A stretch of 64,000 nt of DNA from a virus (IMGVR_UViG_3300025892_000012:1-64000); one strand, 5' to 3'; positions 1-64,000 are shown, numbered from the stretch's first letter. Notes: generated by a model not told the origin, from the letters alone. A program made the numbers and translations.

Positions 1-170
1 ATTGAACGATACTCTACAAAATATAAATAATATCCTAATTTTACATTTTTGTTTATTACATTATCTTCTAAAGTTTTCTTATCAAACTTACCCGCGGCAT
101 CTTCACTAAAAAAAGTACCTTCATCAACTAGTGTTGAATTTTCTTTTAAAAACCCTAAAAAGCTCTTCAT
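1..170 (-). CDS. Partial ORF (runs off window start); probable capsid-targeted internal head protein
   Basis: Reverse strand reads ATG at 170, MKSFLGFLKENSTLVDEGTFF..., open to the window edge. An AAGGAG RBS lies upstream. The N-terminus resembles T4 capsid-targeting sequences (MKTYQEFIAE type). Confidence 0.6.
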   Translation of the reverse strand, partial: MKSFLGFLKENSTLVDEGTFFSEDAAGKFDKKTLEDNVINKNVKLGYYLYFVEYRS

Positions 171-187
171 ATATAAAATCTCCTTGA

Positions 188-195
188 AATAAATA
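188..195 (+). promoter_or_regulatory. Candidate T4-type late promoter (AATAAATA) for terminase
   Basis: NATAAATA variant ~45 nt upstream of the gp17 ATG; AT-rich background lowers specificity. Confidence 0.4.
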
Positions 196-239
196 GATAG
201 ACAGTTTATATTATTTATTTAATTCTAAAATGGTGGTTT

Positions 240-1910
240 ATGTCAGTTCAACTTCAAAACTATAAAAACAATCCAAAGCTAAAAAGAGTTGGTCAAGATA
301 TTCCATTTGAAAGAACTCAAATTGAGGAATATATTAAATGTAAAAATGATGTGATTTATTTCTTAAATAATTATTTTCAGATTGTGACTATTGATAAAGG
401 TAAACAAATTATTAAATTATGGGATTATCAGGAGGACATAATAAATCTTGTTCACCAAAATAGAAATACAATTGTTTTGTCAGCAAGACAGATTTCTAAG
501 ACAACTACCGTATGTGGATATATTCTTCATTATATTCTATTCAATAGCTCAAAGAACGTTGCTATCCTTGCCAACTACACAAAGACTGCCAGAAAGAGTT
601 TAAGACTTATCAAGCAAGCATATGAACACATACCGCTATGGATGCAGCAAGGAATACTATCATGGAATGTCAACTCCATAGAATTAGAAAATGGGTGTAC
701 AGTGATGGTTTCGGCATCCACAGGGGATAGTATACGTGGTGAGACAATCAACCTACTGTATGTGGATGAGTGTGCTTTCGTAGATAACTTTGATATCTTT
801 TGGTCAGCTACTTATCCTACTATATCATCTGGTACATCTTCTAAAGTTGTAATGACATCCACACCAAAAGGATTAAATCATTTCTATAAATTTTGGACAG
901 AAGCGGAAGCTGGTGTAAATGATTTTATTCCATACAAAGTAATGTGGTATCAAAGACCAGATAGAGGTGAAGAATGGAAAAAGAAAACTGTTGCTCAATT
1001 TGGAGAAGAGAAATTTCTTGTAGAACATTGTTGTCAATTCTTAGGTAGTACAGCAACTTTAATTGCATCTACCAAACTTAAAGATATGGCAATTGAAAGA
1101 CCAGTTAAAGAGATTGATAATTTAAAAATCTACAGAAAAGTACAAGATGAACATAATTATGTGATTGTGGCGGATGTTTCAAAAGGTAGAGAGCAAGACT
1201 TTTCTGTATTTTCTGTAATTGATGTGTCAATGAAACCTTTTAAAGTGGTTGCGGTTTTTCGTGACAACACAATACAACCGATCATATATGCCAGAGTAAT
1301 TCATAATACAGCTTTAAAATATAATAAAGCATATATTTTAGTAGAAGAAAATAATATCGGTTCTCAAGTAACTGATGTATTATCTCAAGACTTAGAATAT
1401 GAAAATATGTTTACTACTGTAAAGAGAGACATGAAAACTACACTATCTAGTGGTTTCCATAAAAATGCTAAAATGGGTATTACCACAACAGCCAGAGTAA
1501 AAAGAATAGGTTGTTCTAATTTAAAAATGTTAATTGAAAAGGAACAATTGTTGGTTACTGATTCTGATACAATTGGAGAATTCTTAACATTTTCTGTTGA
1601 TGCAAAGTCAGGTTCGTACAAAGCCGAAAACGGAAAACATGATGATTGTATAATGACCTTAGTTTTATTTTCTTGGATGGTTGATGAAGAATATTTTAAA
1701 GAGTTATATGATAGTGATATACGTGAAAATTTAATGAAATATGTAGAAGAAAAAGAAAATGAAGAAAATTATTTACCTTTTGGATTTTTGAATGATGGTA
1801 TAGATGAATTTATATCTCCATCATTTGAAGAAGACACGCAACGAGAAGACATTGAAATACTTAAACAAAATAGATGGTTATTTGATGAGTTACCAAAACT
1901 TGAAAATTGA
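240..1910 (+). CDS. gp17: Terminase large subunit
   Basis: T4 gp17-type motifs: Walker A ARQISKTT, Walker B LLYVDECAF, STPKGLNHFY, nuclease ADVSKG..DFS and HDDCIM; sits immediately upstream of the sheath gene. Confidence 0.96.
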   Translation: MSVQLQNYKNNPKLKRVGQDIPFERTQIEEYIKCKNDVIYFLNNYFQIVTIDKGKQIIKLWDYQEDIINLVHQNRNTIVLSARQISKTTTVCGYILHYILFNSSKNVAILANYTKTARKSLRLIKQAYEHIPLWMQQGILSWNVNSIELENGCTVMVSASTGDSIRGETINLLYVDECAFVDNFDIFWSATYPTISSGTSSKVVMTSTPKGLNHFYKFWTEAEAGVNDFIPYKVMWYQRPDRGEEWKKKTVAQFGEEKFLVEHCCQFLGSTATLIASTKLKDMAIERPVKEIDNLKIYRKVQDEHNYVIVADVSKGREQDFSVFSVIDVSMKPFKVVAVFRDNTIQPIIYARVIHNTALKYNKAYILVEENNIGSQVTDVLSQDLEYENMFTTVKRDMKTTLSSGFHKNAKMGITTTARVKRIGCSNLKMLIEKEQLLVTDSDTIGEFLTFSVDAKSGSYKAENGKHDDCIMTLVLFSWMVDEEYFKELYDSDIRENLMKYVEEKENEENYLPFGFLNDGIDEFISPSFEEDTQREDIEILKQNRWLFDELPKLEN

Positions 1911-1916
1911 TAAATA
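1909..1916 (+). promoter_or_regulatory. Late promoter (GATAAATA) for tail sheath/tube
   Basis: NATAAATA at the gp17 stop, upstream of gp18. Confidence 0.55.
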
Positions 1917-1999
1917 TTTTTAAATAAAAAATTCAATAATTATAATTTATTTTTTGATGTAATTTTTATACGTAACACGCATCATAAAAAGGATATAAC

Positions 2000-4411
2000 A
2001 TGGCTGATTTCACACTATCACCGGGAATTGTTACTAATGAGATTGACAATTCAGTCCGTCAAGTTGTTGTTCCTCAAACTAGCGTAGCAGGTGTAATAGG
2101 AAGATATTCTTGGGGTCCTGCAATGATCCCTACTATGGTTCATTCAGAATCAGAACTTGCTTTAGAATTTGGGAAGCCAACATCTAATAATTATATTGAA
2201 TGGTTTAATGGTAAAAACTTTTTAGAGTATGGTGATAACTTAAACGTTGTTCGTTTGATTGATAACGATACTGCAAAGAACGCTACATTTTCAGGAAGTC
2301 CAACGTTAGTAAAAAATGACGAGGATTATCTAGATAAACTTATAATAGAAGAAGGTGGATTAAGTGATGGAACAGGAGTAGGTCCTAACTTCGGAGCTAC
2401 GAATGCTCATGGTTCTTGGGTTGCAAGATATCCAGGAATATTAGGAAATACACTCAAAGTAGATATGTGCTTTGCTACAGAAAGAGCATATAATGTAGGT
2501 TTAGCAAATGCAGGAGTAGCGAATTTAAATCAATTAGAATTTGAATCTGACCCAGAGATTGCTGGAAAATATAAAGTGAAATTTGCTCATAATAATGAAA
2601 TAGATGATCCAACATACTTTGATTTTATGAATTCAACTACTGGTTATTTTGCAGAAGATTTAACTGTAGTAGAGCAACAAAAGGTAGTATCAATTACTCT
2701 ACAATCTAATACTTATAATTTATTAATTGAAAGTATTGATACCGGAACTAAAACTGTTAATGCATACGTAACAGTTGGAAATACTACAGCACCAGCAACA
2801 ACTGTATTTGATCCTGTAAACTACGTGACAACTGCAACAGTTAAAGAAAGGTCAAGATTTAGAGAATTTTCTGTTAGTGCTAGAAGAAATTCTCCAGATA
2901 ACTTGATGGGTATGGTTTACTTCTCCAATAACACCAATATACTAAATGGTGTAGGTACTGTTTTCACAAAACAAATTTCTGTTGGTGATTTGATTACAGT
3001 GCAAGGACAAACACTAAGAGTTACTGAAGTTGTATCAAATATAGAATTAAAACTACATGCCAATTTAATTGGATTAGTCTCTTCATCAAGTCCTGTACCT
3101 TGGTATCGTTCTTGGAGATATGCAGAATTGTTCACTGGTGAACCAGCAACATCAAATAGTATACGAGCATTGAATAGTGACCCAAATGGTAATTTTAACG
3201 ATCAAATGCATATGGTTGTTGTAGATAATCATGGTCAAATTACGGGTACTATGGGAGAGGTTATTGAAAGTTATTCATTTTTATCAGTTGCTATTGATGG
3301 AGTGGATGATTATGGAGTACCTACCTATTACGTAGGGAGAGTAAATAGTAATTCGGAATGGGTAAAATGGGCAAATCATCCAATAAATGATGGTATAAAT
3401 CCTTCAAATTGGGGAAGTTCTGCTCTGAGTACAATATTCAATACATATCATCTCAATTCAAGCAAAACTTCTTCTACATTTAGTGGTGGTACAAATGGAA
3501 GTTCTGTAGGAAATGATGATTTAATTGCTGCTATTGAATTATTTAAAGCAAAAGAATCTTGGGAATTAGACTTTTTCCTCACAGGATGGACATACGATTT
3601 AGGTAATCCATTGAACTATCATTTAGCTATTTCTAAAATGATACAAGTTGCAGAAGATAGAAAAGATTGTGTAGTTTGTGTATCACCGGAATATGGTGCT
3701 ACTGCAAGAGGAGAATCAGACCCACAAAAAATTACAGATAAAATAATACAGTGGAGAGATGCTGTATATGATAGTTCTTATGGAATTATGGATGGTAACT
3801 TTAAGTACCAATATGACGGTTACTCAGATACTTATAGATGGCTACCATTGTCTGGTGATATGGCAGGATTGATGGCACTTACAGATTTAAATTTCAAACC
3901 TTGGTATTCACCAGCTGGAACAACAAGAGGTTCCATAAAAAATGTTGTAAAATTAGCTTATAATCCAGCACCAGTACATCGTGACGATTTGTATATTAAT
4001 CAAATTAATCCAGTAGTTACCTTCAGAGGTGAAGGAACTATTTTATATGGTGATAAAACATTACAACGAATTCCAAGTGCATTTGATAGAATTAATGTGA
4101 GAAGATTGTTCATCACATTAAAAGAATTTGTAATAGCTCAAGCAAGGAGAAGATTATTTGAATTTAATACCCCAACTACCCGTGCAGAATTTGCAAGAGT
4201 AGCCGAGAAGTATATGGAAACTGTAGTTGCAGACCAAGGTGCTTCTGATTTCCGCGTTGTCTGTGATGAAACTAATAATACTGACGATATTATTGAAGCA
4301 AATCGTTTTGTTGCTGATTTATATGTAAAACCAACATATGTAATTAACTTTATTAAATTAAACTTCACAGCAGTCGGCCAGTCTGTAGATTTTACTGACC
4401 TAGGCGTATAA
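2000..4411 (+). CDS. gp18: Contractile tail sheath protein (with central insertion)
   Basis: LSPGIVTNEID, WGP, ARYPGILGN, WYSPAG..RG, LYGDKT, FDRINVRRLF, FEFN, INFIKLNF. Confidence 0.96.
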   Translation: MADFTLSPGIVTNEIDNSVRQVVVPQTSVAGVIGRYSWGPAMIPTMVHSESELALEFGKPTSNNYIEWFNGKNFLEYGDNLNVVRLIDNDTAKNATFSGSPTLVKNDEDYLDKLIIEEGGLSDGTGVGPNFGATNAHGSWVARYPGILGNTLKVDMCFATERAYNVGLANAGVANLNQLEFESDPEIAGKYKVKFAHNNEIDDPTYFDFMNSTTGYFAEDLTVVEQQKVVSITLQSNTYNLLIESIDTGTKTVNAYVTVGNTTAPATTVFDPVNYVTTATVKERSRFREFSVSARRNSPDNLMGMVYFSNNTNILNGVGTVFTKQISVGDLITVQGQTLRVTEVVSNIELKLHANLIGLVSSSSPVPWYRSWRYAELFTGEPATSNSIRALNSDPNGNFNDQMHMVVVDNHGQITGTMGEVIESYSFLSVAIDGVDDYGVPTYYVGRVNSNSEWVKWANHPINDGINPSNWGSSALSTIFNTYHLNSSKTSSTFSGGTNGSSVGNDDLIAAIELFKAKESWELDFFLTGWTYDLGNPLNYHLAISKMIQVAEDRKDCVVCVSPEYGATARGESDPQKITDKIIQWRDAVYDSSYGIMDGNFKYQYDGYSDTYRWLPLSGDMAGLMALTDLNFKPWYSPAGTTRGSIKNVVKLAYNPAPVHRDDLYINQINPVVTFRGEGTILYGDKTLQRIPSAFDRINVRRLFITLKEFVIAQARRRLFEFNTPTTRAEFARVAEKYMETVVADQGASDFRVVCDETNNTDDIIEANRFVADLYVKPTYVINFIKLNFTAVGQSVDFTDLGV

Positions 4412-4419
4412 AAAATAAC

Positions 4420-4442
4420 GGACGCCTAGCGTCCACTTTTTT
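4420..4442 (+). terminator. Hairpin plus U-tract between gp18 and gp19
   Basis: GGACGC-CTA-GCGTCC followed by ACTTTTTT. Confidence 0.5.
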
Positions 4443-4454
4443 CAAAGGAGAAAA

Positions 4455-5135
4455 ATGGGAATCAGTGTAACCGCATTACGAAATAAATTACAGCAGGGTG
4501 GTGCTAGACCATCTTTGTTTTATAGCAAAATAAATTTTCCAACATCAGCGCAAGAATCGCTGCAATCCCTGATTGTTGAAGGATCGGGATTAAAAACAAA
4601 TGATATATCATTTTTTATTAAAACAGCGCAGATACCGGAATCAACAATCAATAGTGTTCCTATTAATTTTTTAGGAAGAGAATTTAAAGTCCCTTCTATT
4701 GATAGAACGTTTGCTGATTGGACAGTAACTATTATTAATGATGAAGATTATAGAATTCGTCATGTATTTGAAGCTTGGATTGAATACATGGCGCCAGGCA
4801 AAGCAATCTTTGAATCCAAAACTGCTTTTGGAAACTCATCAACAATTTTTGGTGACTTAGAAGTTCATCAGTTGAAAAAACAGGGTACGGTTGCTACAGG
4901 AGCAATTCCAGGTGGTGAATATAGTGCATCTTATTATTTTAAAGACGCATTTCCAATCAATATTAGTGCTATAGATTTAAGCTGGGACACTAAAGATACT
5001 ATAGAGGAATTTTCTGTTACATTCTCTTATCAATATTGGGAAAAACTACCGAACGAAGCACCAACTGACAATCCTTTTAATCCTTCGGGAGACAGTGACC
5101 TTGAAGAAGCTAAAGGGTGGGTTCAGGCTAGTTAA
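4455..5135 (+). CDS. gp19: Tail tube protein
   Basis: GGARPSLF, GREFKVP..RTFADWTVTIINDED, FPINISAIDLSWD, IEEFSVTFSYQYW. Confidence 0.95.
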   Translation: MGISVTALRNKLQQGGARPSLFYSKINFPTSAQESLQSLIVEGSGLKTNDISFFIKTAQIPESTINSVPINFLGREFKVPSIDRTFADWTVTIINDEDYRIRHVFEAWIEYMAPGKAIFESKTAFGNSSTIFGDLEVHQLKKQGTVATGAIPGGEYSASYYFKDAFPINISAIDLSWDTKDTIEEFSVTFSYQYWEKLPNEAPTDNPFNPSGDSDLEEAKGWVQAS

Positions 5136-5162
5136 TATAATTAATTATTTGTTTTTTTTCTT

Positions 5163-5196
5163 AAAACCCACACCTTAATAAGTGTGGGTTTTTTTA
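5163..5196 (+). terminator. Rho-independent terminator after gp19
   Basis: AAAACCCACAC-CTTAATAA-GTGTGGGTTTT plus T-run. Confidence 0.85.
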
Positions 5197-5214
5197 TTTT
5201 TAAAAATTGTGATT

Positions 5215-5222
5215 GATAAATA
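5215..5222 (+). promoter_or_regulatory. Late promoter (GATAAATA) for portal operon
   Basis: NATAAATA just after the terminator and before the AAGGAG RBS of gp20. Confidence 0.6.
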
Positions 5223-5263
5223 AATGATACACTTAGTTTAATTTATCAAAGGAGTTTAACTTC

Positions 5264-6967
5264 ATGGCTACATTATTTGGATGGAAATTTGAGGAACAGC
5301 AAGAAAAAGAAAATGAAAATATTCAATCTTTTTCACCTCCTGAATTTGATGACGGTTCTGCTGTTGTAGGAGCAGCCGGCGTATACGGTACGTATCTAAA
5401 CCTAGATAGTACATTTAACAATGAATTTGATTTGATGGCTAGATATCGCTCAATGTCTATGCAACCAGAATGTGAAATTGCTATTGATGAAATAGTAAAT
5501 GAATCAATAGTTTCTGGAAGAAAAACTTATCCTGTAAATATTGAACTTGATTATCTAAATTTTTCTCAACTATTAAGAGATAAAATAGGAGATGAGTTTT
5601 ATAATATTTTAGATAAATTAAATTTTAAATACGCCGGATTTGAAATTTTTAGAAAGTGGTTTATAGATGGTAGAATATTCTATCATGTTCTTATAGATAC
5701 TAAAAATCCACAAAAAGGTATAGTAGAGCTAAGACCTATAGACCCATTTAAAATAAAAAAGATACGAGAAAGACAAAAGACTGATAATGAAGAAAGTGTT
5801 CGTATAGGAATGGATGAAATACCGATAAATCAAAAATTTAATGAATATTATTTATATTCAGAAACTGGAGTTTTTAATGTAGAAAACGATGGTACTAATG
5901 TAGGTGGAGAGAGAAGTAATATTTTAAAAATAGCATCGGATTCAATTGTATATACAAACAGCGGTTTATTAGATGAAAGACGAAAAAATGTAATTTCTTA
6001 TCTTCATAAAGCATTTCGTCCATTAAATCAAATACGAATGTTAGAAGATTCGGCTATTATATACAGATTAAGCCGTGCGCCATCCAGAAGAGTGTTTTAT
6101 GTTGATGTTGGTAATTTACCAAAAGCAAAAGCCGAACAATACATGCACTCACTGATGAATCAGTATCGCAACAAGATGGTTTATGACAGTAAGACCGGTC
6201 AACTAAGAGATGACCGCAAGTTTCAAGCAATGCTTGAAGACTACTGGATGCCTCGGAGAAATGGCTCGGCAACCACGGAGATTGACACTTTACAGGGAAG
6301 TGAAGCTAATTTTACACAATTAGATGAATTAGAATTTTTTCAAAGACAATTATTCCGTTCTTTAAATGTACCAATTTCTAGAATGCAACCAGAAAGCGGA
6401 TTTTCATTAGGTAGAGCAAGCGAAATTTCTAGAGAAGAATATAAATTTTTAAGATTTATAGAAAGATTACGAGTACGTTTTTCCGGTTTATTTTTGGATT
6501 TATTAAAGAGACAATTAATTTTAAAGAATATTATTTCTTTAAAACAATGGGAAGAAATTAAAGACGAAATTCATTTTATTTACGACCAAGATAGCAATTT
6601 TAATGCTCTTAAAAATTTAGAATTACTAACAGAAAAAATGAATGTTTTGAGAGATGCTGAAGAATATAGAGGAAAGTATTTCTCAGCAAATTATATACGT
6701 AAAAATATATTAGCACTTAATGATGATGATATTGAACGTATAGAAGAAGAAATTGAAGAAGAAAAATATGACCAAAGATTTGCACCACAAGAAGGTGAAC
6801 CTGGACTTGGAGGTGGATTCGGAGGTTTAGGAGGACCTGATTTAGGAATGGGTGGTTTGGGAGGTTTAACACCGGGTACACCCGAGCCGACAGCAGGTGG
6901 AATGATTAATGATTTGGGTGGCGCAGAAACACCACCGACTACTACACCAACAACTGGAGAATTATAA
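5264..6967 (+). CDS. gp20: Portal vertex protein
   Basis: YRSM..PECEIAIDEIVNE, RKWFIDGRI, SYLHKA, IYRLSRAPSRRVFYVDVGNLPK.KAEQY, LEDYWMPRR; Gly/Pro-rich C-terminal tail. Confidence 0.97.
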   Translation: MATLFGWKFEEQQEKENENIQSFSPPEFDDGSAVVGAAGVYGTYLNLDSTFNNEFDLMARYRSMSMQPECEIAIDEIVNESIVSGRKTYPVNIELDYLNFSQLLRDKIGDEFYNILDKLNFKYAGFEIFRKWFIDGRIFYHVLIDTKNPQKGIVELRPIDPFKIKKIRERQKTDNEESVRIGMDEIPINQKFNEYYLYSETGVFNVENDGTNVGGERSNILKIASDSIVYTNSGLLDERRKNVISYLHKAFRPLNQIRMLEDSAIIYRLSRAPSRRVFYVDVGNLPKAKAEQYMHSLMNQYRNKMVYDSKTGQLRDDRKFQAMLEDYWMPRRNGSATTEIDTLQGSEANFTQLDELEFFQRQLFRSLNVPISRMQPESGFSLGRASEISREEYKFLRFIERLRVRFSGLFLDLLKRQLILKNIISLKQWEEIKDEIHFIYDQDSNFNALKNLELLTEKMNVLRDAEEYRGKYFSANYIRKNILALNDDDIERIEEEIEEEKYDQRFAPQEGEPGLGGGFGGLGGPDLGMGGLGGLTPGTPEPTAGGMINDLGGAETPPTTTPTTGEL

Positions 6968-7191
6968 TGGAAAATCTATCAAAAGAAATGATAAAAAGTA
7001 TTAATGACGGTGATATGAACAAGACAAAAGAAAACTTTGAGCAGATGATTGCTAATAAAATTTATGATAAATTAGAAGATAAAAAAATAGAATTATCTAA
7101 CAGTATTTTTAATAAAGAACCCTCGCATGAAGAACCAAAACAAACAACAGAACCCGTATCAGAGCCTGAAGTCGCAAGTGCAGAAGAATAA
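6967..7191 (+). CDS. gp67: Prohead core protein (gp67-like)
   Basis: Small acidic helical ORF overlapping the gp20 stop, in the T4 gp67 position. Confidence 0.7.
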   Translation: MENLSKEMIKSINDGDMNKTKENFEQMIANKIYDKLEDKKIELSNSIFNKEPSHEEPKQTTEPVSEPEVASAEE

Positions 7192-9160
7192 TTTATTATC
7201 AGACATAATAAAAGAAAATTACGAAAATTACTATATTAATTCAGGTGTCAATCTTTTATTACTAGAAAGGTCTTTTATAGATGATGCTATAGATAAAATC
7301 ACTGCTGGTGCTAAATCAGCAGGTAAAGGATTAACTAATAAAGCCTATGCTAAAGTGCGTTCTCTTGCTCCTACTAAAAAGGGCAAACGCTTACGAATAT
7401 CAAATAAGTATCAAAAAGAATTTAATAAAAATACAAAAGAGATTGAAGATTTAAGCTATGATTTAGCTGAATTAGAAGATAATTTAGATGATATGGATAC
7501 AGATTCTTTTGAATTCAAAAGAACAGAAAAGAAATTTAACTCTATAAAAACCCGCATGAAAGAGTTAGGAGATAGAAATTCTAAATTGAGTAAATTTATA
7601 ATTTCACAACCTATAATATTTGATGCAGGTGAATCCAAAGGAAAGGGAACTGCAGAATATGCTCCTACTAAATCTGATCCAATTTTAAAAAAATTAAGAG
7701 ACCATTATTTAAATATTACATTAAAACATAGCACTGCTCTTGCTAAACTTTCACCTAATCATAATACTGTAAAATACTTAGAGAATGAAAAGAAAAAGGC
7801 GGAACAAAAACTTTATGACCGTGGATATCCAAGAATGGATGAGAATGTAGAATATGAAAATAATTCAAATTATCTTTTAGAAGGTTGGAGAGAAAGATTT
7901 GAATTTAATGTAAAAAATTATGCATCTTCATTTAAAGACTCTTTGTCTAAGGGCGGAACGATACCAAGAAATGATGATAATAAAAATAACTATGATGATA
8001 TTTTTTCTGCTTTGAAAAATCAGAAAAACTTAATGCCTGAATTTAATAATAAGAATTTGAGAACAATAGGCGAATCTATATTAAAGAGCAAAAATGAAAC
8101 CAAAAGATTTAATACAGCTAAAGAAGTTTACAATGAATTAGAAAATTTTCAAAAAAATATTCTATCTCAAAAAAGAATATCTCTTGACAACATAAAATTA
8201 AATCCAGCGGCATTGTTTCAAATGCATGTTATGTATTATCATTATGCAATAAGTTTATCTTCACTAGCTGAATTAGTTAAAAAAGACCCTGATTTAATTT
8301 TAGCTGTAGGTGAATTTTCAAATGTTCTTGATACACGTTCAAAATCAATAGTTTCTAAAGAAAATTTACTTAGTTTAATTCAAGAGATGTATAGTTTGTA
8401 TCATTTTTTAATGGATAAAAATAAATTAAAATATGATGATTTCAGCGCAAGTATAAAAAAATATAATAAAGATATTGTTAAATTATATAATTATATTCAT
8501 GGCTCCACTCATGAAAAACTTGAAGAAATATCCGAAACTCAGAAACATATAGAAATAAAGCCAGAACCTAAAAAAATAGAAAATAAATCAGAGAACTTAC
8601 CAGTAACTACTAGTAAAGCCATAGATTCAAAGAGATTATCAGCTATGATGTCACAATTTTCAGATAAAAAAAGAAAAAAAATAGTAGACCTTTTAAATAA
8701 TTTTGTAACATCTGTTGGAGAAGACGACCCAAGTATAGGAAAAAAAGTAGAAAAATTTGTATCATCTAGTGAGCAACTATTTAAAAATATGGAAATTAAA
8801 GAAGATGTTAATTTAGGTGAAGGTAGTTCACTATCGGAAAAAAAGTTATTTCAAGAAATTGTAGAAGGATTTGCTCATGTAAGATGGAGAAGAAATCCTA
8901 GAACTAAACTTGATAAAATTGTAATGACATGCAAATCGGATGAATATAAAAAACCTCTAAATAGAGAAATATCGGTAGCAGGCAAAAAAGTTAAAGAAGT
9001 TATGTGTTTACCAAAGAGTACTAAGCCCGCTAAACAAAAAGAAAAGGACCGTAAATCTTCTCTAAAAAGATGGAGAAAAATTAAATCAAATCCTGGTAAA
9101 ATGAGAAGAATGTTCGTTAAACGTAAAATGACCAAAGCACGGTCTAAAACTTTAAGATAG
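7127..9160 (+). CDS. Large Lys-rich protein in the gp68 slot (possible prohead core/internal polyprotein); true start may be GTG 7178
   Basis: Synteny between gp67 and gp21. The very basic C-terminus (RKSSLKRWRK...KRKMTKARSKTLR) resembles gp68. Several (L/I)xE sites. Confidence 0.55.
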   Translation: MKNQNKQQNPYQSLKSQVQKNNLLSDIIKENYENYYINSGVNLLLLERSFIDDAIDKITAGAKSAGKGLTNKAYAKVRSLAPTKKGKRLRISNKYQKEFNKNTKEIEDLSYDLAELEDNLDDMDTDSFEFKRTEKKFNSIKTRMKELGDRNSKLSKFIISQPIIFDAGESKGKGTAEYAPTKSDPILKKLRDHYLNITLKHSTALAKLSPNHNTVKYLENEKKKAEQKLYDRGYPRMDENVEYENNSNYLLEGWRERFEFNVKNYASSFKDSLSKGGTIPRNDDNKNNYDDIFSALKNQKNLMPEFNNKNLRTIGESILKSKNETKRFNTAKEVYNELENFQKNILSQKRISLDNIKLNPAALFQMHVMYYHYAISLSSLAELVKKDPDLILAVGEFSNVLDTRSKSIVSKENLLSLIQEMYSLYHFLMDKNKLKYDDFSASIKKYNKDIVKLYNYIHGSTHEKLEEISETQKHIEIKPEPKKIENKSENLPVTTSKAIDSKRLSAMMSQFSDKKRKKIVDLLNNFVTSVGEDDPSIGKKVEKFVSSSEQLFKNMEIKEDVNLGEGSSLSEKKLFQEIVEGFAHVRWRRNPRTKLDKIVMTCKSDEYKKPLNREISVAGKKVKEVMCLPKSTKPAKQKEKDRKSSLKRWRKIKSNPGKMRRMFVKRKMTKARSKTLR

Positions 9161-9168
9161 GAGAATAA

Positions 9169-10038
9169 ATGAAATTACTTGTAGAAAGTTCAGATAATAT
9201 TCAAACTATTACTGAAGAATCGGAAAGTGGAGGTAGAACTCATTTTTTGTCCGGAATATTCATGCAAGCCGAAGAAACAAATAAAAATGGTAGAATGTAT
9301 ACCTTGCCGATTTTAGAAAAAGAAACTAAAAGATATGTTGAGGAAAAGGTAAATTCTCAGAGAGCATTGGGAGAATTGAATCACCCTGCAGACCCCACCG
9401 TAAACCTTGAAAGAGTATCACATATGGTTACGGAACTTAACGTAGATGGTAATCATATTTTAGGTAAAGCAAAGGTATTGGATACACCATGCGGTAATAT
9501 TGTACGTGGTCTTGTTGATGGAGGTGTAAAACTCGGAGTGTCATCAAGAGGAGTTGGTTCACTAACACAACAAGAAGGATATTCTTTAGTTGGTGAAGAT
9601 TTTCAATTGGCAGCAATTGATGTAGTATATGATCCTTCGGCTCCTAAAGCATTTGTTGATATGGTTATGGAATCTGTTGATTGGATATGGAATGAAGACA
9701 CTAAGAGTTTTTTGAAAAAAGAAGCTCAAGTAAATGAAGAAAAAAATGTATCTACAAATCCTATGCCTTGGTTTGATACATTAGTAGAAATGAAGACCGA
9801 AATTAAAACAATGCAAGATAAAATTTTTGTTCTTATGAACGAAAATAAAGAGATGAAAACTTTACTTCAAAATAAAGTAAATTCACAAGTTCGTCAAAAA
9901 GAAGTGAAACTTGAAAAACTTTTAGAAGATACAAAGAATGCAATTGAATTAAGTGTTAAAGAGAAGTTGAGAGAACGCAGAGAACATGAAACTCTTAAAA
10001 TTTTTGATAACTTCTTGAAAGAAATCGCTAAAAATTAA
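9169..10038 (+). CDS. gp21: Prohead core scaffold protease
   Basis: GIFMQAE..NKNGRMY, ALGELNHP, VSHM, LGVSSRGVGSL, DVVYDPSAPKAFV; C-terminal coiled-coil extension. Confidence 0.95.
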   Translation: MKLLVESSDNIQTITEESESGGRTHFLSGIFMQAEETNKNGRMYTLPILEKETKRYVEEKVNSQRALGELNHPADPTVNLERVSHMVTELNVDGNHILGKAKVLDTPCGNIVRGLVDGGVKLGVSSRGVGSLTQQEGYSLVGEDFQLAAIDVVYDPSAPKAFVDMVMESVDWIWNEDTKSFLKKEAQVNEEKNVSTNPMPWFDTLVEMKTEIKTMQDKIFVLMNENKEMKTLLQNKVNSQVRQKEVKLEKLLEDTKNAIELSVKEKLRERREHETLKIFDNFLKEIAKN

Positions 10039-10043
10039 AATAA

Positions 10044-10051
10044 TATAAATA
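10044..10051 (+). promoter_or_regulatory. T4 late promoter TATAAATA (gp22)
   Basis: Exact consensus upstream of gp22. Confidence 0.75.
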
Positions 10052-10097
10052 ATCTACAAACGAACTGATATATTAACAATTAAGTAAAAGGAATCTT

Positions 10098-11327
10098 ATG
10101 ACTGAAACTGAAGTAAAAAATAAGATTTCCGAGTTCATGAAAAAGAAATTCGGGGATTCTATTAAAAATACCACAGATTTAAGCACTGTTGTAGAAGAAG
10201 ACAAAGTTGATTCTACACTATCTGCTTTAATGAAGGAGATGAAAATGGATGCTTCTGCTAGTCAGGTAACTATTGAAAAAGGTACTACTGTTAATACTAT
10301 GGCAACACAAATGATGGATGAAATGAAAGATGTTGACAAAAAAGAAGATGATGAGATGATGGCAGAAGCCGCACATAAAGATGATAAAAAAGATAAAGTT
10401 GAAGTTGATGATGAAGAAGATAAAGTTGAAGTTGATGATGAAGAAGATAAAGTTGATGATGAAGTTGATGATGAAGAAGTTGAAGTTGATGATGAAGAAG
10501 TCAAGAAGAAAGCTGATAAAAAGAAAAAGAAGGACGTTAAGGAGCAGATTGAGTCTCTGTTCGCACAAGATGAAACTCTAACAGAAGAATTTAAAGAGAG
10601 AGCAGCTATCTTATTTGAAACTGTATTGACAGCAAAGGTCAATGAAGAAGTAGCTAATCTTAAAGAAGAGTTAGAAACCCAATACAATGATAATCTAAAA
10701 GAAGCAGTAGAAGCACATGCAGAACAGCTTCATGAAGAACTTGATAATCTAACAACAAAAGTTGATGAATATATTACATATGTTGCAGAAGAGTGGTTAA
10801 AAGAAAATGAATTGGCTGTTGAAAAAGGTGTTCGCACTGAAATCACAGAAAACTTTATTTTTGGTTTGAAAAATCTTTTCTCCGAAAATTACATTGATGT
10901 ACCAGAAGGAAAAGAAGATTTAGTTGTTTCATTGGAAGAAAAAACTGAAGAACTTCAAGAGCAAGTAAATACTCACTTAAAGAGAAATATGCGATTGAAG
11001 AAGCAACTACAAGAAGAGAAAAGAAGGAATATTATTTTTGAAAAAACATCTGAATTAACAATGGCTGATAGAGAACAGTTAATAGAATTAACTGAATCTG
11101 TTGATTTCGAGAGTGAAGAAGAATTTGAAAAGAAAGTTCAAATTATTAAAGAACATTATTTTTCAAATGAAAATACTGCAGTAAATGCAGAAACACAGAA
11201 TGAAGATATTATTGAAAATGAAATAAATGAAGCTTCAACTTTAGTTGAAGATTATCATTCCGAGCAAACTGCTCCATCTTCAATTGATATATATAAGCAA
11301 GCAATTTCAAAATATAATAAGTTTTGA
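10098..11327 (+). CDS. gp22: Prohead core scaffold protein
   Basis: LTEEFKERAAILFE, VDEYITYVAEEWLKENELAVEKGVRTEITENFI.GLKNLF.ENYIDVPE; acidic coiled coil. Confidence 0.93.
   Translation: MTETEVKNKISEFMKKKFGDSIKNTTDLSTVVEEDKVDSTLSALMKEMKMDASASQVTIEKGTTVNTMATQMMDEMKDVDKKEDDEMMAEAAHKDDKKDKVEVDDEEDKVEVDDEEDKVDDEVDDEEVEVDDEEVKKKADKKKKKDVKEQIESLFAQDETLTEEFKERAAILFETVLTAKVNEEVANLKEELETQYNDNLKEAVEAHAEQLHEELDNLTTKVDEYITYVAEEWLKENELAVEKGVRTEITENFIFGLKNLFSENYIDVPEGKEDLVVSLEEKTEELQEQVNTHLKRNMRLKKQLQEEKRRNIIFEKTSELTMADREQLIELTESVDFESEEEFEKKVQIIKEHYFSNENTAVNAETQNEDIIENEINEASTLVEDYHSEQTAPSSIDIYKQAISKYNKF
10392..10500 (+). repeat. In-frame 27-bp tandem repeat (DKVEVDDEE) in gp22
   Basis: GATAAAGTTGAAGTTGATGATGAAGAA x2 exact, plus degenerate copies. 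Confidence 0.85.
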
Positions 11328-11345
11328 AAATTGAAAAAAGATATA

Positions 11346-11353
11346 TATAAATA
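11346..11353 (+). promoter_or_regulatory. T4 late promoter TATAAATA (gp23)
   Basis: Exact consensus upstream of the AAGGAG RBS of the major capsid gene. Confidence 0.8.
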
Positions 11354-11394
11354 AATAAAAGAAATTATTTCAATTTTTTAACAAAGGAGAACGT

Positions 11395-12774
11395 ATGATT
11401 CTTAACGAACAAGTTCAAGAAAAATGGAAACCGATTTTAGAGCATGAGGAATTGCCAAATATTGATGACACTTATAGAAAAAGTGTTACCGCGATTCTTT
11501 TGGAAAATCAAGAAAAAATGATGAGACAACAAGCTCAGACAGAGAATGGTCAGGGATTGTTCTTATCAGAAGCACCTATGGGTTCTGGTATTGATGCTGC
11601 TGGTGGTAATCCTTCTGCACCAGGTTCATTTCAGTGGGTTGACCCTGTTTTGATCTCTCTTGTAAGAAGAACTATGCCAAAATTGTTGGCATATGATGTT
11701 TGCGGTGTTCAACCAATGACATCCCCCGTTGGATTAATTTTTGCAATGCGTTCACAATATGGTTCACCTGGAGACCTAGCCAATGAAGGTGGTTTATATG
11801 ATGGAACCGGTGGTGCAAATTCTGCAAATAAAGAAGCATTTTATGGTGAAGCAAACACTGTATATTCCGGTGATCATACAACTACTCATCCTGCTCTAGA
11901 CCCAGTTTCAGTATTTTTTGGTGCTGGTGGTACGGGTACAGGAATGGCAACATCTGTTGGTGAAGGTTTGGGCCTTTCTGGAAATCGTACAATTCCAGAA
12001 ATGTCATTCTCAATTGAGAAGATGTCTGTGACTGCGGAAACAAGAAAGCTCCGTGGTCAATATACGTTGGAAATGGCTCAAGACTTAAAAGCAACTCATG
12101 GATTGAATGCTGAAAGTGAATTGGCAAATATTCTTTCCAATGAAATTTTGGCAGAAATTAACCGACAAGTAATTCGCACAATTTATACTGTTGCTGAAAA
12201 AGGCGCACAAAATACTACTGCTCCAGACACATTTGACCTTCTTGTAGATTCAAATGGTAGATGGTCTGTAGAGAAGTTCAAAGGTTTGATGTTCCAATTG
12301 GAAATTGAAGCAAATCAAATCGCTAGAGAGACCAGACGCGGAAAAGGTAATGTAATTATCTGTTCTGCTGATGTTGCTTCTGCACTTCAAATGGCTGGCG
12401 TATTGGATTATTCTTCTAACTTGAAGAATAACCTAAAGAGTGACGAGACCGATAACTTGTTTGCTGGTGTATTGAATGGTCAATTTAGAGTATATATTGA
12501 CCCATATCTACCCGTAACAAGTACCGCTCTTGTGTGTGTAGGATTTAAAGGTACATCTCCATATGATGCCGGTATTTTCTACTGCCCATATCAGCCGCTT
12601 CAGATGTTGAAAGCACAAAATCCAGAAACCTTCACTCCGATTATTGGATTCATGAGTAGAGATGCAATTGTTGCCAATCCATTCTCTCAAGGTTCAACTA
12701 GAGTGACCGGTTCAGGTATTACTGCTCATGCAAATAAGTACTATCGCAAAATGATGGTTTCTAACTTGAAGTAA
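11395..12774 (+). CDS. gp23: Major capsid protein
   Basis: KWKPILE, TAILLENQ, DPVLISLVRR.MP, GVQPM..P.GLIFAMR, ELANILSNEILAEINR, GRWSVEKFKGL, DAGIFYCPY; likely gp21 cleavage at LSE. Confidence 0.98.
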   Translation: MILNEQVQEKWKPILEHEELPNIDDTYRKSVTAILLENQEKMMRQQAQTENGQGLFLSEAPMGSGIDAAGGNPSAPGSFQWVDPVLISLVRRTMPKLLAYDVCGVQPMTSPVGLIFAMRSQYGSPGDLANEGGLYDGTGGANSANKEAFYGEANTVYSGDHTTTHPALDPVSVFFGAGGTGTGMATSVGEGLGLSGNRTIPEMSFSIEKMSVTAETRKLRGQYTLEMAQDLKATHGLNAESELANILSNEILAEINRQVIRTIYTVAEKGAQNTTAPDTFDLLVDSNGRWSVEKFKGLMFQLEIEANQIARETRRGKGNVIICSADVASALQMAGVLDYSSNLKNNLKSDETDNLFAGVLNGQFRVYIDPYLPVTSTALVCVGFKGTSPYDAGIFYCPYQPLQMLKAQNPETFTPIIGFMSRDAIVANPFSQGSTRVTGSGITAHANKYYRKMMVSNLK

Positions 12775-12801
12775 TGAATTAATTTTTTAAAATTAATTTC
12801 C

Positions 12802-12839
12802 AAAAAAGGGGGAGGTGCTTTTGCATTTCCCCTTTTTTT
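12802..12839. terminator. Bidirectional intrinsic terminator between gp23 and the convergent gene
   Basis: AAAAAAGGGGGAGGTGC-TTTT-GCATTTCCCCTTTTTT with A/T tracts on both sides. Confidence 0.85.
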
Positions 12840-13272
12840 ATTTGTTATGAGGAATGTATTTAAAAGTGCCGTTAAGATTCAATTCTATATTGCGAATTCT
12901 ATCGGGATTTTTAAGCATTTCATTTGAGTCATAAGGTTTTGCATTTTCCGTATGAGATACGGTAATATGTGCAATTCCTTCATCCATTCTTTCTAAATTA
13001 TTCATCTCTACGGTGAACGCTTGAATATTATTATTCTCACAAAGTTCTTTAGTTTTAATAGATATTCTTTTACCTAGAACTATACTTAATTTCTCAGCCA
13101 CTTCTACTGTTGGATTGAAAGCGATAGTGACATGATTAGATCTTATAATTTTATAATTTGCGTAATCTTTTACTTGATTATAAGAATCTTCGGATAATAC
13201 AACTGCATAATAACCATTTATACTAGTTTGTTCATTTAATAATTTGTCTATATCGTTTACTAATTTTTTCAT
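12838..13272 (-). CDS. 2H phosphoesterase (cyclic phosphodiesterase / Acb1-like fold)
   Basis: Two HxT motifs (NHVTIAF, AHITVS) ~54 aa apart in a 144-aa protein; KPYDSN after the second motif, as in tRNA-ligase CPDase-like 2H domains. Confidence 0.75.
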   Translation of the reverse strand: MKKLVNDIDKLLNEQTSINGYYAVVLSEDSYNQVKDYANYKIIRSNHVTIAFNPTVEVAEKLSIVLGKRISIKTKELCENNNIQAFTVEMNNLERMDEGIAHITVSHTENAKPYDSNEMLKNPDRIRNIELNLNGTFKYIPHNK

Positions 13273-13285
13273 TTTTAAATTTTTT

Positions 13286-13293
13286 TATAAATA
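13286..13293 (+). promoter_or_regulatory. T4 late promoter TATAAATA
   Basis: Exact consensus upstream of the 13341 ORF. Confidence 0.7.
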
Positions 13294-13340
13294 AATAAAG
13301 AAAACTCTAACTACTTAATATTTATTAAAGGAAATAAAAC

Positions 13341-13880
13341 ATGTCAGATGTAAAAGAATTAATGAGTAAATACTTTAATGTATCTGAGGATTCACCTGAA
13401 GTAGTTCGGGCAGAACGAGATACAAGAGAACAGAACATTGAATCAATTAATGCACAAATAAAAGAACTTGAAGTGAAATTACAGGACGCAAAACAAAGGA
13501 AAACAGAGATGATGAGAGAAGACCATAAACCAGGTGAAGACCATGAATATGATTATGAAGGTTCAATGGCAAAAACTCAGCTTTGTCAAATACATCAAGC
13601 GGCCACTAAATTGATGAAAGATATGGATGATAATGAAAATCTTCCAGAGTGGGTTCAATCTAAAATTGCAGTTGCTTGTGATTACATGATTAAAGTTGCA
13701 TCTTATCTTGATGCTACAGATGAGCAACAAGATAAAAGTGTGGATATGGAGAAATCAGATATGTCTTCTTCTATGCATTCAAAAAAGATTGTACCCTTTT
13801 CACCAAAACCTATTAGAGTAGGTCATAAAATGATGGGATTTAGTTTGGGTGGCTCACCGGATTATAATGATGAGATGTAA
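13341..13880 (+). CDS. Late hypothetical protein, possible head-associated protein
   Basis: Late promoter plus RBS; coiled coil and an EGSMAKTQL...LPEWVQSKI...DY motif recalled from aquatic T4-like phage proteins. Confidence 0.55.
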   Translation: MSDVKELMSKYFNVSEDSPEVVRAERDTREQNIESINAQIKELEVKLQDAKQRKTEMMREDHKPGEDHEYDYEGSMAKTQLCQIHQAATKLMKDMDDNENLPEWVQSKIAVACDYMIKVASYLDATDEQQDKSVDMEKSDMSSSMHSKKIVPFSPKPIRVGHKMMGFSLGGSPDYNDEM

Positions 13881-13900
13881 AATAACATAAAAGGAAACAA

Positions 13901-15202
13901 ATGCAATGGTGTTCTCACAATAATACAGTAGATGTTGAAGGAAGATATGAAGTTGTCATGCTTGACGATAAAGTTACTCCTTCCGGTGGACTTGTAGATG
14001 CATTCGGTAGATTAAGAATATCTGACGCATATACTGTATTTGATTCACAACATCGTTATGAAGATAATAGAAAATGGTCAACTGCAAATACAGTAAACAC
14101 TACATTAGAGCATCATTCAGATAGTAGTTGTATTTTACTTAATGTAGATAACCAAGCGAATAGTGAAGTTATACGTGAAACTAATAAAGTTTTTTATTAT
14201 CAACCTGGTAAATCTTTATTAGTTATGAATACATTTGTTTTAAGTCCTGCTAAAGAAGGACTAAGACAACGTATAGGATATTTCAATGGACAAAATGGAA
14301 TATTTTTGGAAATGGATGATAATGTAGCATACTTAGTTTTACGTTCTTTTGTAGATGGTACAGTTCAAGAAACAAGAGTAGCACAACCAGATTGGAACAT
14401 TGACCGATTTGACGGCACACAATTATCAAACATTCCTATAAAATATGATGTACGTGCGGATGCAATAGAAGAAATTGATTTCACTAAATCTCAGATATTT
14501 TGGTTAGACATAGAATGGTTAGGTGTTGGTGATGTACGTTGTGGATTTGCAGATAATGGTATACTTAAAACTGCACACATATTTCATAATGGTAATATAA
14601 AAACAAGCACATATATGACTACAGCTTGTTTACCTGTACGATATGAAATAACAAACAAAACAAATACATCCTCACCAAGTTCTCTTATACAAATATGTTC
14701 AACTGTTATTAGTGAAGGTGGATTTAATCCAGAAGGACGTTCACCTACAATTTCTCATGGTAGAGATATCAATCAAACATATACATTAGCAAATGTAGGA
14801 ACTTTTTATAATCTAGCTACATTTAGATTAACTACAAGTCATTTAGATTCTATTCTTATACCAGAAAGAATTTCTGTCATGGGTGATAGTAATACTAACT
14901 ATCAATTTAAGATTATTAAAAATGCTACATTTGGTACGTCATTAACATATGTTGCTTCTCAAAATCCAGCACTTGAATATAGTATTACCAATACAACTGT
15001 AACTGGTGGAGATGTAATGGATTCTGGTTTTATAGAAACAAAGGGTGAAGTAACACTTACCGGATTGCAATTGTATCAACAACTAGAAAGATACTTGCAA
15101 GTTGGTGGAACATATGGTAGAGGGACATACACACTAGCTATTTCACCGGGTTCACAGCAATCAAAAGCCGCTGGTCATATGAAATGGTTAAGAGTTGTTT
15201 GA
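13901..15202 (+). CDS. Putative virion structural protein (beta-rich)
   Basis: DAFGRLRIS, YQPGKS, WLGVGDVRCGF motifs recalled from marine T4-like structural proteins; co-transcribed from a late promoter. Confidence 0.55.
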   Translation: MQWCSHNNTVDVEGRYEVVMLDDKVTPSGGLVDAFGRLRISDAYTVFDSQHRYEDNRKWSTANTVNTTLEHHSDSSCILLNVDNQANSEVIRETNKVFYYQPGKSLLVMNTFVLSPAKEGLRQRIGYFNGQNGIFLEMDDNVAYLVLRSFVDGTVQETRVAQPDWNIDRFDGTQLSNIPIKYDVRADAIEEIDFTKSQIFWLDIEWLGVGDVRCGFADNGILKTAHIFHNGNIKTSTYMTTACLPVRYEITNKTNTSSPSSLIQICSTVISEGGFNPEGRSPTISHGRDINQTYTLANVGTFYNLATFRLTTSHLDSILIPERISVMGDSNTNYQFKIIKNATFGTSLTYVASQNPALEYSITNTTVTGGDVMDSGFIETKGEVTLTGLQLYQQLERYLQVGGTYGRGTYTLAISPGSQQSKAAGHMKWLRVV

Positions 15203-16216
15203 TTTTCTATACTCATTTAAAAAAGATTTCAGCAATAGCTTCTCTAAGACAGAACAGTCTTTTCTCCATAGATTAAAAAGAAAAGACTGGTCTTCTTTGT
15301 GCTTTTGAATTTCTATTGCTATTTCTTTATCTTCTTTATTCTTTTCTTTTATTCCCATCAACAAAGCAGTAATTCTATTACATTCACTGTTTAATCTATT
15401 TTCATATTCTGATTTTATTTCATGAATCTCCTTGTAGAATTCATCTGGCACATCCTCTAACCATTTGAAATCTTCCTCCATTAAACTTTCTAATACCGTC
15501 TTGTGAAAATCTCTGTTTGTCACAATGCGATGAAGTTTTATATACCAATCACTTTTGACTTTGATACACAAACCATCTGCAAATTGCACAACAAAACCTT
15601 CTGAATTTTCTGGTATCTTATCATTTACTGTATATTTTTTTACTAGAGTACAATGAGGTTCAAATATTTCACGATGAGATTCAAAATCTATGATACCTGT
15701 TTTGTTGTTCACTGTTCCAATATATACTAATTCATCTCTGTCACCATAGTTTACAACAACTTGATTATTCGGATAGATGATTTCAAATATTGGAGTTAGC
15801 CCATCTTCCAACATATCCAAAACAATATTGAAAAAATCATCATTATATTCATATAATAATTCAGTGGCATATTGAGCTTGCGCTGAATGAAATGCCCCTC
15901 TGGTAGCGATGTGGAGAGTCCCATTGATGTTATATGGGATACCAAGGGAACCATCTACTTTTTCGTAAACACCCGTTGCTTCTTCTATTGGCGGATTTGC
16001 TACTTCTCCAATGTTAAAGAACTTTTTAGGTCCTCTTGCTACGATAATATTTTTATGCGCAATCAATCCACGACAATTCAAAGTTGTTTCGTTCCAGTGA
16101 CGTTTGAATTGTGTGTTCTGCGAGTAGTTGTAAATCTTGAAGTCTGAATCCGATTCATGACTAGATACGTTAATGTATTTCTCTTCAATTAATTGTTCTA
16201 AGTTGTCAAATAACAT
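15188..16216 (-). CDS. rnlA: RNA ligase 1 (T4 RnlA family)
   Basis: Nucleotidyltransferase motifs I EKVDGS, III FEII, IV EGFVV, V KVKS; CRGLI...KFFN and ATRG.F typical of Rnl1. Confidence 0.88.
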   Translation of the reverse strand: MLFDNLEQLIEEKYINVSSHESDSDFKIYNYSQNTQFKRHWNETTLNCRGLIAHKNIIVARGPKKFFNIGEVANPPIEEATGVYEKVDGSLGIPYNINGTLHIATRGAFHSAQAQYATELLYEYNDDFFNIVLDMLEDGLTPIFEIIYPNNQVVVNYGDRDELVYIGTVNNKTGIIDFESHREIFEPHCTLVKKYTVNDKIPENSEGFVVQFADGLCIKVKSDWYIKLHRIVTNRDFHKTVLESLMEEDFKWLEDVPDEFYKEIHEIKSEYENRLNSECNRITALLMGIKEKNKEDKEIAIEIQKHKEDQSFLFNLWRKDCSVLEKLLLKSFLNEYRKSNNS

Positions 16217-16235
16217 TTATGCTCCTTGTATGAAA

Positions 16236-16243
16236 TATAAATA
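16236..16243 (+). promoter_or_regulatory. T4 late promoter TATAAATA for the 16286 ORF
   Basis: Exact consensus on the opposite strand, just downstream of the rnlA -10 box. Confidence 0.5.
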
Positions 16244-16244
16244 G

Positions 16245-16273
16245 ATTATACCAAAAACAAAGATAATTGTCAA
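16245..16273 (-). promoter_or_regulatory. Perfect sigma70 (early) promoter for RNA ligase
   Basis: Minus strand TTGACA-N17-TATAAT, followed by AAGGAG RBS and ATG at 16216. Confidence 0.85.
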
Positions 16274-16285
16274 GTCAAAAAAACC

Positions 16286-16477
16286 ATGAACTATGTAAAT
16301 ACCAAAATGGGTTTAGCATTATCACTCCGCAAACAAATGTCGGAACAAACATTTGAAGAAGAGTATAACGGTAGTGTTATAAAATATATGAATCACATGT
16401 TTTGGGGTGATAAAAATATTTACGATGAGCAGAAAAAACTCTTCTTAAAATCTATACAAGAAGACCTTGAAAATTAA
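16286..16477 (+). CDS. Small hypothetical protein
   Basis: 63-aa ORF filling the gap downstream of a late promoter motif; weak RBS. Confidence 0.4.
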   Translation: MNYVNTKMGLALSLRKQMSEQTFEEEYNGSVIKYMNHMFWGDKNIYDEQKKLFLKSIQEDLEN

Positions 16478-16479
16478 TT

Positions 16480-16785
16480 CTATAGAAACCAACCAATTTT
16501 TTTAAAATCTGTTTCTATTTCTATAGTAACATCACCTTCCATTCTATTATTATTTTTAGATGGTAATGAAGGATAAAATTCTAAATAACTTTCGTTTTTA
16601 TTTCTTAATCCGGCAGTAATACGTGCGGCTTCACGAAAAGAGAAACTATTTTCTATATTTTCTTTTTTCCATATTCTATTACAAAGTGCAGTATAAAAAT
16701 CTTTTGCATAATCAAAAATTTGAAGTTTTTCTAAAATAAATGAGTTTTTAATATCTATAATTAGTTCTTTATCATATATTTCCAT
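16480..16785 (-). CDS. Hypothetical phage protein
   Basis: Follows gp13 closely; YAKDFYTALCN...EGDVT.EI..DF..IGW pattern recalled from large-phage hypotheticals. Confidence 0.55.
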   Translation of the reverse strand: MEIYDKELIIDIKNSFILEKLQIFDYAKDFYTALCNRIWKKENIENSFSFREAARITAGLRNKNESYLEFYPSLPSKNNNRMEGDVTIEIETDFKKIGWFL

Positions 16786-16787
16786 AA

Positions 16788-17669
16788 TTAACCAATAAAA
16801 AAGGTAAGTGGTTCTGAATAATCTGTATATAATTGTTCTTTTAATTTATCTAACTCAGCTTGAGCATCTGACATCATAACATTACCATCAATTTGTACAT
16901 TCCCAGGTAAAGTCATTCCGGAATATTTTGATAAATTTTGACCCCATTGATATTTAACTTTTGCTTTAAAATATTCTTTCAACCATCTATCACCATACAC
17001 ACCTGGATATTCCGCAGGATCTAAAACTTTAAAACATTCCAAGATTATAAAATCGCCAGGTTCAATATCCGCTTTTGTATCTACTCCATCAAATTCATCT
17101 ACGAATTGAAGTTGAAAATCTACACTGTCTCCCAAAATATCTTCTTCTGTTAAGAAATTTTGATCATCTTCAGTAATAATATTTGACGGAGTGAAATTTC
17201 TTCTTCCCCAATTCCAATCAATAAATATTTTATTTTGATAACGATTAAATCTTATATTATGTTTAGGTTTTAAAATTAAATCCAAAGTTTCACCATATTG
17301 TCTGAACATAGTATATGATGTTAAATCAATGCTTGCCCATTGTCTGTCTGTGGCTGCATTTAATAGATGATATATAGGATCAAATACTAAATCTATATTT
17401 CCGAATATACCTCTTGATAAGGGTATTAATCTTACTATGCCGATAACAGAAGAACCATCAATAGGGATATATTGATTATAAATGTCTTCTTCAGATACTT
17501 GATAACGAATATAATCACGATTAGTACCGCCTAAATTATATTCTTGAAATAACTCTAGGGTGTCATCTAATCGGTCTTCAAGTTGTTCATTTGTGATATT
17601 AATTTGTATCATTGGATGTCCCAACGACCGCAATGCCCATTGTACTAAGTCTTCTCTAGTTTTTATCAT
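16788..17669 (-). CDS. gp13: Neck protein
   Basis: REDL..WALRSLGHP.I.IN.T.EQLEDR.DD, RFNR, DRWLKEY..A.VKYQWGQNLSKY.GM.LPG.V.IDG. Confidence 0.93.
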   Translation of the reverse strand: MIKTREDLVQWALRSLGHPMIQINITNEQLEDRLDDTLELFQEYNLGGTNRDYIRYQVSEEDIYNQYIPIDGSSVIGIVRLIPLSRGIFGNIDLVFDPIYHLLNAATDRQWASIDLTSYTMFRQYGETLDLILKPKHNIRFNRYQNKIFIDWNWGRRNFTPSNIITEDDQNFLTEEDILGDSVDFQLQFVDEFDGVDTKADIEPGDFIILECFKVLDPAEYPGVYGDRWLKEYFKAKVKYQWGQNLSKYSGMTLPGNVQIDGNVMMSDAQAELDKLKEQLYTDYSEPLTFFIG

Positions 17670-17712
17670 AGGTATAATTAATTTGAATATTAATAAAAAA
17701 ATACTACATTAA

Positions 17713-17738
17713 TATTTATAAAAATAGTTTCATAAATA
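17713..17738. promoter_or_regulatory. Divergent late promoters (TATAAATA on minus strand for gp13; CATAAATA on plus strand for the tail operon)
   Basis: TATTTATA at 17713-17720 and CATAAATA at 17731-17738. Confidence 0.65.
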
Positions 17739-17788
17739 AAAAGAACCCTACATAGTAAATTATTGCTCTGATAATAAAGGAATTTTAA

Positions 17789-20700
17789 ATGGCAAAAACT
17801 CTACTTCCTGAAATAGCAAATAGTCCATATTTTATAAAATATCCAGGTAGAAATTTTTCACAGGTACTATTTAAACCAGGATATCCGCTACAATCTGCAG
17901 AACTCATATCTTTACAAAACATAGTAAACGAACAAATATCTAGATTTGGAGACCATGTTTTTAAAGACGGTTCTATGGTCACTACAAGTGGAGGATTTGA
18001 AAAAAACGGTGGTATAGATTATGATCACTGTCAACTTTATGAACTATCAGAAGATGCAAATTTATTAGCTTTTGTTCCAGAAAATTCAACTATAGTAATT
18101 AAAGATACAACAGTAGATATTAATCTTGATATAAGTACAGTTTTAGAAGCAGATTTTGTTACATTTAAAAACGCCTTTATTAAAGATGGTATTGTTTATC
18201 CTAATTATATGGGACTTAAATTTAATAATGGACAAATTCAGCAAAATTTAGCAGAATTATTTTCAACATCACTACCAAGTAGGTTTGACGTATATGTAAA
18301 ATTTTCTAACAATGTTTTGGGAAGTAAGATTGGCACTTTAAATTCATTAGCCGCTACAGATGGCATGTTTGCTATGATAAAAGATACCGTCTTTTATACT
18401 TCAGGATATTTTACTAATATAGAAGAACAAAAATTAATATATCATATTGGTGATGCTTCTTTAATGAATGTTGAAGTTGGTGTTGAATTGCAATGGGAAA
18501 TAGCTGATATCTCTCATCCAACATACGGTTCGCAATTATTTGACCCTGCACAAAATGCATTTAATGAAAATTCTCCAGGTGCAGATAGATTAATATTAAA
18601 TTTAATGCTAAAAGAACATGATTTAAATTATGTTCAATCTAATGATGATTGGAAATTTACACCTCTTCTGAAATTTAAAAATGGTGATTTAATTTATAGA
18701 ATAAAATATCCAATATATAGTGTCTTAGGAGACACATTAGCAAGAACCACATATGAAATTCATGGTAATTTTGTAATAGACCCCTTTAAATTAAATGTTA
18801 CATCAGATGCTTTACTTACAGGAACACATACAGTAACAGAATATGACAATAGTTTAGATGGAGAAACTGTATACACCATAACAGGTTCAGAAACTACTTA
18901 TACTAATTTAACAATAGGTAATTATGTAATGTTTGGTAGTGTGGTAGATTATAATCGCTTGTTAAAAATTGTAAGAATAGATAGCGACTTGAGAATGAAA
19001 GTGAGTGATGTTCACTATGATAGTTATCCGGATTTTTCAACAAACTCACCAGATTATTTTTCTGAAGCTAAAGTCGGAACTACAATTTCATTGAGAGATG
19101 AAGAAAAATTAAATTACGTTTTAAGTGAAGGGAAAGCTTATGTAAATGGATATAGATTTGAAACAACATTTCAAACAAAAATAGAAGATAATAAATCTCG
19201 GGATTTTAAAACAGCAGAAGCTGCAGTATTGCCAAATCAACATTATTTTGAATTATCATCATATTTTCATACTGAAAATTTTATTAATTTCAAAAAACTA
19301 GATACTCTTGATTTACATTGTACAAAAAATAAAGAGTTATATCAATTAACTATTTCTTTAAGTACTGCATTTAATTTACCGATAGTAGTTGGTATAAATG
19401 AAGAATTAGAAATAAACGGAACAATATTCAAAAATATAAAAACAACTACAACAAATGGTGGTGATGTTATTTCTAATTATGAGTTAATAAGCTATTCAAA
19501 CAATACAAACACAGGTTTACCAACTATAGGTGTTGATTACACTGTTACAAATAGAACAAATGGGACACAAAATATCTATAGATTAAAAACTATAGAAAAA
19601 ATTGCAGATACCCCTTTTGAAAGAGATTCAAGCACAAATTACAGTGCCAACATTCTTAATGATAATTACGCAAATACTAGTACAATAAGTATAGTAAGTT
19701 CCACATTAGATTTTGAAAATACATCAACATCATACAATAATTCATTTGCGCAAGATGATTATGTATTAATAGAAGATGTGAACGATGTTACTGTTAAAGT
19801 ATTTGGATTAGTAACTAACATACCTGGTAATCCTTCATCAAGTATGACAGTAAAAACAAATACAACTGTATTTACTAATAATGCAACTGAATATAGAATA
19901 ACAAAACCTTCATATAATCAATTTTATGATTATCAATATGGATCAACTAAAATAGGTACTATTCGTTCAAATTCAGTAGGTGTAGATGACCCTGAAAGAT
20001 TTAGATTTTCGCACTATGAATTAAATCATTCTATTAAATCTTTTGATGTTGTTAAAGTTAATACCGTTACAAATAAAATTGAAGCAGTTAGCTTAGAACT
20101 AAGTCAAGTTGATGATGTTTATAATGGTATGTTTATAGAGTATAATGGAAGTACTTGGGAAATTTCTGATTATGTTGGTGCTACTCAAGAATTTACATTA
20201 TTAGGAGTATCAGCTTTAAATCCTATTAATTTTGCTATTGGTGATAATATTAATTTGACGGCACATCTTTCTAATTTGAATTCAATAATAAGTTCTGCAT
20301 TTGCAAACGGAAAAGGGTTTTATGGAAATGTCGTTAAAAACACATTGGGTTATCCAGTAATAAAAACACCTAATCAGACACAAAACAAATTTTCTTCTAT
20401 TATTGATAATGAAGATGGTGAGGTTAAAAACGTTAGAGTAGATGATTATAGTATATTTTATCAAGAAAAATGGATTGTAACAGGAGTTGATATATCTTCT
20501 CTATCTAAAGCTATAGGTACAGACTTTATTTCAGATTTTAATATTGATAATAATAATGTAAAAGTTTACGCAGCAACTAATATTCTAGATGGAACAACTA
20601 ATTATCTAAAGTATAGTTCTGGTCAATCAGTTCCATTTTCAAGTGTAACTTTGGTAGGTTCTAATTTAACAATAAACTTTAATGAAACTTTCAATAACAC

Positions 20701-23700
20701 AGATGCATTTATAGTACATGCTAATATACCCGTAAGTCAACCTTTATTAAGATATAAAACTTTAAAAAACATTACAGATGCACAAGCAGATGTTGATGAT
20801 TTCACAGTTTATGTTAATGGAGATGGTACTTTATTAGGTGATATTACTAATACTAGAAATCATACTCAACAAACATTTGAATTAAAACATAGTGATATTT
20901 ACAGAATTAGAAGTGTTCAAGTTAGTGTTGGTAAACTGACAGGACCTTATGTTGACATTACAGATTATTTTACATTAGATGATGGGCAAAGAGCAACACA
21001 TTACGATCATGGAAGGCTTGTTCTTAAATCATATTTGAAACTACCTGATATCAATAATTTAGATACTTCTATAACAGAAGCAACGATTACAGCCGCATCT
21101 CAAAATGTTTATAGATTCAGAGTAAATTATGATTTTTTTGAACCTACAAATGGCCATTTTTTCACTGTAGATAGTTATACAAATATTCATTATAGAAAAA
21201 TTCCTACTTATATAGATTCTGCTAGAGACAAATTTCCACTAAGAAATGTTATTGACTTTAGACCAGTGAGAAGACCCATTGGTTCAATAAGTGATTATGA
21301 ACAAGAAACTGATATAGTAAGTATAATTAATCTTGATTTTGATTATTACTATCATAAAGAAAAAGTTATAGCTTTACAAGGTAATGGAACTTCTGAAATT
21401 AAGTTAGTTTATCAAGAAGCCGAAAATTATGTACCTTCTTTTTATAATATAAAACTTTATGAGATTACATTACCCGCATATACATTTGAATTTGAAGACA
21501 TTAATTATAAATTAATTGATAATAAAAATTATACTATGAAAGATATTTCTAAACTTCAAAAAAGAATAGAAAATTTAGAAGATATCGCACAATTAAATGC
21601 TTTAGAATTACAAGCAATACAAACTAAATTAACTGATGTAAATGGTAATCCACGTTTTACTAATGGATTGTTAGTGGATATGTTTTCTGGTTTTGCAATA
21701 GCAAAAGTAGATCAAGAAGGATTCGCAGCATCTATAGACATTGAACAAATGAAACTATATCCTTCATTTAGCTCAAACAATAGTTTATTGCATATTGCAC
21801 CAACGACTTCAATTTCTAATAATTTTCCTACAGTAAAAAATAATATAGCATATTTGCCAATTGCTGGACATAATGAAATTGTAAATTCATTTGATACGAA
21901 TATAACTTCTACGTTAAATTCACAGTTATCTTTTAAGAATGGTAAATTAACACTCCATCCTTATAGTGATGTTTGGTATAGTAAAGACTCTACACCTATT
22001 GTTTTACTAAACGAAGATAATCAATTTAAAAATTGGAAGCTATTAAGAAGTTCTGCACATGGAACACAATGGAAAGATTGGGAGCAATTTTGGTCCGGAG
22101 TGCCAGTAGAATCTAACATATTGACTGTAGCAAATGCTACTCTTTCTCAAAAAACTGGTAGATTAATTAATAATAAAAATAACATTGAGAAAGTGATAAA
22201 TGATAAGAGAGTAAATACCACACTCACATTAAAATCTAGAGCCGGAAGAATAGGATTTGTATTTGAAATGTTATCAAAAGATGTTAATGAATATGGTATT
22301 TATATTAACTCTAATTTAGTAACAACAAATGCCGGTCAAAGAATTACATTCACAACAACTAGTGGCTTATCTGTAAATAATTTTAGAACACTATATCAAG
22401 GACTCAATATCACTCAAAATGCAGTTGCTGGACTTGCAAGTGGTGTTGTGAATCATATTCAACACATTAGTAATAAAGACTATTACCTATATGTAACTAA
22501 TATAGATAATTATATATTTGATACTAGTGCAAAAATAAATGAATTAAATGGTTCAATTTCAGCTATTCATACTTATGGAACAAGTAGAGTTTCATTAGAT
22601 GATAATTCAATATTGTGCGGAGATTTCACTATAGGAGAAAGTGATTATCCTTCAGGTACAGCTTTAGATGTACAAATAAGAGATTTAAATGCACAAACGA
22701 ATAATATTGTTGGTTCTAATAAATTTTATATAAATGGTTTGTTAGAAACAAAAACTAGTTTTGTACAATCTATCAGACCCGCACAAAGAAAATTGTATTC
22801 TGATAGTGAAAGTAATTACATTGACGATAAAACATTTGTAATTAATAACACAACAAGAATACCAACACCTATACATCAACCATTTATTTTAAATGATTCT
22901 GTATTTTTGTCCAAGTTTTCTTTTAGATATACATGTAATCAAGATTCAAAGGTTATAATAACCATACAACCTATGGTAAATAATAATCTGTCACCATCAC
23001 TGGTTGTTCCGTTTAGTGAAAAAATAATTAGTTTGCCATTAAATACTACTGGTACAGAATATGAAGTAGAATATGATATACCAATATTCTTAGCATCTAA
23101 TAAAGAATATGCGATAGTTTTTAGAAGTGAAAATGATGTACATTTTTATACTCACAGTAATTTCAATTCAAATATTTTTATAGACCAAGCAGTTGGTACA
23201 AACGGAATATCATCTAATGGTAGTGTTCTTCAATTAAAATTGTATAGTGCTGTGTTTAACACAAATCAAAGAGAAATGACACTTAATATAAAAGAATCTA
23301 CTTATAATGAAAATGTTGACAGATATCGTTTAAATATAAACTCTTTAGATTTAACAGATACTAATATAAATTATCGTTGGAAAGCAAAGAATTATGATAC
23401 TAATGTACAAGACATATTATATCAAAACATTCCTGCTAATGAAACTAAATTATTAGAAAAAAGAAAAATATTTACTCCTAATGATTATGAGTTAATAGTA
23501 AACATGAATTCTAATGATGCGAGAGTCACACCTATGATAGATTTAAGTAGATTTTCATTAACTACTGTAAATCATAAAATAGATAATGGTTTATTCTTAC
23601 AAAATAATGTAAGCATTACAAGAACAGGAGCAAATACAGATAGAGTGCAATTAACACTTACAGAATACGACCCCAACGGCATTCATAATAGGAAATGTAT

Positions 23701-24319
23701 TTTTACAGTAGATGCTCTCGGAAATATTAATAATTTCTTTTCAGACCCCAAGTTCTTATTGAATGTTTCTGAATATACCGTAACCATTAAAAAGTTTGAT
23801 ACTGTTTCAAATACTTTCGTTAATTATAATCCTGCAGTAAGTATTAGTTCAGATAGTTTTGTTAGAAATAGAAAAAATATAACGGATACTACAATAGGAT
23901 TGAAAATAATATTAGATTTAATTACTGAGTATGATGCAACAGCAATAGGGAATACTTCTTATCGTTACTATTCTCCTATCGTAACACTTGCCGATGATTT
24001 TGAAGCAATGCAATTATATGTTCAAATGGATGCAGTGTTAAGAAGAACGAATGATGTATTTGTATTTTATCGTGTACTTGAAAATACACAATCCTTTGAT
24101 ACCTTTAAAGAACAGCATTATAAACTTATGAACATAAAAACTAATGATGCTGATAAATATACTAATAGTATAGCAAAGACTATAGAATTTGAGAGCAATA
24201 GAACAGATCCACCAGACTCTAGATTTAAATATTTTCAAATAAAAGTTTGTTTTACCAGTACTAATTATATAGAAATACCCGTGGTAGAAAATATAAGAAT
24301 TTTAGCATTAGACAACTAA
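17789..24319 (+). CDS. Large baseplate-associated structural protein, VrlC/DUF4815-like
   Basis: VLFKPGYPLQSAEL..LQ, FKDGS, PGADRL, LARTTYE.HGNF, GKAYVNGY, LDDGQR..HYD, IDFRP, YTMKDI.KL.KRIENLE, C-terminal FQIK...P....IRILAL. Confidence 0.8.
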   Translation: MAKTLLPEIANSPYFIKYPGRNFSQVLFKPGYPLQSAELISLQNIVNEQISRFGDHVFKDGSMVTTSGGFEKNGGIDYDHCQLYELSEDANLLAFVPENSTIVIKDTTVDINLDISTVLEADFVTFKNAFIKDGIVYPNYMGLKFNNGQIQQNLAELFSTSLPSRFDVYVKFSNNVLGSKIGTLNSLAATDGMFAMIKDTVFYTSGYFTNIEEQKLIYHIGDASLMNVEVGVELQWEIADISHPTYGSQLFDPAQNAFNENSPGADRLILNLMLKEHDLNYVQSNDDWKFTPLLKFKNGDLIYRIKYPIYSVLGDTLARTTYEIHGNFVIDPFKLNVTSDALLTGTHTVTEYDNSLDGETVYTITGSETTYTNLTIGNYVMFGSVVDYNRLLKIVRIDSDLRMKVSDVHYDSYPDFSTNSPDYFSEAKVGTTISLRDEEKLNYVLSEGKAYVNGYRFETTFQTKIEDNKSRDFKTAEAAVLPNQHYFELSSYFHTENFINFKKLDTLDLHCTKNKELYQLTISLSTAFNLPIVVGINEELEINGTIFKNIKTTTTNGGDVISNYELISYSNNTNTGLPTIGVDYTVTNRTNGTQNIYRLKTIEKIADTPFERDSSTNYSANILNDNYANTSTISIVSSTLDFENTSTSYNNSFAQDDYVLIEDVNDVTVKVFGLVTNIPGNPSSSMTVKTNTTVFTNNATEYRITKPSYNQFYDYQYGSTKIGTIRSNSVGVDDPERFRFSHYELNHSIKSFDVVKVNTVTNKIEAVSLELSQVDDVYNGMFIEYNGSTWEISDYVGATQEFTLLGVSALNPINFAIGDNINLTAHLSNLNSIISSAFANGKGFYGNVVKNTLGYPVIKTPNQTQNKFSSIIDNEDGEVKNVRVDDYSIFYQEKWIVTGVDISSLSKAIGTDFISDFNIDNNNVKVYAATNILDGTTNYLKYSSGQSVPFSSVTLVGSNLTINFNETFNNTDAFIVHANIPVSQPLLRYKTLKNITDAQADVDDFTVYVNGDGTLLGDITNTRNHTQQTFELKHSDIYRIRSVQVSVGKLTGPYVDITDYFTLDDGQRATHYDHGRLVLKSYLKLPDINNLDTSITEATITAASQNVYRFRVNYDFFEPTNGHFFTVDSYTNIHYRKIPTYIDSARDKFPLRNVIDFRPVRRPIGSISDYEQETDIVSIINLDFDYYYHKEKVIALQGNGTSEIKLVYQEAENYVPSFYNIKLYEITLPAYTFEFEDINYKLIDNKNYTMKDISKLQKRIENLEDIAQLNALELQAIQTKLTDVNGNPRFTNGLLVDMFSGFAIAKVDQEGFAASIDIEQMKLYPSFSSNNSLLHIAPTTSISNNFPTVKNNIAYLPIAGHNEIVNSFDTNITSTLNSQLSFKNGKLTLHPYSDVWYSKDSTPIVLLNEDNQFKNWKLLRSSAHGTQWKDWEQFWSGVPVESNILTVANATLSQKTGRLINNKNNIEKVINDKRVNTTLTLKSRAGRIGFVFEMLSKDVNEYGIYINSNLVTTNAGQRITFTTTSGLSVNNFRTLYQGLNITQNAVAGLASGVVNHIQHISNKDYYLYVTNIDNYIFDTSAKINELNGSISAIHTYGTSRVSLDDNSILCGDFTIGESDYPSGTALDVQIRDLNAQTNNIVGSNKFYINGLLETKTSFVQSIRPAQRKLYSDSESNYIDDKTFVINNTTRIPTPIHQPFILNDSVFLSKFSFRYTCNQDSKVIITIQPMVNNNLSPSLVVPFSEKIISLPLNTTGTEYEVEYDIPIFLASNKEYAIVFRSENDVHFYTHSNFNSNIFIDQAVGTNGISSNGSVLQLKLYSAVFNTNQREMTLNIKESTYNENVDRYRLNINSLDLTDTNINYRWKAKNYDTNVQDILYQNIPANETKLLEKRKIFTPNDYELIVNMNSNDARVTPMIDLSRFSLTTVNHKIDNGLFLQNNVSITRTGANTDRVQLTLTEYDPNGIHNRKCIFTVDALGNINNFFSDPKFLLNVSEYTVTIKKFDTVSNTFVNYNPAVSISSDSFVRNRKNITDTTIGLKIILDLITEYDATAIGNTSYRYYSPIVTLADDFEAMQLYVQMDAVLRRTNDVFVFYRVLENTQSFDTFKEQHYKLMNIKTNDADKYTNSIAKTIEFESNRTDPPDSRFKYFQIKVCFTSTNYIEIPVVENIRILALDN

Positions 24320-24329
24320 GGAGGTACGT

Positions 24330-27300
24330 TTGCAGGTTTTAAATGTTAAACCACAAAGCACAGATGTTGGGGCATCTAAACCACCCCAAAGAAGAGAAGT
24401 TATTCTTCAAGATCACCATCAAACTTGGTTAGCAAACTTTAATGAAATACGTGATGAAGTAAATCAAGCAACTTCCTATTCTATACCAAGAACATTAGTA
24501 TATAGAAATGAGTACGGAAGTTTTGGTGCAAATACTATTGCGGCAAATCAACTTATATTCGGCAACTCAGACCCAACTGCAGATCCTGAAGATTCACCAA
24601 TAATAATGAATGCGGATGGATTGACTTTAGGACCAAGCACAACACTAAATGTAAAAGGTCCTGCCAAATTTTCCAATACTGTGCATCTAGATGCTAATAG
24701 TGAATTTAATTTAGATGGTCCATTAAACAGTAACAGTGTAGCTAATTTTAGGGATGTAACTAATTTTTATGCATTTACTCATTTTCATCCATCAAGTGTA
24801 CTTTTTGTAGACACTACATCTATTTTTAATGACAGTGTTAGTATCAACGCTCCTTTAGGAGTAGAAGGTCCAGTAACTATTGTAGGAGATATCAATCAAA
24901 CGGGTAACAATACAATTGATGGAAGTGTTGATATTGAAGATGATTTAATTATCCGTGGTAATCTTACCGTTTTGGGTGAAAAAACTCAACTAGAAGTTAC
25001 CGAACTTGTTGTAGAAGATAAAAATATTGTAGTAAACAAAAATGATGTATATACGCCGTTAGATGCTGGTTTGTTCATACAAAAAGGAACAATTGAAAAT
25101 GCTGGATATTTCAAAGTTCATAGTTCTGATGATAGTTTACTTCAATTAAAAGCACCGACCGGTTTTGACATCACGATTGATATTCCATCACAAGATGTTA
25201 AATTTAGATTAGAGAGTGACTTTGCTGCAGATCAAGAGTTGCTAACAACATCTAATGTAGCATTTCGTTCACTAGTATTAGATAAAACTTTTAGTAGACA
25301 TAATTTAGTACCAAGCTATACACAAAACCATGATGCTATAGCTGCAGGAAAAGGTTGGATTTCTACTCCTTGGGTTTATACAAACGCAGTAGAGTCATCT
25401 GATAATTTAATAGATGCTAACACTACTGGCTTGTTTATGGGTACTACAACTCATACAATGAGAAATGAAATCAGTTTTTTGTCAAATGGTAACACCAAAT
25501 TTCATATTGATTATTTTGGAAATATCGGGATGGGTACTCTTAACCCTCTCTCTGATTTACATCTTGCAAGTATAAATCCAGAAATTACAATCACTACTGA
25601 AGACTATAAATCAAATGCAACTTTATCATTTACTGATTTTGCAGAACGAGTAGATGATTCTGGAATGTATCTTGCTTTTGATGCAAATACAGGTTCTGGA
25701 ATACTAGAACTCACAACTCAAGATTATCAAACCAAATTTGACATATCTGTCGGTGGATATAATAAAACTCCAGAAGTAACAATTTCAAATGACAAAGTAA
25801 GTTTCTTTACTGATGTAGATGTTTTGGGCAATGGTTATGTAGATAAAGAATTGATTGTTGATAGTACTTTATATGTAAGAAGCAATAAAGTAGGTGTAAA
25901 TGTAGTAACACCTGCGTATGCATTTGATGTTTCTGGTTCAATAAGAGGAAACAGTGATTTAATTTTAGATGGCTTAGAACCATTTATAAAGGTTGGCACG
26001 GTCACTTCTCTTGAACCAAATGGAAGAAGTGGATTAGTAGTACAAGAAGAAAGTCCTGTTGTGCAATTAAGTACTACTGAAGATGAGTACAGACATGGTT
26101 CTATTTTATATTTCAATGATTCTTATCATGATTCTAATTGGGTTATTGGAACAAGCTTAAATGGTAATAAATTAGATTTTGGTAAATCATTTAGCAAGTC
26201 TGCAAATACTCCAGAATATGGTTTGGATGAATATCATGGTCAAACTCTTTTAAGATTTACAGAAGAAGATAGAAGTGAATTTTATCTTGAAGCAGATAAT
26301 TCAAATGCAGCATTAATTCTAAACACAAGAACAAATGGTATTCATTTATATCTTGGTGAAGAAAATAATGTATTAGGACCAACAATTCCTAGACCTACAA
26401 CTACCTATACATCAAATGATTTTAGTTCTGTAATCCAATGGCATGGTAGTGAAGTAACTGTTGGTGAACTCACTTATTTCCCAAATGGAAATGACGATGG
26501 TGAATTTGGCTCATTTAGATTCTCAAGAACAGATGGTCAAGTAAATCAAGATGTACCAAGTGCAAAAGTTGGAGCAAATCAATTTTATGCTAATGATAAA
26601 ATAGCAGTTTCCCAAACTACACCTACTGCTGAACTTCATATTACAAAAGATTATTCAGAAGCTTTAATTGAAACAGAAGACGCACAAACATTTATAAAAA
26701 TGTTTGTGAATGATTCAACTGAAACTGTAAATATGCGAGGAGAAAATTCAAGTGGTGCCGCAACTTCTTATTTTGCTTTTAATGCATCAAATCCCGCTTC
26801 ACTTGATTTTACATCAGGTGACCATTCACTCACAGGTTCTTCAGATCATTCAACACAAATCATAACACTATCATTATCAGAAACAAGAAATCCATCCAAC
26901 TTTAAATTACAAACTGAGTCAAATAAGAATTTCATAGACATTACCAGAACTTCTTCTAATTTAAATTATTCATTGGATGTTATTGACCAAGATAATGTGA
27001 TAACCGACAGTAAAAGTTCAACAACTCTAGAGATGAAGTCTGAGTTAAACGAAGCTTTAAAATCTATTCAATATAATTATTATTCAAGTACAAATAATTT
27101 GATTAAATCATTTTACTTAGATGATATTAATCAAACAATTAGCGAGTTAAATGCTTCTAATAATTTAGATTATTCAACAATATTAGATGAACCAAATAAA
27201 AAATTAACTTATCATAGTAATGTATACACAGTCTTTAATAAACACACATTAACTGATGTTGATATTGAATATCGTTCTCAAATAGCTAATGATAAACATT

Positions 27301-28505
27301 ATACTCTTGAATTGGGTGCTGCAGAGAGTAATTTAAATTTATCAAGAGATAATTCTGATTTTAATTTGAAAATATTTAATGATGATACAAAATTAACATT
27401 AGAAAATAATAAAGGCATTGATGCGTATGGAACTATAGATACACCTACACAACTTGAATTAGATTTAGATTCAACAGGTAATTCTTATATGATGTTTAGT
27501 GGTTATAGATTTACTTTTAAACATGAAACACATCCTCTATTCAATGCTTATCATGATTATGTTGATTTTATTTCTCCTGTGAATTTTTATAATGATGTTT
27601 TGATAGAAGGTGCATTGACTGCAAATAGTGGTATTACATTCCCAACATCAAATCCTAATAATAAAATTGAATTCAATCTAACTGATTTAGAAGGTGAAGA
27701 CGATGATGATAGAACAAGCATTACAAACTATATTAAATGGACATGTAATACAGATGCGGCGCAAATTTATTTTGCCTCTACGGATGATACAAGTACAAAG
27801 TTTTGGGGAGATTCGCAAGAAACTGTAGATACATCAAGACTTATATTTCAATCGGAAGACAATGAAAATGAAGGTTTTGAATTTAAACATGTGTCTTCAA
27901 CGGGTAATGGTGTAAAAGAAATACTTTTATTAGACCGTCAACATGCTTATGTAAATGTACCAATATTACAAACTCATGAAGGTAGACTTATTGAGTACCA
28001 ATCAAATAATAACAAATGGTTACTAGCTGAAGAAAATACAGATACAGGTCTTTATTTTAATGTAGATTCTACAGCATTATCATTTACTAATAATTTGAGC
28101 GAATATACAAATGCTGAAAATATAAACAATCAATATGTCTTTGTAAAAGAAGGTACACCTAAAGCTAGTATAGATTTAGATACTGGCTCAATCAGAACTG
28201 CGGGAGACCTTGTAGCTGACAATGATGTAATAGGTTTTGTTACTTCAGATAAAAATTATAAAGAAAATATTATGAATATGACAAATGCTTTAGATAAAAT
28301 AGATTTGATTCGTGGCGTAGAATTTGATTGGAAAGAAAATCCAAGTGGATACAACGGTCATGATGTTGGAGTGATCGCACAAGAGATAGAAGAAGTAATA
28401 CCAGAAGCAGTAAGAGTAGGCGCAAATGGTCAAAAACAAGTTAATTATGATAGAATTATACCATTATTAATTGAATGTATTAAAGAATTAAAATCAAAAC
28501 TATAA
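24330..28505 (+). CDS. Tail fibre with C-terminal S74 intramolecular chaperone (TTG start)
   Basis: GGAGG RBS; VEDKNIVVN motif; GNIGMGT..P repeats; C-terminal SDKNYKENI...IRGVEFDWK...GVIAQEIE.VIPEAV...VNYDRIIPLLIECIKEL. Confidence 0.82.
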   Translation: MQVLNVKPQSTDVGASKPPQRREVILQDHHQTWLANFNEIRDEVNQATSYSIPRTLVYRNEYGSFGANTIAANQLIFGNSDPTADPEDSPIIMNADGLTLGPSTTLNVKGPAKFSNTVHLDANSEFNLDGPLNSNSVANFRDVTNFYAFTHFHPSSVLFVDTTSIFNDSVSINAPLGVEGPVTIVGDINQTGNNTIDGSVDIEDDLIIRGNLTVLGEKTQLEVTELVVEDKNIVVNKNDVYTPLDAGLFIQKGTIENAGYFKVHSSDDSLLQLKAPTGFDITIDIPSQDVKFRLESDFAADQELLTTSNVAFRSLVLDKTFSRHNLVPSYTQNHDAIAAGKGWISTPWVYTNAVESSDNLIDANTTGLFMGTTTHTMRNEISFLSNGNTKFHIDYFGNIGMGTLNPLSDLHLASINPEITITTEDYKSNATLSFTDFAERVDDSGMYLAFDANTGSGILELTTQDYQTKFDISVGGYNKTPEVTISNDKVSFFTDVDVLGNGYVDKELIVDSTLYVRSNKVGVNVVTPAYAFDVSGSIRGNSDLILDGLEPFIKVGTVTSLEPNGRSGLVVQEESPVVQLSTTEDEYRHGSILYFNDSYHDSNWVIGTSLNGNKLDFGKSFSKSANTPEYGLDEYHGQTLLRFTEEDRSEFYLEADNSNAALILNTRTNGIHLYLGEENNVLGPTIPRPTTTYTSNDFSSVIQWHGSEVTVGELTYFPNGNDDGEFGSFRFSRTDGQVNQDVPSAKVGANQFYANDKIAVSQTTPTAELHITKDYSEALIETEDAQTFIKMFVNDSTETVNMRGENSSGAATSYFAFNASNPASLDFTSGDHSLTGSSDHSTQIITLSLSETRNPSNFKLQTESNKNFIDITRTSSNLNYSLDVIDQDNVITDSKSSTTLEMKSELNEALKSIQYNYYSSTNNLIKSFYLDDINQTISELNASNNLDYSTILDEPNKKLTYHSNVYTVFNKHTLTDVDIEYRSQIANDKHYTLELGAAESNLNLSRDNSDFNLKIFNDDTKLTLENNKGIDAYGTIDTPTQLELDLDSTGNSYMMFSGYRFTFKHETHPLFNAYHDYVDFISPVNFYNDVLIEGALTANSGITFPTSNPNNKIEFNLTDLEGEDDDDRTSITNYIKWTCNTDAAQIYFASTDDTSTKFWGDSQETVDTSRLIFQSEDNENEGFEFKHVSSTGNGVKEILLLDRQHAYVNVPILQTHEGRLIEYQSNNNKWLLAEENTDTGLYFNVDSTALSFTNNLSEYTNAENINNQYVFVKEGTPKASIDLDTGSIRTAGDLVADNDVIGFVTSDKNYKENIMNMTNALDKIDLIRGVEFDWKENPSGYNGHDVGVIAQEIEEVIPEAVRVGANGQKQVNYDRIIPLLIECIKELKSKL

Positions 28506-28518
28506 GGAAAGTTTTAAG

Positions 28519-29994
28519 ATGCCATCAGCCATCGGCGGTCAATACGGTTTTACATTAGCTACAGATAATACGATTACGGATGTTAATGGTTTTTGGAGAT
28601 TAGCTAGTGGCATTGACACATACACATTCACTTTTTCTGCAGGCGGAACAAAGCGAGGTTCTGAGGGAGATGCTTCGTTACGGGCTGGAGGTAGTTGGCA
28701 ATGTCTGGCATATAATAATAGTGGGTTTTTTCGAGTTGCTGGTAATTTTTCCACCGCATGGCCGTCTCAAGGTAGAGGGTCAGAAACAGTTACTATAACA
28801 TTTCCTGGGTCAAATCCACCCGGAAGCCGTAATTATTTTAAGATTTATGCAAGTCTGACTGATTCACATAACAGTGGAACGTCGGTCATTTCTGGAAAAA
28901 TTCAATATCCTCCTGATAATCTTCCGCCTATTGTTACTATTATTCCAGTATCTATTATTGTTACAAATTCATCTGGTAGTAAATTTACAGCAAGTGATCC
29001 AGCAATAATTAGTGTTTCTGCTGTTGATGACAGTACTTATAATAGTGGTTTAAAATCAATTAATATTGATGGTACAGATTATAATACTTCACCGCAAAAT
29101 ATTCAATATAGTGGAGAAGTATTACATACTGTTACTGCTAGAGCGAAAGACAACAATGATAATGTATCTGCAGATTCCACATATGATTTTTCAATTGATA
29201 CCACACCACCTTCAGTAAGCATAGGTGTAGATGCTACAACCGGAACATTATATACATCAGGCACTAATCCTTATTATAATACAGACACAATAGTTGTAAA
29301 AATAGATACATCAGATTCGGGTTCGGGTCTTGATGATGGCATATTGAATATAAATGGAACAGATACAGCATTTTCTACCATACCTACCCAAACTAGCTAT
29401 CTAGCTACACTTACTCCTACTGAAGGTATAGTTGAAGGTCAAAATGTTGTAAAGTATACATCTAAAGATGTTGTTGGAAATGAAGCAAGTGATGAAGTTT
29501 CTTTTTATGTAGACACAACAGAACCGACCTGTTTTATAGTTATTTCCACTCAAGATAGTATACGTGAAAATAATAGTATTTTATATACAAAAGAATCAAA
29601 TGTAAATGTTAACTTGCATTTTGGAGACGGTGGAACAGATCCAAGTGGAACATCTAAAGGACTTGTAAAAATAAATAATAGTACAACACCAACAGTTGCT
29701 GATTTTTCAAGTGGAATAGATTTATCATCCGAAACATCTCCGAAAAACGATTACAATATTACAGGTCTTGTTGCTGGTCAATTAAATGAATTAACTTTTT
29801 TTGTCAAAGATAAAACTGATAATATTTCATCAGGAGACACAGTATCAGTTTTTGTAGACCAAACTCTCCCAACTGGTAGTATATTAATATCTACTCAACA
29901 ACTAAAATCAACTGTGAGTTCATTAGATCATGCAAACACTGTTGATTTAAAAGTAAAATTAGAACATGCAGATACAGATTCTGGATTATTTTAA
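28519..29994 (+). CDS. Ig-like repeat virion protein (ends mid-domain)
   Basis: Repeats bounded by D..GN / DTT.P typical of bacterial Ig-like domains; the last repeat is truncated. Confidence 0.65.
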   Translation: MPSAIGGQYGFTLATDNTITDVNGFWRLASGIDTYTFTFSAGGTKRGSEGDASLRAGGSWQCLAYNNSGFFRVAGNFSTAWPSQGRGSETVTITFPGSNPPGSRNYFKIYASLTDSHNSGTSVISGKIQYPPDNLPPIVTIIPVSIIVTNSSGSKFTASDPAIISVSAVDDSTYNSGLKSINIDGTDYNTSPQNIQYSGEVLHTVTARAKDNNDNVSADSTYDFSIDTTPPSVSIGVDATTGTLYTSGTNPYYNTDTIVVKIDTSDSGSGLDDGILNINGTDTAFSTIPTQTSYLATLTPTEGIVEGQNVVKYTSKDVVGNEASDEVSFYVDTTEPTCFIVISTQDSIRENNSILYTKESNVNVNLHFGDGGTDPSGTSKGLVKINNSTTPTVADFSSGIDLSSETSPKNDYNITGLVAGQLNELTFFVKDKTDNISSGDTVSVFVDQTLPTGSILISTQQLKSTVSSLDHANTVDLKVKLEHADTDSGLF

Positions 29995-30007
29995 AGGTTT
30001 AAAATAA

Positions 30008-33000
30008 ATGGCAGTAGTTAACCCATCTTGGCTAGGTAGTGGAACTGTAACATACAATTATACAGGCCATTTACTAGTATATGCTCAGGCAGTAAATCAA
30101 AGTAATCCAAGTCAAGTTGGTGGCATAACCATACATTCCATAGGTGCTGAAGGTAATGCTGGAGGCAATGATATTAATAAAACACTTCAAGAATATACAG
30201 GAATTACCTTTAGTTTTAGTGGAGATGCCACAACACTGTATTATGGGGATGGTACAACAATTTGGGAAAAATATTCAGGCCAAGTGAATTCGTCATGGTC
30301 TACTATTACATGGTTATCTGGTTCAACAAGTCGCTTAGATCCAATATTTGATGAAGTTGTGAGTGATGGTTGGGAAGTAGATAGAACTAAACAAATTGCA
30401 CAAATGACTAGTATTCCAGGAGCAAGTGGTTTTTCATATGGAAGTGAGGAATGGAATCATAAATTAGCAGGTGAATCTACATTTAGTCGCAGCAATTTAA
30501 AAAACATATCAGATATTAGTGAATTTGCTGGTGCAGAATTTGACTTTAAGAATATGGATATTATTACAATTTTAGTAGAGAATGCATTAGACTTCGGTAT
30601 TTCATTTCAGGCTTCAGGTGATTTGGCAACTTTATATTGGATTTCGCCTTTTATTAAAATTGAAAAACCAAGTTTACCATCTCCACCTCCAGAACCTGAG
30701 CCAGAACCTGAGCCAGAACCTGAGTCAAGTCCTGCACCTGCACCTAATCCTGAACCTGTTTCTGCAACAGGTTGCTGGGACTGGATTGCGCCGTATGACT
30801 ATCCGATTCAATTTCTAAATTTCAAAAAGAATTATCCAGTTGGTGATGTACCCCCCGGTGTTATGTCTAACAATTTAGAATTTTTTGCTACTGATTTAGC
30901 AGGTGCTCAAAGCATAGTAAAAATAATAAATGATTTTAGACCATATGCATTATCTAATGTTTACACTGATGTTTGGAACATAAAAGATAATGCAGGATAT
31001 GCTCTACTACCTACAAGTGGATATTCCAATGGAGATCACTTACTTGTTGTGAATTTATCGGAAGCCAAAAATGGAAAATATCAAGTTGTATTTGATGATT
31101 TGGGTGTAACTGTAGGTGTAATATTTAAATCTGGAATAGAAACTGAGAATGTAACATTAAATGATACAGCTTTGTATAGTATGACGTTTAGTTTGGCAAC
31201 TTATACTTGCGGTGGAGAAAGTAGTGCACCGGAATCTAATCCCCCATCTTCATCAGAAAGCACACCAATTAGTCGCACAACAGTTACACCACCAACACAA
31301 CCGGCTACACCAACACAGACTTCATTAACTGGTGGTTCTATATTACTATTACATTCAGACACTAACCCACCAACTCAGCCAGCTACACCAACACCTGCAG
31401 ATTTTTTTGCATTCGGAGCGTCTGTATCTCCAGCGACATCATCATCTACAGACCCATATAGTTTTAACAGTGATTTTATTAGTGGAACTTCTCTGACGAA
31501 TAATTCTATTAATACAATTTATTATTATTTAATGGATGTTGCGCAAAATATTTCAAGTCTTGGTTCAGTAACTTATTATAAAGATATGGATAAACCTACT
31601 AACATAGTAGTAAATCCAACTATAAATTCACCATATACAGCGGAATGGTTAGGTGTAAATAAACTATTTTCATTCACTGGCTCAGTAAATGTTTGTGATA
31701 ATCCAACTCCTGCTAATGGTGTAGGTGGAGGAACAGGTGCGAGTCCTGCAGGTTCAGGTATTATAATTGAACATTTTGAATATAGTAATGCGAGTACACC
31801 AAGCTCAGGTACTTCATTTCAAAATAATATAAATGCAACACAATGTGTTGTCTTTGATTTAGGTTCAAGGCCGGATACGTATGTTAATATTGCAGCACAA
31901 GCAAATGGAACTGATTACTATCTACACTACAATACTAAAGACAAAGCATTAAATACTTCTGATTTTATAAAATTTGATTTTAAAATAGACAATGATGATC
32001 CTTATATTTTAAGATTTAATAATTCTGGAGGATGTACACGTATAGCTCAAGATTACTTATATGTAGTTCAAGAAGTAACAGATAATACATCTGGAGTTGT
32101 TTATTATAATCAAGGTTCATCTAAAACAGGTTCTAATAAAATTACACTTACAACTAATTATGTGAGTCCCAACCATTTAGATATATTTCAACAAGTTCAA
32201 ATCGGTTCAACTCCAGGGGCAGTAAATGTTTTCATAGAAAGTTATGACCAAGCCGAAAATCATGTAGATAATATATTCACTGTAGAGAGAACAAGTCAAA
32301 CAATAAATTGGATCACTCTTACAGGCGCTAGGTCTTCTATCTCACCTTTTGTGGTAGAAGGTACTTATAAAGCAGAAATTACTCCAACAAGTCCTGAACT
32401 TATCAATGGGTTTTTCCCAACAGCAAACTTATATTATTCACCAATGGGTACAGATTATGATACTTCAGTAGGTTCTCAAGCTATTTCTGAACAGGACTTC
32501 AGAATGTTAGTTAAAGATACAAATACAAAAGATGCTATTATGTATCTAAGAACCGATGGACATCCACATGCGTGTGCTACTAAAGCATTTACATTTACAT
32601 CAATTGATTATTCTACACTAAGCGCAACGCCACCAACTTTATCCATTGTAGAAGAAAATCAATTAACATGTACGAATAAATCAGATAATTACTACAGACT
32701 AATTGCAACTGCAGGAAATGTTACTGCAGATGGAACGACTACAGTGAATGGTGATTTAATTATAGGCTATAAAATAACAGAATCATCTACTTCTCCTGGT
32801 ATACAACCAACTTTTAATGATGTAACAGGTAAATTTGAGGATGTTACTAATGTAGGATGGACTGTTTTTGTAAGTGGAGTAAATTCTTTTGATGTAAACA
32901 AAGAGTTTTCATTTGCGGCAAATTCTTTTGGAACCAAAACTCTTTACTTACATATAGCTACTATGGCATATAGTGGTTTATATGCTTCTGTAAGTACAGG

Positions 33001-35170
33001 GTTAACATTTTCTGCATCAACACAGATAGAATATGTAAATGATTTTCAAGGACCAACATTATCAAATGTTCAAGTAACAGATTCTAATGCTGTAACAGAA
33101 AACGCAACATTAACTTCTGGTATAGCGCCTGAGCAAACATTTACTAAACCAACTGAAGTAACGGCAGATACTATAACTATTTCTGGAACATTAACAGATA
33201 ATTTAACTTCTGTAGGATGTACATGTGTTAAAAGATGGGTAGTAGGAAATTTTGGAAATCCACCCCCATATACACTAACAAAGCCTGGTGTTTGGAATAT
33301 TGTTTCCGGTACACAACAGTCTATTAACTTTACACAAGTAGTAACTTTAAATAGACCAAATTCAACAAAATCAATTTATGTCTGGGCTGTAGATTGTGTT
33401 GGTAATTTGTCTAAAAATAAAATAAGAATTACATTAAATAATCCCGCTTACGCAATACCTGATTGTGGTCAAGAAGCTGGTAATGTATTTAAGTTTGAAG
33501 GTAAAGCAGGTGATGAACACAGACTAAGAAAAACTATTTCTGCTATGTATGGAGATGGTGTATTTCATGTAGGATTTATTTCAAATAAAACAAGTAAAAT
33601 TAGATTAAATCGTGTTCATAAATTAAGTGAATATAGAGGATTAAAAATTATAAACAAAGGTAATAATGATGCACATGAAAATCTACCAATACCAAACGAA
33701 CCTTTAAAATTTTCTGATTTTTTTCCTCACAAAATACCAAGAATAGATGACTTAACTATTGTTCCATTTATACCTCCTGTTAGTCAGCCTGCAGTAACAA
33801 ATGTTCCCCAATATGTTGGTGATACAAGGGATATCGCACTCACGTTAGATATTGACACTGGCAATAATATTGTTGACCATAAATTACCAATGAATGATAA
33901 TCTTGTGGATGACAGTGCAAAATTCTTCGTAGATTTTATAGAAGAAGGTTCGGGTTTAGTGAAACCCAGAACATTCTCTTATAATCCAGTAACAGGTCAT
34001 ATTAATAATTTTGTTTTTGATAAACCTGGAGTATATTTTATAATAGGATTTTCTTCTTTTTGTCAATCAGTTAGTGCAACATATAGAATATATAAGAAAG
34101 GCGCACCTTTACCACCAATACAAGGTCCACCTATTGATGTACCTGTACCAATAGGTAATCCAGGCGGAACAACACCAGTAACCATACCATTTTTTATAGA
34201 CCAAGTTTCGCTTGCTGTAGATGCGGCTTTTGTTATAGACCGTTCGGGTAGTTATGTACCCGGATTTTCAAATGCTATGTATAGTACATTATCAGAATCA
34301 TTAGATGCTCTTGATTCATTTGCTAAAAACACTACTACAAATTCAACAGATTCAAGATATTCAGTAGTTTGGTTTTGGAATCCAACATCTAGAGGAGGTA
34401 TAGAAACTGCTCAAAATTGGACTTCTGATAGAAGTAAAATAGATGCCGCTGTTGCTAAATATAAAGATAGTGGGTCTGGTGGTTGGGAACCCAAAATAGA
34501 AGCTATTGCGAGAGTAGCAGGTGAAGACTTAGTAGGTCCTTGGAGAGAAACCGCACTTAAATTAGTATTGTTATATTCGGATGAACCTGACGGCGCTCCA
34601 ACAAATACTTCAGCAGGTTCTTCTGATAGTAAATATACTTCAGCAAATTCACCAGATTATTTTATTAATAAATTTGTTGATAATAAAGTTGCATTACTTA
34701 TTTTTGATGCTGGTTTGAATTATTCAGATCGTTCAGACCCAATAGGTCCTGGATCTACTATTAATCAAGATAATTTACTGAAGGCTATATCAGATACTAG
34801 CGAAAATGGAAGTGTTGTACAAACTTTGGGTTTAAGTGCCAGTTCAGCAGATATTGTTAATGCAATAAACAAAGCGTTTGATAAATATAAAGAAGGATTA
34901 AGTTTTGATATAGAACCGGATTTATCTACACCTGCAATATTTAAATCAAAATCTGCAAATTCAGCGCATCCTGCTGGTACACCTGTACCCATTCCATATA
35001 ATAAATTAATTGATGATGGGTCACGTAAAAAAGCATTATTTGATGTTTTATTAGATAATGATGAAGTCTATAGTTTAGGTACTCAATATATCATAACATT
35101 TGTAACTATATATAACTCTTCTGACATACCGATTGCTAGAAAAATGATAAGAATTAGAGTTGTGCCTTGA
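30008..35170 (+). CDS. Large adhesin-like protein: novel N-terminal domains, Pro linkers, Ig-like repeats, fibre-docking motif, vWA domain
   Basis: PEPEPE linker; D..GN repeats; LSEYRG...FSDFF; MIDAS motif FVIDRSGS with downstream LLYSDE. Confidence 0.7.
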   Translation: MAVVNPSWLGSGTVTYNYTGHLLVYAQAVNQSNPSQVGGITIHSIGAEGNAGGNDINKTLQEYTGITFSFSGDATTLYYGDGTTIWEKYSGQVNSSWSTITWLSGSTSRLDPIFDEVVSDGWEVDRTKQIAQMTSIPGASGFSYGSEEWNHKLAGESTFSRSNLKNISDISEFAGAEFDFKNMDIITILVENALDFGISFQASGDLATLYWISPFIKIEKPSLPSPPPEPEPEPEPEPESSPAPAPNPEPVSATGCWDWIAPYDYPIQFLNFKKNYPVGDVPPGVMSNNLEFFATDLAGAQSIVKIINDFRPYALSNVYTDVWNIKDNAGYALLPTSGYSNGDHLLVVNLSEAKNGKYQVVFDDLGVTVGVIFKSGIETENVTLNDTALYSMTFSLATYTCGGESSAPESNPPSSSESTPISRTTVTPPTQPATPTQTSLTGGSILLLHSDTNPPTQPATPTPADFFAFGASVSPATSSSTDPYSFNSDFISGTSLTNNSINTIYYYLMDVAQNISSLGSVTYYKDMDKPTNIVVNPTINSPYTAEWLGVNKLFSFTGSVNVCDNPTPANGVGGGTGASPAGSGIIIEHFEYSNASTPSSGTSFQNNINATQCVVFDLGSRPDTYVNIAAQANGTDYYLHYNTKDKALNTSDFIKFDFKIDNDDPYILRFNNSGGCTRIAQDYLYVVQEVTDNTSGVVYYNQGSSKTGSNKITLTTNYVSPNHLDIFQQVQIGSTPGAVNVFIESYDQAENHVDNIFTVERTSQTINWITLTGARSSISPFVVEGTYKAEITPTSPELINGFFPTANLYYSPMGTDYDTSVGSQAISEQDFRMLVKDTNTKDAIMYLRTDGHPHACATKAFTFTSIDYSTLSATPPTLSIVEENQLTCTNKSDNYYRLIATAGNVTADGTTTVNGDLIIGYKITESSTSPGIQPTFNDVTGKFEDVTNVGWTVFVSGVNSFDVNKEFSFAANSFGTKTLYLHIATMAYSGLYASVSTGLTFSASTQIEYVNDFQGPTLSNVQVTDSNAVTENATLTSGIAPEQTFTKPTEVTADTITISGTLTDNLTSVGCTCVKRWVVGNFGNPPPYTLTKPGVWNIVSGTQQSINFTQVVTLNRPNSTKSIYVWAVDCVGNLSKNKIRITLNNPAYAIPDCGQEAGNVFKFEGKAGDEHRLRKTISAMYGDGVFHVGFISNKTSKIRLNRVHKLSEYRGLKIINKGNNDAHENLPIPNEPLKFSDFFPHKIPRIDDLTIVPFIPPVSQPAVTNVPQYVGDTRDIALTLDIDTGNNIVDHKLPMNDNLVDDSAKFFVDFIEEGSGLVKPRTFSYNPVTGHINNFVFDKPGVYFIIGFSSFCQSVSATYRIYKKGAPLPPIQGPPIDVPVPIGNPGGTTPVTIPFFIDQVSLAVDAAFVIDRSGSYVPGFSNAMYSTLSESLDALDSFAKNTTTNSTDSRYSVVWFWNPTSRGGIETAQNWTSDRSKIDAAVAKYKDSGSGGWEPKIEAIARVAGEDLVGPWRETALKLVLLYSDEPDGAPTNTSAGSSDSKYTSANSPDYFINKFVDNKVALLIFDAGLNYSDRSDPIGPGSTINQDNLLKAISDTSENGSVVQTLGLSASSADIVNAINKAFDKYKEGLSFDIEPDLSTPAIFKSKSANSAHPAGTPVPIPYNKLIDDGSRKKALFDVLLDNDEVYSLGTQYIITFVTIYNSSDIPIARKMIRIRVVP
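30689..30724 (+). repeat. 12-bp tandem repeat x3 (PEPE linker)
   Basis: CCAGAACCTGAG x3. Confidence 0.9.
31289..31394 (+). repeat. Imperfect 28-bp direct repeat (PPTQPATPT x2)
   Basis: CCACCAACACAACCGGCTACACCAACAC at 31289 and CCACCAACTCAGCCAGCTACACCAACAC at 31367. Confidence 0.8.
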
Positions 35171-35232
35171 GTAGTAATCTAAATAAAAAAAATACTTATT
35201 TAAAATTAAAAAAACACCACTGAAATAAAAAT

Positions 35233-38200
35233 ATGGCAATTACAGGAAGCATCTATTTAAGTACCGCAGCTATTGTATTAACTGCACCTCCAAAATATCA
35301 ATTAACATTCAATGTCAATGCAAACAGTACAAATTTATTAACAAAATATCAATTATTTGTTGATAATGTTCAAGTGGGTGTAGATCAAATTATAAATCCA
35401 AATATTAATAATTATTCTAACACAAATATTGCATATGCAGTGGATGGTACTGGTTGGCATGATATAGGTATTTTATTTTTTGATGATCAAGGAAACACAC
35501 AGTTATTTACAACTAGAATATATTTGGATTTAACAAATCCTATTTTAAATGGGTTTGCTTTAAATAGAATAGAACGTGATGCCACTAATGATTATGTAGT
35601 TTACTTTGATATAGATGTTTCTGATGAAACTGGTATTTCAAGAACTAAAATTATAAATTCAAATGATGGCACTTCCTCTGAAGTTTTAGTGCCGTTAAGT
35701 TTTAATGATTATCGGGCTGAACAAAGTATAGTTGTTCCTGGATTTAATAATAATGTCACAAAAGATTTTTATTTAGAATGGGAAGATTATTCTGGTAATA
35801 TAATACAAACTACTTCTCCCATTACTGTATTTTTTACAAATACTTTACCTGTTATAACAAATTTTGAGGTAAAGGAAATTACACAAACAGCAACAGATTA
35901 TGTAGTTACTACAGAAATTGGAACATCTTTTGCTAGTTATCAAGATATTATAGAATACTCTGTGACATATGAAGACCCTGCTTCTGTTTGGAAAAATATA
36001 TTAATAACTACTAGTGGTGGTGTGATAACAGATACATTCACAATACCACTTTCAGAACCAGCAGGTTTAAAAACATTATATGCAAAAATTAAAGATAATT
36101 ATCAAAATGAATCAAATGTTTTTCCAATTAATCATCTTATAGATAAAGTTAACCCAATAGGTTCTGTAAAATTAGAATATGCAGAAAAAATTGGATCAAA
36201 TTACTATGCTAATGTTAAATTCACAGCAACAGATGCTGGTCTAATTTCTCATTATTCTCATAATTTTATAAGTGAAAACGTAACAAATTGGAATGTAGTT
36301 AATCCTAAGACACAAACTTTTAATAAATTTAAAACGTTTAATTTAGGAACTAACGGACAATCTGTGATGTATGTTAAATATCGTGATTTTTCCGGAAATC
36401 TTTCTCCAGCATATCAATTGCCACTTGATATTGACACAACAAATCCAGAATTTGAATTTTCATTTGATCATGGTGAATTAAGAATTGATGGTGATTATAA
36501 TGCATTTTTTCATTTACTTGCAAGTGATAATAATAAAATAAAATTTATAAAGTTATTTGGTGTAAATCAAATAACGTCAAATTTAATTGGAAGTAATAAT
36601 TGGGTACAGATTGCCGAAACTAATCAATATGAAGAAATAAGACCAATTGTAATACCCGCAACAGAAAATGAAGATATTATAAAATTTTATTATCAAGTAA
36701 GAGACCTGTATGGAAATTATAGTGCTTTTAAAACTATAGATTTAAATTTTGATAAAACAGCACCAGTAGTTAATACATTTACATATAAAGATGCGGAGAA
36801 ATATTCCACATACCATAGAATACATTTTGATTTTAATGCTACTGATAATTTAGGAATTATAGCTTATAGATTAGGTTTTGATGATATCACTGTAGAATCT
36901 TGGATAAACGTAACAAATACAACAAATTTAGATAAGTCTGTATATGTAGACTTATATAATGCTAATGAACTTGGTGTTACCAAAGATGTATTGGTTCAAG
37001 TAAAAGATGTTTTTGGAAATGTAAGTAACATAGCTTCTTATTCTGTCAAATTAGAAGATCAATCACCACTCGGTTCTCTAACCTTTGCTGGTGGGGGATT
37101 GTCACCTACAGATTTCTTATTAGATTTTGATATAACAGGAGTAGATACTGATAGTGATGTTTATTGGTACTCATTAGAAATTGACGATTCAACAATTACA
37201 AATTGGTATAAAGTAAACACACCTGGTTTAAACATAGCTCAAGTTGTGCAAAAGACACTACCAAGAGCCAGTACAGGAAGACATAATTTTTATTTGAGAG
37301 TAGCAGACATTTATAAAAATGTGAGTCCGACTTATAATTTAGAATATGATTTGGATTCTATTGCAGTTGTTGGTGGTTTGGAAGTAGACGATATTGAAAA
37401 ATCTGCATTAAATTATACAGCAAATGTTCATTTATATGCATTTGATAACAGAAAAGTAAAATCATATTCTTTAAATGGTGGTGCAGATACACTTCTTGTA
37501 CCAGCAGTAAAATCATTTGATGATTATGTTTTAGTTCCTCTCGGATTAACACCTGGCCAAAAGCAAATAACTGTTCAATACAAAGACACTTTTGATAATT
37601 TATCAAATACATATAGTGTTGTTTTTAATTTAGATAATATTGACCCACATAGTAATATAGTATTCAATAATGCTACATCTAATACTACTACTATGTTTAT
37701 GAATATAGATACTCATTTAACAGATAATCAAGATGTTTATGAGTATAAATTTTGGTATGTTGGAGATTCAGAACCGTATGATTATACTACACTACCAAGA
37801 GGAATAGTTAATACTACAATAAATAAAATCTTTGAAGTTCCTAAATCAGATACATTTCCTCAATTTACAGTCAGGGTCAGAGACTTTTTTGATAATGAAC
37901 ATAGCAACACTTTATCTAAAATAGTAACTACTGTACCACCAACAATCAATTCACTTACTGTAAATTCAATTTCCTATACAGTTGCTGGTATTAATGTAGG
38001 TGTAGATTATGTTGTTACTGCGGATAATAATTCAACTGTAGATTACTTAGATGTAGTTGTAAATCCATCTGGCGCAACACAATTAGATGCATTTACTGTA
38101 AATATAGATCCGAATGTTGTAAACGCAACCGGTACTTTTTATTATGACTTTCCTATAATTTCAAATTTTAATTTTGAAGTGAAAGCTTATTCTGATTATG

Positions 38201-41200
38201 GTTATTATTCTGCTCCTTCATACTTAGCACAGAATTTTGATTCAATCGGTCCAGTTATAAGTAATGTTACATTTTTAGGAAGTTTTGATGATAACAATGA
38301 TTACATTCTTCAATTCAGAATTCAAGGAACTGATGCAACAAGCGGTATTAGAAAAATACAAGCAACTGCATTAACTACTCCGAATCCAATTACGACTTCT
38401 TATACAATTGATTTAACTAATAATTTAGATGAAGTTGTTCATTTAAGATTAGATAGGTCAAGTACATCAAATTACATTGATGTTTCATTCATACTATTTG
38501 ATTTATTAGATAATCCTTCAAATTCATATACACTATCCAATCTTTACTTAGATAGTGATGCACCTCAGATTTCAAACACAATCTTTAATTTAAATAAAAA
38601 ATATGGAGGTTCTGTATTACCAGGTGCAAATACTCCAAATATTGAAGTTTCCTTTGATGCTTATGATTTTTCAAACATAACACATTATAAGTATTCTCCT
38701 AATTTAACAGAAACGTATAATGCCAGTTGGACATCAATAGCTGAAGCACAAACAATATCTGTAACTGAAACTGTAAATTTAGATACGTTAGGATTTGTTG
38801 AAGGTGCTAGAGTATTTTACTTTCATGTAAGAGATAGATTTAACAATATTGCAACTGCTGGCATAAATGTTGAATATGATAAAACACCGCCTTCTGTTTC
38901 TACTACATTTTTAAATAGAATAGAAAGAGCAAATGTAGCCGGCATTGATACATTTGTAATACCATACACATTAGCTTATTCAGATAATTATTCAGAAGTT
39001 CTTACTTTACATGAAAATTATGAATACGGCACAACATCATCAAATACAATTTCTAAAAATTTATTACCTCAAGTAACTTCAAATACTGTTACTGAGCGTC
39101 ATTATGTTCCTGTAAACTATTATGGAGATACTACGATTAATATTGCTTTAGAAGATAGATTTGAAAATGTATCTGCAAATTCATCTTTTAATGTATTCTT
39201 AGAGAATAATCCACCAGTTATACATTATGCTAAAATTAATAATGGTGCTGTGTATACAACATCAAAAGATGTTTATATAAGAATGGATTTAAGTGATGAC
39301 CAAGGTGTGACTGAAAGATTGTTTTCTACAGCTAATAATGAAACATGGAACAGTGTAGGATGGGTTCCAATACCATATGCACCAGCAAGAAATATAACAC
39401 CTACGTTTAGTGTTGATTTAGAAGCCCTTGGATTTACACAAGGTACTTGTAATGTTTATGCATACATCAAAGACTTTTGTCAAAATATAAGTAATACTGC
39501 TCAAACTATTATATATGATTATGAACCCCCTGTAATAACAGATTTCAAAGTTAATAATATAATCAGAAACATTAATACATTTGAAGTAAGTTTAAATGGT
39601 TATTCTTATGATGTTACTTCTGGATTGGATACATATTATATTTCTCAAAGTAATAATCATAATACTTATAAATCAGTACCTAATGCACCTGTAATTGGAA
39701 ATACTCCAATATTGTTTAATCAAATTGAAAGCATATCAAATAAAGACACGGGTTGGAAATATTTCTATTTCCAAACTACAGATGCAGCAGGAAATATATC
39801 AGCTAAAGCAAATACACAAATATATATTGACGGTTTAGCACCTGTTATAGCGTTTTTCCAACCTACAAGTACAATATCAAAATACTATTTGAATGCTGCT
39901 AATAATGAATTTGAATATATTGTTTCTGATGATTATGCCTTAACATCTATTCAATATGAAATAGATAATAGTGCATTGTCAGTTGTAAACACATATGATG
40001 CTAATAATAATATATTATATGATGCAAATACTTTCTTAGCTGATTTCAGTAGTTTAGTAGATGGAGAACATACCATTTATCTAAATGCATTTGATAGTTT
40101 CAATAATAGAGTAAGAATTCCATATGAATTTTACTTTGATAATACACCTCCAGTCATAACGAATTATGACTTCAAAAAGATTAAACCTGTTGTTCCTGAC
40201 AGTACACACTATGATGTAGAACTAAGATTATCTGCATATGATAATGTATCAGTTGATTACTATGAAATTTATGTAGATGGTAATTTACTTTCTTCAGTAG
40301 ATGTTGATGCAGTTAACTTTAATCATACTCCAACAGTTAATACAACTTTAACTACTATGTTTGAATCTGACTTAGACATGACATTGGCACTCATAGTAGA
40401 TGGTTATGGTGGTGGTAAAATTCTTACTGTAGCAATGGTAGAAAATTATACAGGAACTCAAACAGAAGATGACCAAATTAAATTGTTTGCAAATGTTGAA
40501 TTAGGTATACCTACAACTGAAATTAATACATATGCCGTTTTAGGAAATGATATAGATATCATTACACAAAATACTATGCCAGGAGCAACCACTACATTGA
40601 GCGATGAGATAACAAGCATTAATTATGGTGACCCTGCATTTCCTACAAATCCATATACTCTAATACAATTACAATATGAGACTGGAACATTTCCATTCTT
40701 GCCAACATCAACATTGTCAAATTATATAACTAATAATTATTCTTATTTGGTGGGTACAGGACCTTCACCAGGGAGATATAATACAGCTTATGTAACTGGT
40801 AGATTTACTGATTTAAGTGTTAAGAAAGAATTGCATCATTATGTTGTTAAAGTATATGATAATGCCGGTAATATGACTCAAGGTACATTATCTAAATTCA
40901 TACACAATGGTGATAACTTAAAGATTGAGAATTTTACTGTAGATTCAGTTACTACAATAAATAGAACAGATATTTCAGATGAAATATTTCAAGCAGATAT
41001 TTCAAGTGATGTTGATATCATTGAATATGCATTAACAATACATCCGCAAATAGATTATGATAGTGCATTATGGAAAAATTTTGTAACTCCTGCAAACACA
41101 ATATCTTATACTGAAACAGTAAATACTGACATCTTTGCTGTTAGTACGCTATCTACAAACAAAGTATATTTACATGTGAAAGATGATTGCGGAAATGTTG

Positions 41201-42201
41201 CTAATTCTCATGTAGAAATAAATTTCAGTAGTGTACGTCCAACAATTGTGAGTGTAGATTCTCCTATTAATTTAGTAAGAGAAGGTCATTATTATAAAGG
41301 AGTTTTGAGATATGAAATGGATGATCCTAATGATGTTATTGAAGCGTATGCAATAGGATATGAAAAAGATCCTTCTAATTTTAAATCACTTCCTCTGTAT
41401 GAAGATACAATTACAAATTTACCAAGTGGGTCTTATACTGCACAAACTGATAATTCTAGAATAATTGAGCAACAATTTAAAATTCCGACAGAAGATATAG
41501 ATGGTTCTAAATTAATTTATATTCGTTTGAGAGATCAAGCTGGAAATGAATCTTTGAATTATAGAATTTCTGTGAGAGCATTGGATTTTGAAACTAATAA
41601 ATTTGAGGTGACTCCAGATTCTTATATGTTTGGAATAACAAATAATGTCAATATACTTTATGATATAGATTCTAATCCAACTGATATTACATATGGTTAC
41701 AGAGTAGATGATACCAATGAACCTCATGTATGGCATACTCCAGTATTATATAAAAATAGTATAGGAGAATATTACTTTGACTTTAATTTAGATGTAACTT
41801 CATTAACACCTGGACCACATACTTTACATGTGTGGTTAAAGAGTAAAGAAGGTGAATTAGTTTTAAAGAATTCAACATTTGTTAGTGAACAATCTCAAGT
41901 AGCACCATATGCATTTATATCTATTGCAAAAACGAAGTTTGAGGAAGGTGTGAAAAAGGTTTGGGTAGAAGCAAATATCTTTGATGATGGAGTAGGTGTT
42001 GAAAAAATATGTTTTGATGAAAATAGTAATCCTGACGTTTTTGAAAATATAAATATAGTACAAAATAAAAGAATTATTAAATTATTTCAATATGACCAAT
42101 TTAACAATAATTCAATAACATATAAGTTAAAAATGATAGATGCTGTTAACAGTCCATCTTTAACATATAACGTTTCAATTGACTTGTCTAGTGTCTATTG
42201 A
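35233..42201 (+). CDS. Giant tandem Ig-like repeat protein (2322 aa)
   Basis: Roughly 20 repeats of ~100-110 aa, each ending D..(G/N)N.S...D..(P)P; Asn/Thr/Tyr/Val-rich beta composition. Confidence 0.72.
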   Translation: MAITGSIYLSTAAIVLTAPPKYQLTFNVNANSTNLLTKYQLFVDNVQVGVDQIINPNINNYSNTNIAYAVDGTGWHDIGILFFDDQGNTQLFTTRIYLDLTNPILNGFALNRIERDATNDYVVYFDIDVSDETGISRTKIINSNDGTSSEVLVPLSFNDYRAEQSIVVPGFNNNVTKDFYLEWEDYSGNIIQTTSPITVFFTNTLPVITNFEVKEITQTATDYVVTTEIGTSFASYQDIIEYSVTYEDPASVWKNILITTSGGVITDTFTIPLSEPAGLKTLYAKIKDNYQNESNVFPINHLIDKVNPIGSVKLEYAEKIGSNYYANVKFTATDAGLISHYSHNFISENVTNWNVVNPKTQTFNKFKTFNLGTNGQSVMYVKYRDFSGNLSPAYQLPLDIDTTNPEFEFSFDHGELRIDGDYNAFFHLLASDNNKIKFIKLFGVNQITSNLIGSNNWVQIAETNQYEEIRPIVIPATENEDIIKFYYQVRDLYGNYSAFKTIDLNFDKTAPVVNTFTYKDAEKYSTYHRIHFDFNATDNLGIIAYRLGFDDITVESWINVTNTTNLDKSVYVDLYNANELGVTKDVLVQVKDVFGNVSNIASYSVKLEDQSPLGSLTFAGGGLSPTDFLLDFDITGVDTDSDVYWYSLEIDDSTITNWYKVNTPGLNIAQVVQKTLPRASTGRHNFYLRVADIYKNVSPTYNLEYDLDSIAVVGGLEVDDIEKSALNYTANVHLYAFDNRKVKSYSLNGGADTLLVPAVKSFDDYVLVPLGLTPGQKQITVQYKDTFDNLSNTYSVVFNLDNIDPHSNIVFNNATSNTTTMFMNIDTHLTDNQDVYEYKFWYVGDSEPYDYTTLPRGIVNTTINKIFEVPKSDTFPQFTVRVRDFFDNEHSNTLSKIVTTVPPTINSLTVNSISYTVAGINVGVDYVVTADNNSTVDYLDVVVNPSGATQLDAFTVNIDPNVVNATGTFYYDFPIISNFNFEVKAYSDYGYYSAPSYLAQNFDSIGPVISNVTFLGSFDDNNDYILQFRIQGTDATSGIRKIQATALTTPNPITTSYTIDLTNNLDEVVHLRLDRSSTSNYIDVSFILFDLLDNPSNSYTLSNLYLDSDAPQISNTIFNLNKKYGGSVLPGANTPNIEVSFDAYDFSNITHYKYSPNLTETYNASWTSIAEAQTISVTETVNLDTLGFVEGARVFYFHVRDRFNNIATAGINVEYDKTPPSVSTTFLNRIERANVAGIDTFVIPYTLAYSDNYSEVLTLHENYEYGTTSSNTISKNLLPQVTSNTVTERHYVPVNYYGDTTINIALEDRFENVSANSSFNVFLENNPPVIHYAKINNGAVYTTSKDVYIRMDLSDDQGVTERLFSTANNETWNSVGWVPIPYAPARNITPTFSVDLEALGFTQGTCNVYAYIKDFCQNISNTAQTIIYDYEPPVITDFKVNNIIRNINTFEVSLNGYSYDVTSGLDTYYISQSNNHNTYKSVPNAPVIGNTPILFNQIESISNKDTGWKYFYFQTTDAAGNISAKANTQIYIDGLAPVIAFFQPTSTISKYYLNAANNEFEYIVSDDYALTSIQYEIDNSALSVVNTYDANNNILYDANTFLADFSSLVDGEHTIYLNAFDSFNNRVRIPYEFYFDNTPPVITNYDFKKIKPVVPDSTHYDVELRLSAYDNVSVDYYEIYVDGNLLSSVDVDAVNFNHTPTVNTTLTTMFESDLDMTLALIVDGYGGGKILTVAMVENYTGTQTEDDQIKLFANVELGIPTTEINTYAVLGNDIDIITQNTMPGATTTLSDEITSINYGDPAFPTNPYTLIQLQYETGTFPFLPTSTLSNYITNNYSYLVGTGPSPGRYNTAYVTGRFTDLSVKKELHHYVVKVYDNAGNMTQGTLSKFIHNGDNLKIENFTVDSVTTINRTDISDEIFQADISSDVDIIEYALTIHPQIDYDSALWKNFVTPANTISYTETVNTDIFAVSTLSTNKVYLHVKDDCGNVANSHVEINFSSVRPTIVSVDSPINLVREGHYYKGVLRYEMDDPNDVIEAYAIGYEKDPSNFKSLPLYEDTITNLPSGSYTAQTDNSRIIEQQFKIPTEDIDGSKLIYIRLRDQAGNESLNYRISVRALDFETNKFEVTPDSYMFGITNNVNILYDIDSNPTDITYGYRVDDTNEPHVWHTPVLYKNSIGEYYFDFNLDVTSLTPGPHTLHVWLKSKEGELVLKNSTFVSEQSQVAPYAFISIAKTKFEEGVKKVWVEANIFDDGVGVEKICFDENSNPDVFENINIVQNKRIIKLFQYDQFNNNSITYKLKMIDAVNSPSLTYNVSIDLSSVY

Positions 42202-42424
42202 AAACTATAAAAGAGACCGCAATACACTTGCTATTGTTGCAGTAAATAAAGAAGATATAAATACTCATAGGTCCACAATACACCAAAGAAATTTATTACA
42301 TTCTTATTTAAATAATCAAAGTGATGAAATTCGTCTTCTTAAAAATGAATTAACAGAATTAAAAAATATTATAATCAATTTAGTAAAAAATCAAGATAAT
42401 TTAGGAAAAGCTAATGGCAATTAA
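42179..42424 (+). CDS. Small coiled-coil structural-module protein (likely start GTG 42191)
   Basis: RD..TLAI...EIRLLKNEL.ELKNII pattern; overlaps both neighbours. Confidence 0.6.
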   Translation: MTCLVSIENYKRDRNTLAIVAVNKEDINTHRSTIHQRNLLHSYLNNQSDEIRLLKNELTELKNIIINLVKNQDNLGKANGN

Positions 42425-45400
42425 TAAGATACAAACTGGTCAAACATTTGGTAATTGGCTTGATACTACAAACCAGATGATTGATGATTTAAATGCTGCA
42501 ACTCCAAATCGTATAGGCGGAAGACTAGCTAGATACAGTTCTACTGGAAATCTAGATGTATTTGATTTGGATGCCAATACACTTATATTATCTAGTGGAA
42601 CACGGATAGATAGAATTAATACCGACTACAGAACTTTTGAAGACGATAATACTATTCTTACTGCTAATGCGGTGTATCAAGCAATTCGTGCAGAAGATAA
42701 ATCTACTATTAAAGACACACCAGGTGGTTTACCGGCAAATAGTAGTATCTCAGTAGCTTTAAATGAGATGGAGTTTATTATTGATGGTGCTTTACAAATG
42801 AGTGTTTTTGCAAGTAACACTACATTTGAAAATGATTTGTATGTTAAAGGAGATTTATTTGTACAAGGAAATACTGTTGAATTTACAACAGAAACTTTAA
42901 ATGTTGAAGACAATAACATTATTTTAAATAAAAATGGAACCGTTAATAAAAGTACAGCAGAAGGAGCCGGTTTTGATGTAGATAAAACTTCAGCATTTTT
43001 TAGATTAGTAAACAGTGAGAACAGATTTCCATTATACAATGATGTTAAAAATATAGAGTTGGATACTGCAAATCCTGATAAATCACTTTATAGTATTAAT
43101 AATATTACTAATCTTCCAATTACAATAAATGAGAAAGATATCTTAGAATTAAGATATACTATTGATCCTGTTAATGAACCGAAGTCTAACAAATATCCAA
43201 TTGGCATTGGTCTAACAGAAGATGTGAATCGTGAGCAGGTGGGTAATGTAATAGAACCTGCTGTGAATGGTTTGAATCAACAAATTGGTGAAGTTGAATA
43301 TATTATTGGAGGAACTTCATATAGTGATTATAATTCATACAAAGCAGCATTTTTAGCAACGAATGTAGAGACCGATGTAGTAGTTAAATTTACACCTGAA
43401 AATGAAGGAATATATTATTATTGGGGTGGTAGAGTAGTAAACACATCTGAATTTAGAGAATTACTATTAAATGTGGGTGTAACACATAATGGTTTAGATG
43501 GTGTTTATGTAATGGATGAACCTGATGATAACATACTTGATAACAATCCATCTATTAATATGTTTCAGGGTGATACATATAAATTTGGAATTACACTATC
43601 AGATCCAGGTCAAAGAGATCATTATTTTGCTATTGGTAAAACTCCTTACACAGACCCGAATCGCACAGATGTTGATAATATTATTACTGATAAAAGAGTT
43701 ATCACATATGAAGTAGATGGCAATGTATTTGATTTTACTGCTGGAGATACGTTTGATGATTATATAGCTGCATTTACAAATAATTCCAGTCAAGTTGCAA
43801 ATATTACATTCACTCCAATTGAAACTGCAGTTTATAATTATTGGTCAAATGCCAATAATCAAATTATAAATGCTGGCGCTGAGATTAATGTCTCCGCTAA
43901 TAATATTTACATGGGCGCTCCAATCAATGTTCAATTCCCTATGGGATTGCAACATTCAAGAACAGTAAGTATTGGAACTATAAACGGTATTACCGGTATT
44001 AATTTAAATGGAAATCCAAAAGAAGATTTAATGATAGATGCCGGCGATACTATCACATTTACTGTACCCGCGGCATTAATTACTAGCAATCCTTTAGATG
44101 TAATTGGAATTGGAGAATCTGTAAATGCTGATCCTTTAGAATTTTTAGAAGGTGTTGACTATATTGTAGATGATGTATTAATTAAAACATATGCAGGCTA
44201 TGTAGGAGCATACACTACTAATAACGGTAAAGATATTACAATAAAATTTACTCCTATTACAGCAGGTGATTATTATTATTGGTCAGCAGGAAATCAAGAT
44301 TATGGAGGGAAGATTACAGTAAATGCACCAAGAGTAAAAAGTTTAAGTGCATTTCATTTGAATACTGATAATGATACAGCTACAATAGAAAATCCATCTA
44401 AGTTCAGAGTCACTAAAAATCATGTTAATGTTTTTGAATTAAATGGTGAATTCGCAGATTTCTCAGGAACAAATAAAGGATTGGTATTACCTAGCGAATC
44501 ATTTGATTTTACTGCAGCAGAAGGTGCTGTAGACGGCATTATAAGATATAATCCACTATTAAAATTATTTGAAGGTTATTCCCAAAATGAATGGAGAGGT
44601 TTGGGTGGTGTGATTGATTTAAATCAAGACACATTTATTGAAGCCGGAACAATTGCTACACCTGCTGATGATACTTTATATTTTAGTGCAAATGGTAAAA
44701 CAGTTTCAATAATAAATGAAGAACAGAATTTCTTAGAATCAGATAAAGCAACAGTAACAACTCTGGGTAATGTAACATCAGATAAAGAAGCTAAAATACG
44801 TGTAGAGTCTAATGCAAATACTGCTGAATATAGTATAATAGTAGATGGCAAGTCAGATATATCAGAAGGCGGAGTCCATACAGTTGAAGATAGAGTATCT
44901 GGAATTAGAATAGACCATGTGGGTATGGATATAGACTCTAATGGATATTTAAAATTACCAGTTGGTGAAGTTTCTGAAAGACCATTAGTAGCTAGAGAAG
45001 GTATGATTAGATTGGCTGCTGATAGTTTACAAGTATGGGATGTTGAAAGTGGAAATTATGAATCAATAGGTGCTTTAGAGTATTATGAAGATACAAGTTG
45101 GAAAACTTTAACATTTGTTACCAATGAATTTACTAGTTATAATAGACCAAGTGCTACAAATGTAATAGAATTTACAGATATTCAAGTACCTTTTGAAAAA
45201 AATGATGTTGATGTTTATGTTGATGGTTTACGAGTTCAAAAATCAGACTTTGATATTGTCACCACATCTGACAATCAAATCGCAACAACAGTAACTGTTG
45301 TCGGTAACGATTATAATTATACGACTGCAGTGCCAGCTACTGTTGGTTATAATGATGTTGTTGCATTTACTATTCCGATTGATTCTACTTCAAATACGTC

Positions 45401-46250
45401 TCCATTTTTAATAGGTATTGATGTTGGTGGTGGAAATATACAACCAGCTTCAATTGCTTATGGAGTAACATATGGAATTTACGATGGTGCAAATCTAGTT
45501 GATTACACAGGAGATATAGCGAATTATATTTCTACATTTGAAGATGCAAATACTCATGGAAATAATGCTGTAGTTACATTAACTACTAAGTCCAATCAAG
45601 TATATCACTTATACTCAAACAATGCATCAATTACTACGACTACATTGGGTGCATCTGGACACACTTTACATACATGTAGTTTAAACTTTGTAGATAATAG
45701 AGCAAGTACACAAGTTATATCAGTAGTACATAGGCCTGGTAGAACAATAGGTACTACAACTATAGATGCAGTTAATAAATCTGAATTATCTAATGGTTAT
45801 GTAAATGATATTCGTATTACTGGCACAACTCATTTAGGTGCCGGACAAAAATCTATATCAACTACTAGTGGTGCATTGATTGTTTCTGGTGGTGTGGGTG
45901 TAGGTGGAGATTTATTTGTAGAGAAGTCTATAACAGAACTTTCTGCAGCCGAACTAAAAGAAAATATATCTCCTATTGATTCTGCTCTTGATAAAATCAA
46001 ACAATTAGTTGGGGTAGAATTTACTTGGAAAGATGACAAAACAGAATCAAAAGAGTATGGATTAATTGCAGAGAACGTGGCCGAAATAACACCAAACTTA
46101 GCATCATTTAAAGATGCTAAACCTCAAGGTGTCAAATATAGTAAAGTAGTTGCGTTACTTATAGAAGCTATGAAACAACAACAAGAAGAGATTGATATTT
46201 TAAAATCTTTGATACCTAAAAAAAGAACTAGAAAAAATAAATCAGAATAA
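42414..46250 (+). CDS. Tail fibre with cupredoxin-like repeats and S74-type chaperone
   Basis: TFGNWL..TN N-terminus; VEDNNIILN; three FTP...YYYW repeats; GIIRYN....FEGY...W.GLGGV.D; LPVG....RP; C-terminal ELKENI...GLIAENV...VKYSKVVALLIEAMK. Confidence 0.75.
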   Translation: MAINKIQTGQTFGNWLDTTNQMIDDLNAATPNRIGGRLARYSSTGNLDVFDLDANTLILSSGTRIDRINTDYRTFEDDNTILTANAVYQAIRAEDKSTIKDTPGGLPANSSISVALNEMEFIIDGALQMSVFASNTTFENDLYVKGDLFVQGNTVEFTTETLNVEDNNIILNKNGTVNKSTAEGAGFDVDKTSAFFRLVNSENRFPLYNDVKNIELDTANPDKSLYSINNITNLPITINEKDILELRYTIDPVNEPKSNKYPIGIGLTEDVNREQVGNVIEPAVNGLNQQIGEVEYIIGGTSYSDYNSYKAAFLATNVETDVVVKFTPENEGIYYYWGGRVVNTSEFRELLLNVGVTHNGLDGVYVMDEPDDNILDNNPSINMFQGDTYKFGITLSDPGQRDHYFAIGKTPYTDPNRTDVDNIITDKRVITYEVDGNVFDFTAGDTFDDYIAAFTNNSSQVANITFTPIETAVYNYWSNANNQIINAGAEINVSANNIYMGAPINVQFPMGLQHSRTVSIGTINGITGINLNGNPKEDLMIDAGDTITFTVPAALITSNPLDVIGIGESVNADPLEFLEGVDYIVDDVLIKTYAGYVGAYTTNNGKDITIKFTPITAGDYYYWSAGNQDYGGKITVNAPRVKSLSAFHLNTDNDTATIENPSKFRVTKNHVNVFELNGEFADFSGTNKGLVLPSESFDFTAAEGAVDGIIRYNPLLKLFEGYSQNEWRGLGGVIDLNQDTFIEAGTIATPADDTLYFSANGKTVSIINEEQNFLESDKATVTTLGNVTSDKEAKIRVESNANTAEYSIIVDGKSDISEGGVHTVEDRVSGIRIDHVGMDIDSNGYLKLPVGEVSERPLVAREGMIRLAADSLQVWDVESGNYESIGALEYYEDTSWKTLTFVTNEFTSYNRPSATNVIEFTDIQVPFEKNDVDVYVDGLRVQKSDFDIVTTSDNQIATTVTVVGNDYNYTTAVPATVGYNDVVAFTIPIDSTSNTSPFLIGIDVGGGNIQPASIAYGVTYGIYDGANLVDYTGDIANYISTFEDANTHGNNAVVTLTTKSNQVYHLYSNNASITTTTLGASGHTLHTCSLNFVDNRASTQVISVVHRPGRTIGTTTIDAVNKSELSNGYVNDIRITGTTHLGAGQKSISTTSGALIVSGGVGVGGDLFVEKSITELSAAELKENISPIDSALDKIKQLVGVEFTWKDDKTESKEYGLIAENVAEITPNLASFKDAKPQGVKYSKVVALLIEAMKQQQEEIDILKSLIPKKRTRKNKSE

Positions 46251-46262
46251 GGATATAAGAAT

Positions 46263-47993
46263 ATGGCCACTAAAGGAAAAATATTAAGCTATGTTGATAA
46301 TGTTGTATCTAGTTATGATAGTCTAGAACAAGAAGCTAGATTTCCAAACCTTGCAATTGATAATACCGCAGACGTACAAAATCTTAATGTAGTTGATACA
46401 AATATTACTAATCAATTAAGAATAGGTGATGTCACTACTGGTTATACTTTTCCTTCTAGTAGACCATCAAATGCAGCAGGTTATTATCTATCTATGAATA
46501 ATGCAGGTAATTTTGAATTTAAGAATTTTTCAACAGAAAGTTTATCAACGGATGATATAGCAGGAATAACGCTAGATGGTGCTAATGATGGTGATATTGT
46601 ACACTTTTCTAATGGAAGTATTACAACAGAACTCACTTCTCAAATTACTGTGATTGATAATAGGCCACCATTAGACGGTAGATTCTTATCAAATTCAGAT
46701 AGACTGTTAATTTCATCTGATGCTGGAGTTGGTACAAAGTTATATAGAATTGAAATTAAAGATTTATTACAAGGATTAGAATTTCTACAAACTAGTGTTT
46801 CTGTTGTTGGGAGTTTAACGTCCAACACAAAAATGGCAGCAGGTGCAGATAATTTTACTTATATTATTGACAAAAACAATATTTTAACAACAATTGCAGA
46901 AATAGATATTGATGGGTTAGCATTAAATGGTAATATAAAATTAACAGATACTTCTATACTTTCTTTTGGAAATACTTCAGATGCTTTTATAGATACTTCT
47001 CCTGCAGAAGGTTATATATTTTCAAGAAATGGTAATACCGTAACTTTTAGTTTTAATGGAACTGAAAATTTAACTATTACAGATAATCAAATAGAAGTTG
47101 GTTCTAATTTAATATTAGATAATGGGGCGTATTTGACTTTAAATGGTGGAGGATTTTACAACTCTACAGACCGTACGTTAGAATTAAGAGCAAACTGTGT
47201 GATTGATCAAAATCTAAGGTCTACTAATACAGATTCTGTTCGCTTTTATAATCTTCAAGCATCTGATTTCATGCGTGTTGGACAACCAACAGGCTATAGA
47301 TTAGATATAAAACCAGAAGCAACATTTCTGGAAATTGATGCATATGATGATAATGACCAACGAACACCAATTTTATCAAATACAGTAATCAGTATTCTTA
47401 GTAGTGAAGCGGCTACAAATTCTGGTCTTGGTGCTTTTAGAGTTGTAGGTGGAATCTATAGTGGTGCTAATATCTATGCTGGTGGTGGAATAGATGCGGT
47501 GGGAATCATAAGTTCTGCTCTTGAAATAAGTTCTGATTATAACATAATAGCGGGAGATACATTACAAGGTTTTGATTTATCCGTAGCAAATAATTCTGTT
47601 CTCGGTACGGTAGAAGCAGAAACTTTGAATGCAAATAACATAATTATAACTAATATTCAAGTTACTGAAGATATAAATGTAGCTAATTCTGTATTTGCTA
47701 TAGACTTTATTCAAAGTTCATCAATAGAATATAAAGAAAATATACAATCGTTTGAAAATGGATTAGATTATATTATCAATATGAATCCAGTTATTTATGA
47801 CAGAAAAGATAACAATTCTAAAAATAATATAGGATTTATAGCTGAAGATATGCAAAAAATATTACCAAATGTGGTTACAACTCTAGGTGATAAAACCGGT
47901 ATTAAATATACAGAAATAATTCCAGTGTTAGTTTCTGCATTGAAAGAACAGCAAAATAAGATAAGTGAACTTGAAAGTAAAATAAATAATTAA
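46263..47993 (+). CDS. Tail fibre/spike with S74-type chaperone
   Basis: C-terminal SS.EYKENI...MNPV.Y..K...IGFIAEDM...P..V...IKYTEIIPVLV.ALKEQQ. Confidence 0.75.
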   Translation: MATKGKILSYVDNVVSSYDSLEQEARFPNLAIDNTADVQNLNVVDTNITNQLRIGDVTTGYTFPSSRPSNAAGYYLSMNNAGNFEFKNFSTESLSTDDIAGITLDGANDGDIVHFSNGSITTELTSQITVIDNRPPLDGRFLSNSDRLLISSDAGVGTKLYRIEIKDLLQGLEFLQTSVSVVGSLTSNTKMAAGADNFTYIIDKNNILTTIAEIDIDGLALNGNIKLTDTSILSFGNTSDAFIDTSPAEGYIFSRNGNTVTFSFNGTENLTITDNQIEVGSNLILDNGAYLTLNGGGFYNSTDRTLELRANCVIDQNLRSTNTDSVRFYNLQASDFMRVGQPTGYRLDIKPEATFLEIDAYDDNDQRTPILSNTVISILSSEAATNSGLGAFRVVGGIYSGANIYAGGGIDAVGIISSALEISSDYNIIAGDTLQGFDLSVANNSVLGTVEAETLNANNIIITNIQVTEDINVANSVFAIDFIQSSSIEYKENIQSFENGLDYIINMNPVIYDRKDNNSKNNIGFIAEDMQKILPNVVTTLGDKTGIKYTEIIPVLVSALKEQQNKISELESKINN

Positions 47994-48025
47994 ACAAGTA
48001 CAATCACAATTGCAAAAGGAAAAAA

Positions 48026-49474
48026 ATGGCATTTATTAACAACACTATTTCTAAAAATGATATATTTATTAGAGTAGGTAATGTCTATGATTCTAATGTA
48101 GGAACACTTGCGTTAGCTTCTACAATTAATGTTACGTCAACTGTAGATTATTTTAGACCAGATCATGTGAATAACTTGGTTGTATTTGATAACGGACAAA
48201 CTAAATTTGTTAAATCTTTTATAGATGCTACTACTGTTACTGTAGAACCTAGTGATGTAGAAGTATTACAAGGAACAACGTTTACTATATTCTCTCCATC
48301 GTTAACAGTTGATAATGATGGTAGAATAATATTTGGAAAAGCGCAACCTAGTACCATAATGAATGGTGTGACAGGAATAGATTTAGATTTTGGATATGTT
48401 AGAAATTCAGCACTCCCAACTAATGCACATGACTTAGCCACAAAACAATATGTAGATTCTTTACGTATTGGACAATGGAATCATATTGAAAGATTTGAGG
48501 GAGATGGTGTTACTGATAGTTGGACAATAACAGTACCAATTTCTATTAAAAATGCAATTGTAAGTGTAGGTGGTGTAATTCAGGAACCTTATTATTCTTA
48601 TGTGTTTGAACAATTTGGTGAAAATACTAGAATAAAATTTTATGAAGCTCCGCCAACTGAAACATATGTAACAATTAGAACAACTACTGGAACAAATATA
48701 TCAGAAAGCACCGCTTTAGAAGAGATATTCGTTTCTGCAGATCAGCAAAGTACTTTTATTTTAGAAAATGAAGTATATGACAAATATGGATTAATTGTTT
48801 CTATTGATGGTGTTGTGCAGTCAACATTAAACTATGACATTCTTACTACACCTGCTGGTATAAGACAAGTAAATGGTTCAAATGTTTATTCTGGTAATGA
48901 ATATAAAATATTAAAATTTGCAGAAGGATTAGATCAAGGAGCAACTGTCAGAGTTTTAAATGTACGTGGAAGAGGATTTCATTCACATAGTGGAACTTCC
49001 TTTGTCATAGAAAATGATACTCTTGTTCCAAATACAATTTATTGGGATGAAAATAATTTCTTTTACAGAGATATCACAAACGCAAACGGCACATTCAATA
49101 TTACTCATGATTTAATTGCTTCCCGTGGAGGATTAAATGTTTATGCTAATACTTCATTAGATAATTTGTACATTAATTTACCAGAAATGGGTAGTGAATA
49201 TTCACCAGATCAGGCTCTTGAAGTTAAGATAGTAAAGGGTAACAACACATCAAATGTATTCATTAATTGTCATGGTAATAACTTTATGAACTATGAGGGT
49301 GTATTTGATGGTCATATTGGCGGAGGTGTTGTTTATGCAAGACAACCAGATGTTCCGAGTGTTATACACTTGGAGTGGGAAAGTTATTATAGAACATGGT
49401 ATATAAAATATGGAGTAGGAATTTGGAATGTAAATGCCAACACTATATCATATCCAAATACAGCACCTTATTAA
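48026..49474 (+). CDS. Tail/baseplate structural protein
   Basis: ATKQYVD fibre motif; two F.GDG / VS.GGV.Q repeats. Confidence 0.65.
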   Translation: MAFINNTISKNDIFIRVGNVYDSNVGTLALASTINVTSTVDYFRPDHVNNLVVFDNGQTKFVKSFIDATTVTVEPSDVEVLQGTTFTIFSPSLTVDNDGRIIFGKAQPSTIMNGVTGIDLDFGYVRNSALPTNAHDLATKQYVDSLRIGQWNHIERFEGDGVTDSWTITVPISIKNAIVSVGGVIQEPYYSYVFEQFGENTRIKFYEAPPTETYVTIRTTTGTNISESTALEEIFVSADQQSTFILENEVYDKYGLIVSIDGVVQSTLNYDILTTPAGIRQVNGSNVYSGNEYKILKFAEGLDQGATVRVLNVRGRGFHSHSGTSFVIENDTLVPNTIYWDENNFFYRDITNANGTFNITHDLIASRGGLNVYANTSLDNLYINLPEMGSEYSPDQALEVKIVKGNNTSNVFINCHGNNFMNYEGVFDGHIGGGVVYARQPDVPSVIHLEWESYYRTWYIKYGVGIWNVNANTISYPNTAPY

Positions 49475-49477
49475 TAT

Positions 49478-49804
49478 ATGTTTTTGAAAATTGAAAATCA
49501 GTTATTTAATACTGATAATTTACAATATTTTATATATGATGATAATAAATTAAGTATTCTATTTAATGGGTATGTTAAATGTGAACTACGTCAAAATAAT
49601 GAAGAATATTTAGATTTTTTAGATTACATAAAAACAGATGAAAATATAATTGTATTTAATAAATACTATGGTAGTAATTTAAAAAATATTAGCGGCTTAT
49701 ATCAAGAAAAAGATATAGTTACTTTTTATTTTTCAGATGGCAGTACTAAAAAATTTTCAGACATAAATTTTGACCAATTTGAAAAATTAATAACAGAGGA
49801 ATAA
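49478..49804 (+). CDS. Hypothetical protein (very AT-rich, internal duplication)
   Basis: Tightly packed ORF in the operon. Confidence 0.55.
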   Translation: MFLKIENQLFNTDNLQYFIYDDNKLSILFNGYVKCELRQNNEEYLDFLDYIKTDENIIVFNKYYGSNLKNISGLYQEKDIVTFYFSDGSTKKFSDINFDQFEKLITEE

Positions 49805-50008
49805 ATGCCACAGTTTTTTAATCTAAACGGCACACCAATACAATATATACCAGAGCTTAGAGTAAATGTTATTAAAGATCAATCTGCAAATTTAATGATT
49901 TTGCAGGTAGACACAGCAAATAATGCTGTGGATTTATATAACGTAGAATCTATCTATACTGTCAATGGTAGAGAAATAACTGCAAATAACATTGTAACAA
50001 ATCCATAA
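49805..50008 (+). CDS. Small hypothetical protein (paralog of 50016)
   Basis: GAGG RBS; MPQFFNL.G..IQ.I.ELRV. Confidence 0.6.
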   Translation: MPQFFNLNGTPIQYIPELRVNVIKDQSANLMILQVDTANNAVDLYNVESIYTVNGREITANNIVTNP

Positions 50009-50015
50009 ATTATAA

Positions 50016-50222
50016 ATGCCTCAAATATATAATCTTGGCGGAATGTCAATACAAAAAATAGAAGAGTTAAGAGTAGATATGTTGTCATCTTCAAATGGAA
50101 GATATAATATTATGGAACTGCATTATAATAATGGTAGTGTATTATGGAGAAATGTAAGATATATTCATACAAGTGGAGGTAGAATAATCAATGCAGAAAA
50201 AATTCAAGAATCACCAGGTTAA
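50016..50222 (+). CDS. Small hypothetical protein (paralog of 49805)
   Basis: MPQIYNL.G..IQ.I.ELRV. Confidence 0.6.
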   Translation: MPQIYNLGGMSIQKIEELRVDMLSSSNGRYNIMELHYNNGSVLWRNVRYIHTSGGRIINAEKIQESPG

Positions 50223-50235
50223 TAAAAGAGAATAA

Positions 50236-50514
50236 ATGGCAGCAGGAACACTAAGGTTAGCTAATGTAACAGTATTTGAAGCTAACACTACAAGTGGAAA
50301 TATTAAAGTTCCTACAGGAACAACGCTAGAAGGTATCACCGATATTCTTGATTTGAGCTTAAATAGTGCTGCATTTTCAACTTCTACTAATATTTTGTCA
50401 TTGGGAAATTTTAGCGGAAATACAGTAACAGTTGATTTAAGTACATTGAGTGGTGGAGGAGGTGGCGGCGCATCACTAGGAGATGTCACTGCATTAGCAA
50501 TAGCACTCGGTTAA
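50236..50514 (+). CDS. Short fibre-like protein ending in an AIALG motif
   Basis: TVDLSTL, Gly linker, C-terminal VTALAIALG. Confidence 0.55.
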   Translation: MAAGTLRLANVTVFEANTTSGNIKVPTGTTLEGITDILDLSLNSAAFSTSTNILSLGNFSGNTVTVDLSTLSGGGGGGASLGDVTALAIALG

Positions 50515-50543
50515 TTTTTTAAAAAAGTTAAAGAAATAAAAAA

Positions 50544-51965
50544 ATGGCAAAACAAACTATTAATAGAGGAATAGCACCAAATGATAACACAGGTGATACG
50601 CTAAGAGATGGTGCTGATAAAATAAATTCAAATTTTAATGATTTATACGAAAATTTGGGAGATGGGGATAATTTATCATTTAATGTACATACGTATACTA
50701 CTAGCACACAAAATCTAGAAAATAAAACATTAATTGCTGCTAACAATAATATAGTTATTAATGTAAACGAATTAAATGATGTTAGTATACCAATTCCTGC
50801 AGTAGATTCTCAAATATTAGAATACAATGGAACTCTTAATCAGTGGGTAGTAGCAGACCGTGTGGGTAGACATTTAGTTCCGAGTTCTAATAATACATTT
50901 GATTTAGGAAGTCCGAATTATCAATTTAAAGATTTATATCTAAGTGGGGAAACACTTTACTTGGGTGATATAAAATTATCTTCAAACAATGGAGAATTTA
51001 AAGTTGAATCACAAAGTAATCCATCTGCTGGAGGATTTAAGCTAAGTGGATTAATTGATGTATCTCCAACTGCACCAACAAATACTCAAGTACTAACATG
51101 GAATGCTTCTGCAAATACATGGTATGCGGCAAATGCAGCCGGAGTTAGTGGTGTTGCTTCGTATTTAAATGGAAATTTAGATACTCATATTATACCAGAC
51201 ACTAATGCCGCTTATGATATTGGTTCTGCAGAATACAAAATAAGACACTTATATCTTTCTGACAATTCATTATGGGTAGGAGATGATCATAAGATAAGTG
51301 TAGAAGAAGGTGAAATTAAATTTAAAAAGTTAAAAAGAACAGCACAACATGTACCCAAAGTAATTTTAGATGCTGCAATTGCGGAAGGCATTGGTGGTGA
51401 TTTAGATTCAGTAGTTGCTCATGCTTTGAATTGGATGAATACACAATTAGATCCAAATGCAATTGACTTATCTGATGCTAGAATAAAAATTGAATTATGG
51501 TTTAAATACGCTATTCAAAACATTACTAACTTCATTGTTAATTTTCCTACACCAGGTGATTTATTCCCCAATGTAAATGATGCTAATTATGATAATAATG
51601 ACTATGAAGAAAATGTTAAACTAGGACAAAGTACGCATATATTTGATGTAACAAATGCCAATAATACTTCATATCTCTTTACAGACTTAGGAAATATATG
51701 GTTTCCAACATCAACACCTAATCCCACACTATATCTAAGAAGAGGTGAGATTTATAACTTTAGAATAAATGCAAGCGGTCATCCATTTAGAATCCAAAAT
51801 TCAAGTGTTGATAGTGATTTAGATGCTGTTGCTACTTCGGGTATAGTTGGTAATACAACAGAATCGGGCACACTTGTGTTTAAAGTACCTATGGAAACAC
51901 CTAGTACACTTTATTATCGGTGTACTGTGCATTCAGTCATGTCAGGAACTATAAACATTGTTTAA
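50544..51965 (+). CDS. Baseplate wedge gp9/gp10-like N-terminus, fibre body, cupredoxin-like C-terminal domain
   Basis: MAKQTIN.G..PND.TGDTLR.GADKIN.NF..LY; DLGS....F..LYLS repeats; GHPF...LYYRCTVHSVM. Confidence 0.75.
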   Translation: MAKQTINRGIAPNDNTGDTLRDGADKINSNFNDLYENLGDGDNLSFNVHTYTTSTQNLENKTLIAANNNIVINVNELNDVSIPIPAVDSQILEYNGTLNQWVVADRVGRHLVPSSNNTFDLGSPNYQFKDLYLSGETLYLGDIKLSSNNGEFKVESQSNPSAGGFKLSGLIDVSPTAPTNTQVLTWNASANTWYAANAAGVSGVASYLNGNLDTHIIPDTNAAYDIGSAEYKIRHLYLSDNSLWVGDDHKISVEEGEIKFKKLKRTAQHVPKVILDAAIAEGIGGDLDSVVAHALNWMNTQLDPNAIDLSDARIKIELWFKYAIQNITNFIVNFPTPGDLFPNVNDANYDNNDYEENVKLGQSTHIFDVTNANNTSYLFTDLGNIWFPTSTPNPTLYLRRGEIYNFRINASGHPFRIQNSSVDSDLDAVATSGIVGNTTESGTLVFKVPMETPSTLYYRCTVHSVMSGTINIV

Positions 51966-51974
51966 AAAAAGTAG

Positions 51975-52319
51975 ATGGCAAATATATTTAAATTAAAAAC
52001 AAAAGCTAATGTATCTAATTCAACGGCTGATACAATTTATACAGTTCCTGCAACTACAACAGCCGTTGCTATTGGATTAGTTTTAGCAAATAAGTCTACT
52101 CATGTAGTTACTGCAACCGTTGATTTAAATTCAACTACAAATGATAACGAATTAAATACAGCAGTCACTCTTTTTCATAACATAACAATTCCTGATAAAA
52201 GTACACTTGAGGTTTTTGGCGGACAAAAACTGATACTACAAACAACAGACCAAATTAAAATAACTAGTGATACACAAAATGGCTTAGATGTAGCCTTGAG
52301 TGTCTTAGAAATAAGTTAA
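51975..52319 (+). CDS. Small beta-sandwich tail protein (paralog of 53239)
   Basis: MAN.F...IYTVP.TTT...GL.LAN...STLEV.GG.K.IL...D...LSVLE. Confidence 0.65.
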   Translation: MANIFKLKTKANVSNSTADTIYTVPATTTAVAIGLVLANKSTHVVTATVDLNSTTNDNELNTAVTLFHNITIPDKSTLEVFGGQKLILQTTDQIKITSDTQNGLDVALSVLEIS

Positions 52320-52323
52320 ACTC

Positions 52324-53235
52324 ATGCCTACAAAAATACTAGAACTTGCAAATGATTTCTCTACATTATATAAGAAATATAATAATGAAATCGTACAACA
52401 TGTTCTTGTGGAAAATTCAGTCATTGATGCCGGTTTAATTGGTAATAATCATGTATCTACTGCAAGTATTCAACTTGATAATACAATCATTAGAATTGGC
52501 ACTTCTAGAGGTCTTTTAGATAATGACCTTCTCACCTATGATGCACTTCAATATAAATTTGTAAATAAAAGTTTAGCTGAATTTGGTTTTGTTGGCGCAG
52601 CCGACATAGCTAATAGCATAACTACAGATACTCTCACTGCAAACACAATCAGCGTTACTGGTGACTTAGTTGTTGCTGGTAATACAATTACACTTGATAC
52701 TCAAACATTACTAGTTGAAGATAACATTATTGTACTTGGTGCAAACAATAATACAAATCTTATAGATTTTGGTTTTGCCGGTCAATATAGTTACGATAAT
52801 GGAGCAACTACAAAATATGCAGGTATCTTTAGAGATGCAAGTATTGGAAAATTTTATTTGTTTGAAAACTATCCTCTAGAACCTCCCACATCTACAATGA
52901 CGGGATTCAATCCCAGTTCAATGTCGGGAACATTAATACTTTCAAATCTAGAAGTTCTAGATGATATAACTTTAAACACTGCAGTAATAGCATACAATGC
53001 GGCTAACGGAACATTAGATGTAAATGGAAATGCTCTTTCTTATGATGCTGGTTCAACTCTGGCTTCTTTATCGGATGTTAATACAACAGCTAATGCCAAT
53101 CAAGTTCTCACTGCTGATGGTGTAGGTAACTTCAATTTCAACACAGTAGATTACAATAATCTGATAAATAAACCAGACGCACAACTTGCGGCCTTAGCGG
53201 ATGATGCATTCATAAATTCAATAATTTTTGGTTAA
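52324..53235 (+). CDS. Tail fibre-like structural protein
   Basis: GDLVVAGNT.T...L.VEDNIIVL, YAGIFRDAS, L..LSDV; C-terminal FINSIIFG. Confidence 0.65.
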   Translation: MPTKILELANDFSTLYKKYNNEIVQHVLVENSVIDAGLIGNNHVSTASIQLDNTIIRIGTSRGLLDNDLLTYDALQYKFVNKSLAEFGFVGAADIANSITTDTLTANTISVTGDLVVAGNTITLDTQTLLVEDNIIVLGANNNTNLIDFGFAGQYSYDNGATTKYAGIFRDASIGKFYLFENYPLEPPTSTMTGFNPSSMSGTLILSNLEVLDDITLNTAVIAYNAANGTLDVNGNALSYDAGSTLASLSDVNTTANANQVLTADGVGNFNFNTVDYNNLINKPDAQLAALADDAFINSIIFG

Positions 53236-53238
53236 TAA

Positions 53239-53583
53239 ATGGCGAATACACTTTTATCTAAAACTTATGATGGCGGAAATAATTATGTTACTGCCACAAC
53301 AGATGTTAACATTTATACTGTGCCTACAAGTACAACTTCCATTTTAATTGGGTTTACAATATCAAATTTAACAACCGGTATCATAGCTTTGAGTGTTAAA
53401 ATTTTAGATTCAGATGCGGCACAAACTGTACACTTTTTGAAAAATGTAGTCATTGATAGTGGCTCTACTCTTGAAATAATGGGGGGCAATAAAATTATTC
53501 TAAATGCTAGTGATGCAATACGTATGCAGTCCGATACACCAAATTCCTTTGATGTTGTACTATCACTAGTGGAACAGACATGA
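53239..53583 (+). CDS. Small beta-sandwich tail protein (paralog of 51975)
   Basis: MAN....IYTVP.STT..LIG..ISN...STLEI.GG.K.IL...D...LSLVE. Confidence 0.65.
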   Translation: MANTLLSKTYDGGNNYVTATTDVNIYTVPTSTTSILIGFTISNLTTGIIALSVKILDSDAAQTVHFLKNVVIDSGSTLEIMGGNKIILNASDAIRMQSDTPNSFDVVLSLVEQT

Positions 53584-53834
53584 GCAAAGCTTTTAATATA
53601 GCTACAAATCTTGGAGCATATAAAAGTGCTTTTGATTCAAGTGGTAATATAAATGTACCAATGTATTCAAACCATGACACAACTGAAGATATAACTGTAG
53701 TTGCAAATACTAATTCTTTAATGCCAGGACCTATTACAGCAAACAATGTAGCTGTAAGCGGACATTTAATTGTAATAAATGAATTTCATGTAACTGGTAA
53801 TATTACAGTTACTGGTTCTGTATCATTAATATAA
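53580..53834 (+). CDS. Array adaptor A1
   Basis: N.L..GP.T....V.G.L.V C-terminal beta motif shared by five array genes. Confidence 0.6.
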   Translation: MSKAFNIATNLGAYKSAFDSSGNINVPMYSNHDTTEDITVVANTNSLMPGPITANNVAVSGHLIVINEFHVTGNITVTGSVSLI

Positions 53835-53854
53835 ATGAACAAAGAGGAGAATAA

Positions 53855-54451
53855 ATGCCTACGTTTACACTAGGAGGAAAAACACTAGCAACACAAACAG
53901 GAAGTGCAGAGCCACAAATAGCAGATGCTGTAACATTTCCTGGAAAATCTGGAGCAATATTACAAACAAAAACTTATATAGATCCCACATCATGGACTCA
54001 GGTACTTGACACTGATTTTGAAACGCTTGTAAATGGGTCTGGAGTTAAATTTGCTGTATCTATTACTCCTACTCTAACAGGGTCTAAAAATATAGTAACA
54101 GTAACTTTTGGAACTTTTTATGCACACAATGCTCAAAATTATGCATTAGGAGTTAGATTGTGTAGAAATGGCACTCCAGTAAGATTAAGCACAGCCACCG
54201 ACAGTACACCTCTAGTAACTTTTAGTGCTAGTAGTTTATATGCAAACTATATGCCAGCATGTACTGCAGTTGTTCTTGATGAAACCTTGAATACTAAAGA
54301 TGTATTAGTTGAGTACACTTTACAAATGCAAAGACATGCAATAAGTACATACACAATGGGTATGAATAAAACTGGAACCACAAGAACTGATAATTCTGCC
54401 TATGGACAGCGTACATCCAGTCAAATTATGGCACAGGAGGTTGTGGTATGA
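53855..54451 (+). CDS. Array tip B1 (putative receptor-binding domain)
   Basis: GAGGAG RBS; FTLGGKTLATQTG...FP...GAILQ...SITPT...IMAQEV. Confidence 0.6.
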   Translation: MPTFTLGGKTLATQTGSAEPQIADAVTFPGKSGAILQTKTYIDPTSWTQVLDTDFETLVNGSGVKFAVSITPTLTGSKNIVTVTFGTFYAHNAQNYALGVRLCRNGTPVRLSTATDSTPLVTFSASSLYANYMPACTAVVLDETLNTKDVLVEYTLQMQRHAISTYTMGMNKTGTTRTDNSAYGQRTSSQIMAQEVVV

Positions 54452-54822
54452 TTACAATAACACAAGCAGTACAAGCACTAGGAGGAAAAAGTTTTAGTGT
54501 TGAAGAAGAAAATCCAAATAAAGTTTTTTTTAATAGAGGTAATCCATTAAACATAACAACTGCTCAAATAAAAGAAAAATTTGACGAATTAGTTGCAGAA
54601 TTTAATCAGACAGAACCCATTAGATTACTAAGAGAACAAAGGGATAAATTACTTACAGAAACCGATTGGGTAACTGCAAAAGCAATAGAAACAGAAGAAC
54701 CAATACCTGCTGAATGGAAAACCTATAGACAAGCACTCAGAGATTTACCAGCTACTGCAGAACCACAACTAGATGAGTTTGGTAATTTAATTAATGTAAC
54801 TTGGCCGGAGAAACCAGAGTGA
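54448..54822 (+). CDS. Array chaperone C1 (tail fibre assembly chaperone-like)
   Basis: LR..RD.LL.ETDW...W.TYRQALRDLP...WP.KP. Confidence 0.75.
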   Translation: MITITQAVQALGGKSFSVEEENPNKVFFNRGNPLNITTAQIKEKFDELVAEFNQTEPIRLLREQRDKLLTETDWVTAKAIETEEPIPAEWKTYRQALRDLPATAEPQLDEFGNLINVTWPEKPE

Positions 54823-55091
54823 GTGGAACACTTAAATTAAACGATACACTATTTGCTACAGAAAATAGTGGAGATATAAGTGTAACTGCGCATTTTACAG
54901 AAACTAATGTTGTACAAAACTCAAATGTTATAACACAGAGTTTGACGATAGCAAACAATAAAAATGCAACAATTTCAGGACCTGTATCTGTAAGTGGTTT
55001 AACAATCAATGGAAGTTTAAATGTAATGGGTAATTTAACAATTCCTACAACACAAAATTTAACAATTACAGGAAGATTAAGGATATTATAA
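54819..55091 (+). CDS. Array adaptor A2 (GTG start)
   Basis: GGAG RBS; GTGA overlap with the C1 stop; B-like N-terminus plus GPVSV...INGSLNV C-terminus. Confidence 0.6.
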   Translation: MSGTLKLNDTLFATENSGDISVTAHFTETNVVQNSNVITQSLTIANNKNATISGPVSVSGLTINGSLNVMGNLTIPTTQNLTITGRLRIL

Positions 55092-55092
55092 T

Positions 55093-55686
55093 ATGGCAGA
55101 TTTAATTTTAGGAAACACTACTGTAATGACAGAAAGTGGAGGTAATGTTACACTTGCTGATTTTTTTGAAGCTAAAATATTACAAATAGATTATGGAATG
55201 CACAGTAGCACTTATTACGACAGTGGCCAGGGTACTGCATTTCCTGGAACCACTTTACCTGGAGAACTTGGTGATGGAAGTGTAAATTTAACTCCTACCA
55301 GTTCCAGTAATTTTATAGAGATTTCGTATACAATGCATTGTGGACAACATGCCACATGGAATTTATTTTTCTTTAGAACATATTACAGTGTAGACGGAGG
55401 TAGTACTTATGCATATGTAACAGATACTGGAGGTGGAGCAATAGGTTATCATTCAGGTTGGAATGGCTCACCTTTTATAGCATCTGCCTGTGTGATTAAA
55501 CCGGTGACTTTTTTTACTAGCACAAATCAAAATATAAAATTTCGAATGAATTCTTGTAAAGAAAGTAATTCAGCAACAGGATTAGCACTCAACGTAAACA
55601 CAAGTACTAATGATAGCTCAAAAACTACAAATTTTTCAGGTGCTTGTTCATCATTGATAGTAAAAGAATTAAAAGGACCATTATGA
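55093..55686 (+). CDS. Array tip B2
   Basis: MADLILGNTTVMTESGG...KILQ...LTPTSSSN...SLIVKEL. Confidence 0.6.
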   Translation: MADLILGNTTVMTESGGNVTLADFFEAKILQIDYGMHSSTYYDSGQGTAFPGTTLPGELGDGSVNLTPTSSSNFIEISYTMHCGQHATWNLFFFRTYYSVDGGSTYAYVTDTGGGAIGYHSGWNGSPFIASACVIKPVTFFTSTNQNIKFRMNSCKESNSATGLALNVNTSTNDSSKTTNFSGACSSLIVKELKGPL

Positions 55687-56045
55687 CAGACATTGTTAAC
55701 GCTATAGAATCTTTAGTTGATAAAGCTAAATTCAGTATTGAAGATGGAGATTATGACAAAATTGTTTGGAAAGATGAAAGAACTATTCCCACAAAAGCAC
55801 AAATAGAAACAAAGATTACTGAATTAGAAGCTGAAGAACCTGTGCGAATTTTACGATTACACAGAGATAGATTATTACAAGAAACAGATTGGGTATCTGC
55901 TAGAAGTGTTGATTCAGGTACACCAGTGTCTCAAGAATGGGTTGCATATAGACAAGCACTTAGAGATTTGCCAGTTACAGCAGAACCACAACTAGATGAA
56001 AATGGTAATTTGACAAATGTCACTTGGCCAGTAAAACCAGTATAA
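55683..56045 (+). CDS. Array chaperone C2
   Basis: ATGA overlap; RDRLL.ETDW...YRQALRDLP..AEPQLDE.G....VTWP.KP. Confidence 0.75.
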   Translation: MTDIVNAIESLVDKAKFSIEDGDYDKIVWKDERTIPTKAQIETKITELEAEEPVRILRLHRDRLLQETDWVSARSVDSGTPVSQEWVAYRQALRDLPVTAEPQLDENGNLTNVTWPVKPV

Positions 56046-56055
56046 AAGGATTAAA

Positions 56056-56331
56056 ATGGATTACACAATAACATTAACAGATACTGAAGACAAAGCACTG
56101 GCATATGCCGCTGCAAGTCAACAGGATTGGATTGATAACGTAGTTCACAATCGTTGTCGCATTGCAATTGATGACATTGTAAAACTTGCAATAGACAAAT
56201 TTATTGCTGCTGGTGAAAGCATGCCAGGAAATAAAGACCAAATTGTTGCAATTGCATTTGAAAGAGGTTGGGTCAAAACTGCAGCACAAAGAAATGAAGA
56301 AGCACAAGCCGAAATGGAGAAACAAGCATAA
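56056..56331 (+). CDS. Small helical tail-associated protein
   Basis: AAGGA RBS; YTITLTDTE.KAL...QDWIDN....R.RIAID.I...GWVKTAA.RN. Confidence 0.55.
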   Translation: MDYTITLTDTEDKALAYAAASQQDWIDNVVHNRCRIAIDDIVKLAIDKFIAAGESMPGNKDQIVAIAFERGWVKTAAQRNEEAQAEMEKQA

Positions 56332-56816
56332 TGCCAGTTTTAGGAGCCGTAGCAAGACCTAATATCACTAGTTCATCAACAATCATAGATCATAAAGAAT
56401 ATCTTGGTGGACATGCGGATATAATTTCAAATCCTGGCTATTATACTTTTTATGCACACTATACACCAGGAAATGTATCTGTCATAGTGCGTGGAATAAA
56501 TATGGCGAGTAGTGACTATACGGCATCTAGTGGCAAAGATATTTTAATATCCACATCAGCAATAACATTAAACTCTGATGATATCATACAAATTATCGGA
56601 TATGGAACTAGCACTTCTGCCATATTAACCAAAAGCGATATGAACATCACTGGTGGACAGGCAATCAATCTAGAAAAAGTGGATAGTAAGATTTATATGA
56701 ATCGTAATCAGTATTCTGCAAATTTACATGTGCCCGCAGGATACAATGCATTCTTTGCTGGACCTATGAATTTTACAGGCACATTAACAATTGATGGCGT
56801 TTTAAACATAATTTAA
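56331..56816 (+). CDS. Array adaptor A3 with N-terminal baseplate-type repeat
   Basis: YTPGNVSV...G......DYTA...L...D.I.I repeat, then GYNA..AGP....TLTIDGVLNII. Confidence 0.6.
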   Translation: MPVLGAVARPNITSSSTIIDHKEYLGGHADIISNPGYYTFYAHYTPGNVSVIVRGINMASSDYTASSGKDILISTSAITLNSDDIIQIIGYGTSTSAILTKSDMNITGGQAINLEKVDSKIYMNRNQYSANLHVPAGYNAFFAGPMNFTGTLTIDGVLNII

Positions 56817-56825
56817 AAAGAAGAT

Positions 56826-57404
56826 ATGAGTGGAGTTATAAAACTAGGTTCAACAACATTTGGCACAGAGAACAATGGCAAGATAGATTTGACCAATGTT
56901 GGTGAAATCGCTTACAATAATCATCCTGCATTTTTTGCATGGTTAAGTACTCTTCAAAATAACTTTACTGATCAAACATATGTCAAAGTTGCGTATAATT
57001 CCATAGATATAGACACTCACAATTCTTTTGATACTACTTCTTTTGTTGGTAGATATACTATACCTGATGGTTGTAGTGGAACTTATCAAATAAGTGCTAG
57101 AGTTACTGGATGGGCAGTAACAGATACAAACCTAAGAGATGACCACTTATATTTAAGAAAAAATGGTTCTAATTATGAAGGTGTGGCGAATAGATGGGCA
57201 GGAAATGATATAGCACACCATTCTAATGTGCTAACAACAATTATAGATTTAAATGCTGGAGATTATTTAGAGATTTATTGTTTTATGAATTCAGTAAATA
57301 GTGCTGATAATAGAGTTTTATCAAAAATGGGTGACTACAACTTAAATAGTGGTTGGGAGGAAATATCAAGATTAACAACTTTTAGTGGATATCGTATAAG
57401 GTAA
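56826..57404 (+). CDS. Array tip B3 (C1q/TNF-like)
   Basis: PAFFA...KV.Y...D....FD....RYT.P...G.YQ.SA...LRKNG...IIDL.AGDYLEIY...FSGYRI. Confidence 0.65.
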   Translation: MSGVIKLGSTTFGTENNGKIDLTNVGEIAYNNHPAFFAWLSTLQNNFTDQTYVKVAYNSIDIDTHNSFDTTSFVGRYTIPDGCSGTYQISARVTGWAVTDTNLRDDHLYLRKNGSNYEGVANRWAGNDIAHHSNVLTTIIDLNAGDYLEIYCFMNSVNSADNRVLSKMGDYNLNSGWEEISRLTTFSGYRIR

Positions 57405-57411
57405 TTAACTT

Positions 57412-57981
57412 ATGGCATCAGAAATACAATTAGGCGGTAAAACAATATTCACGCAAGATGGTAACAACATGCCAGAAATGCATACGAATGTTGTAATACC
57501 CGAAGCAACAAAAACAGCATTAGGATTAAATGCTATACCAGCAGGAACAACAGCAGAAAGACCAGGTACTCCTGCAGTTGGTATGATTCGTTACAACACA
57601 GATTTTAAATGTATTGAATACTATGATACTAATAGTCTATCTGGTTCAACTTGGCACAGTGTAGGGCCTTTTGTTACTGTAAAATTTAATGGCTTTAATG
57701 GTTCTGTCATGAATTGGTGGGGTAATTATTCAAGTATAACGAGAAATGCAACAGGACATTATACATTAACTTTTGCAACAGCAGTTGGTGATTATATGTG
57801 GTATATTGATACCGATACAAATAATTCAAGGAGTGGTAATCACGTAATGGGACTAAGTGGTTTTGGTAGTTATTATTTTGTTTATAATTCAACTTATTTT
57901 ACATTTACAATAGGTGATATTATTACACCAGCACGGTCAGATGCCGATATAGTTTGGGTTTCTCTATGGAGTATATCATGA
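57412..57981 (+). CDS. Array tip B4
   Basis: IQLGGKTIFTQDG; IPAGTTAERP...GMIRYNT; VKFNG...SSITRNATGHYTLTF. Confidence 0.6.
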   Translation: MASEIQLGGKTIFTQDGNNMPEMHTNVVIPEATKTALGLNAIPAGTTAERPGTPAVGMIRYNTDFKCIEYYDTNSLSGSTWHSVGPFVTVKFNGFNGSVMNWWGNYSSITRNATGHYTLTFATAVGDYMWYIDTDTNNSRSGNHVMGLSGFGSYYFVYNSTYFTFTIGDIITPARSDADIVWVSLWSIS

Positions 57982-58397
57982 ATAATTTAATACTTTACAC
58001 AAATGCAGAAGGTTCAGTCTCTAGCATTTGTATCAATGGTGCAGAAGACATCACAAAAGTCAGAAAGTATATATTAGACCATAGTTTAAATGATGCTATT
58101 ATTATAGATGAAGCCGCACTACCAGAAAAAAAATTAGAGTATTGCAAAATAGTAAATGGTGAGTTAATATCAGATGAAGAATATAAAACAAATAAAGCCA
58201 TGCAATTGTTGCGAGAAGAAAGAGAAAAGTTATTGATTCAATCTGATTGGCGTGACCTTCCTTCTTATCCAGGTACAGACCAAGAAGCATGGCGAACATA
58301 TAGACAGGATCTAAGAGACATGACTGAATTAGAATCTCCTAAAATAGATCAATATGGTAATCTAATTGAAGTAGTCTGGCCAACACCACCGGAGTAA
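57978..58397 (+). CDS. Array chaperone C3
   Basis: GGAG RBS, ATGA overlap; LREER..LL..SDW...W.TYRQDLRD...WP.PP. Confidence 0.72.
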   Translation: MNNLILYTNAEGSVSSICINGAEDITKVRKYILDHSLNDAIIIDEAALPEKKLEYCKIVNGELISDEEYKTNKAMQLLREEREKLLIQSDWRDLPSYPGTDQEAWRTYRQDLRDMTELESPKIDQYGNLIEVVWPTPPE

Positions 58398-58398
58398 A

Positions 58399-58629
58399 AT
58401 GGGAAACATTTCAATCATCAAAGGTTTTGATTCAGAAGGAATCAGACCAAGCAACGAAATAGTTGTAGACAAGAATGTAGTAGCTGAAGAAGGTTATTCA
58501 CAATTGTTAATTGGTCCTGTTACTGTTCCCAATGTTACTGTAAATGGTAATCTAAACGTGATGACTGAAATAAATATTACTGGAGACTTAACAATTGGTG
58601 AGAACGGTCAACTCAACATCATCGGATAA
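58399..58629 (+). CDS. Array adaptor A4
   Basis: GPVTVPNVTVNGNLNV...G.L.IG.NG.LN..G; close paralog of A5. Confidence 0.6.
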   Translation: MGNISIIKGFDSEGIRPSNEIVVDKNVVAEEGYSQLLIGPVTVPNVTVNGNLNVMTEINITGDLTIGENGQLNIIG

Positions 58630-58634
58630 AACGA

Positions 58635-59159
58635 ATGGGTAATCTTGTATTAAATGGGCAGACAGTATTAGAGCAAGTCGGAACTGCTAAACCTACAGTT
58701 GGTTCTGGTTGGCCTTCTGGTACAATTTGTGGATTTGAAAGATACATTACACCTATTACAAGTCATCAATCTAGTACTACCACATATCAAACTATTACAG
58801 GAACACAAATAGATTATACACCAGTGACAGGTAGTACTTATGTATATTATAGTACAAGTTTTTTAATGACTGGAGAAGATAATAGTGCTTTAGGACATTT
58901 TAAACTATTATTAGATTACAATACAGTAAATGGAGCGGAGTTTACAATAAGGCAGGGAGTTTATTGGGCAGGAAATCTTATATATTTAGAATGGATATTT
59001 GATTCATGGAGTGGTCCTAAAAATATATTATGTGAGTGTAGGGAGTATAATGCCTCATACACATTTAGATTACATCAAAATGTTAATTGGGATGGAGCAA
59101 GTGATTCGGCAACTGGACCATATAAATCTCCAGTAACTAAAATATATTCTATAATGTGA
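58635..59159 (+). CDS. Array tip B5
   Basis: LVLNGQTVLEQVG...WPSGTI...YTP. Confidence 0.58.
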   Translation: MGNLVLNGQTVLEQVGTAKPTVGSGWPSGTICGFERYITPITSHQSSTTTYQTITGTQIDYTPVTGSTYVYYSTSFLMTGEDNSALGHFKLLLDYNTVNGAEFTIRQGVYWAGNLIYLEWIFDSWSGPKNILCECREYNASYTFRLHQNVNWDGASDSATGPYKSPVTKIYSIM

Positions 59160-59166
59160 GAAACTA

Positions 59167-59766
59167 ATGGCAACACTTAAACTCAACAACACAACAGTTT
59201 TTACAGAATCAAATGGTGCTGCGAGTATTCCAAGTGCGGTCAAGTTTCCTGCTGGACATGTTGTACAAGTTGTAGAATTACATGATGATAATTATGTAAC
59301 AATAAATGCTGCATCCATTAAATGTTATGATGTTCAAATTACAACCAAACAATCAAATTCAAAAATTTATGTGATAGCAAATTTAGGTCACAGTAACTAT
59401 AATCATGATGTTGATAGAGCATTGGCAATGGGATATAAAGTTGGTGGGGTATCCACAAATTCTTCTGATTATATTGCTTTACAAAGTTCAAAATATACTA
59501 GGCAAATAGAAGGAAATTTAGGTAGTTTTTGGACACAAGATACAGGAGACCCAGGTGGAGGAAGTTGGAGTGGAACTTACGGAATAAGTTCGGTGATGTT
59601 TACTAAACTACATGCTCCTAATGTTCCTAAAGATACACTATTATCATATTCGTTGTGGGGTTCTTCAGATGGTACATTCTACATTGGCACATCCAATTCT
59701 ACAGGAGGTGGAACACCTAATGGTTATGACAATAGTATTACTTTAATGGAGATTTCTAATGGTTAA
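59167..59766 (+). CDS. Array tip B6
   Basis: MATLKLNNTTVFTESNG...FPAGHVVQVV...IT....SKI...SITLMEI. Confidence 0.62.
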   Translation: MATLKLNNTTVFTESNGAASIPSAVKFPAGHVVQVVELHDDNYVTINAASIKCYDVQITTKQSNSKIYVIANLGHSNYNHDVDRALAMGYKVGGVSTNSSDYIALQSSKYTRQIEGNLGSFWTQDTGDPGGGSWSGTYGISSVMFTKLHAPNVPKDTLLSYSLWGSSDGTFYIGTSNSTGGGTPNGYDNSITLMEISNG

Positions 59767-60133
59767 GCCAAAACAAATAACCATCAATAATGCTATGGTA
59801 GAATATTATGGCAATTATAGTTGGGGAATGACTGGACCGAACTATACAGATATTATTTGGAAATCTAATCCTGATGAGAAACCAAGTTTAGAAGATTTAG
59901 AAGAAAAGGTAATACTGTTACAACAACAAGAACCATTAAGATTTTTGAGAGAAAAAAGAAACATTTTGTTAAAAGAAACAGATTGGAGAGCAACAGTTGA
60001 CTATCCTGGAACAGACCAAGAGGCATGGTTGACTTATAGACAGGCACTGAGGGATTTACCTGCAACAGCAGAACCAGAATTGGATGAAAACGGAATGCTT
60101 ACAAACGTAACTTGGCCAGAGGAACCAGTATAA
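59759..60133 (+). CDS. Array chaperone C4
   Basis: LREKRN.LL.ETDW...YPGTDQEAW.TYRQALRDLPATAEP.LDENG...VTWP. Confidence 0.75.
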   Translation: MVKPKQITINNAMVEYYGNYSWGMTGPNYTDIIWKSNPDEKPSLEDLEEKVILLQQQEPLRFLREKRNILLKETDWRATVDYPGTDQEAWLTYRQALRDLPATAEPELDENGMLTNVTWPEEPV

Positions 60134-60717
60134 TGGCAATACTAAAGTTAAACAGTCATGAAGTGATTACACAAAGTGGAGACAATCGTCCAGAGTTTGG
60201 TGCAAGTGTGCCTGCTGGTTGTATGTTACAACTTAAATCAACTACTAAAACCGACCATTGGGGTGGTTCTGGAGTTTCAAATGGAAATTCAGGTGTTACT
60301 CCATATGCTGTAACTGGATTATCTGTTACAATTACTCCAAAGTTTAATACAAGTAAAATATGGTTATTTGCTGATATTTTTATGGGATTAAATAACTTTG
60401 AAGGATACAATTATTATTGGTCAATTTATAGAAGTATTAATGGAGGAACTAGTTCAGCAATTGGAGTAGGTACAGATAGTAGTGCAACATTTTTTGTTAT
60501 GGGTGGTCATAATATGTATCCTTCTGGAAGTAGTATTCCTTTTGCGGGAGGTAATTCTAAAAATTATTTAGACAGTCCATCTACAATAGATAGTATAACT
60601 TATCAAATAAATGTAGGTGCTGCAGATTCAAATGCTATTTTATATGTTAATAGAAGAGCTAGTGGTGGCAATCCTTGTGGGGTATCAACAATCACAGCAA
60701 TGGAGATAGCAGCATAA
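60133..60717 (+). CDS. Array tip B7
   Basis: TAATG overlap; MAILKLN...ITQSG...VPAGCMLQ...LSVTITP....SKI...LDSPST...ITY...STITAMEIA. Confidence 0.62.
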   Translation: MAILKLNSHEVITQSGDNRPEFGASVPAGCMLQLKSTTKTDHWGGSGVSNGNSGVTPYAVTGLSVTITPKFNTSKIWLFADIFMGLNNFEGYNYYWSIYRSINGGTSSAIGVGTDSSATFFVMGGHNMYPSGSSIPFAGGNSKNYLDSPSTIDSITYQINVGAADSNAILYVNRRASGGNPCGVSTITAMEIAA

Positions 60718-61268
60718 TGGCAACTCTACAACTCGGAAACAAAACACTGTTTACACAATCTGGAAGTGCTGATCCGGAAATAACATCAAATGTAAATTTG
60801 ACAAATGCAGATATGTCTAATGCAGATATGTCTAATGCAAATATTAAAACATCATTTAGTTCATTAGATACTTCTGCATCTCAAGGACCAACAACAGATT
60901 TAACAAATACAACATTACCTATATTTGCTTGTAGAGCATGGGTACATTTTAACGGCATGTCATATGTTACTGTAGAAAGTGAATCTCATTGTGATATATA
61001 TGCTTCTGGTAACGTAAGTAAAGTAGTAAGGGTTGGCGTTGGTTTGTATAAAATTTATTTTTTAACCCCAATGCCAGATACTAATTATTGTGTAACTGGT
61101 TCGCATGTTGCTTCAACCAATAGTTATGGTAATGTTGGTGGAATCGGAGGTTACAATGCTACGGCAGGGGGTATTGAAACAACTTATGTAGGAATAACAT
61201 ACCAATACCACTATAGTAGTTATGGTTTCGTTGACCAAGACCATTTACATATTGCTATTTTCAGATAA
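60717..61268 (+). CDS. Array tip B8
   Basis: MATLQLGNKTLFTQSG; CRAWVHFNG...SGNVS.V...G.G.Y...F...MPDTNY.V. Confidence 0.62.
   Translation: MATLQLGNKTLFTQSGSADPEITSNVNLTNADMSNADMSNANIKTSFSSLDTSASQGPTTDLTNTTLPIFACRAWVHFNGMSYVTVESESHCDIYASGNVSKVVRVGVGLYKIYFLTPMPDTNYCVTGSHVASTNSYGNVGGIGGYNATAGGIETTYVGITYQYHYSSYGFVDQDHLHIAIFR
60804..60845 (+). repeat. 15-bp tandem repeat (NADMS)
   Basis: AATGCAGATATGTCT x2 plus AATGCAAATATT. Confidence 0.8.
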
Positions 61269-61278
61269 GGTATAAAAC

Positions 61279-61860
61279 ATGGCAACACTTACGATTGGTG
61301 GAAAAACAGTAGTAACGCAGACAGGCACGGATGAGCCTATAATGACAAGTAATGTTGTGATGGATAATGTTAATGTGAACAATGCATTGGCAAGTGCTAC
61401 GTTTCCTGCTGGACATATGTTAAGACATTTTTATGATGAATATAATTTTAATGGGTCTCCTGCTACAATCACAACAACCGCATCAAATTGGAGCGGTCTA
61501 CAAATTGATATAATTAATCCTAATACAAGTAATTATTTATTTTTACAAATGTTTATTCCTGACGTATATTGTAGCGGTTCAAGTAATGGACTTGGAGGTG
61601 GTTTTGTTTATAGTACAAATTCTTTTAGTTCAGAATCAATTTTAGGTTCATCTGCTTGGTATTTTAATCAACATTCATGGACAAGTTCTGGTTCAAATTT
61701 AAATAATACTAGTTTGACTGTTAGAGTATTACATCCAACAAGTAGTAACTATTCAATAAGACCATATTTTCAGGCTTATAATGCAAGTTTAAGTATAGGA
61801 CAAGGCAATAGTGGCAATAAGTCTATCGCAACATTATTTGCTATGGAGATACAAGGATGA
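61279..61860 (+). CDS. Array tip B9
   Basis: MATLTIGGKTVVTQTG...FPAGHML...LFAMEIQG. Confidence 0.62.
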   Translation: MATLTIGGKTVVTQTGTDEPIMTSNVVMDNVNVNNALASATFPAGHMLRHFYDEYNFNGSPATITTTASNWSGLQIDIINPNTSNYLFLQMFIPDVYCSGSSNGLGGGFVYSTNSFSSESILGSSAWYFNQHSWTSSGSNLNNTSLTVRVLHPTSSNYSIRPYFQAYNASLSIGQGNSGNKSIATLFAMEIQG

Positions 61861-62291
61861 AAACATATTTTGAAGTGGTTATAGATTTAGTAGGTATTGA
61901 AAATATTTGTAACGGACCATCCAATGGACCTGTATCTCAAATTAAATTTATAAATGGATTTGTAAACATACCCACTGAAGAAGAAATCCAAGCAAAGATA
62001 GCAGAACTTCAAGCAGCCGAACCACTACGTCTATTAAGAATAGAACGAAACCAAATTCTTCAACAATCTGATTGGGAAGTTCAACGCAATACAGAACGCA
62101 ACATTACAGATTCAAATCTAATAGACTATCGTAATGCACTCCGAGACCTTCCACAAGAAATAGCAAATGGAAACATTCCAGCACCTACACTGGATGAGAA
62201 TGGAATGCTGGTGTTTGAACATTGGCCGAATCGCTATGAGATAAATATAGAAGATGAACCAACAGCAAACAATTCAGCTAATACAGTTTAA
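61857..62291 (+). CDS. Array chaperone C5
   Basis: PTEEEIQAKI.EL...LR.ERN..L..SDW...YR.ALRDLP...LDENGML...WP. Confidence 0.72.
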   Translation: MKTYFEVVIDLVGIENICNGPSNGPVSQIKFINGFVNIPTEEEIQAKIAELQAAEPLRLLRIERNQILQQSDWEVQRNTERNITDSNLIDYRNALRDLPQEIANGNIPAPTLDENGMLVFEHWPNRYEINIEDEPTANNSANTV

Positions 62292-62515
62292 TGCCGTCAA
62301 AAAGTAACGCCAAACAAAAATCAATTATAGTTGGTATTAACACAAAAACTTTTACCAATGATGTTGAAGTTGCTGAAAACTATTCTGCAATTCTCAGTGG
62401 TCCTGTAAGTGTACCAAACATCACTGTCAATGGTACTTTAAATGTGATCAACAATCTAAGTGTAGATGGTGATATTGTGATTGGTCCAAATGGTAATTTA
62501 AATCTAACAGGATGA
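62291..62515 (+). CDS. Array adaptor A5
   Basis: GPVSVPNITVNGTLNV...G...IG.NG.LN..G. Confidence 0.6.
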   Translation: MPSKSNAKQKSIIVGINTKTFTNDVEVAENYSAILSGPVSVPNITVNGTLNVINNLSVDGDIVIGPNGNLNLTG

Positions 62516-62516
62516 T

Positions 62517-63239
62517 ATGCCCAACGCAAGTTTGACAATAGATGGAACAGAAGTTATCAGCAAAGTAAATGGCTCAACTTCTATTCAAATTGACACCGTA
62601 GAAAGTAATGATATAAAAAATGCACATGGAAATGTTGTTGGTTTTAGATCTGTTCAAATATTTGACACTGTTGGTACATCAACATGGACAAAGCCCGCTG
62701 GTGTAAATTATATAAAAGTTTATGTTACTGGCGGAGGAGGTGGCGGTGGTTCTCACAACCAAGATGATGCTCAAGGAGGTGGTGGAGCAGGGGGAACTAC
62801 AATTAAATGGATTGATGTACGACAAGTAACAAGCGTATCTGTCACAGTTGGAGTTGGAGGTACACGTTCTATTGGTAATTCAGGAGGTGGTGGAGGTCCT
62901 GGAGGCACATCATCTTTTGGTTCGTATTGCTCTGCCACAGGTGGTGAAGAACCAGAAACTTGGGCAGTTGGTGGATATGGTGGTGTTGCTACTGGAGGAG
63001 ATATCAATTTGTATGGTAATGCAGGAATATGTGGCAACATAGATGGCGGTGGCAATGAAGAAAGTAGTGGAGTTGGAGGTGCTTCTTATTGGGGTGGAAC
63101 AGGCAGAGGAGGTAGTGTTTGGGGTGCAAGGTCTAATCCAAATGGATGGGGATGTGGTGGTTCAGGCACCCATGTAAGCACTAATAATGAAGGTGCTGAT
63201 GGATACAAAGGTGCTGTTATTGTAGAGGAATACGTATGA
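62517..63239 (+). CDS. Array tip B10 (glycine-rich adhesin-type domain)
   Basis: TWTKPAGV..IKVYVTGGGGGGG...GGGGAGG...VTVG.GG...GGTSSFG...G..GAVIVEEY. Confidence 0.68.
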   Translation: MPNASLTIDGTEVISKVNGSTSIQIDTVESNDIKNAHGNVVGFRSVQIFDTVGTSTWTKPAGVNYIKVYVTGGGGGGGSHNQDDAQGGGGAGGTTIKWIDVRQVTSVSVTVGVGGTRSIGNSGGGGGPGGTSSFGSYCSATGGEEPETWAVGGYGGVATGGDINLYGNAGICGNIDGGGNEESSGVGGASYWGGTGRGGSVWGARSNPNGWGCGGSGTHVSTNNEGADGYKGAVIVEEYV

Positions 63240-63571
63240 AAAAGGCGCTTATACATTTAGATAAAATTGTACAAGTTTCAGATTCCACATTTGAAGTTCA
63301 TTCCAGTATGAAATGGGTAGACTGTCCAGATAATTGCACTACTAAATGGAAATATGAAAATGAACAATTCATTGAAAATGTTTATACAGATGAAGAAAAA
63401 TTAAGAGATTTGAGATTAGCAAGAGGAACTAAGTTAAGAAAAACAGATTGGTGGGTTTTACCAGATAGAACTCCAACACAAGAGCAATTAAACTATAGAC
63501 AAGCTTTACGGGATATTACTAACACATATACATCACTTGATGATGTTATTTGGCCGGAGAAACCTGAATAA
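63236..63571 (+). CDS. Array chaperone C6
   Basis: WVDCPD; LR..R...L..TDWW...YRQALRDIT...WPEKP. Confidence 0.72.
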   Translation: MKKALIHLDKIVQVSDSTFEVHSSMKWVDCPDNCTTKWKYENEQFIENVYTDEEKLRDLRLARGTKLRKTDWWVLPDRTPTQEQLNYRQALRDITNTYTSLDDVIWPEKPE

Positions 63572-64000
63572 TGCCATTCATCGGAGCACCGTCACCTAAA
63601 GAATTACAATCCATAGAAACCATTTCTGACCGTAAAACATATACGGGGGATGGCATAAAAACTATTTTTGGCGTTAGCTATGAATCCAATCATATTAGTG
63701 TATTTCAAAACGGCTTAAAACTTATTGAAGGTATTGACTATAATATTGCATCTACTGGTCAGTATATAACATTTGTTATTGCTCCAGAAAGTGGAGATGT
63801 AATTGATTTAGTCGGTGCAAGTGGAGTTACTAATTTAGCACAATCAAGTTATTCAAGAGAAACATTTGTCTCTCTCGCAAATCAAACATCATTCATTCTT
63901 TCAACAAATATAGATGATTCTTTTAGAACAAATGTATATGTAAATGGAATAAGATTAACAGAGACTGATTATACAATATATAATTCAAATAATACACTTG
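63571..64000 (+). CDS. Partial tail/baseplate repeat protein (runs off window end)
   Basis: TAATG overlap; MPFIG..P...YTGDG..T.F...VFQNGLKL....DY...G..I repeat, second repeat VYVNGIRL...DY. Confidence 0.65.
   Translation, partial: MPFIGAPSPKELQSIETISDRKTYTGDGIKTIFGVSYESNHISVFQNGLKLIEGIDYNIASTGQYITFVIAPESGDVIDLVGASGVTNLAQSSYSRETFVSLANQTSFILSTNIDDSFRTNVYVNGIRLTETDYTIYNSNNTL

Follow-up and report, generated by a model that had tools for sequence, protein, structure and literature searches.

Putative modular tail-fibre tips and their probable host-recognition gene cluster in an uncultured marine T4-like phage

Genome context and extent of the array

What a phage may build from 22 small consecutive genes, most of them members of three recurring families, and how the products might be joined to its virion, is the question raised by positions 53580–63571 of IMGVR_UViG_3300025892_000012. 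This contig of 93.5 kb represents about 52% of a phage genome, and its first 64,000 nt form the stretch of DNA analysed here (the window). Based on its terminase, sheath, portal, scaffold, and capsid genes, the source is assigned to the T4-like myoviruses as an uncultured marine phage, with a capsid protein 56% identical to its counterpart in Synechococcus phage S-CAM9. Three long fibre genes in the window, at 24330, 42414, and 46263, matched PHROGs annotated as "long tail fiber distal subunit".

All 22 open reading frames described in the earlier note were present on the + strand, and their order was found again as ABC, ABC, xABBC, ABBC, BBBC, and ABC, with A denoting adaptors, B tips, and C chaperones. 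Neighbouring genes were spaced by −22 to +20 nt, with frequent ATGA and TAATG overlaps. The fit to the families improved with ATG starts at 55683, 57966, 60133, and 60717, the raw gene list having used upstream TTG codons for several B and C genes. The array does not stop at the window border but continues to at least 93.5 kb; it is part of a fibre-gene region that begins near 50.2 kb, occupies the remainder of the 93.5-kb contig, and encodes at least 19 tips along with 13 chaperones. A six-frame Pfam search placed the 13 copies of PF16778 between 54.6 and 83.0 kb.

Upstream of the array, also on the + strand, lie genes for a 92-aa protein that starts with a B-like segment and ends in ...AIALG (50236..50514), a 473-aa baseplate wedge or tail-fibre connector-like protein resembling T4 gp9/gp10 (50544..51965; phrog_677, E 3.9e-52), the 114-aa protein Y1 (51975..52319; phrog_26609/1276, function not annotated), a 303-aa fibre-like protein ending in ...INSIIFG (52324..53235), and Y2 (53239..53583), a 114-aa paralogue of Y1 whose family lies directly 5' of B genes in relatives. 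Downstream, the window includes the start (63571..64000, + strand) of a gene for a 930-aa fibre stalk, which ends at 66363 of the contig, and the array goes on after it. Gene gaps ranged from −31 to +44 nt across 49.5–83 kb. Positions 42256–75954 contain no TATAAATA late promoter on their + strand, and promoter and terminator motifs revealed no enrichment.

Adaptors, tips, and chaperones

The five adaptors A1 (84 aa, 53580..53834), A2 (96 aa, TTG start, 54801..55091), A3 (161 aa, 56331..56816), A4 (76 aa, 58399..58629), and A5 (74 aa, 62291..62515) indeed belong together: BLASTP related them to one another with E values of 1e-8 to 1e-18, and their common C-terminal motif is xxNAxxxGPVTxxNxTVNGxLxV. 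A1 and A5 fall into socket classes VI and III, respectively, and A2 combines a B-like plug at its N-terminus with a socket at its C-terminus. A3 was rejected as a minimal adaptor, since its A-type socket is preceded by an extra N-terminal fibre-anchor domain; its first 134 aa are 47% identical to the N-terminal anchor domain of a 491-aa fibre at 84509. An AlphaFold2 (AF2) single-chain model of A4 displayed eight strands of 3–5 residues, with pLDDT values of 85–93 over residues 21–76, the part modelled as a short beta-solenoid. The best structural match of this model, to bactofilin, was weak (Z 4.5), Foldseek returned nothing at E <= 0.001, and A2 matched Pfam Bactofilin with 17 bits, below the cut-off of 27.9 bits. 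From the A4 model, family A is probably a small beta-solenoid, which may be a monomeric solenoid or part of a trimeric beta-helix.

Searching 1.84 billion proteins with the A profile resulted in 212 cluster representatives. The motif was also C-terminal in proteins of 130–660 aa, the profile hit multi-repeat proteins as well, the longest with 5308 aa, and in longer fibre stalks the motif forms the last ~35 residues. The A-type socket is therefore not confined to small adaptors, as the motif ends long stalks too, one of them in a cultured cyanophage.

In the alignment, all ten B proteins carried the proposed common N-terminal segment (MxxLxLGxxTxxTxxG), and an HMM of their first 30 aa also recovered it in independent contigs. 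By sequence, B consists of a predicted beta-strand plug of about 35 N-terminal residues and a head. MEI-type heads are found in B1 (198 aa, 53855..54451) and B9 (193 aa, 61279..61860), and B2 (197 aa, 55093..55686) has a plug and a first half that is weakly MEI-like. B4 (189 aa, 57412..57981), a relative of B8, displays the fibre motif TAERP...RYNT, and B5 (174 aa, 58635..59159) has a plug of class IV (MGNLxLNGQTVL). For B6 (199 aa, 59167..59766), the AF2 single-chain model (pLDDT 90.7, pTM 0.85) predicts a TNF/C1q-like jelly roll over residues 31–199. This head matched the Pgp3 C-domain (Z 12.2, rmsd 2.7 over 129 residues; Foldseek E 6e-6), the TNF-like lectin PLTL (Z 10.4), BclA (Z 9.4), EDA-A1 (Z 8.9), the short-fibre CBD of cyanophage A-1(L) (Z 8.2), C1q (Z 7.8), and the RBP head of Tuc2009 (Z 7.2). 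Solved examples of the TNF/C1q-like jelly-roll fold are homotrimers, and the tips may be trimers as well.

The C1q-like character ascribed to B3 (192 aa, 56826..57404) was seen in ESM Atlas features, the nearest clusters (score 0.96) being viral with PF00386 in 11–23% of their members, but not in Pfam, where PF00386 (C1q) gave no match at E <= 0.01. B10 (240 aa, 62517..63239) is a Gly-rich tip, with PF21722 (Gly_rich_2) over residues 51–237 (44.7 bits, E 2.1e-11; gathering cut-off 24.3 bits) and a match to the C-terminal end of tail-fibre phrog_21412 (E 1.5e-56, profile positions 1221–1451 of 1452). The heads of B7 (194 aa, 60133..60717) and B8 (183 aa, 60717..61268) likewise matched C-terminal ends of tail-fibre PHROGs (phrog_6942 and phrog_11355, respectively), and B3 and B8 shared only their first 16–25 aa with the MEI profile. 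The heads are therefore of different types, as the earlier note had it, but not all are unrelated, since the MEI-type head is itself TNF/C1q-like in its predicted fold.

C1 (124 aa, 54448..54822, 59.7 bits), C2 (120 aa from its ATG, 55683..56045, 58.9 bits), C3 (143 aa, 57966..58397), C4 (59759..60133), C5 (144 aa, 61857..62291), and C6 (111 aa, 63236..63571) all exceeded the gathering cut-off of PF16778 (Phage_tail_APC; 26.6 bits, covering the C-terminal ~60 residues), in line with their description as tail-fibre assembly chaperone-like, and so did the seven further copies from the six-frame search of the contig. Their N-terminal part is variable and their C-terminal half conserved. For the remaining gene, x (91 aa, 56056..56331), neither Pfam nor PHROGs yielded a family; in contig L035, the homologue of x lies 5' of a B3-like tip.

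With TNF/C1q-like or Gly-rich heads, matches to C-terminal ends of tail-fibre PHROGs, and a fibre chaperone downstream, the B proteins look like stand-alone receptor-binding tips, as suggested before. That the small proteins are instead soluble or host-surface lectins, acting in superinfection exclusion or as decoys and not as virion parts, seems to us very improbable. TNF-like lectins do occur as free proteins (PLTL, BC2L-C), and pelagimyophage host-recognition clusters contain non-fibre genes as well (PMC7029224); yet a gene for a tail-fibre assembly chaperone comes after every set, the heads resemble the C-terminal ends of annotated tail fibres, the plugs are conserved together with the ends of fibre stalks, and no signal-peptide-like N-termini are visible in the B alignment.

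Cassette order and co-variation in relatives

About 30 IMG/VR loci revealed the grammar (A)B1-3C. Their cassette content differed, which is the opposite of the invariance that the earlier note had named as speaking against its reading. Gene adjacencies in these loci were A to B in 29 cases, B to C in 63, B to A in one, and A to C in none, and the A motif was located directly 5' of a B gene in 29 of 41 cases and never 5' of a C gene. Sequence identity reached 69% and 86% at the junction, compared with 17% and 21% in its flanks. The view of the N-terminal strand as a separate anchoring module gained support from tips whose N-terminal ~35 aa are 86% identical and whose heads are 21% identical (n = 9), and from the converse, the same head with unrelated N-termini.

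A new observation is that socket end and plug co-vary in what appear from their sequences to be at least eight cognate classes, which argues against a universal plug. The "common" plug and socket proposed earlier thus has to be replaced by at least eight co-varying cognate classes, one for each A in the window. Co-variation of adjacent genes can partly be due to linkage alone. Eleven B genes of the contig are not immediately preceded by an A gene, and the docking site of their products is a guess.

Where two or three B genes precede one chaperone gene, each run could also encode a hetero-trimeric tip, as with the chains of C1q, giving one composite tip on one socket. The head fold belongs to a TNF/C1q-like superfamily that includes heterotrimers (C1q, lymphotoxin), and the three tips of phage ACG-2014j (see below) are paralogues with similar plugs. 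We nevertheless regard hetero-trimers as unlikely, because heads within one run differ in type and length (B3 with B4; the MEI-type B7 and B9 with B8) and because a head and the N-domain of its chaperone move as a single-gene unit.

Exchange of heads

This movement was detected in cases where heads 84–92% identical were combined with plugs of 20–34% identity. The accompanying chaperones were 88–95% identical in the N-domain and about 52% at the C-end. Breakpoints were sharp, lying at FPAGHV(I/V)Q on the plug/head border and at EPLRLLRIERDR in the middle of the chaperone. A second new finding is thus that head and chaperone N-domain appear, from these comparisons, to form an exchange unit that sits on unrelated plugs, the N-domain travelling with the head encoded just upstream; C4, for instance, is co-inherited with the B6 head in contig L013. 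Such co-inheritance gives indirect evidence that the C proteins may act in the manner of Pam3 gp25 or Mu Tfa, with an N-domain that binds the head and a role in trimerisation of the neighbouring fibre.

The chaperone anchors comprise about 110 nt with 85–90% DNA identity between paralogues, and SNP clusters in C1 and C3 resemble recombination patches. In contig L011, which is 99.8% identical, B9 is interrupted by a nonsense codon (E54*), indicating that not every tip is essential. Anchors, breakpoints, SNP clusters, and the nonsense codon would all suit an archive in which most cassettes serve recombinational head replacement and few tips are incorporated at useful levels. We consider such an archive improbable, as each of the 22 reading frames is uninterrupted, has its own start, and is tightly coupled to its neighbours in translation, neither internal terminator enrichment nor silent-copy features were seen, and 14 of 22 SNPs relative to L011 are synonymous. 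No match to RVT_1 or a resolvase was obtained in the 93-kb contig (~52% of the genome), and all cassettes lie on one strand; as far as the contig is concerned, this speaks against tip variation in the style of a DGR or shufflon.

Proposed mechanism

We favour as fairly probable a reading in which the region forms one section of a very large host-recognition cluster that is expressed late, follows the grammar (A)B1-3C, and encodes plug-socket tips. Its genes would be co-expressed, and each tip trimer, folded with the help of its own chaperone, would use its plug to dock to the socket whose gene lies just 5', with gene order mirroring physical order as in T4 genes 34–38. Among the cognate classes, the plug would direct each tip to one given adaptor or stalk. 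Tips of the same plug class that are encoded in one BB or BBB run probably use a single socket, either jointly or in competition. Upon incorporation into virions, the outcome would be a branched, multi-specific or mosaic fibre set, diversified by exchange of head and chaperone N-domain between the two anchors. With such a tip array, marine T4-like phages probably assemble, and also rearrange, a host-recognition apparatus that has many tips.

More tentatively, marine T4-like phages might possess a combinatorial receptor-binding kit, so far not described, in which at least 12 sockets on stalks and daisy-chaining mini-adaptors would accept the matching plug of ~35 aa, heads being moved by homologous recombination at the two anchors. 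If this is true, a single virion would show at least 20 lectin-like tips that differ from one another, and within populations these tips would constantly be dealt out anew.

Comparison with known systems

In kind, the array belongs to the branched, modular receptor-binding proteins, which are known. The long tail fibre genes of T4 (34-35-36-37-38) and of T2/S16 (gp37-gp38) are ordered from proximal to distal with a chaperone or adhesin gene last, and the fibre segments are held together non-covalently by short connector proteins. The tips described here are 5-fold shorter and present in about 20 copies, and neither A nor B revealed sequence homology to T4 gp35, gp36, or gp37 in Pfam and PHROGs. 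In S16, the receptor-binding domain of the adhesin gp38 is Gly-rich (PMC9608196).

In Pam3, gp24/gp25 represent a TNF-like and Gly-rich tip with its chaperone; the variable N-terminal domain of gp25 grips the head and its conserved C-terminal domain trimerises, and gp25 is absent from virions (PMC9608196). Pam3, however, has a single fibre type, and its gp24 docks to the baseplate via an alpha-helical bundle instead of a beta-strand plug. No sequence homology of window proteins to Pam3 gp25 was detected, and searching the C-family profile against the PDB yielded only 2KZ6 and no Pam3 gp25 chain.

Klebsiella phages KP32, KP34, and K11 carry an anchor-branch RBP1 and an RBP2 whose docking peptide is conserved (PMC6872550, PMC13352976). 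As in these branched systems, B would be a second receptor-binding protein with a gene of its own, attached by a short conserved N-terminal peptide, and specificity modules swap with the junction kept. The conserved docking peptide and variable specificity domain are both seen in the B sequences, but a gp10-like branching domain is not seen in A: the A proteins had no Pfam or PHROG match to gp10-like families, and the gp10-like phrog_677 was matched only by the separate 473-aa protein at 50544. In Klebsiella phages, a T4gp10-like branching domain serves as the socket and depolymerase spikes form the heads, whereas the phage described here has a small, probably beta-solenoid socket motif, predicted jelly-roll heads of 130–200 aa, and dedicated chaperones, with at least ten sockets per genome.

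Among cultured phages, Synechococcus phage ACG-2014j (NC_062735) encodes a 3474-aa fibre, gp088, ending in the A motif (...SAGPIEIASGNTVTIVNGGAWSVV), followed 3' by three genes for MEI-type "tail fiber proteins" of 192–201 aa (gp089-091) and the PF16778-like gp092, which matches the chaperones of the window. Its tips end in an MEI/YEI motif like the MEI-type tips described here. ACG-2014j differs in having one stalk with one BBB-C set instead of an array, its socket being part of the 3474-aa protein with no stand-alone mini-adaptors in that stretch. Within our literature search, nothing published was found on the mechanism of gp088-092. Related small tips were also observed in S-WAM2.

The host recognition cluster of pelagimyophages and cyanomyophages is an island that is hypervariable and spans tens of kb, on average 44.6 kb in pelagimyophages, located in the structural region downstream of the VrlC gene and containing poorly annotated tail-fibre genes and population structural variants (PMC7029224; PMC12379486). 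These studies treat the island as a whole and state that its tail-fibre proteins could not be identified (PMC7029224; PMC12379486). To this picture, the present analysis adds the A-B-C grammar, the plug/socket classes, and the exchange unit of head plus chaperone.

Genomic setting of the array

Some of the commonest viruses in the sea are T4-like myoviruses that infect cyanobacteria, SAR11, or other streamlined marine bacteria. The contig under study, a 93,492-bp IMG/VR viral sequence (estimated completeness c. 52%, G+C content c. 30%) of which the window forms the first 64 kb, is, judged by its terminase, sheath, portal, scaffold, and major capsid genes, a T4-like myovirus. Its capsid protein revealed at most 56% identity to that of any cultured phage, with Synechococcus phage S-CAM9 and Methylophilales phage Melnitz as best matches, and megablast of the 10-kb array region against 50,697 phage records resulted in no match. 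From 17.8 kb on, nearly all coding content consists of very large fibre-like proteins and, from about 50 kb, of small ones. Fibres appear to account for roughly 75 kb of the 93-kb contig. Window positions 17789–49474, which precede the array of small genes, encode five proteins of 1278–2322 aa along with proteins of 491, 576, and 482 aa; T4 gp37-like distal-tip matches were detected in three of these proteins (start coordinates 24330, 42414, and 46263).

Content and extent of the array

The 22 ORFs that an earlier note had claimed at 53580–63571 proved to be real; all lie on the plus strand, spaced by −22 to +20 nt and often joined by ATGA or TAATG overlaps. Their proposed order was confirmed as ABC / ABC / x-ABBC / ABBC / BBBC / ABC (A, putative small adaptors A1–A5; B, putative tips B1–B10; C, putative chaperones C1–C6; x, a 91-aa protein). 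The array is far larger than claimed, with 13 copies of PF16778 between 54.6 and 83.0 kb of the contig; by ORF calling, genes of these kinds continue to the end of the contig (93.4 kb). Altogether, we identified no fewer than 19 tips of the B type, A3 and six small A proteins, and three longer stalks that terminate in the A motif (80020, 86168, and 92873). Two gp12-like Collar-domain tips were also found, as were three fibres of 330–350 aa; each of these fibres is followed by a 68–78-aa gene from a second small family, which is uncharacterised. According to the related contig L043, further B-C pairs lie beyond the last gene.

All six family C copies of the window scored above the Pfam gathering score for PF16778 (Phage_tail_APC). 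Their first c. 50 residues are variable and their C-terminal half is conserved (EPLRLLRIERN..TDW..YRQALRDLP..WP). The sole solved homologue is the uncharacterised NMR structure 2KZ6, and a literature search for PF16778 found no papers. A chaperone of this family also follows two tandem proteins of 204 and 210 aa (contig 73675–74289 and 74297–74929; 46% identical) with a T4 gp12-type Phage Tail Collar domain (PF07484), and therefore the array recruits non-jelly-roll tip types too. The 68–78-aa genes (contig 71319–71555, 78511–78717, and 79757–79975) occupy the place 3' of fibres that PF16778 genes hold elsewhere; their products have acidic, Pro/Glu-rich C-termini and gave no significant match in Pfam or PHROG.

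There are further small genes in this region. Members of a 99–114-aa family (phrog_26609/1276, unknown function; window 51975–52319 and 53239–53583, contig 66372–66671) sit after fibre proteins with ...IALG/IIFG ends and, in relatives, directly 5' of B genes with an MSYIGSKRSS-type N-terminus, and may represent another type of connector. Their C-terminus (S.LEIT) resembles the end of the MEI-type head, the head type named after its end motif. Protein x (window 56056–56331) revealed no family match; since its homologue in the related locus L035 lies directly 5' of a B3-like tip that lacks an A gene, x may be a helper particular to the B3 head type.

Adaptor and tip families

Members of family A are related by BLASTP and share the motif NAxxxGPVTxxNxTVNGxLxV, followed by more hexapeptide-like repeats. 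A single-chain prediction of A4 (61 homologues) displayed eight strands of 3–5 residues with a pLDDT of 85–93 over residues 21–76, according to which A4 would be a small beta-solenoid; a PDB fold search yielded only weak beta-solenoid matches (bactofilin, Z 4.5). About half of the 212 cluster representatives matching the A profile are stand-alone proteins of 62–110 aa; in some others, 130–660 aa long, the motif lies right at the C-terminus.

All family B proteins share an MxxLxLGxxTxxTxxG N-terminus. The single-chain prediction of B6 (117-sequence alignment; pLDDT 90.7, pTM 0.85) showed three short strands in residues 1–30 and a TNF/C1q-type jelly roll in residues 31–199. This head resembled the C-domain of chlamydial Pgp3 (Z 12.2, rmsd 2.7, 129 aligned), a Photorhabdus TNF-like lectin (Z 10.4), BclA (Z 9.4), EDA-A1 (Z 8.9), the short-fibre CBD of cyanophage A-1(L) (Z 8.2), C1q (Z 7.8), and the RBP head of Tuc2009 (Z 7.2). 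The glycine-rich head ascribed to B10 indeed contains a PF21722 (Gly_rich_2) domain and aligns with the final 230 positions of a tail-fibre PHROG that is 1452 positions long; B7 and B8 likewise match C-terminal ends of tail-fibre PHROGs. For B3, proposed to be C1q-like, there was no Pfam C1q hit, but the nearest Atlas clusters are viral families partly with PF00386. Because B3 and B8 have only their first 16–25 residues in common with the MEI-type family in profile comparisons, the B N-terminus is a module of its own.

The B profile matched 107 unnamed proteins from marine metagenomes, and the homologues P0009 and P0006 are carried on contigs of 157 kb and 32 kb. While tblastn of B6 and A4 against cultured phages resulted in no match, Synechococcus phage ACG-2014j and S-WAM2 were reached via the chaperone; apart from these two, cultured phages essentially lack families A and B as far as BLAST can detect. 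A search for longer, fused forms, using a class I tip and the MEI profile, found none, which is weak evidence, and phrog_6942 shows the B7 head in fused form. A fusion of A motif and B plug (the first c. 35 aa of B) inside the 1313-aa fibre at 86820 was rejected, its B4-like segment (residues c. 800–885) having no preceding A motif. Split and fused versions of the same fibre parts do occur within this genome: the 491-aa fibre at contig 84509–85984 combines an A3-like N-terminal anchor domain (47% identity to window 56331–56816) with a fibre body 72.5% identical over 244 aa to that of contig 77512–78507.

Gene order in related loci

For comparison, we sampled 38 IMG/VR loci via the chaperone and one more, L013, via a B6 homologue. 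Most of them harbored the same three families, and cassette number and order varied among them, as the earlier proposal of a modular repertoire had anticipated. Over about 30 non-redundant loci, A was followed by B in 29 of 41 cases and never by C; B was followed by C 63 times, by another B 24 times, and by A once, and C by A 19 times and by B 27 times. Therefore, the grammar can be written as (A)B1-3C. In ACG-2014j, a 3474-aa tail fibre ending in ...SAGPIEIASGNTVTIVNGGAWSVV is followed by three proteins of 192–201 aa, annotated as 'tail fiber protein' and bearing an MEI/YEI end motif, and then by a 156-aa protein matching family C just 5' of the neck genes. Related tips are carried by S-WAM2.

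Pairing of proposed plugs and sockets

Listing the last 34 residues of each protein 5' of a B gene beside the first 34 of that B revealed at least eight recurrent pairings of socket (the C-terminal A-type motif) and plug. Thus, ...GPVTVANGVIITVPxGSTWTIV was paired with MATSIIKTDEIRRLND, ...VNGTLNV..NLSV...IGxNGNLNLTG with MPNASLTIDGTEVI, and ...INITGDxxIGxNGQLNIIG with MGNLxLNGQTVL. The suggestion of a common strand docking onto common sockets was not borne out in this form, and A1 to A5 each belong to a different pairing class. In the first class (nine contigs), median identity was 69% for the socket end (last 35 aa of A) and 86% for the plug (first 35 aa of B), whereas it was 21% for the B head and 17% for the remainder of the protein that bears the socket (78 to 371 aa); thus, the junction is retained and both flanks are replaced. 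Such a pattern is what an interaction interface should produce, although linkage alone also has a share in it.

We propose that chaperone-assisted trimeric tips would use the plug to dock onto the solenoid end of the preceding gene's product, the plug class addressing each tip to its own stalk or adaptor. Tips of one run with a shared plug class, such as 81136 and 82083 (plugs 64% identical over 36 aa), probably use one socket. Some small adaptors, A2 among them, have a plug-like N-terminus and could chain sockets; the related locus L032 displays an A protein of 178 aa, one of 82 aa, and then a B of 185 aa.

Head exchange and population variation

Heads that are 84–92% identical were found on plugs only 20–34% identical. 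With such near-identical heads, the chaperone N-domain is 88–95% identical and the C-terminal 65 residues about 52%, and the alignments switch sharply at FPAGHV(I/V)Q, the border of plug and head, and at EPLRLLRIERDR in mid-chaperone. Therefore, the mobile unit consists of the head and the chaperone N-domain, about 640 bp. The only sizeable inter-cassette DNA repeats within the contig are chaperone-gene stretches of c. 100–260 nt, and the mid-chaperone anchors (c. 110 nt) reach 85–90% DNA identity. Switching by a DGR or an invertase was rejected for this contig.

A search with the gp10-like neighbour retrieved only the related contig L011, which is 99.8% identical over 11.1 kb (22 SNPs) and carries the same cassettes. 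Eight SNPs fall within 66 nt of C1 (window 54718–54783; seven of eight synonymous) and four within 31 nt of C3 (window 58001–58031; all synonymous), a clustering suggestive of short patches of recombination. For the C1 cluster, gene conversion by a paralogue of the same genome was rejected as the source, since no paralogue shows greater similarity to the variant, and therefore the donor was probably another phage. In B9 of L011, a GAA to TAA change (window 61438, E54*) appears to be either a tip knocked out in a population variant or a sequencing error.

Expression

No TATAAATA late promoter was found on the plus strand between 42256 and 75954, and neither sigma-70-like promoters nor terminators were enriched; one promoter per cassette is thus not supported. 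The simplest reading is a single long, translationally coupled late operon.

Comparison with known systems

Overall, the earlier observation holds and is extended here, and its interpretation is supported in part; the array would be a variant of modular receptor-binding proteins, with docking and virion incorporation inferred from sequence. The whole island is the counterpart of the 'host recognition cluster' of pelagimyophages and cyanomyophages, known as hypervariable and essentially unannotated, whose fibre genes were reported to be not identifiable (PMC7029224) and to carry structural variants (PMC12379486). A readable grammar gives this dark region parts with predicted roles, namely socket, plug, head, and chaperone, as well as defined recombination anchors, so that metagenomes could be surveyed for the number and types of tips, head exchange followed in populations, and heads linked to host surface glycans.

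The closest working model for tip plus chaperone is Pam3 gp24/gp25 (PMC9608196), that for the docking logic is the anchor-branch and docking-peptide system of Klebsiella phages (PMC6872550, PMC13352976), and T4 genes 34–38 serve as a model for gene order matching physical order. Homology does not place the array proteins in the Klebsiella or T4 families, and the resemblance is functional only. If confirmed, plug/socket pairs together with the head-plus-chaperone unit would extend the few known ways of fibre branching by a compact docking system that relies on chaperone assistance.
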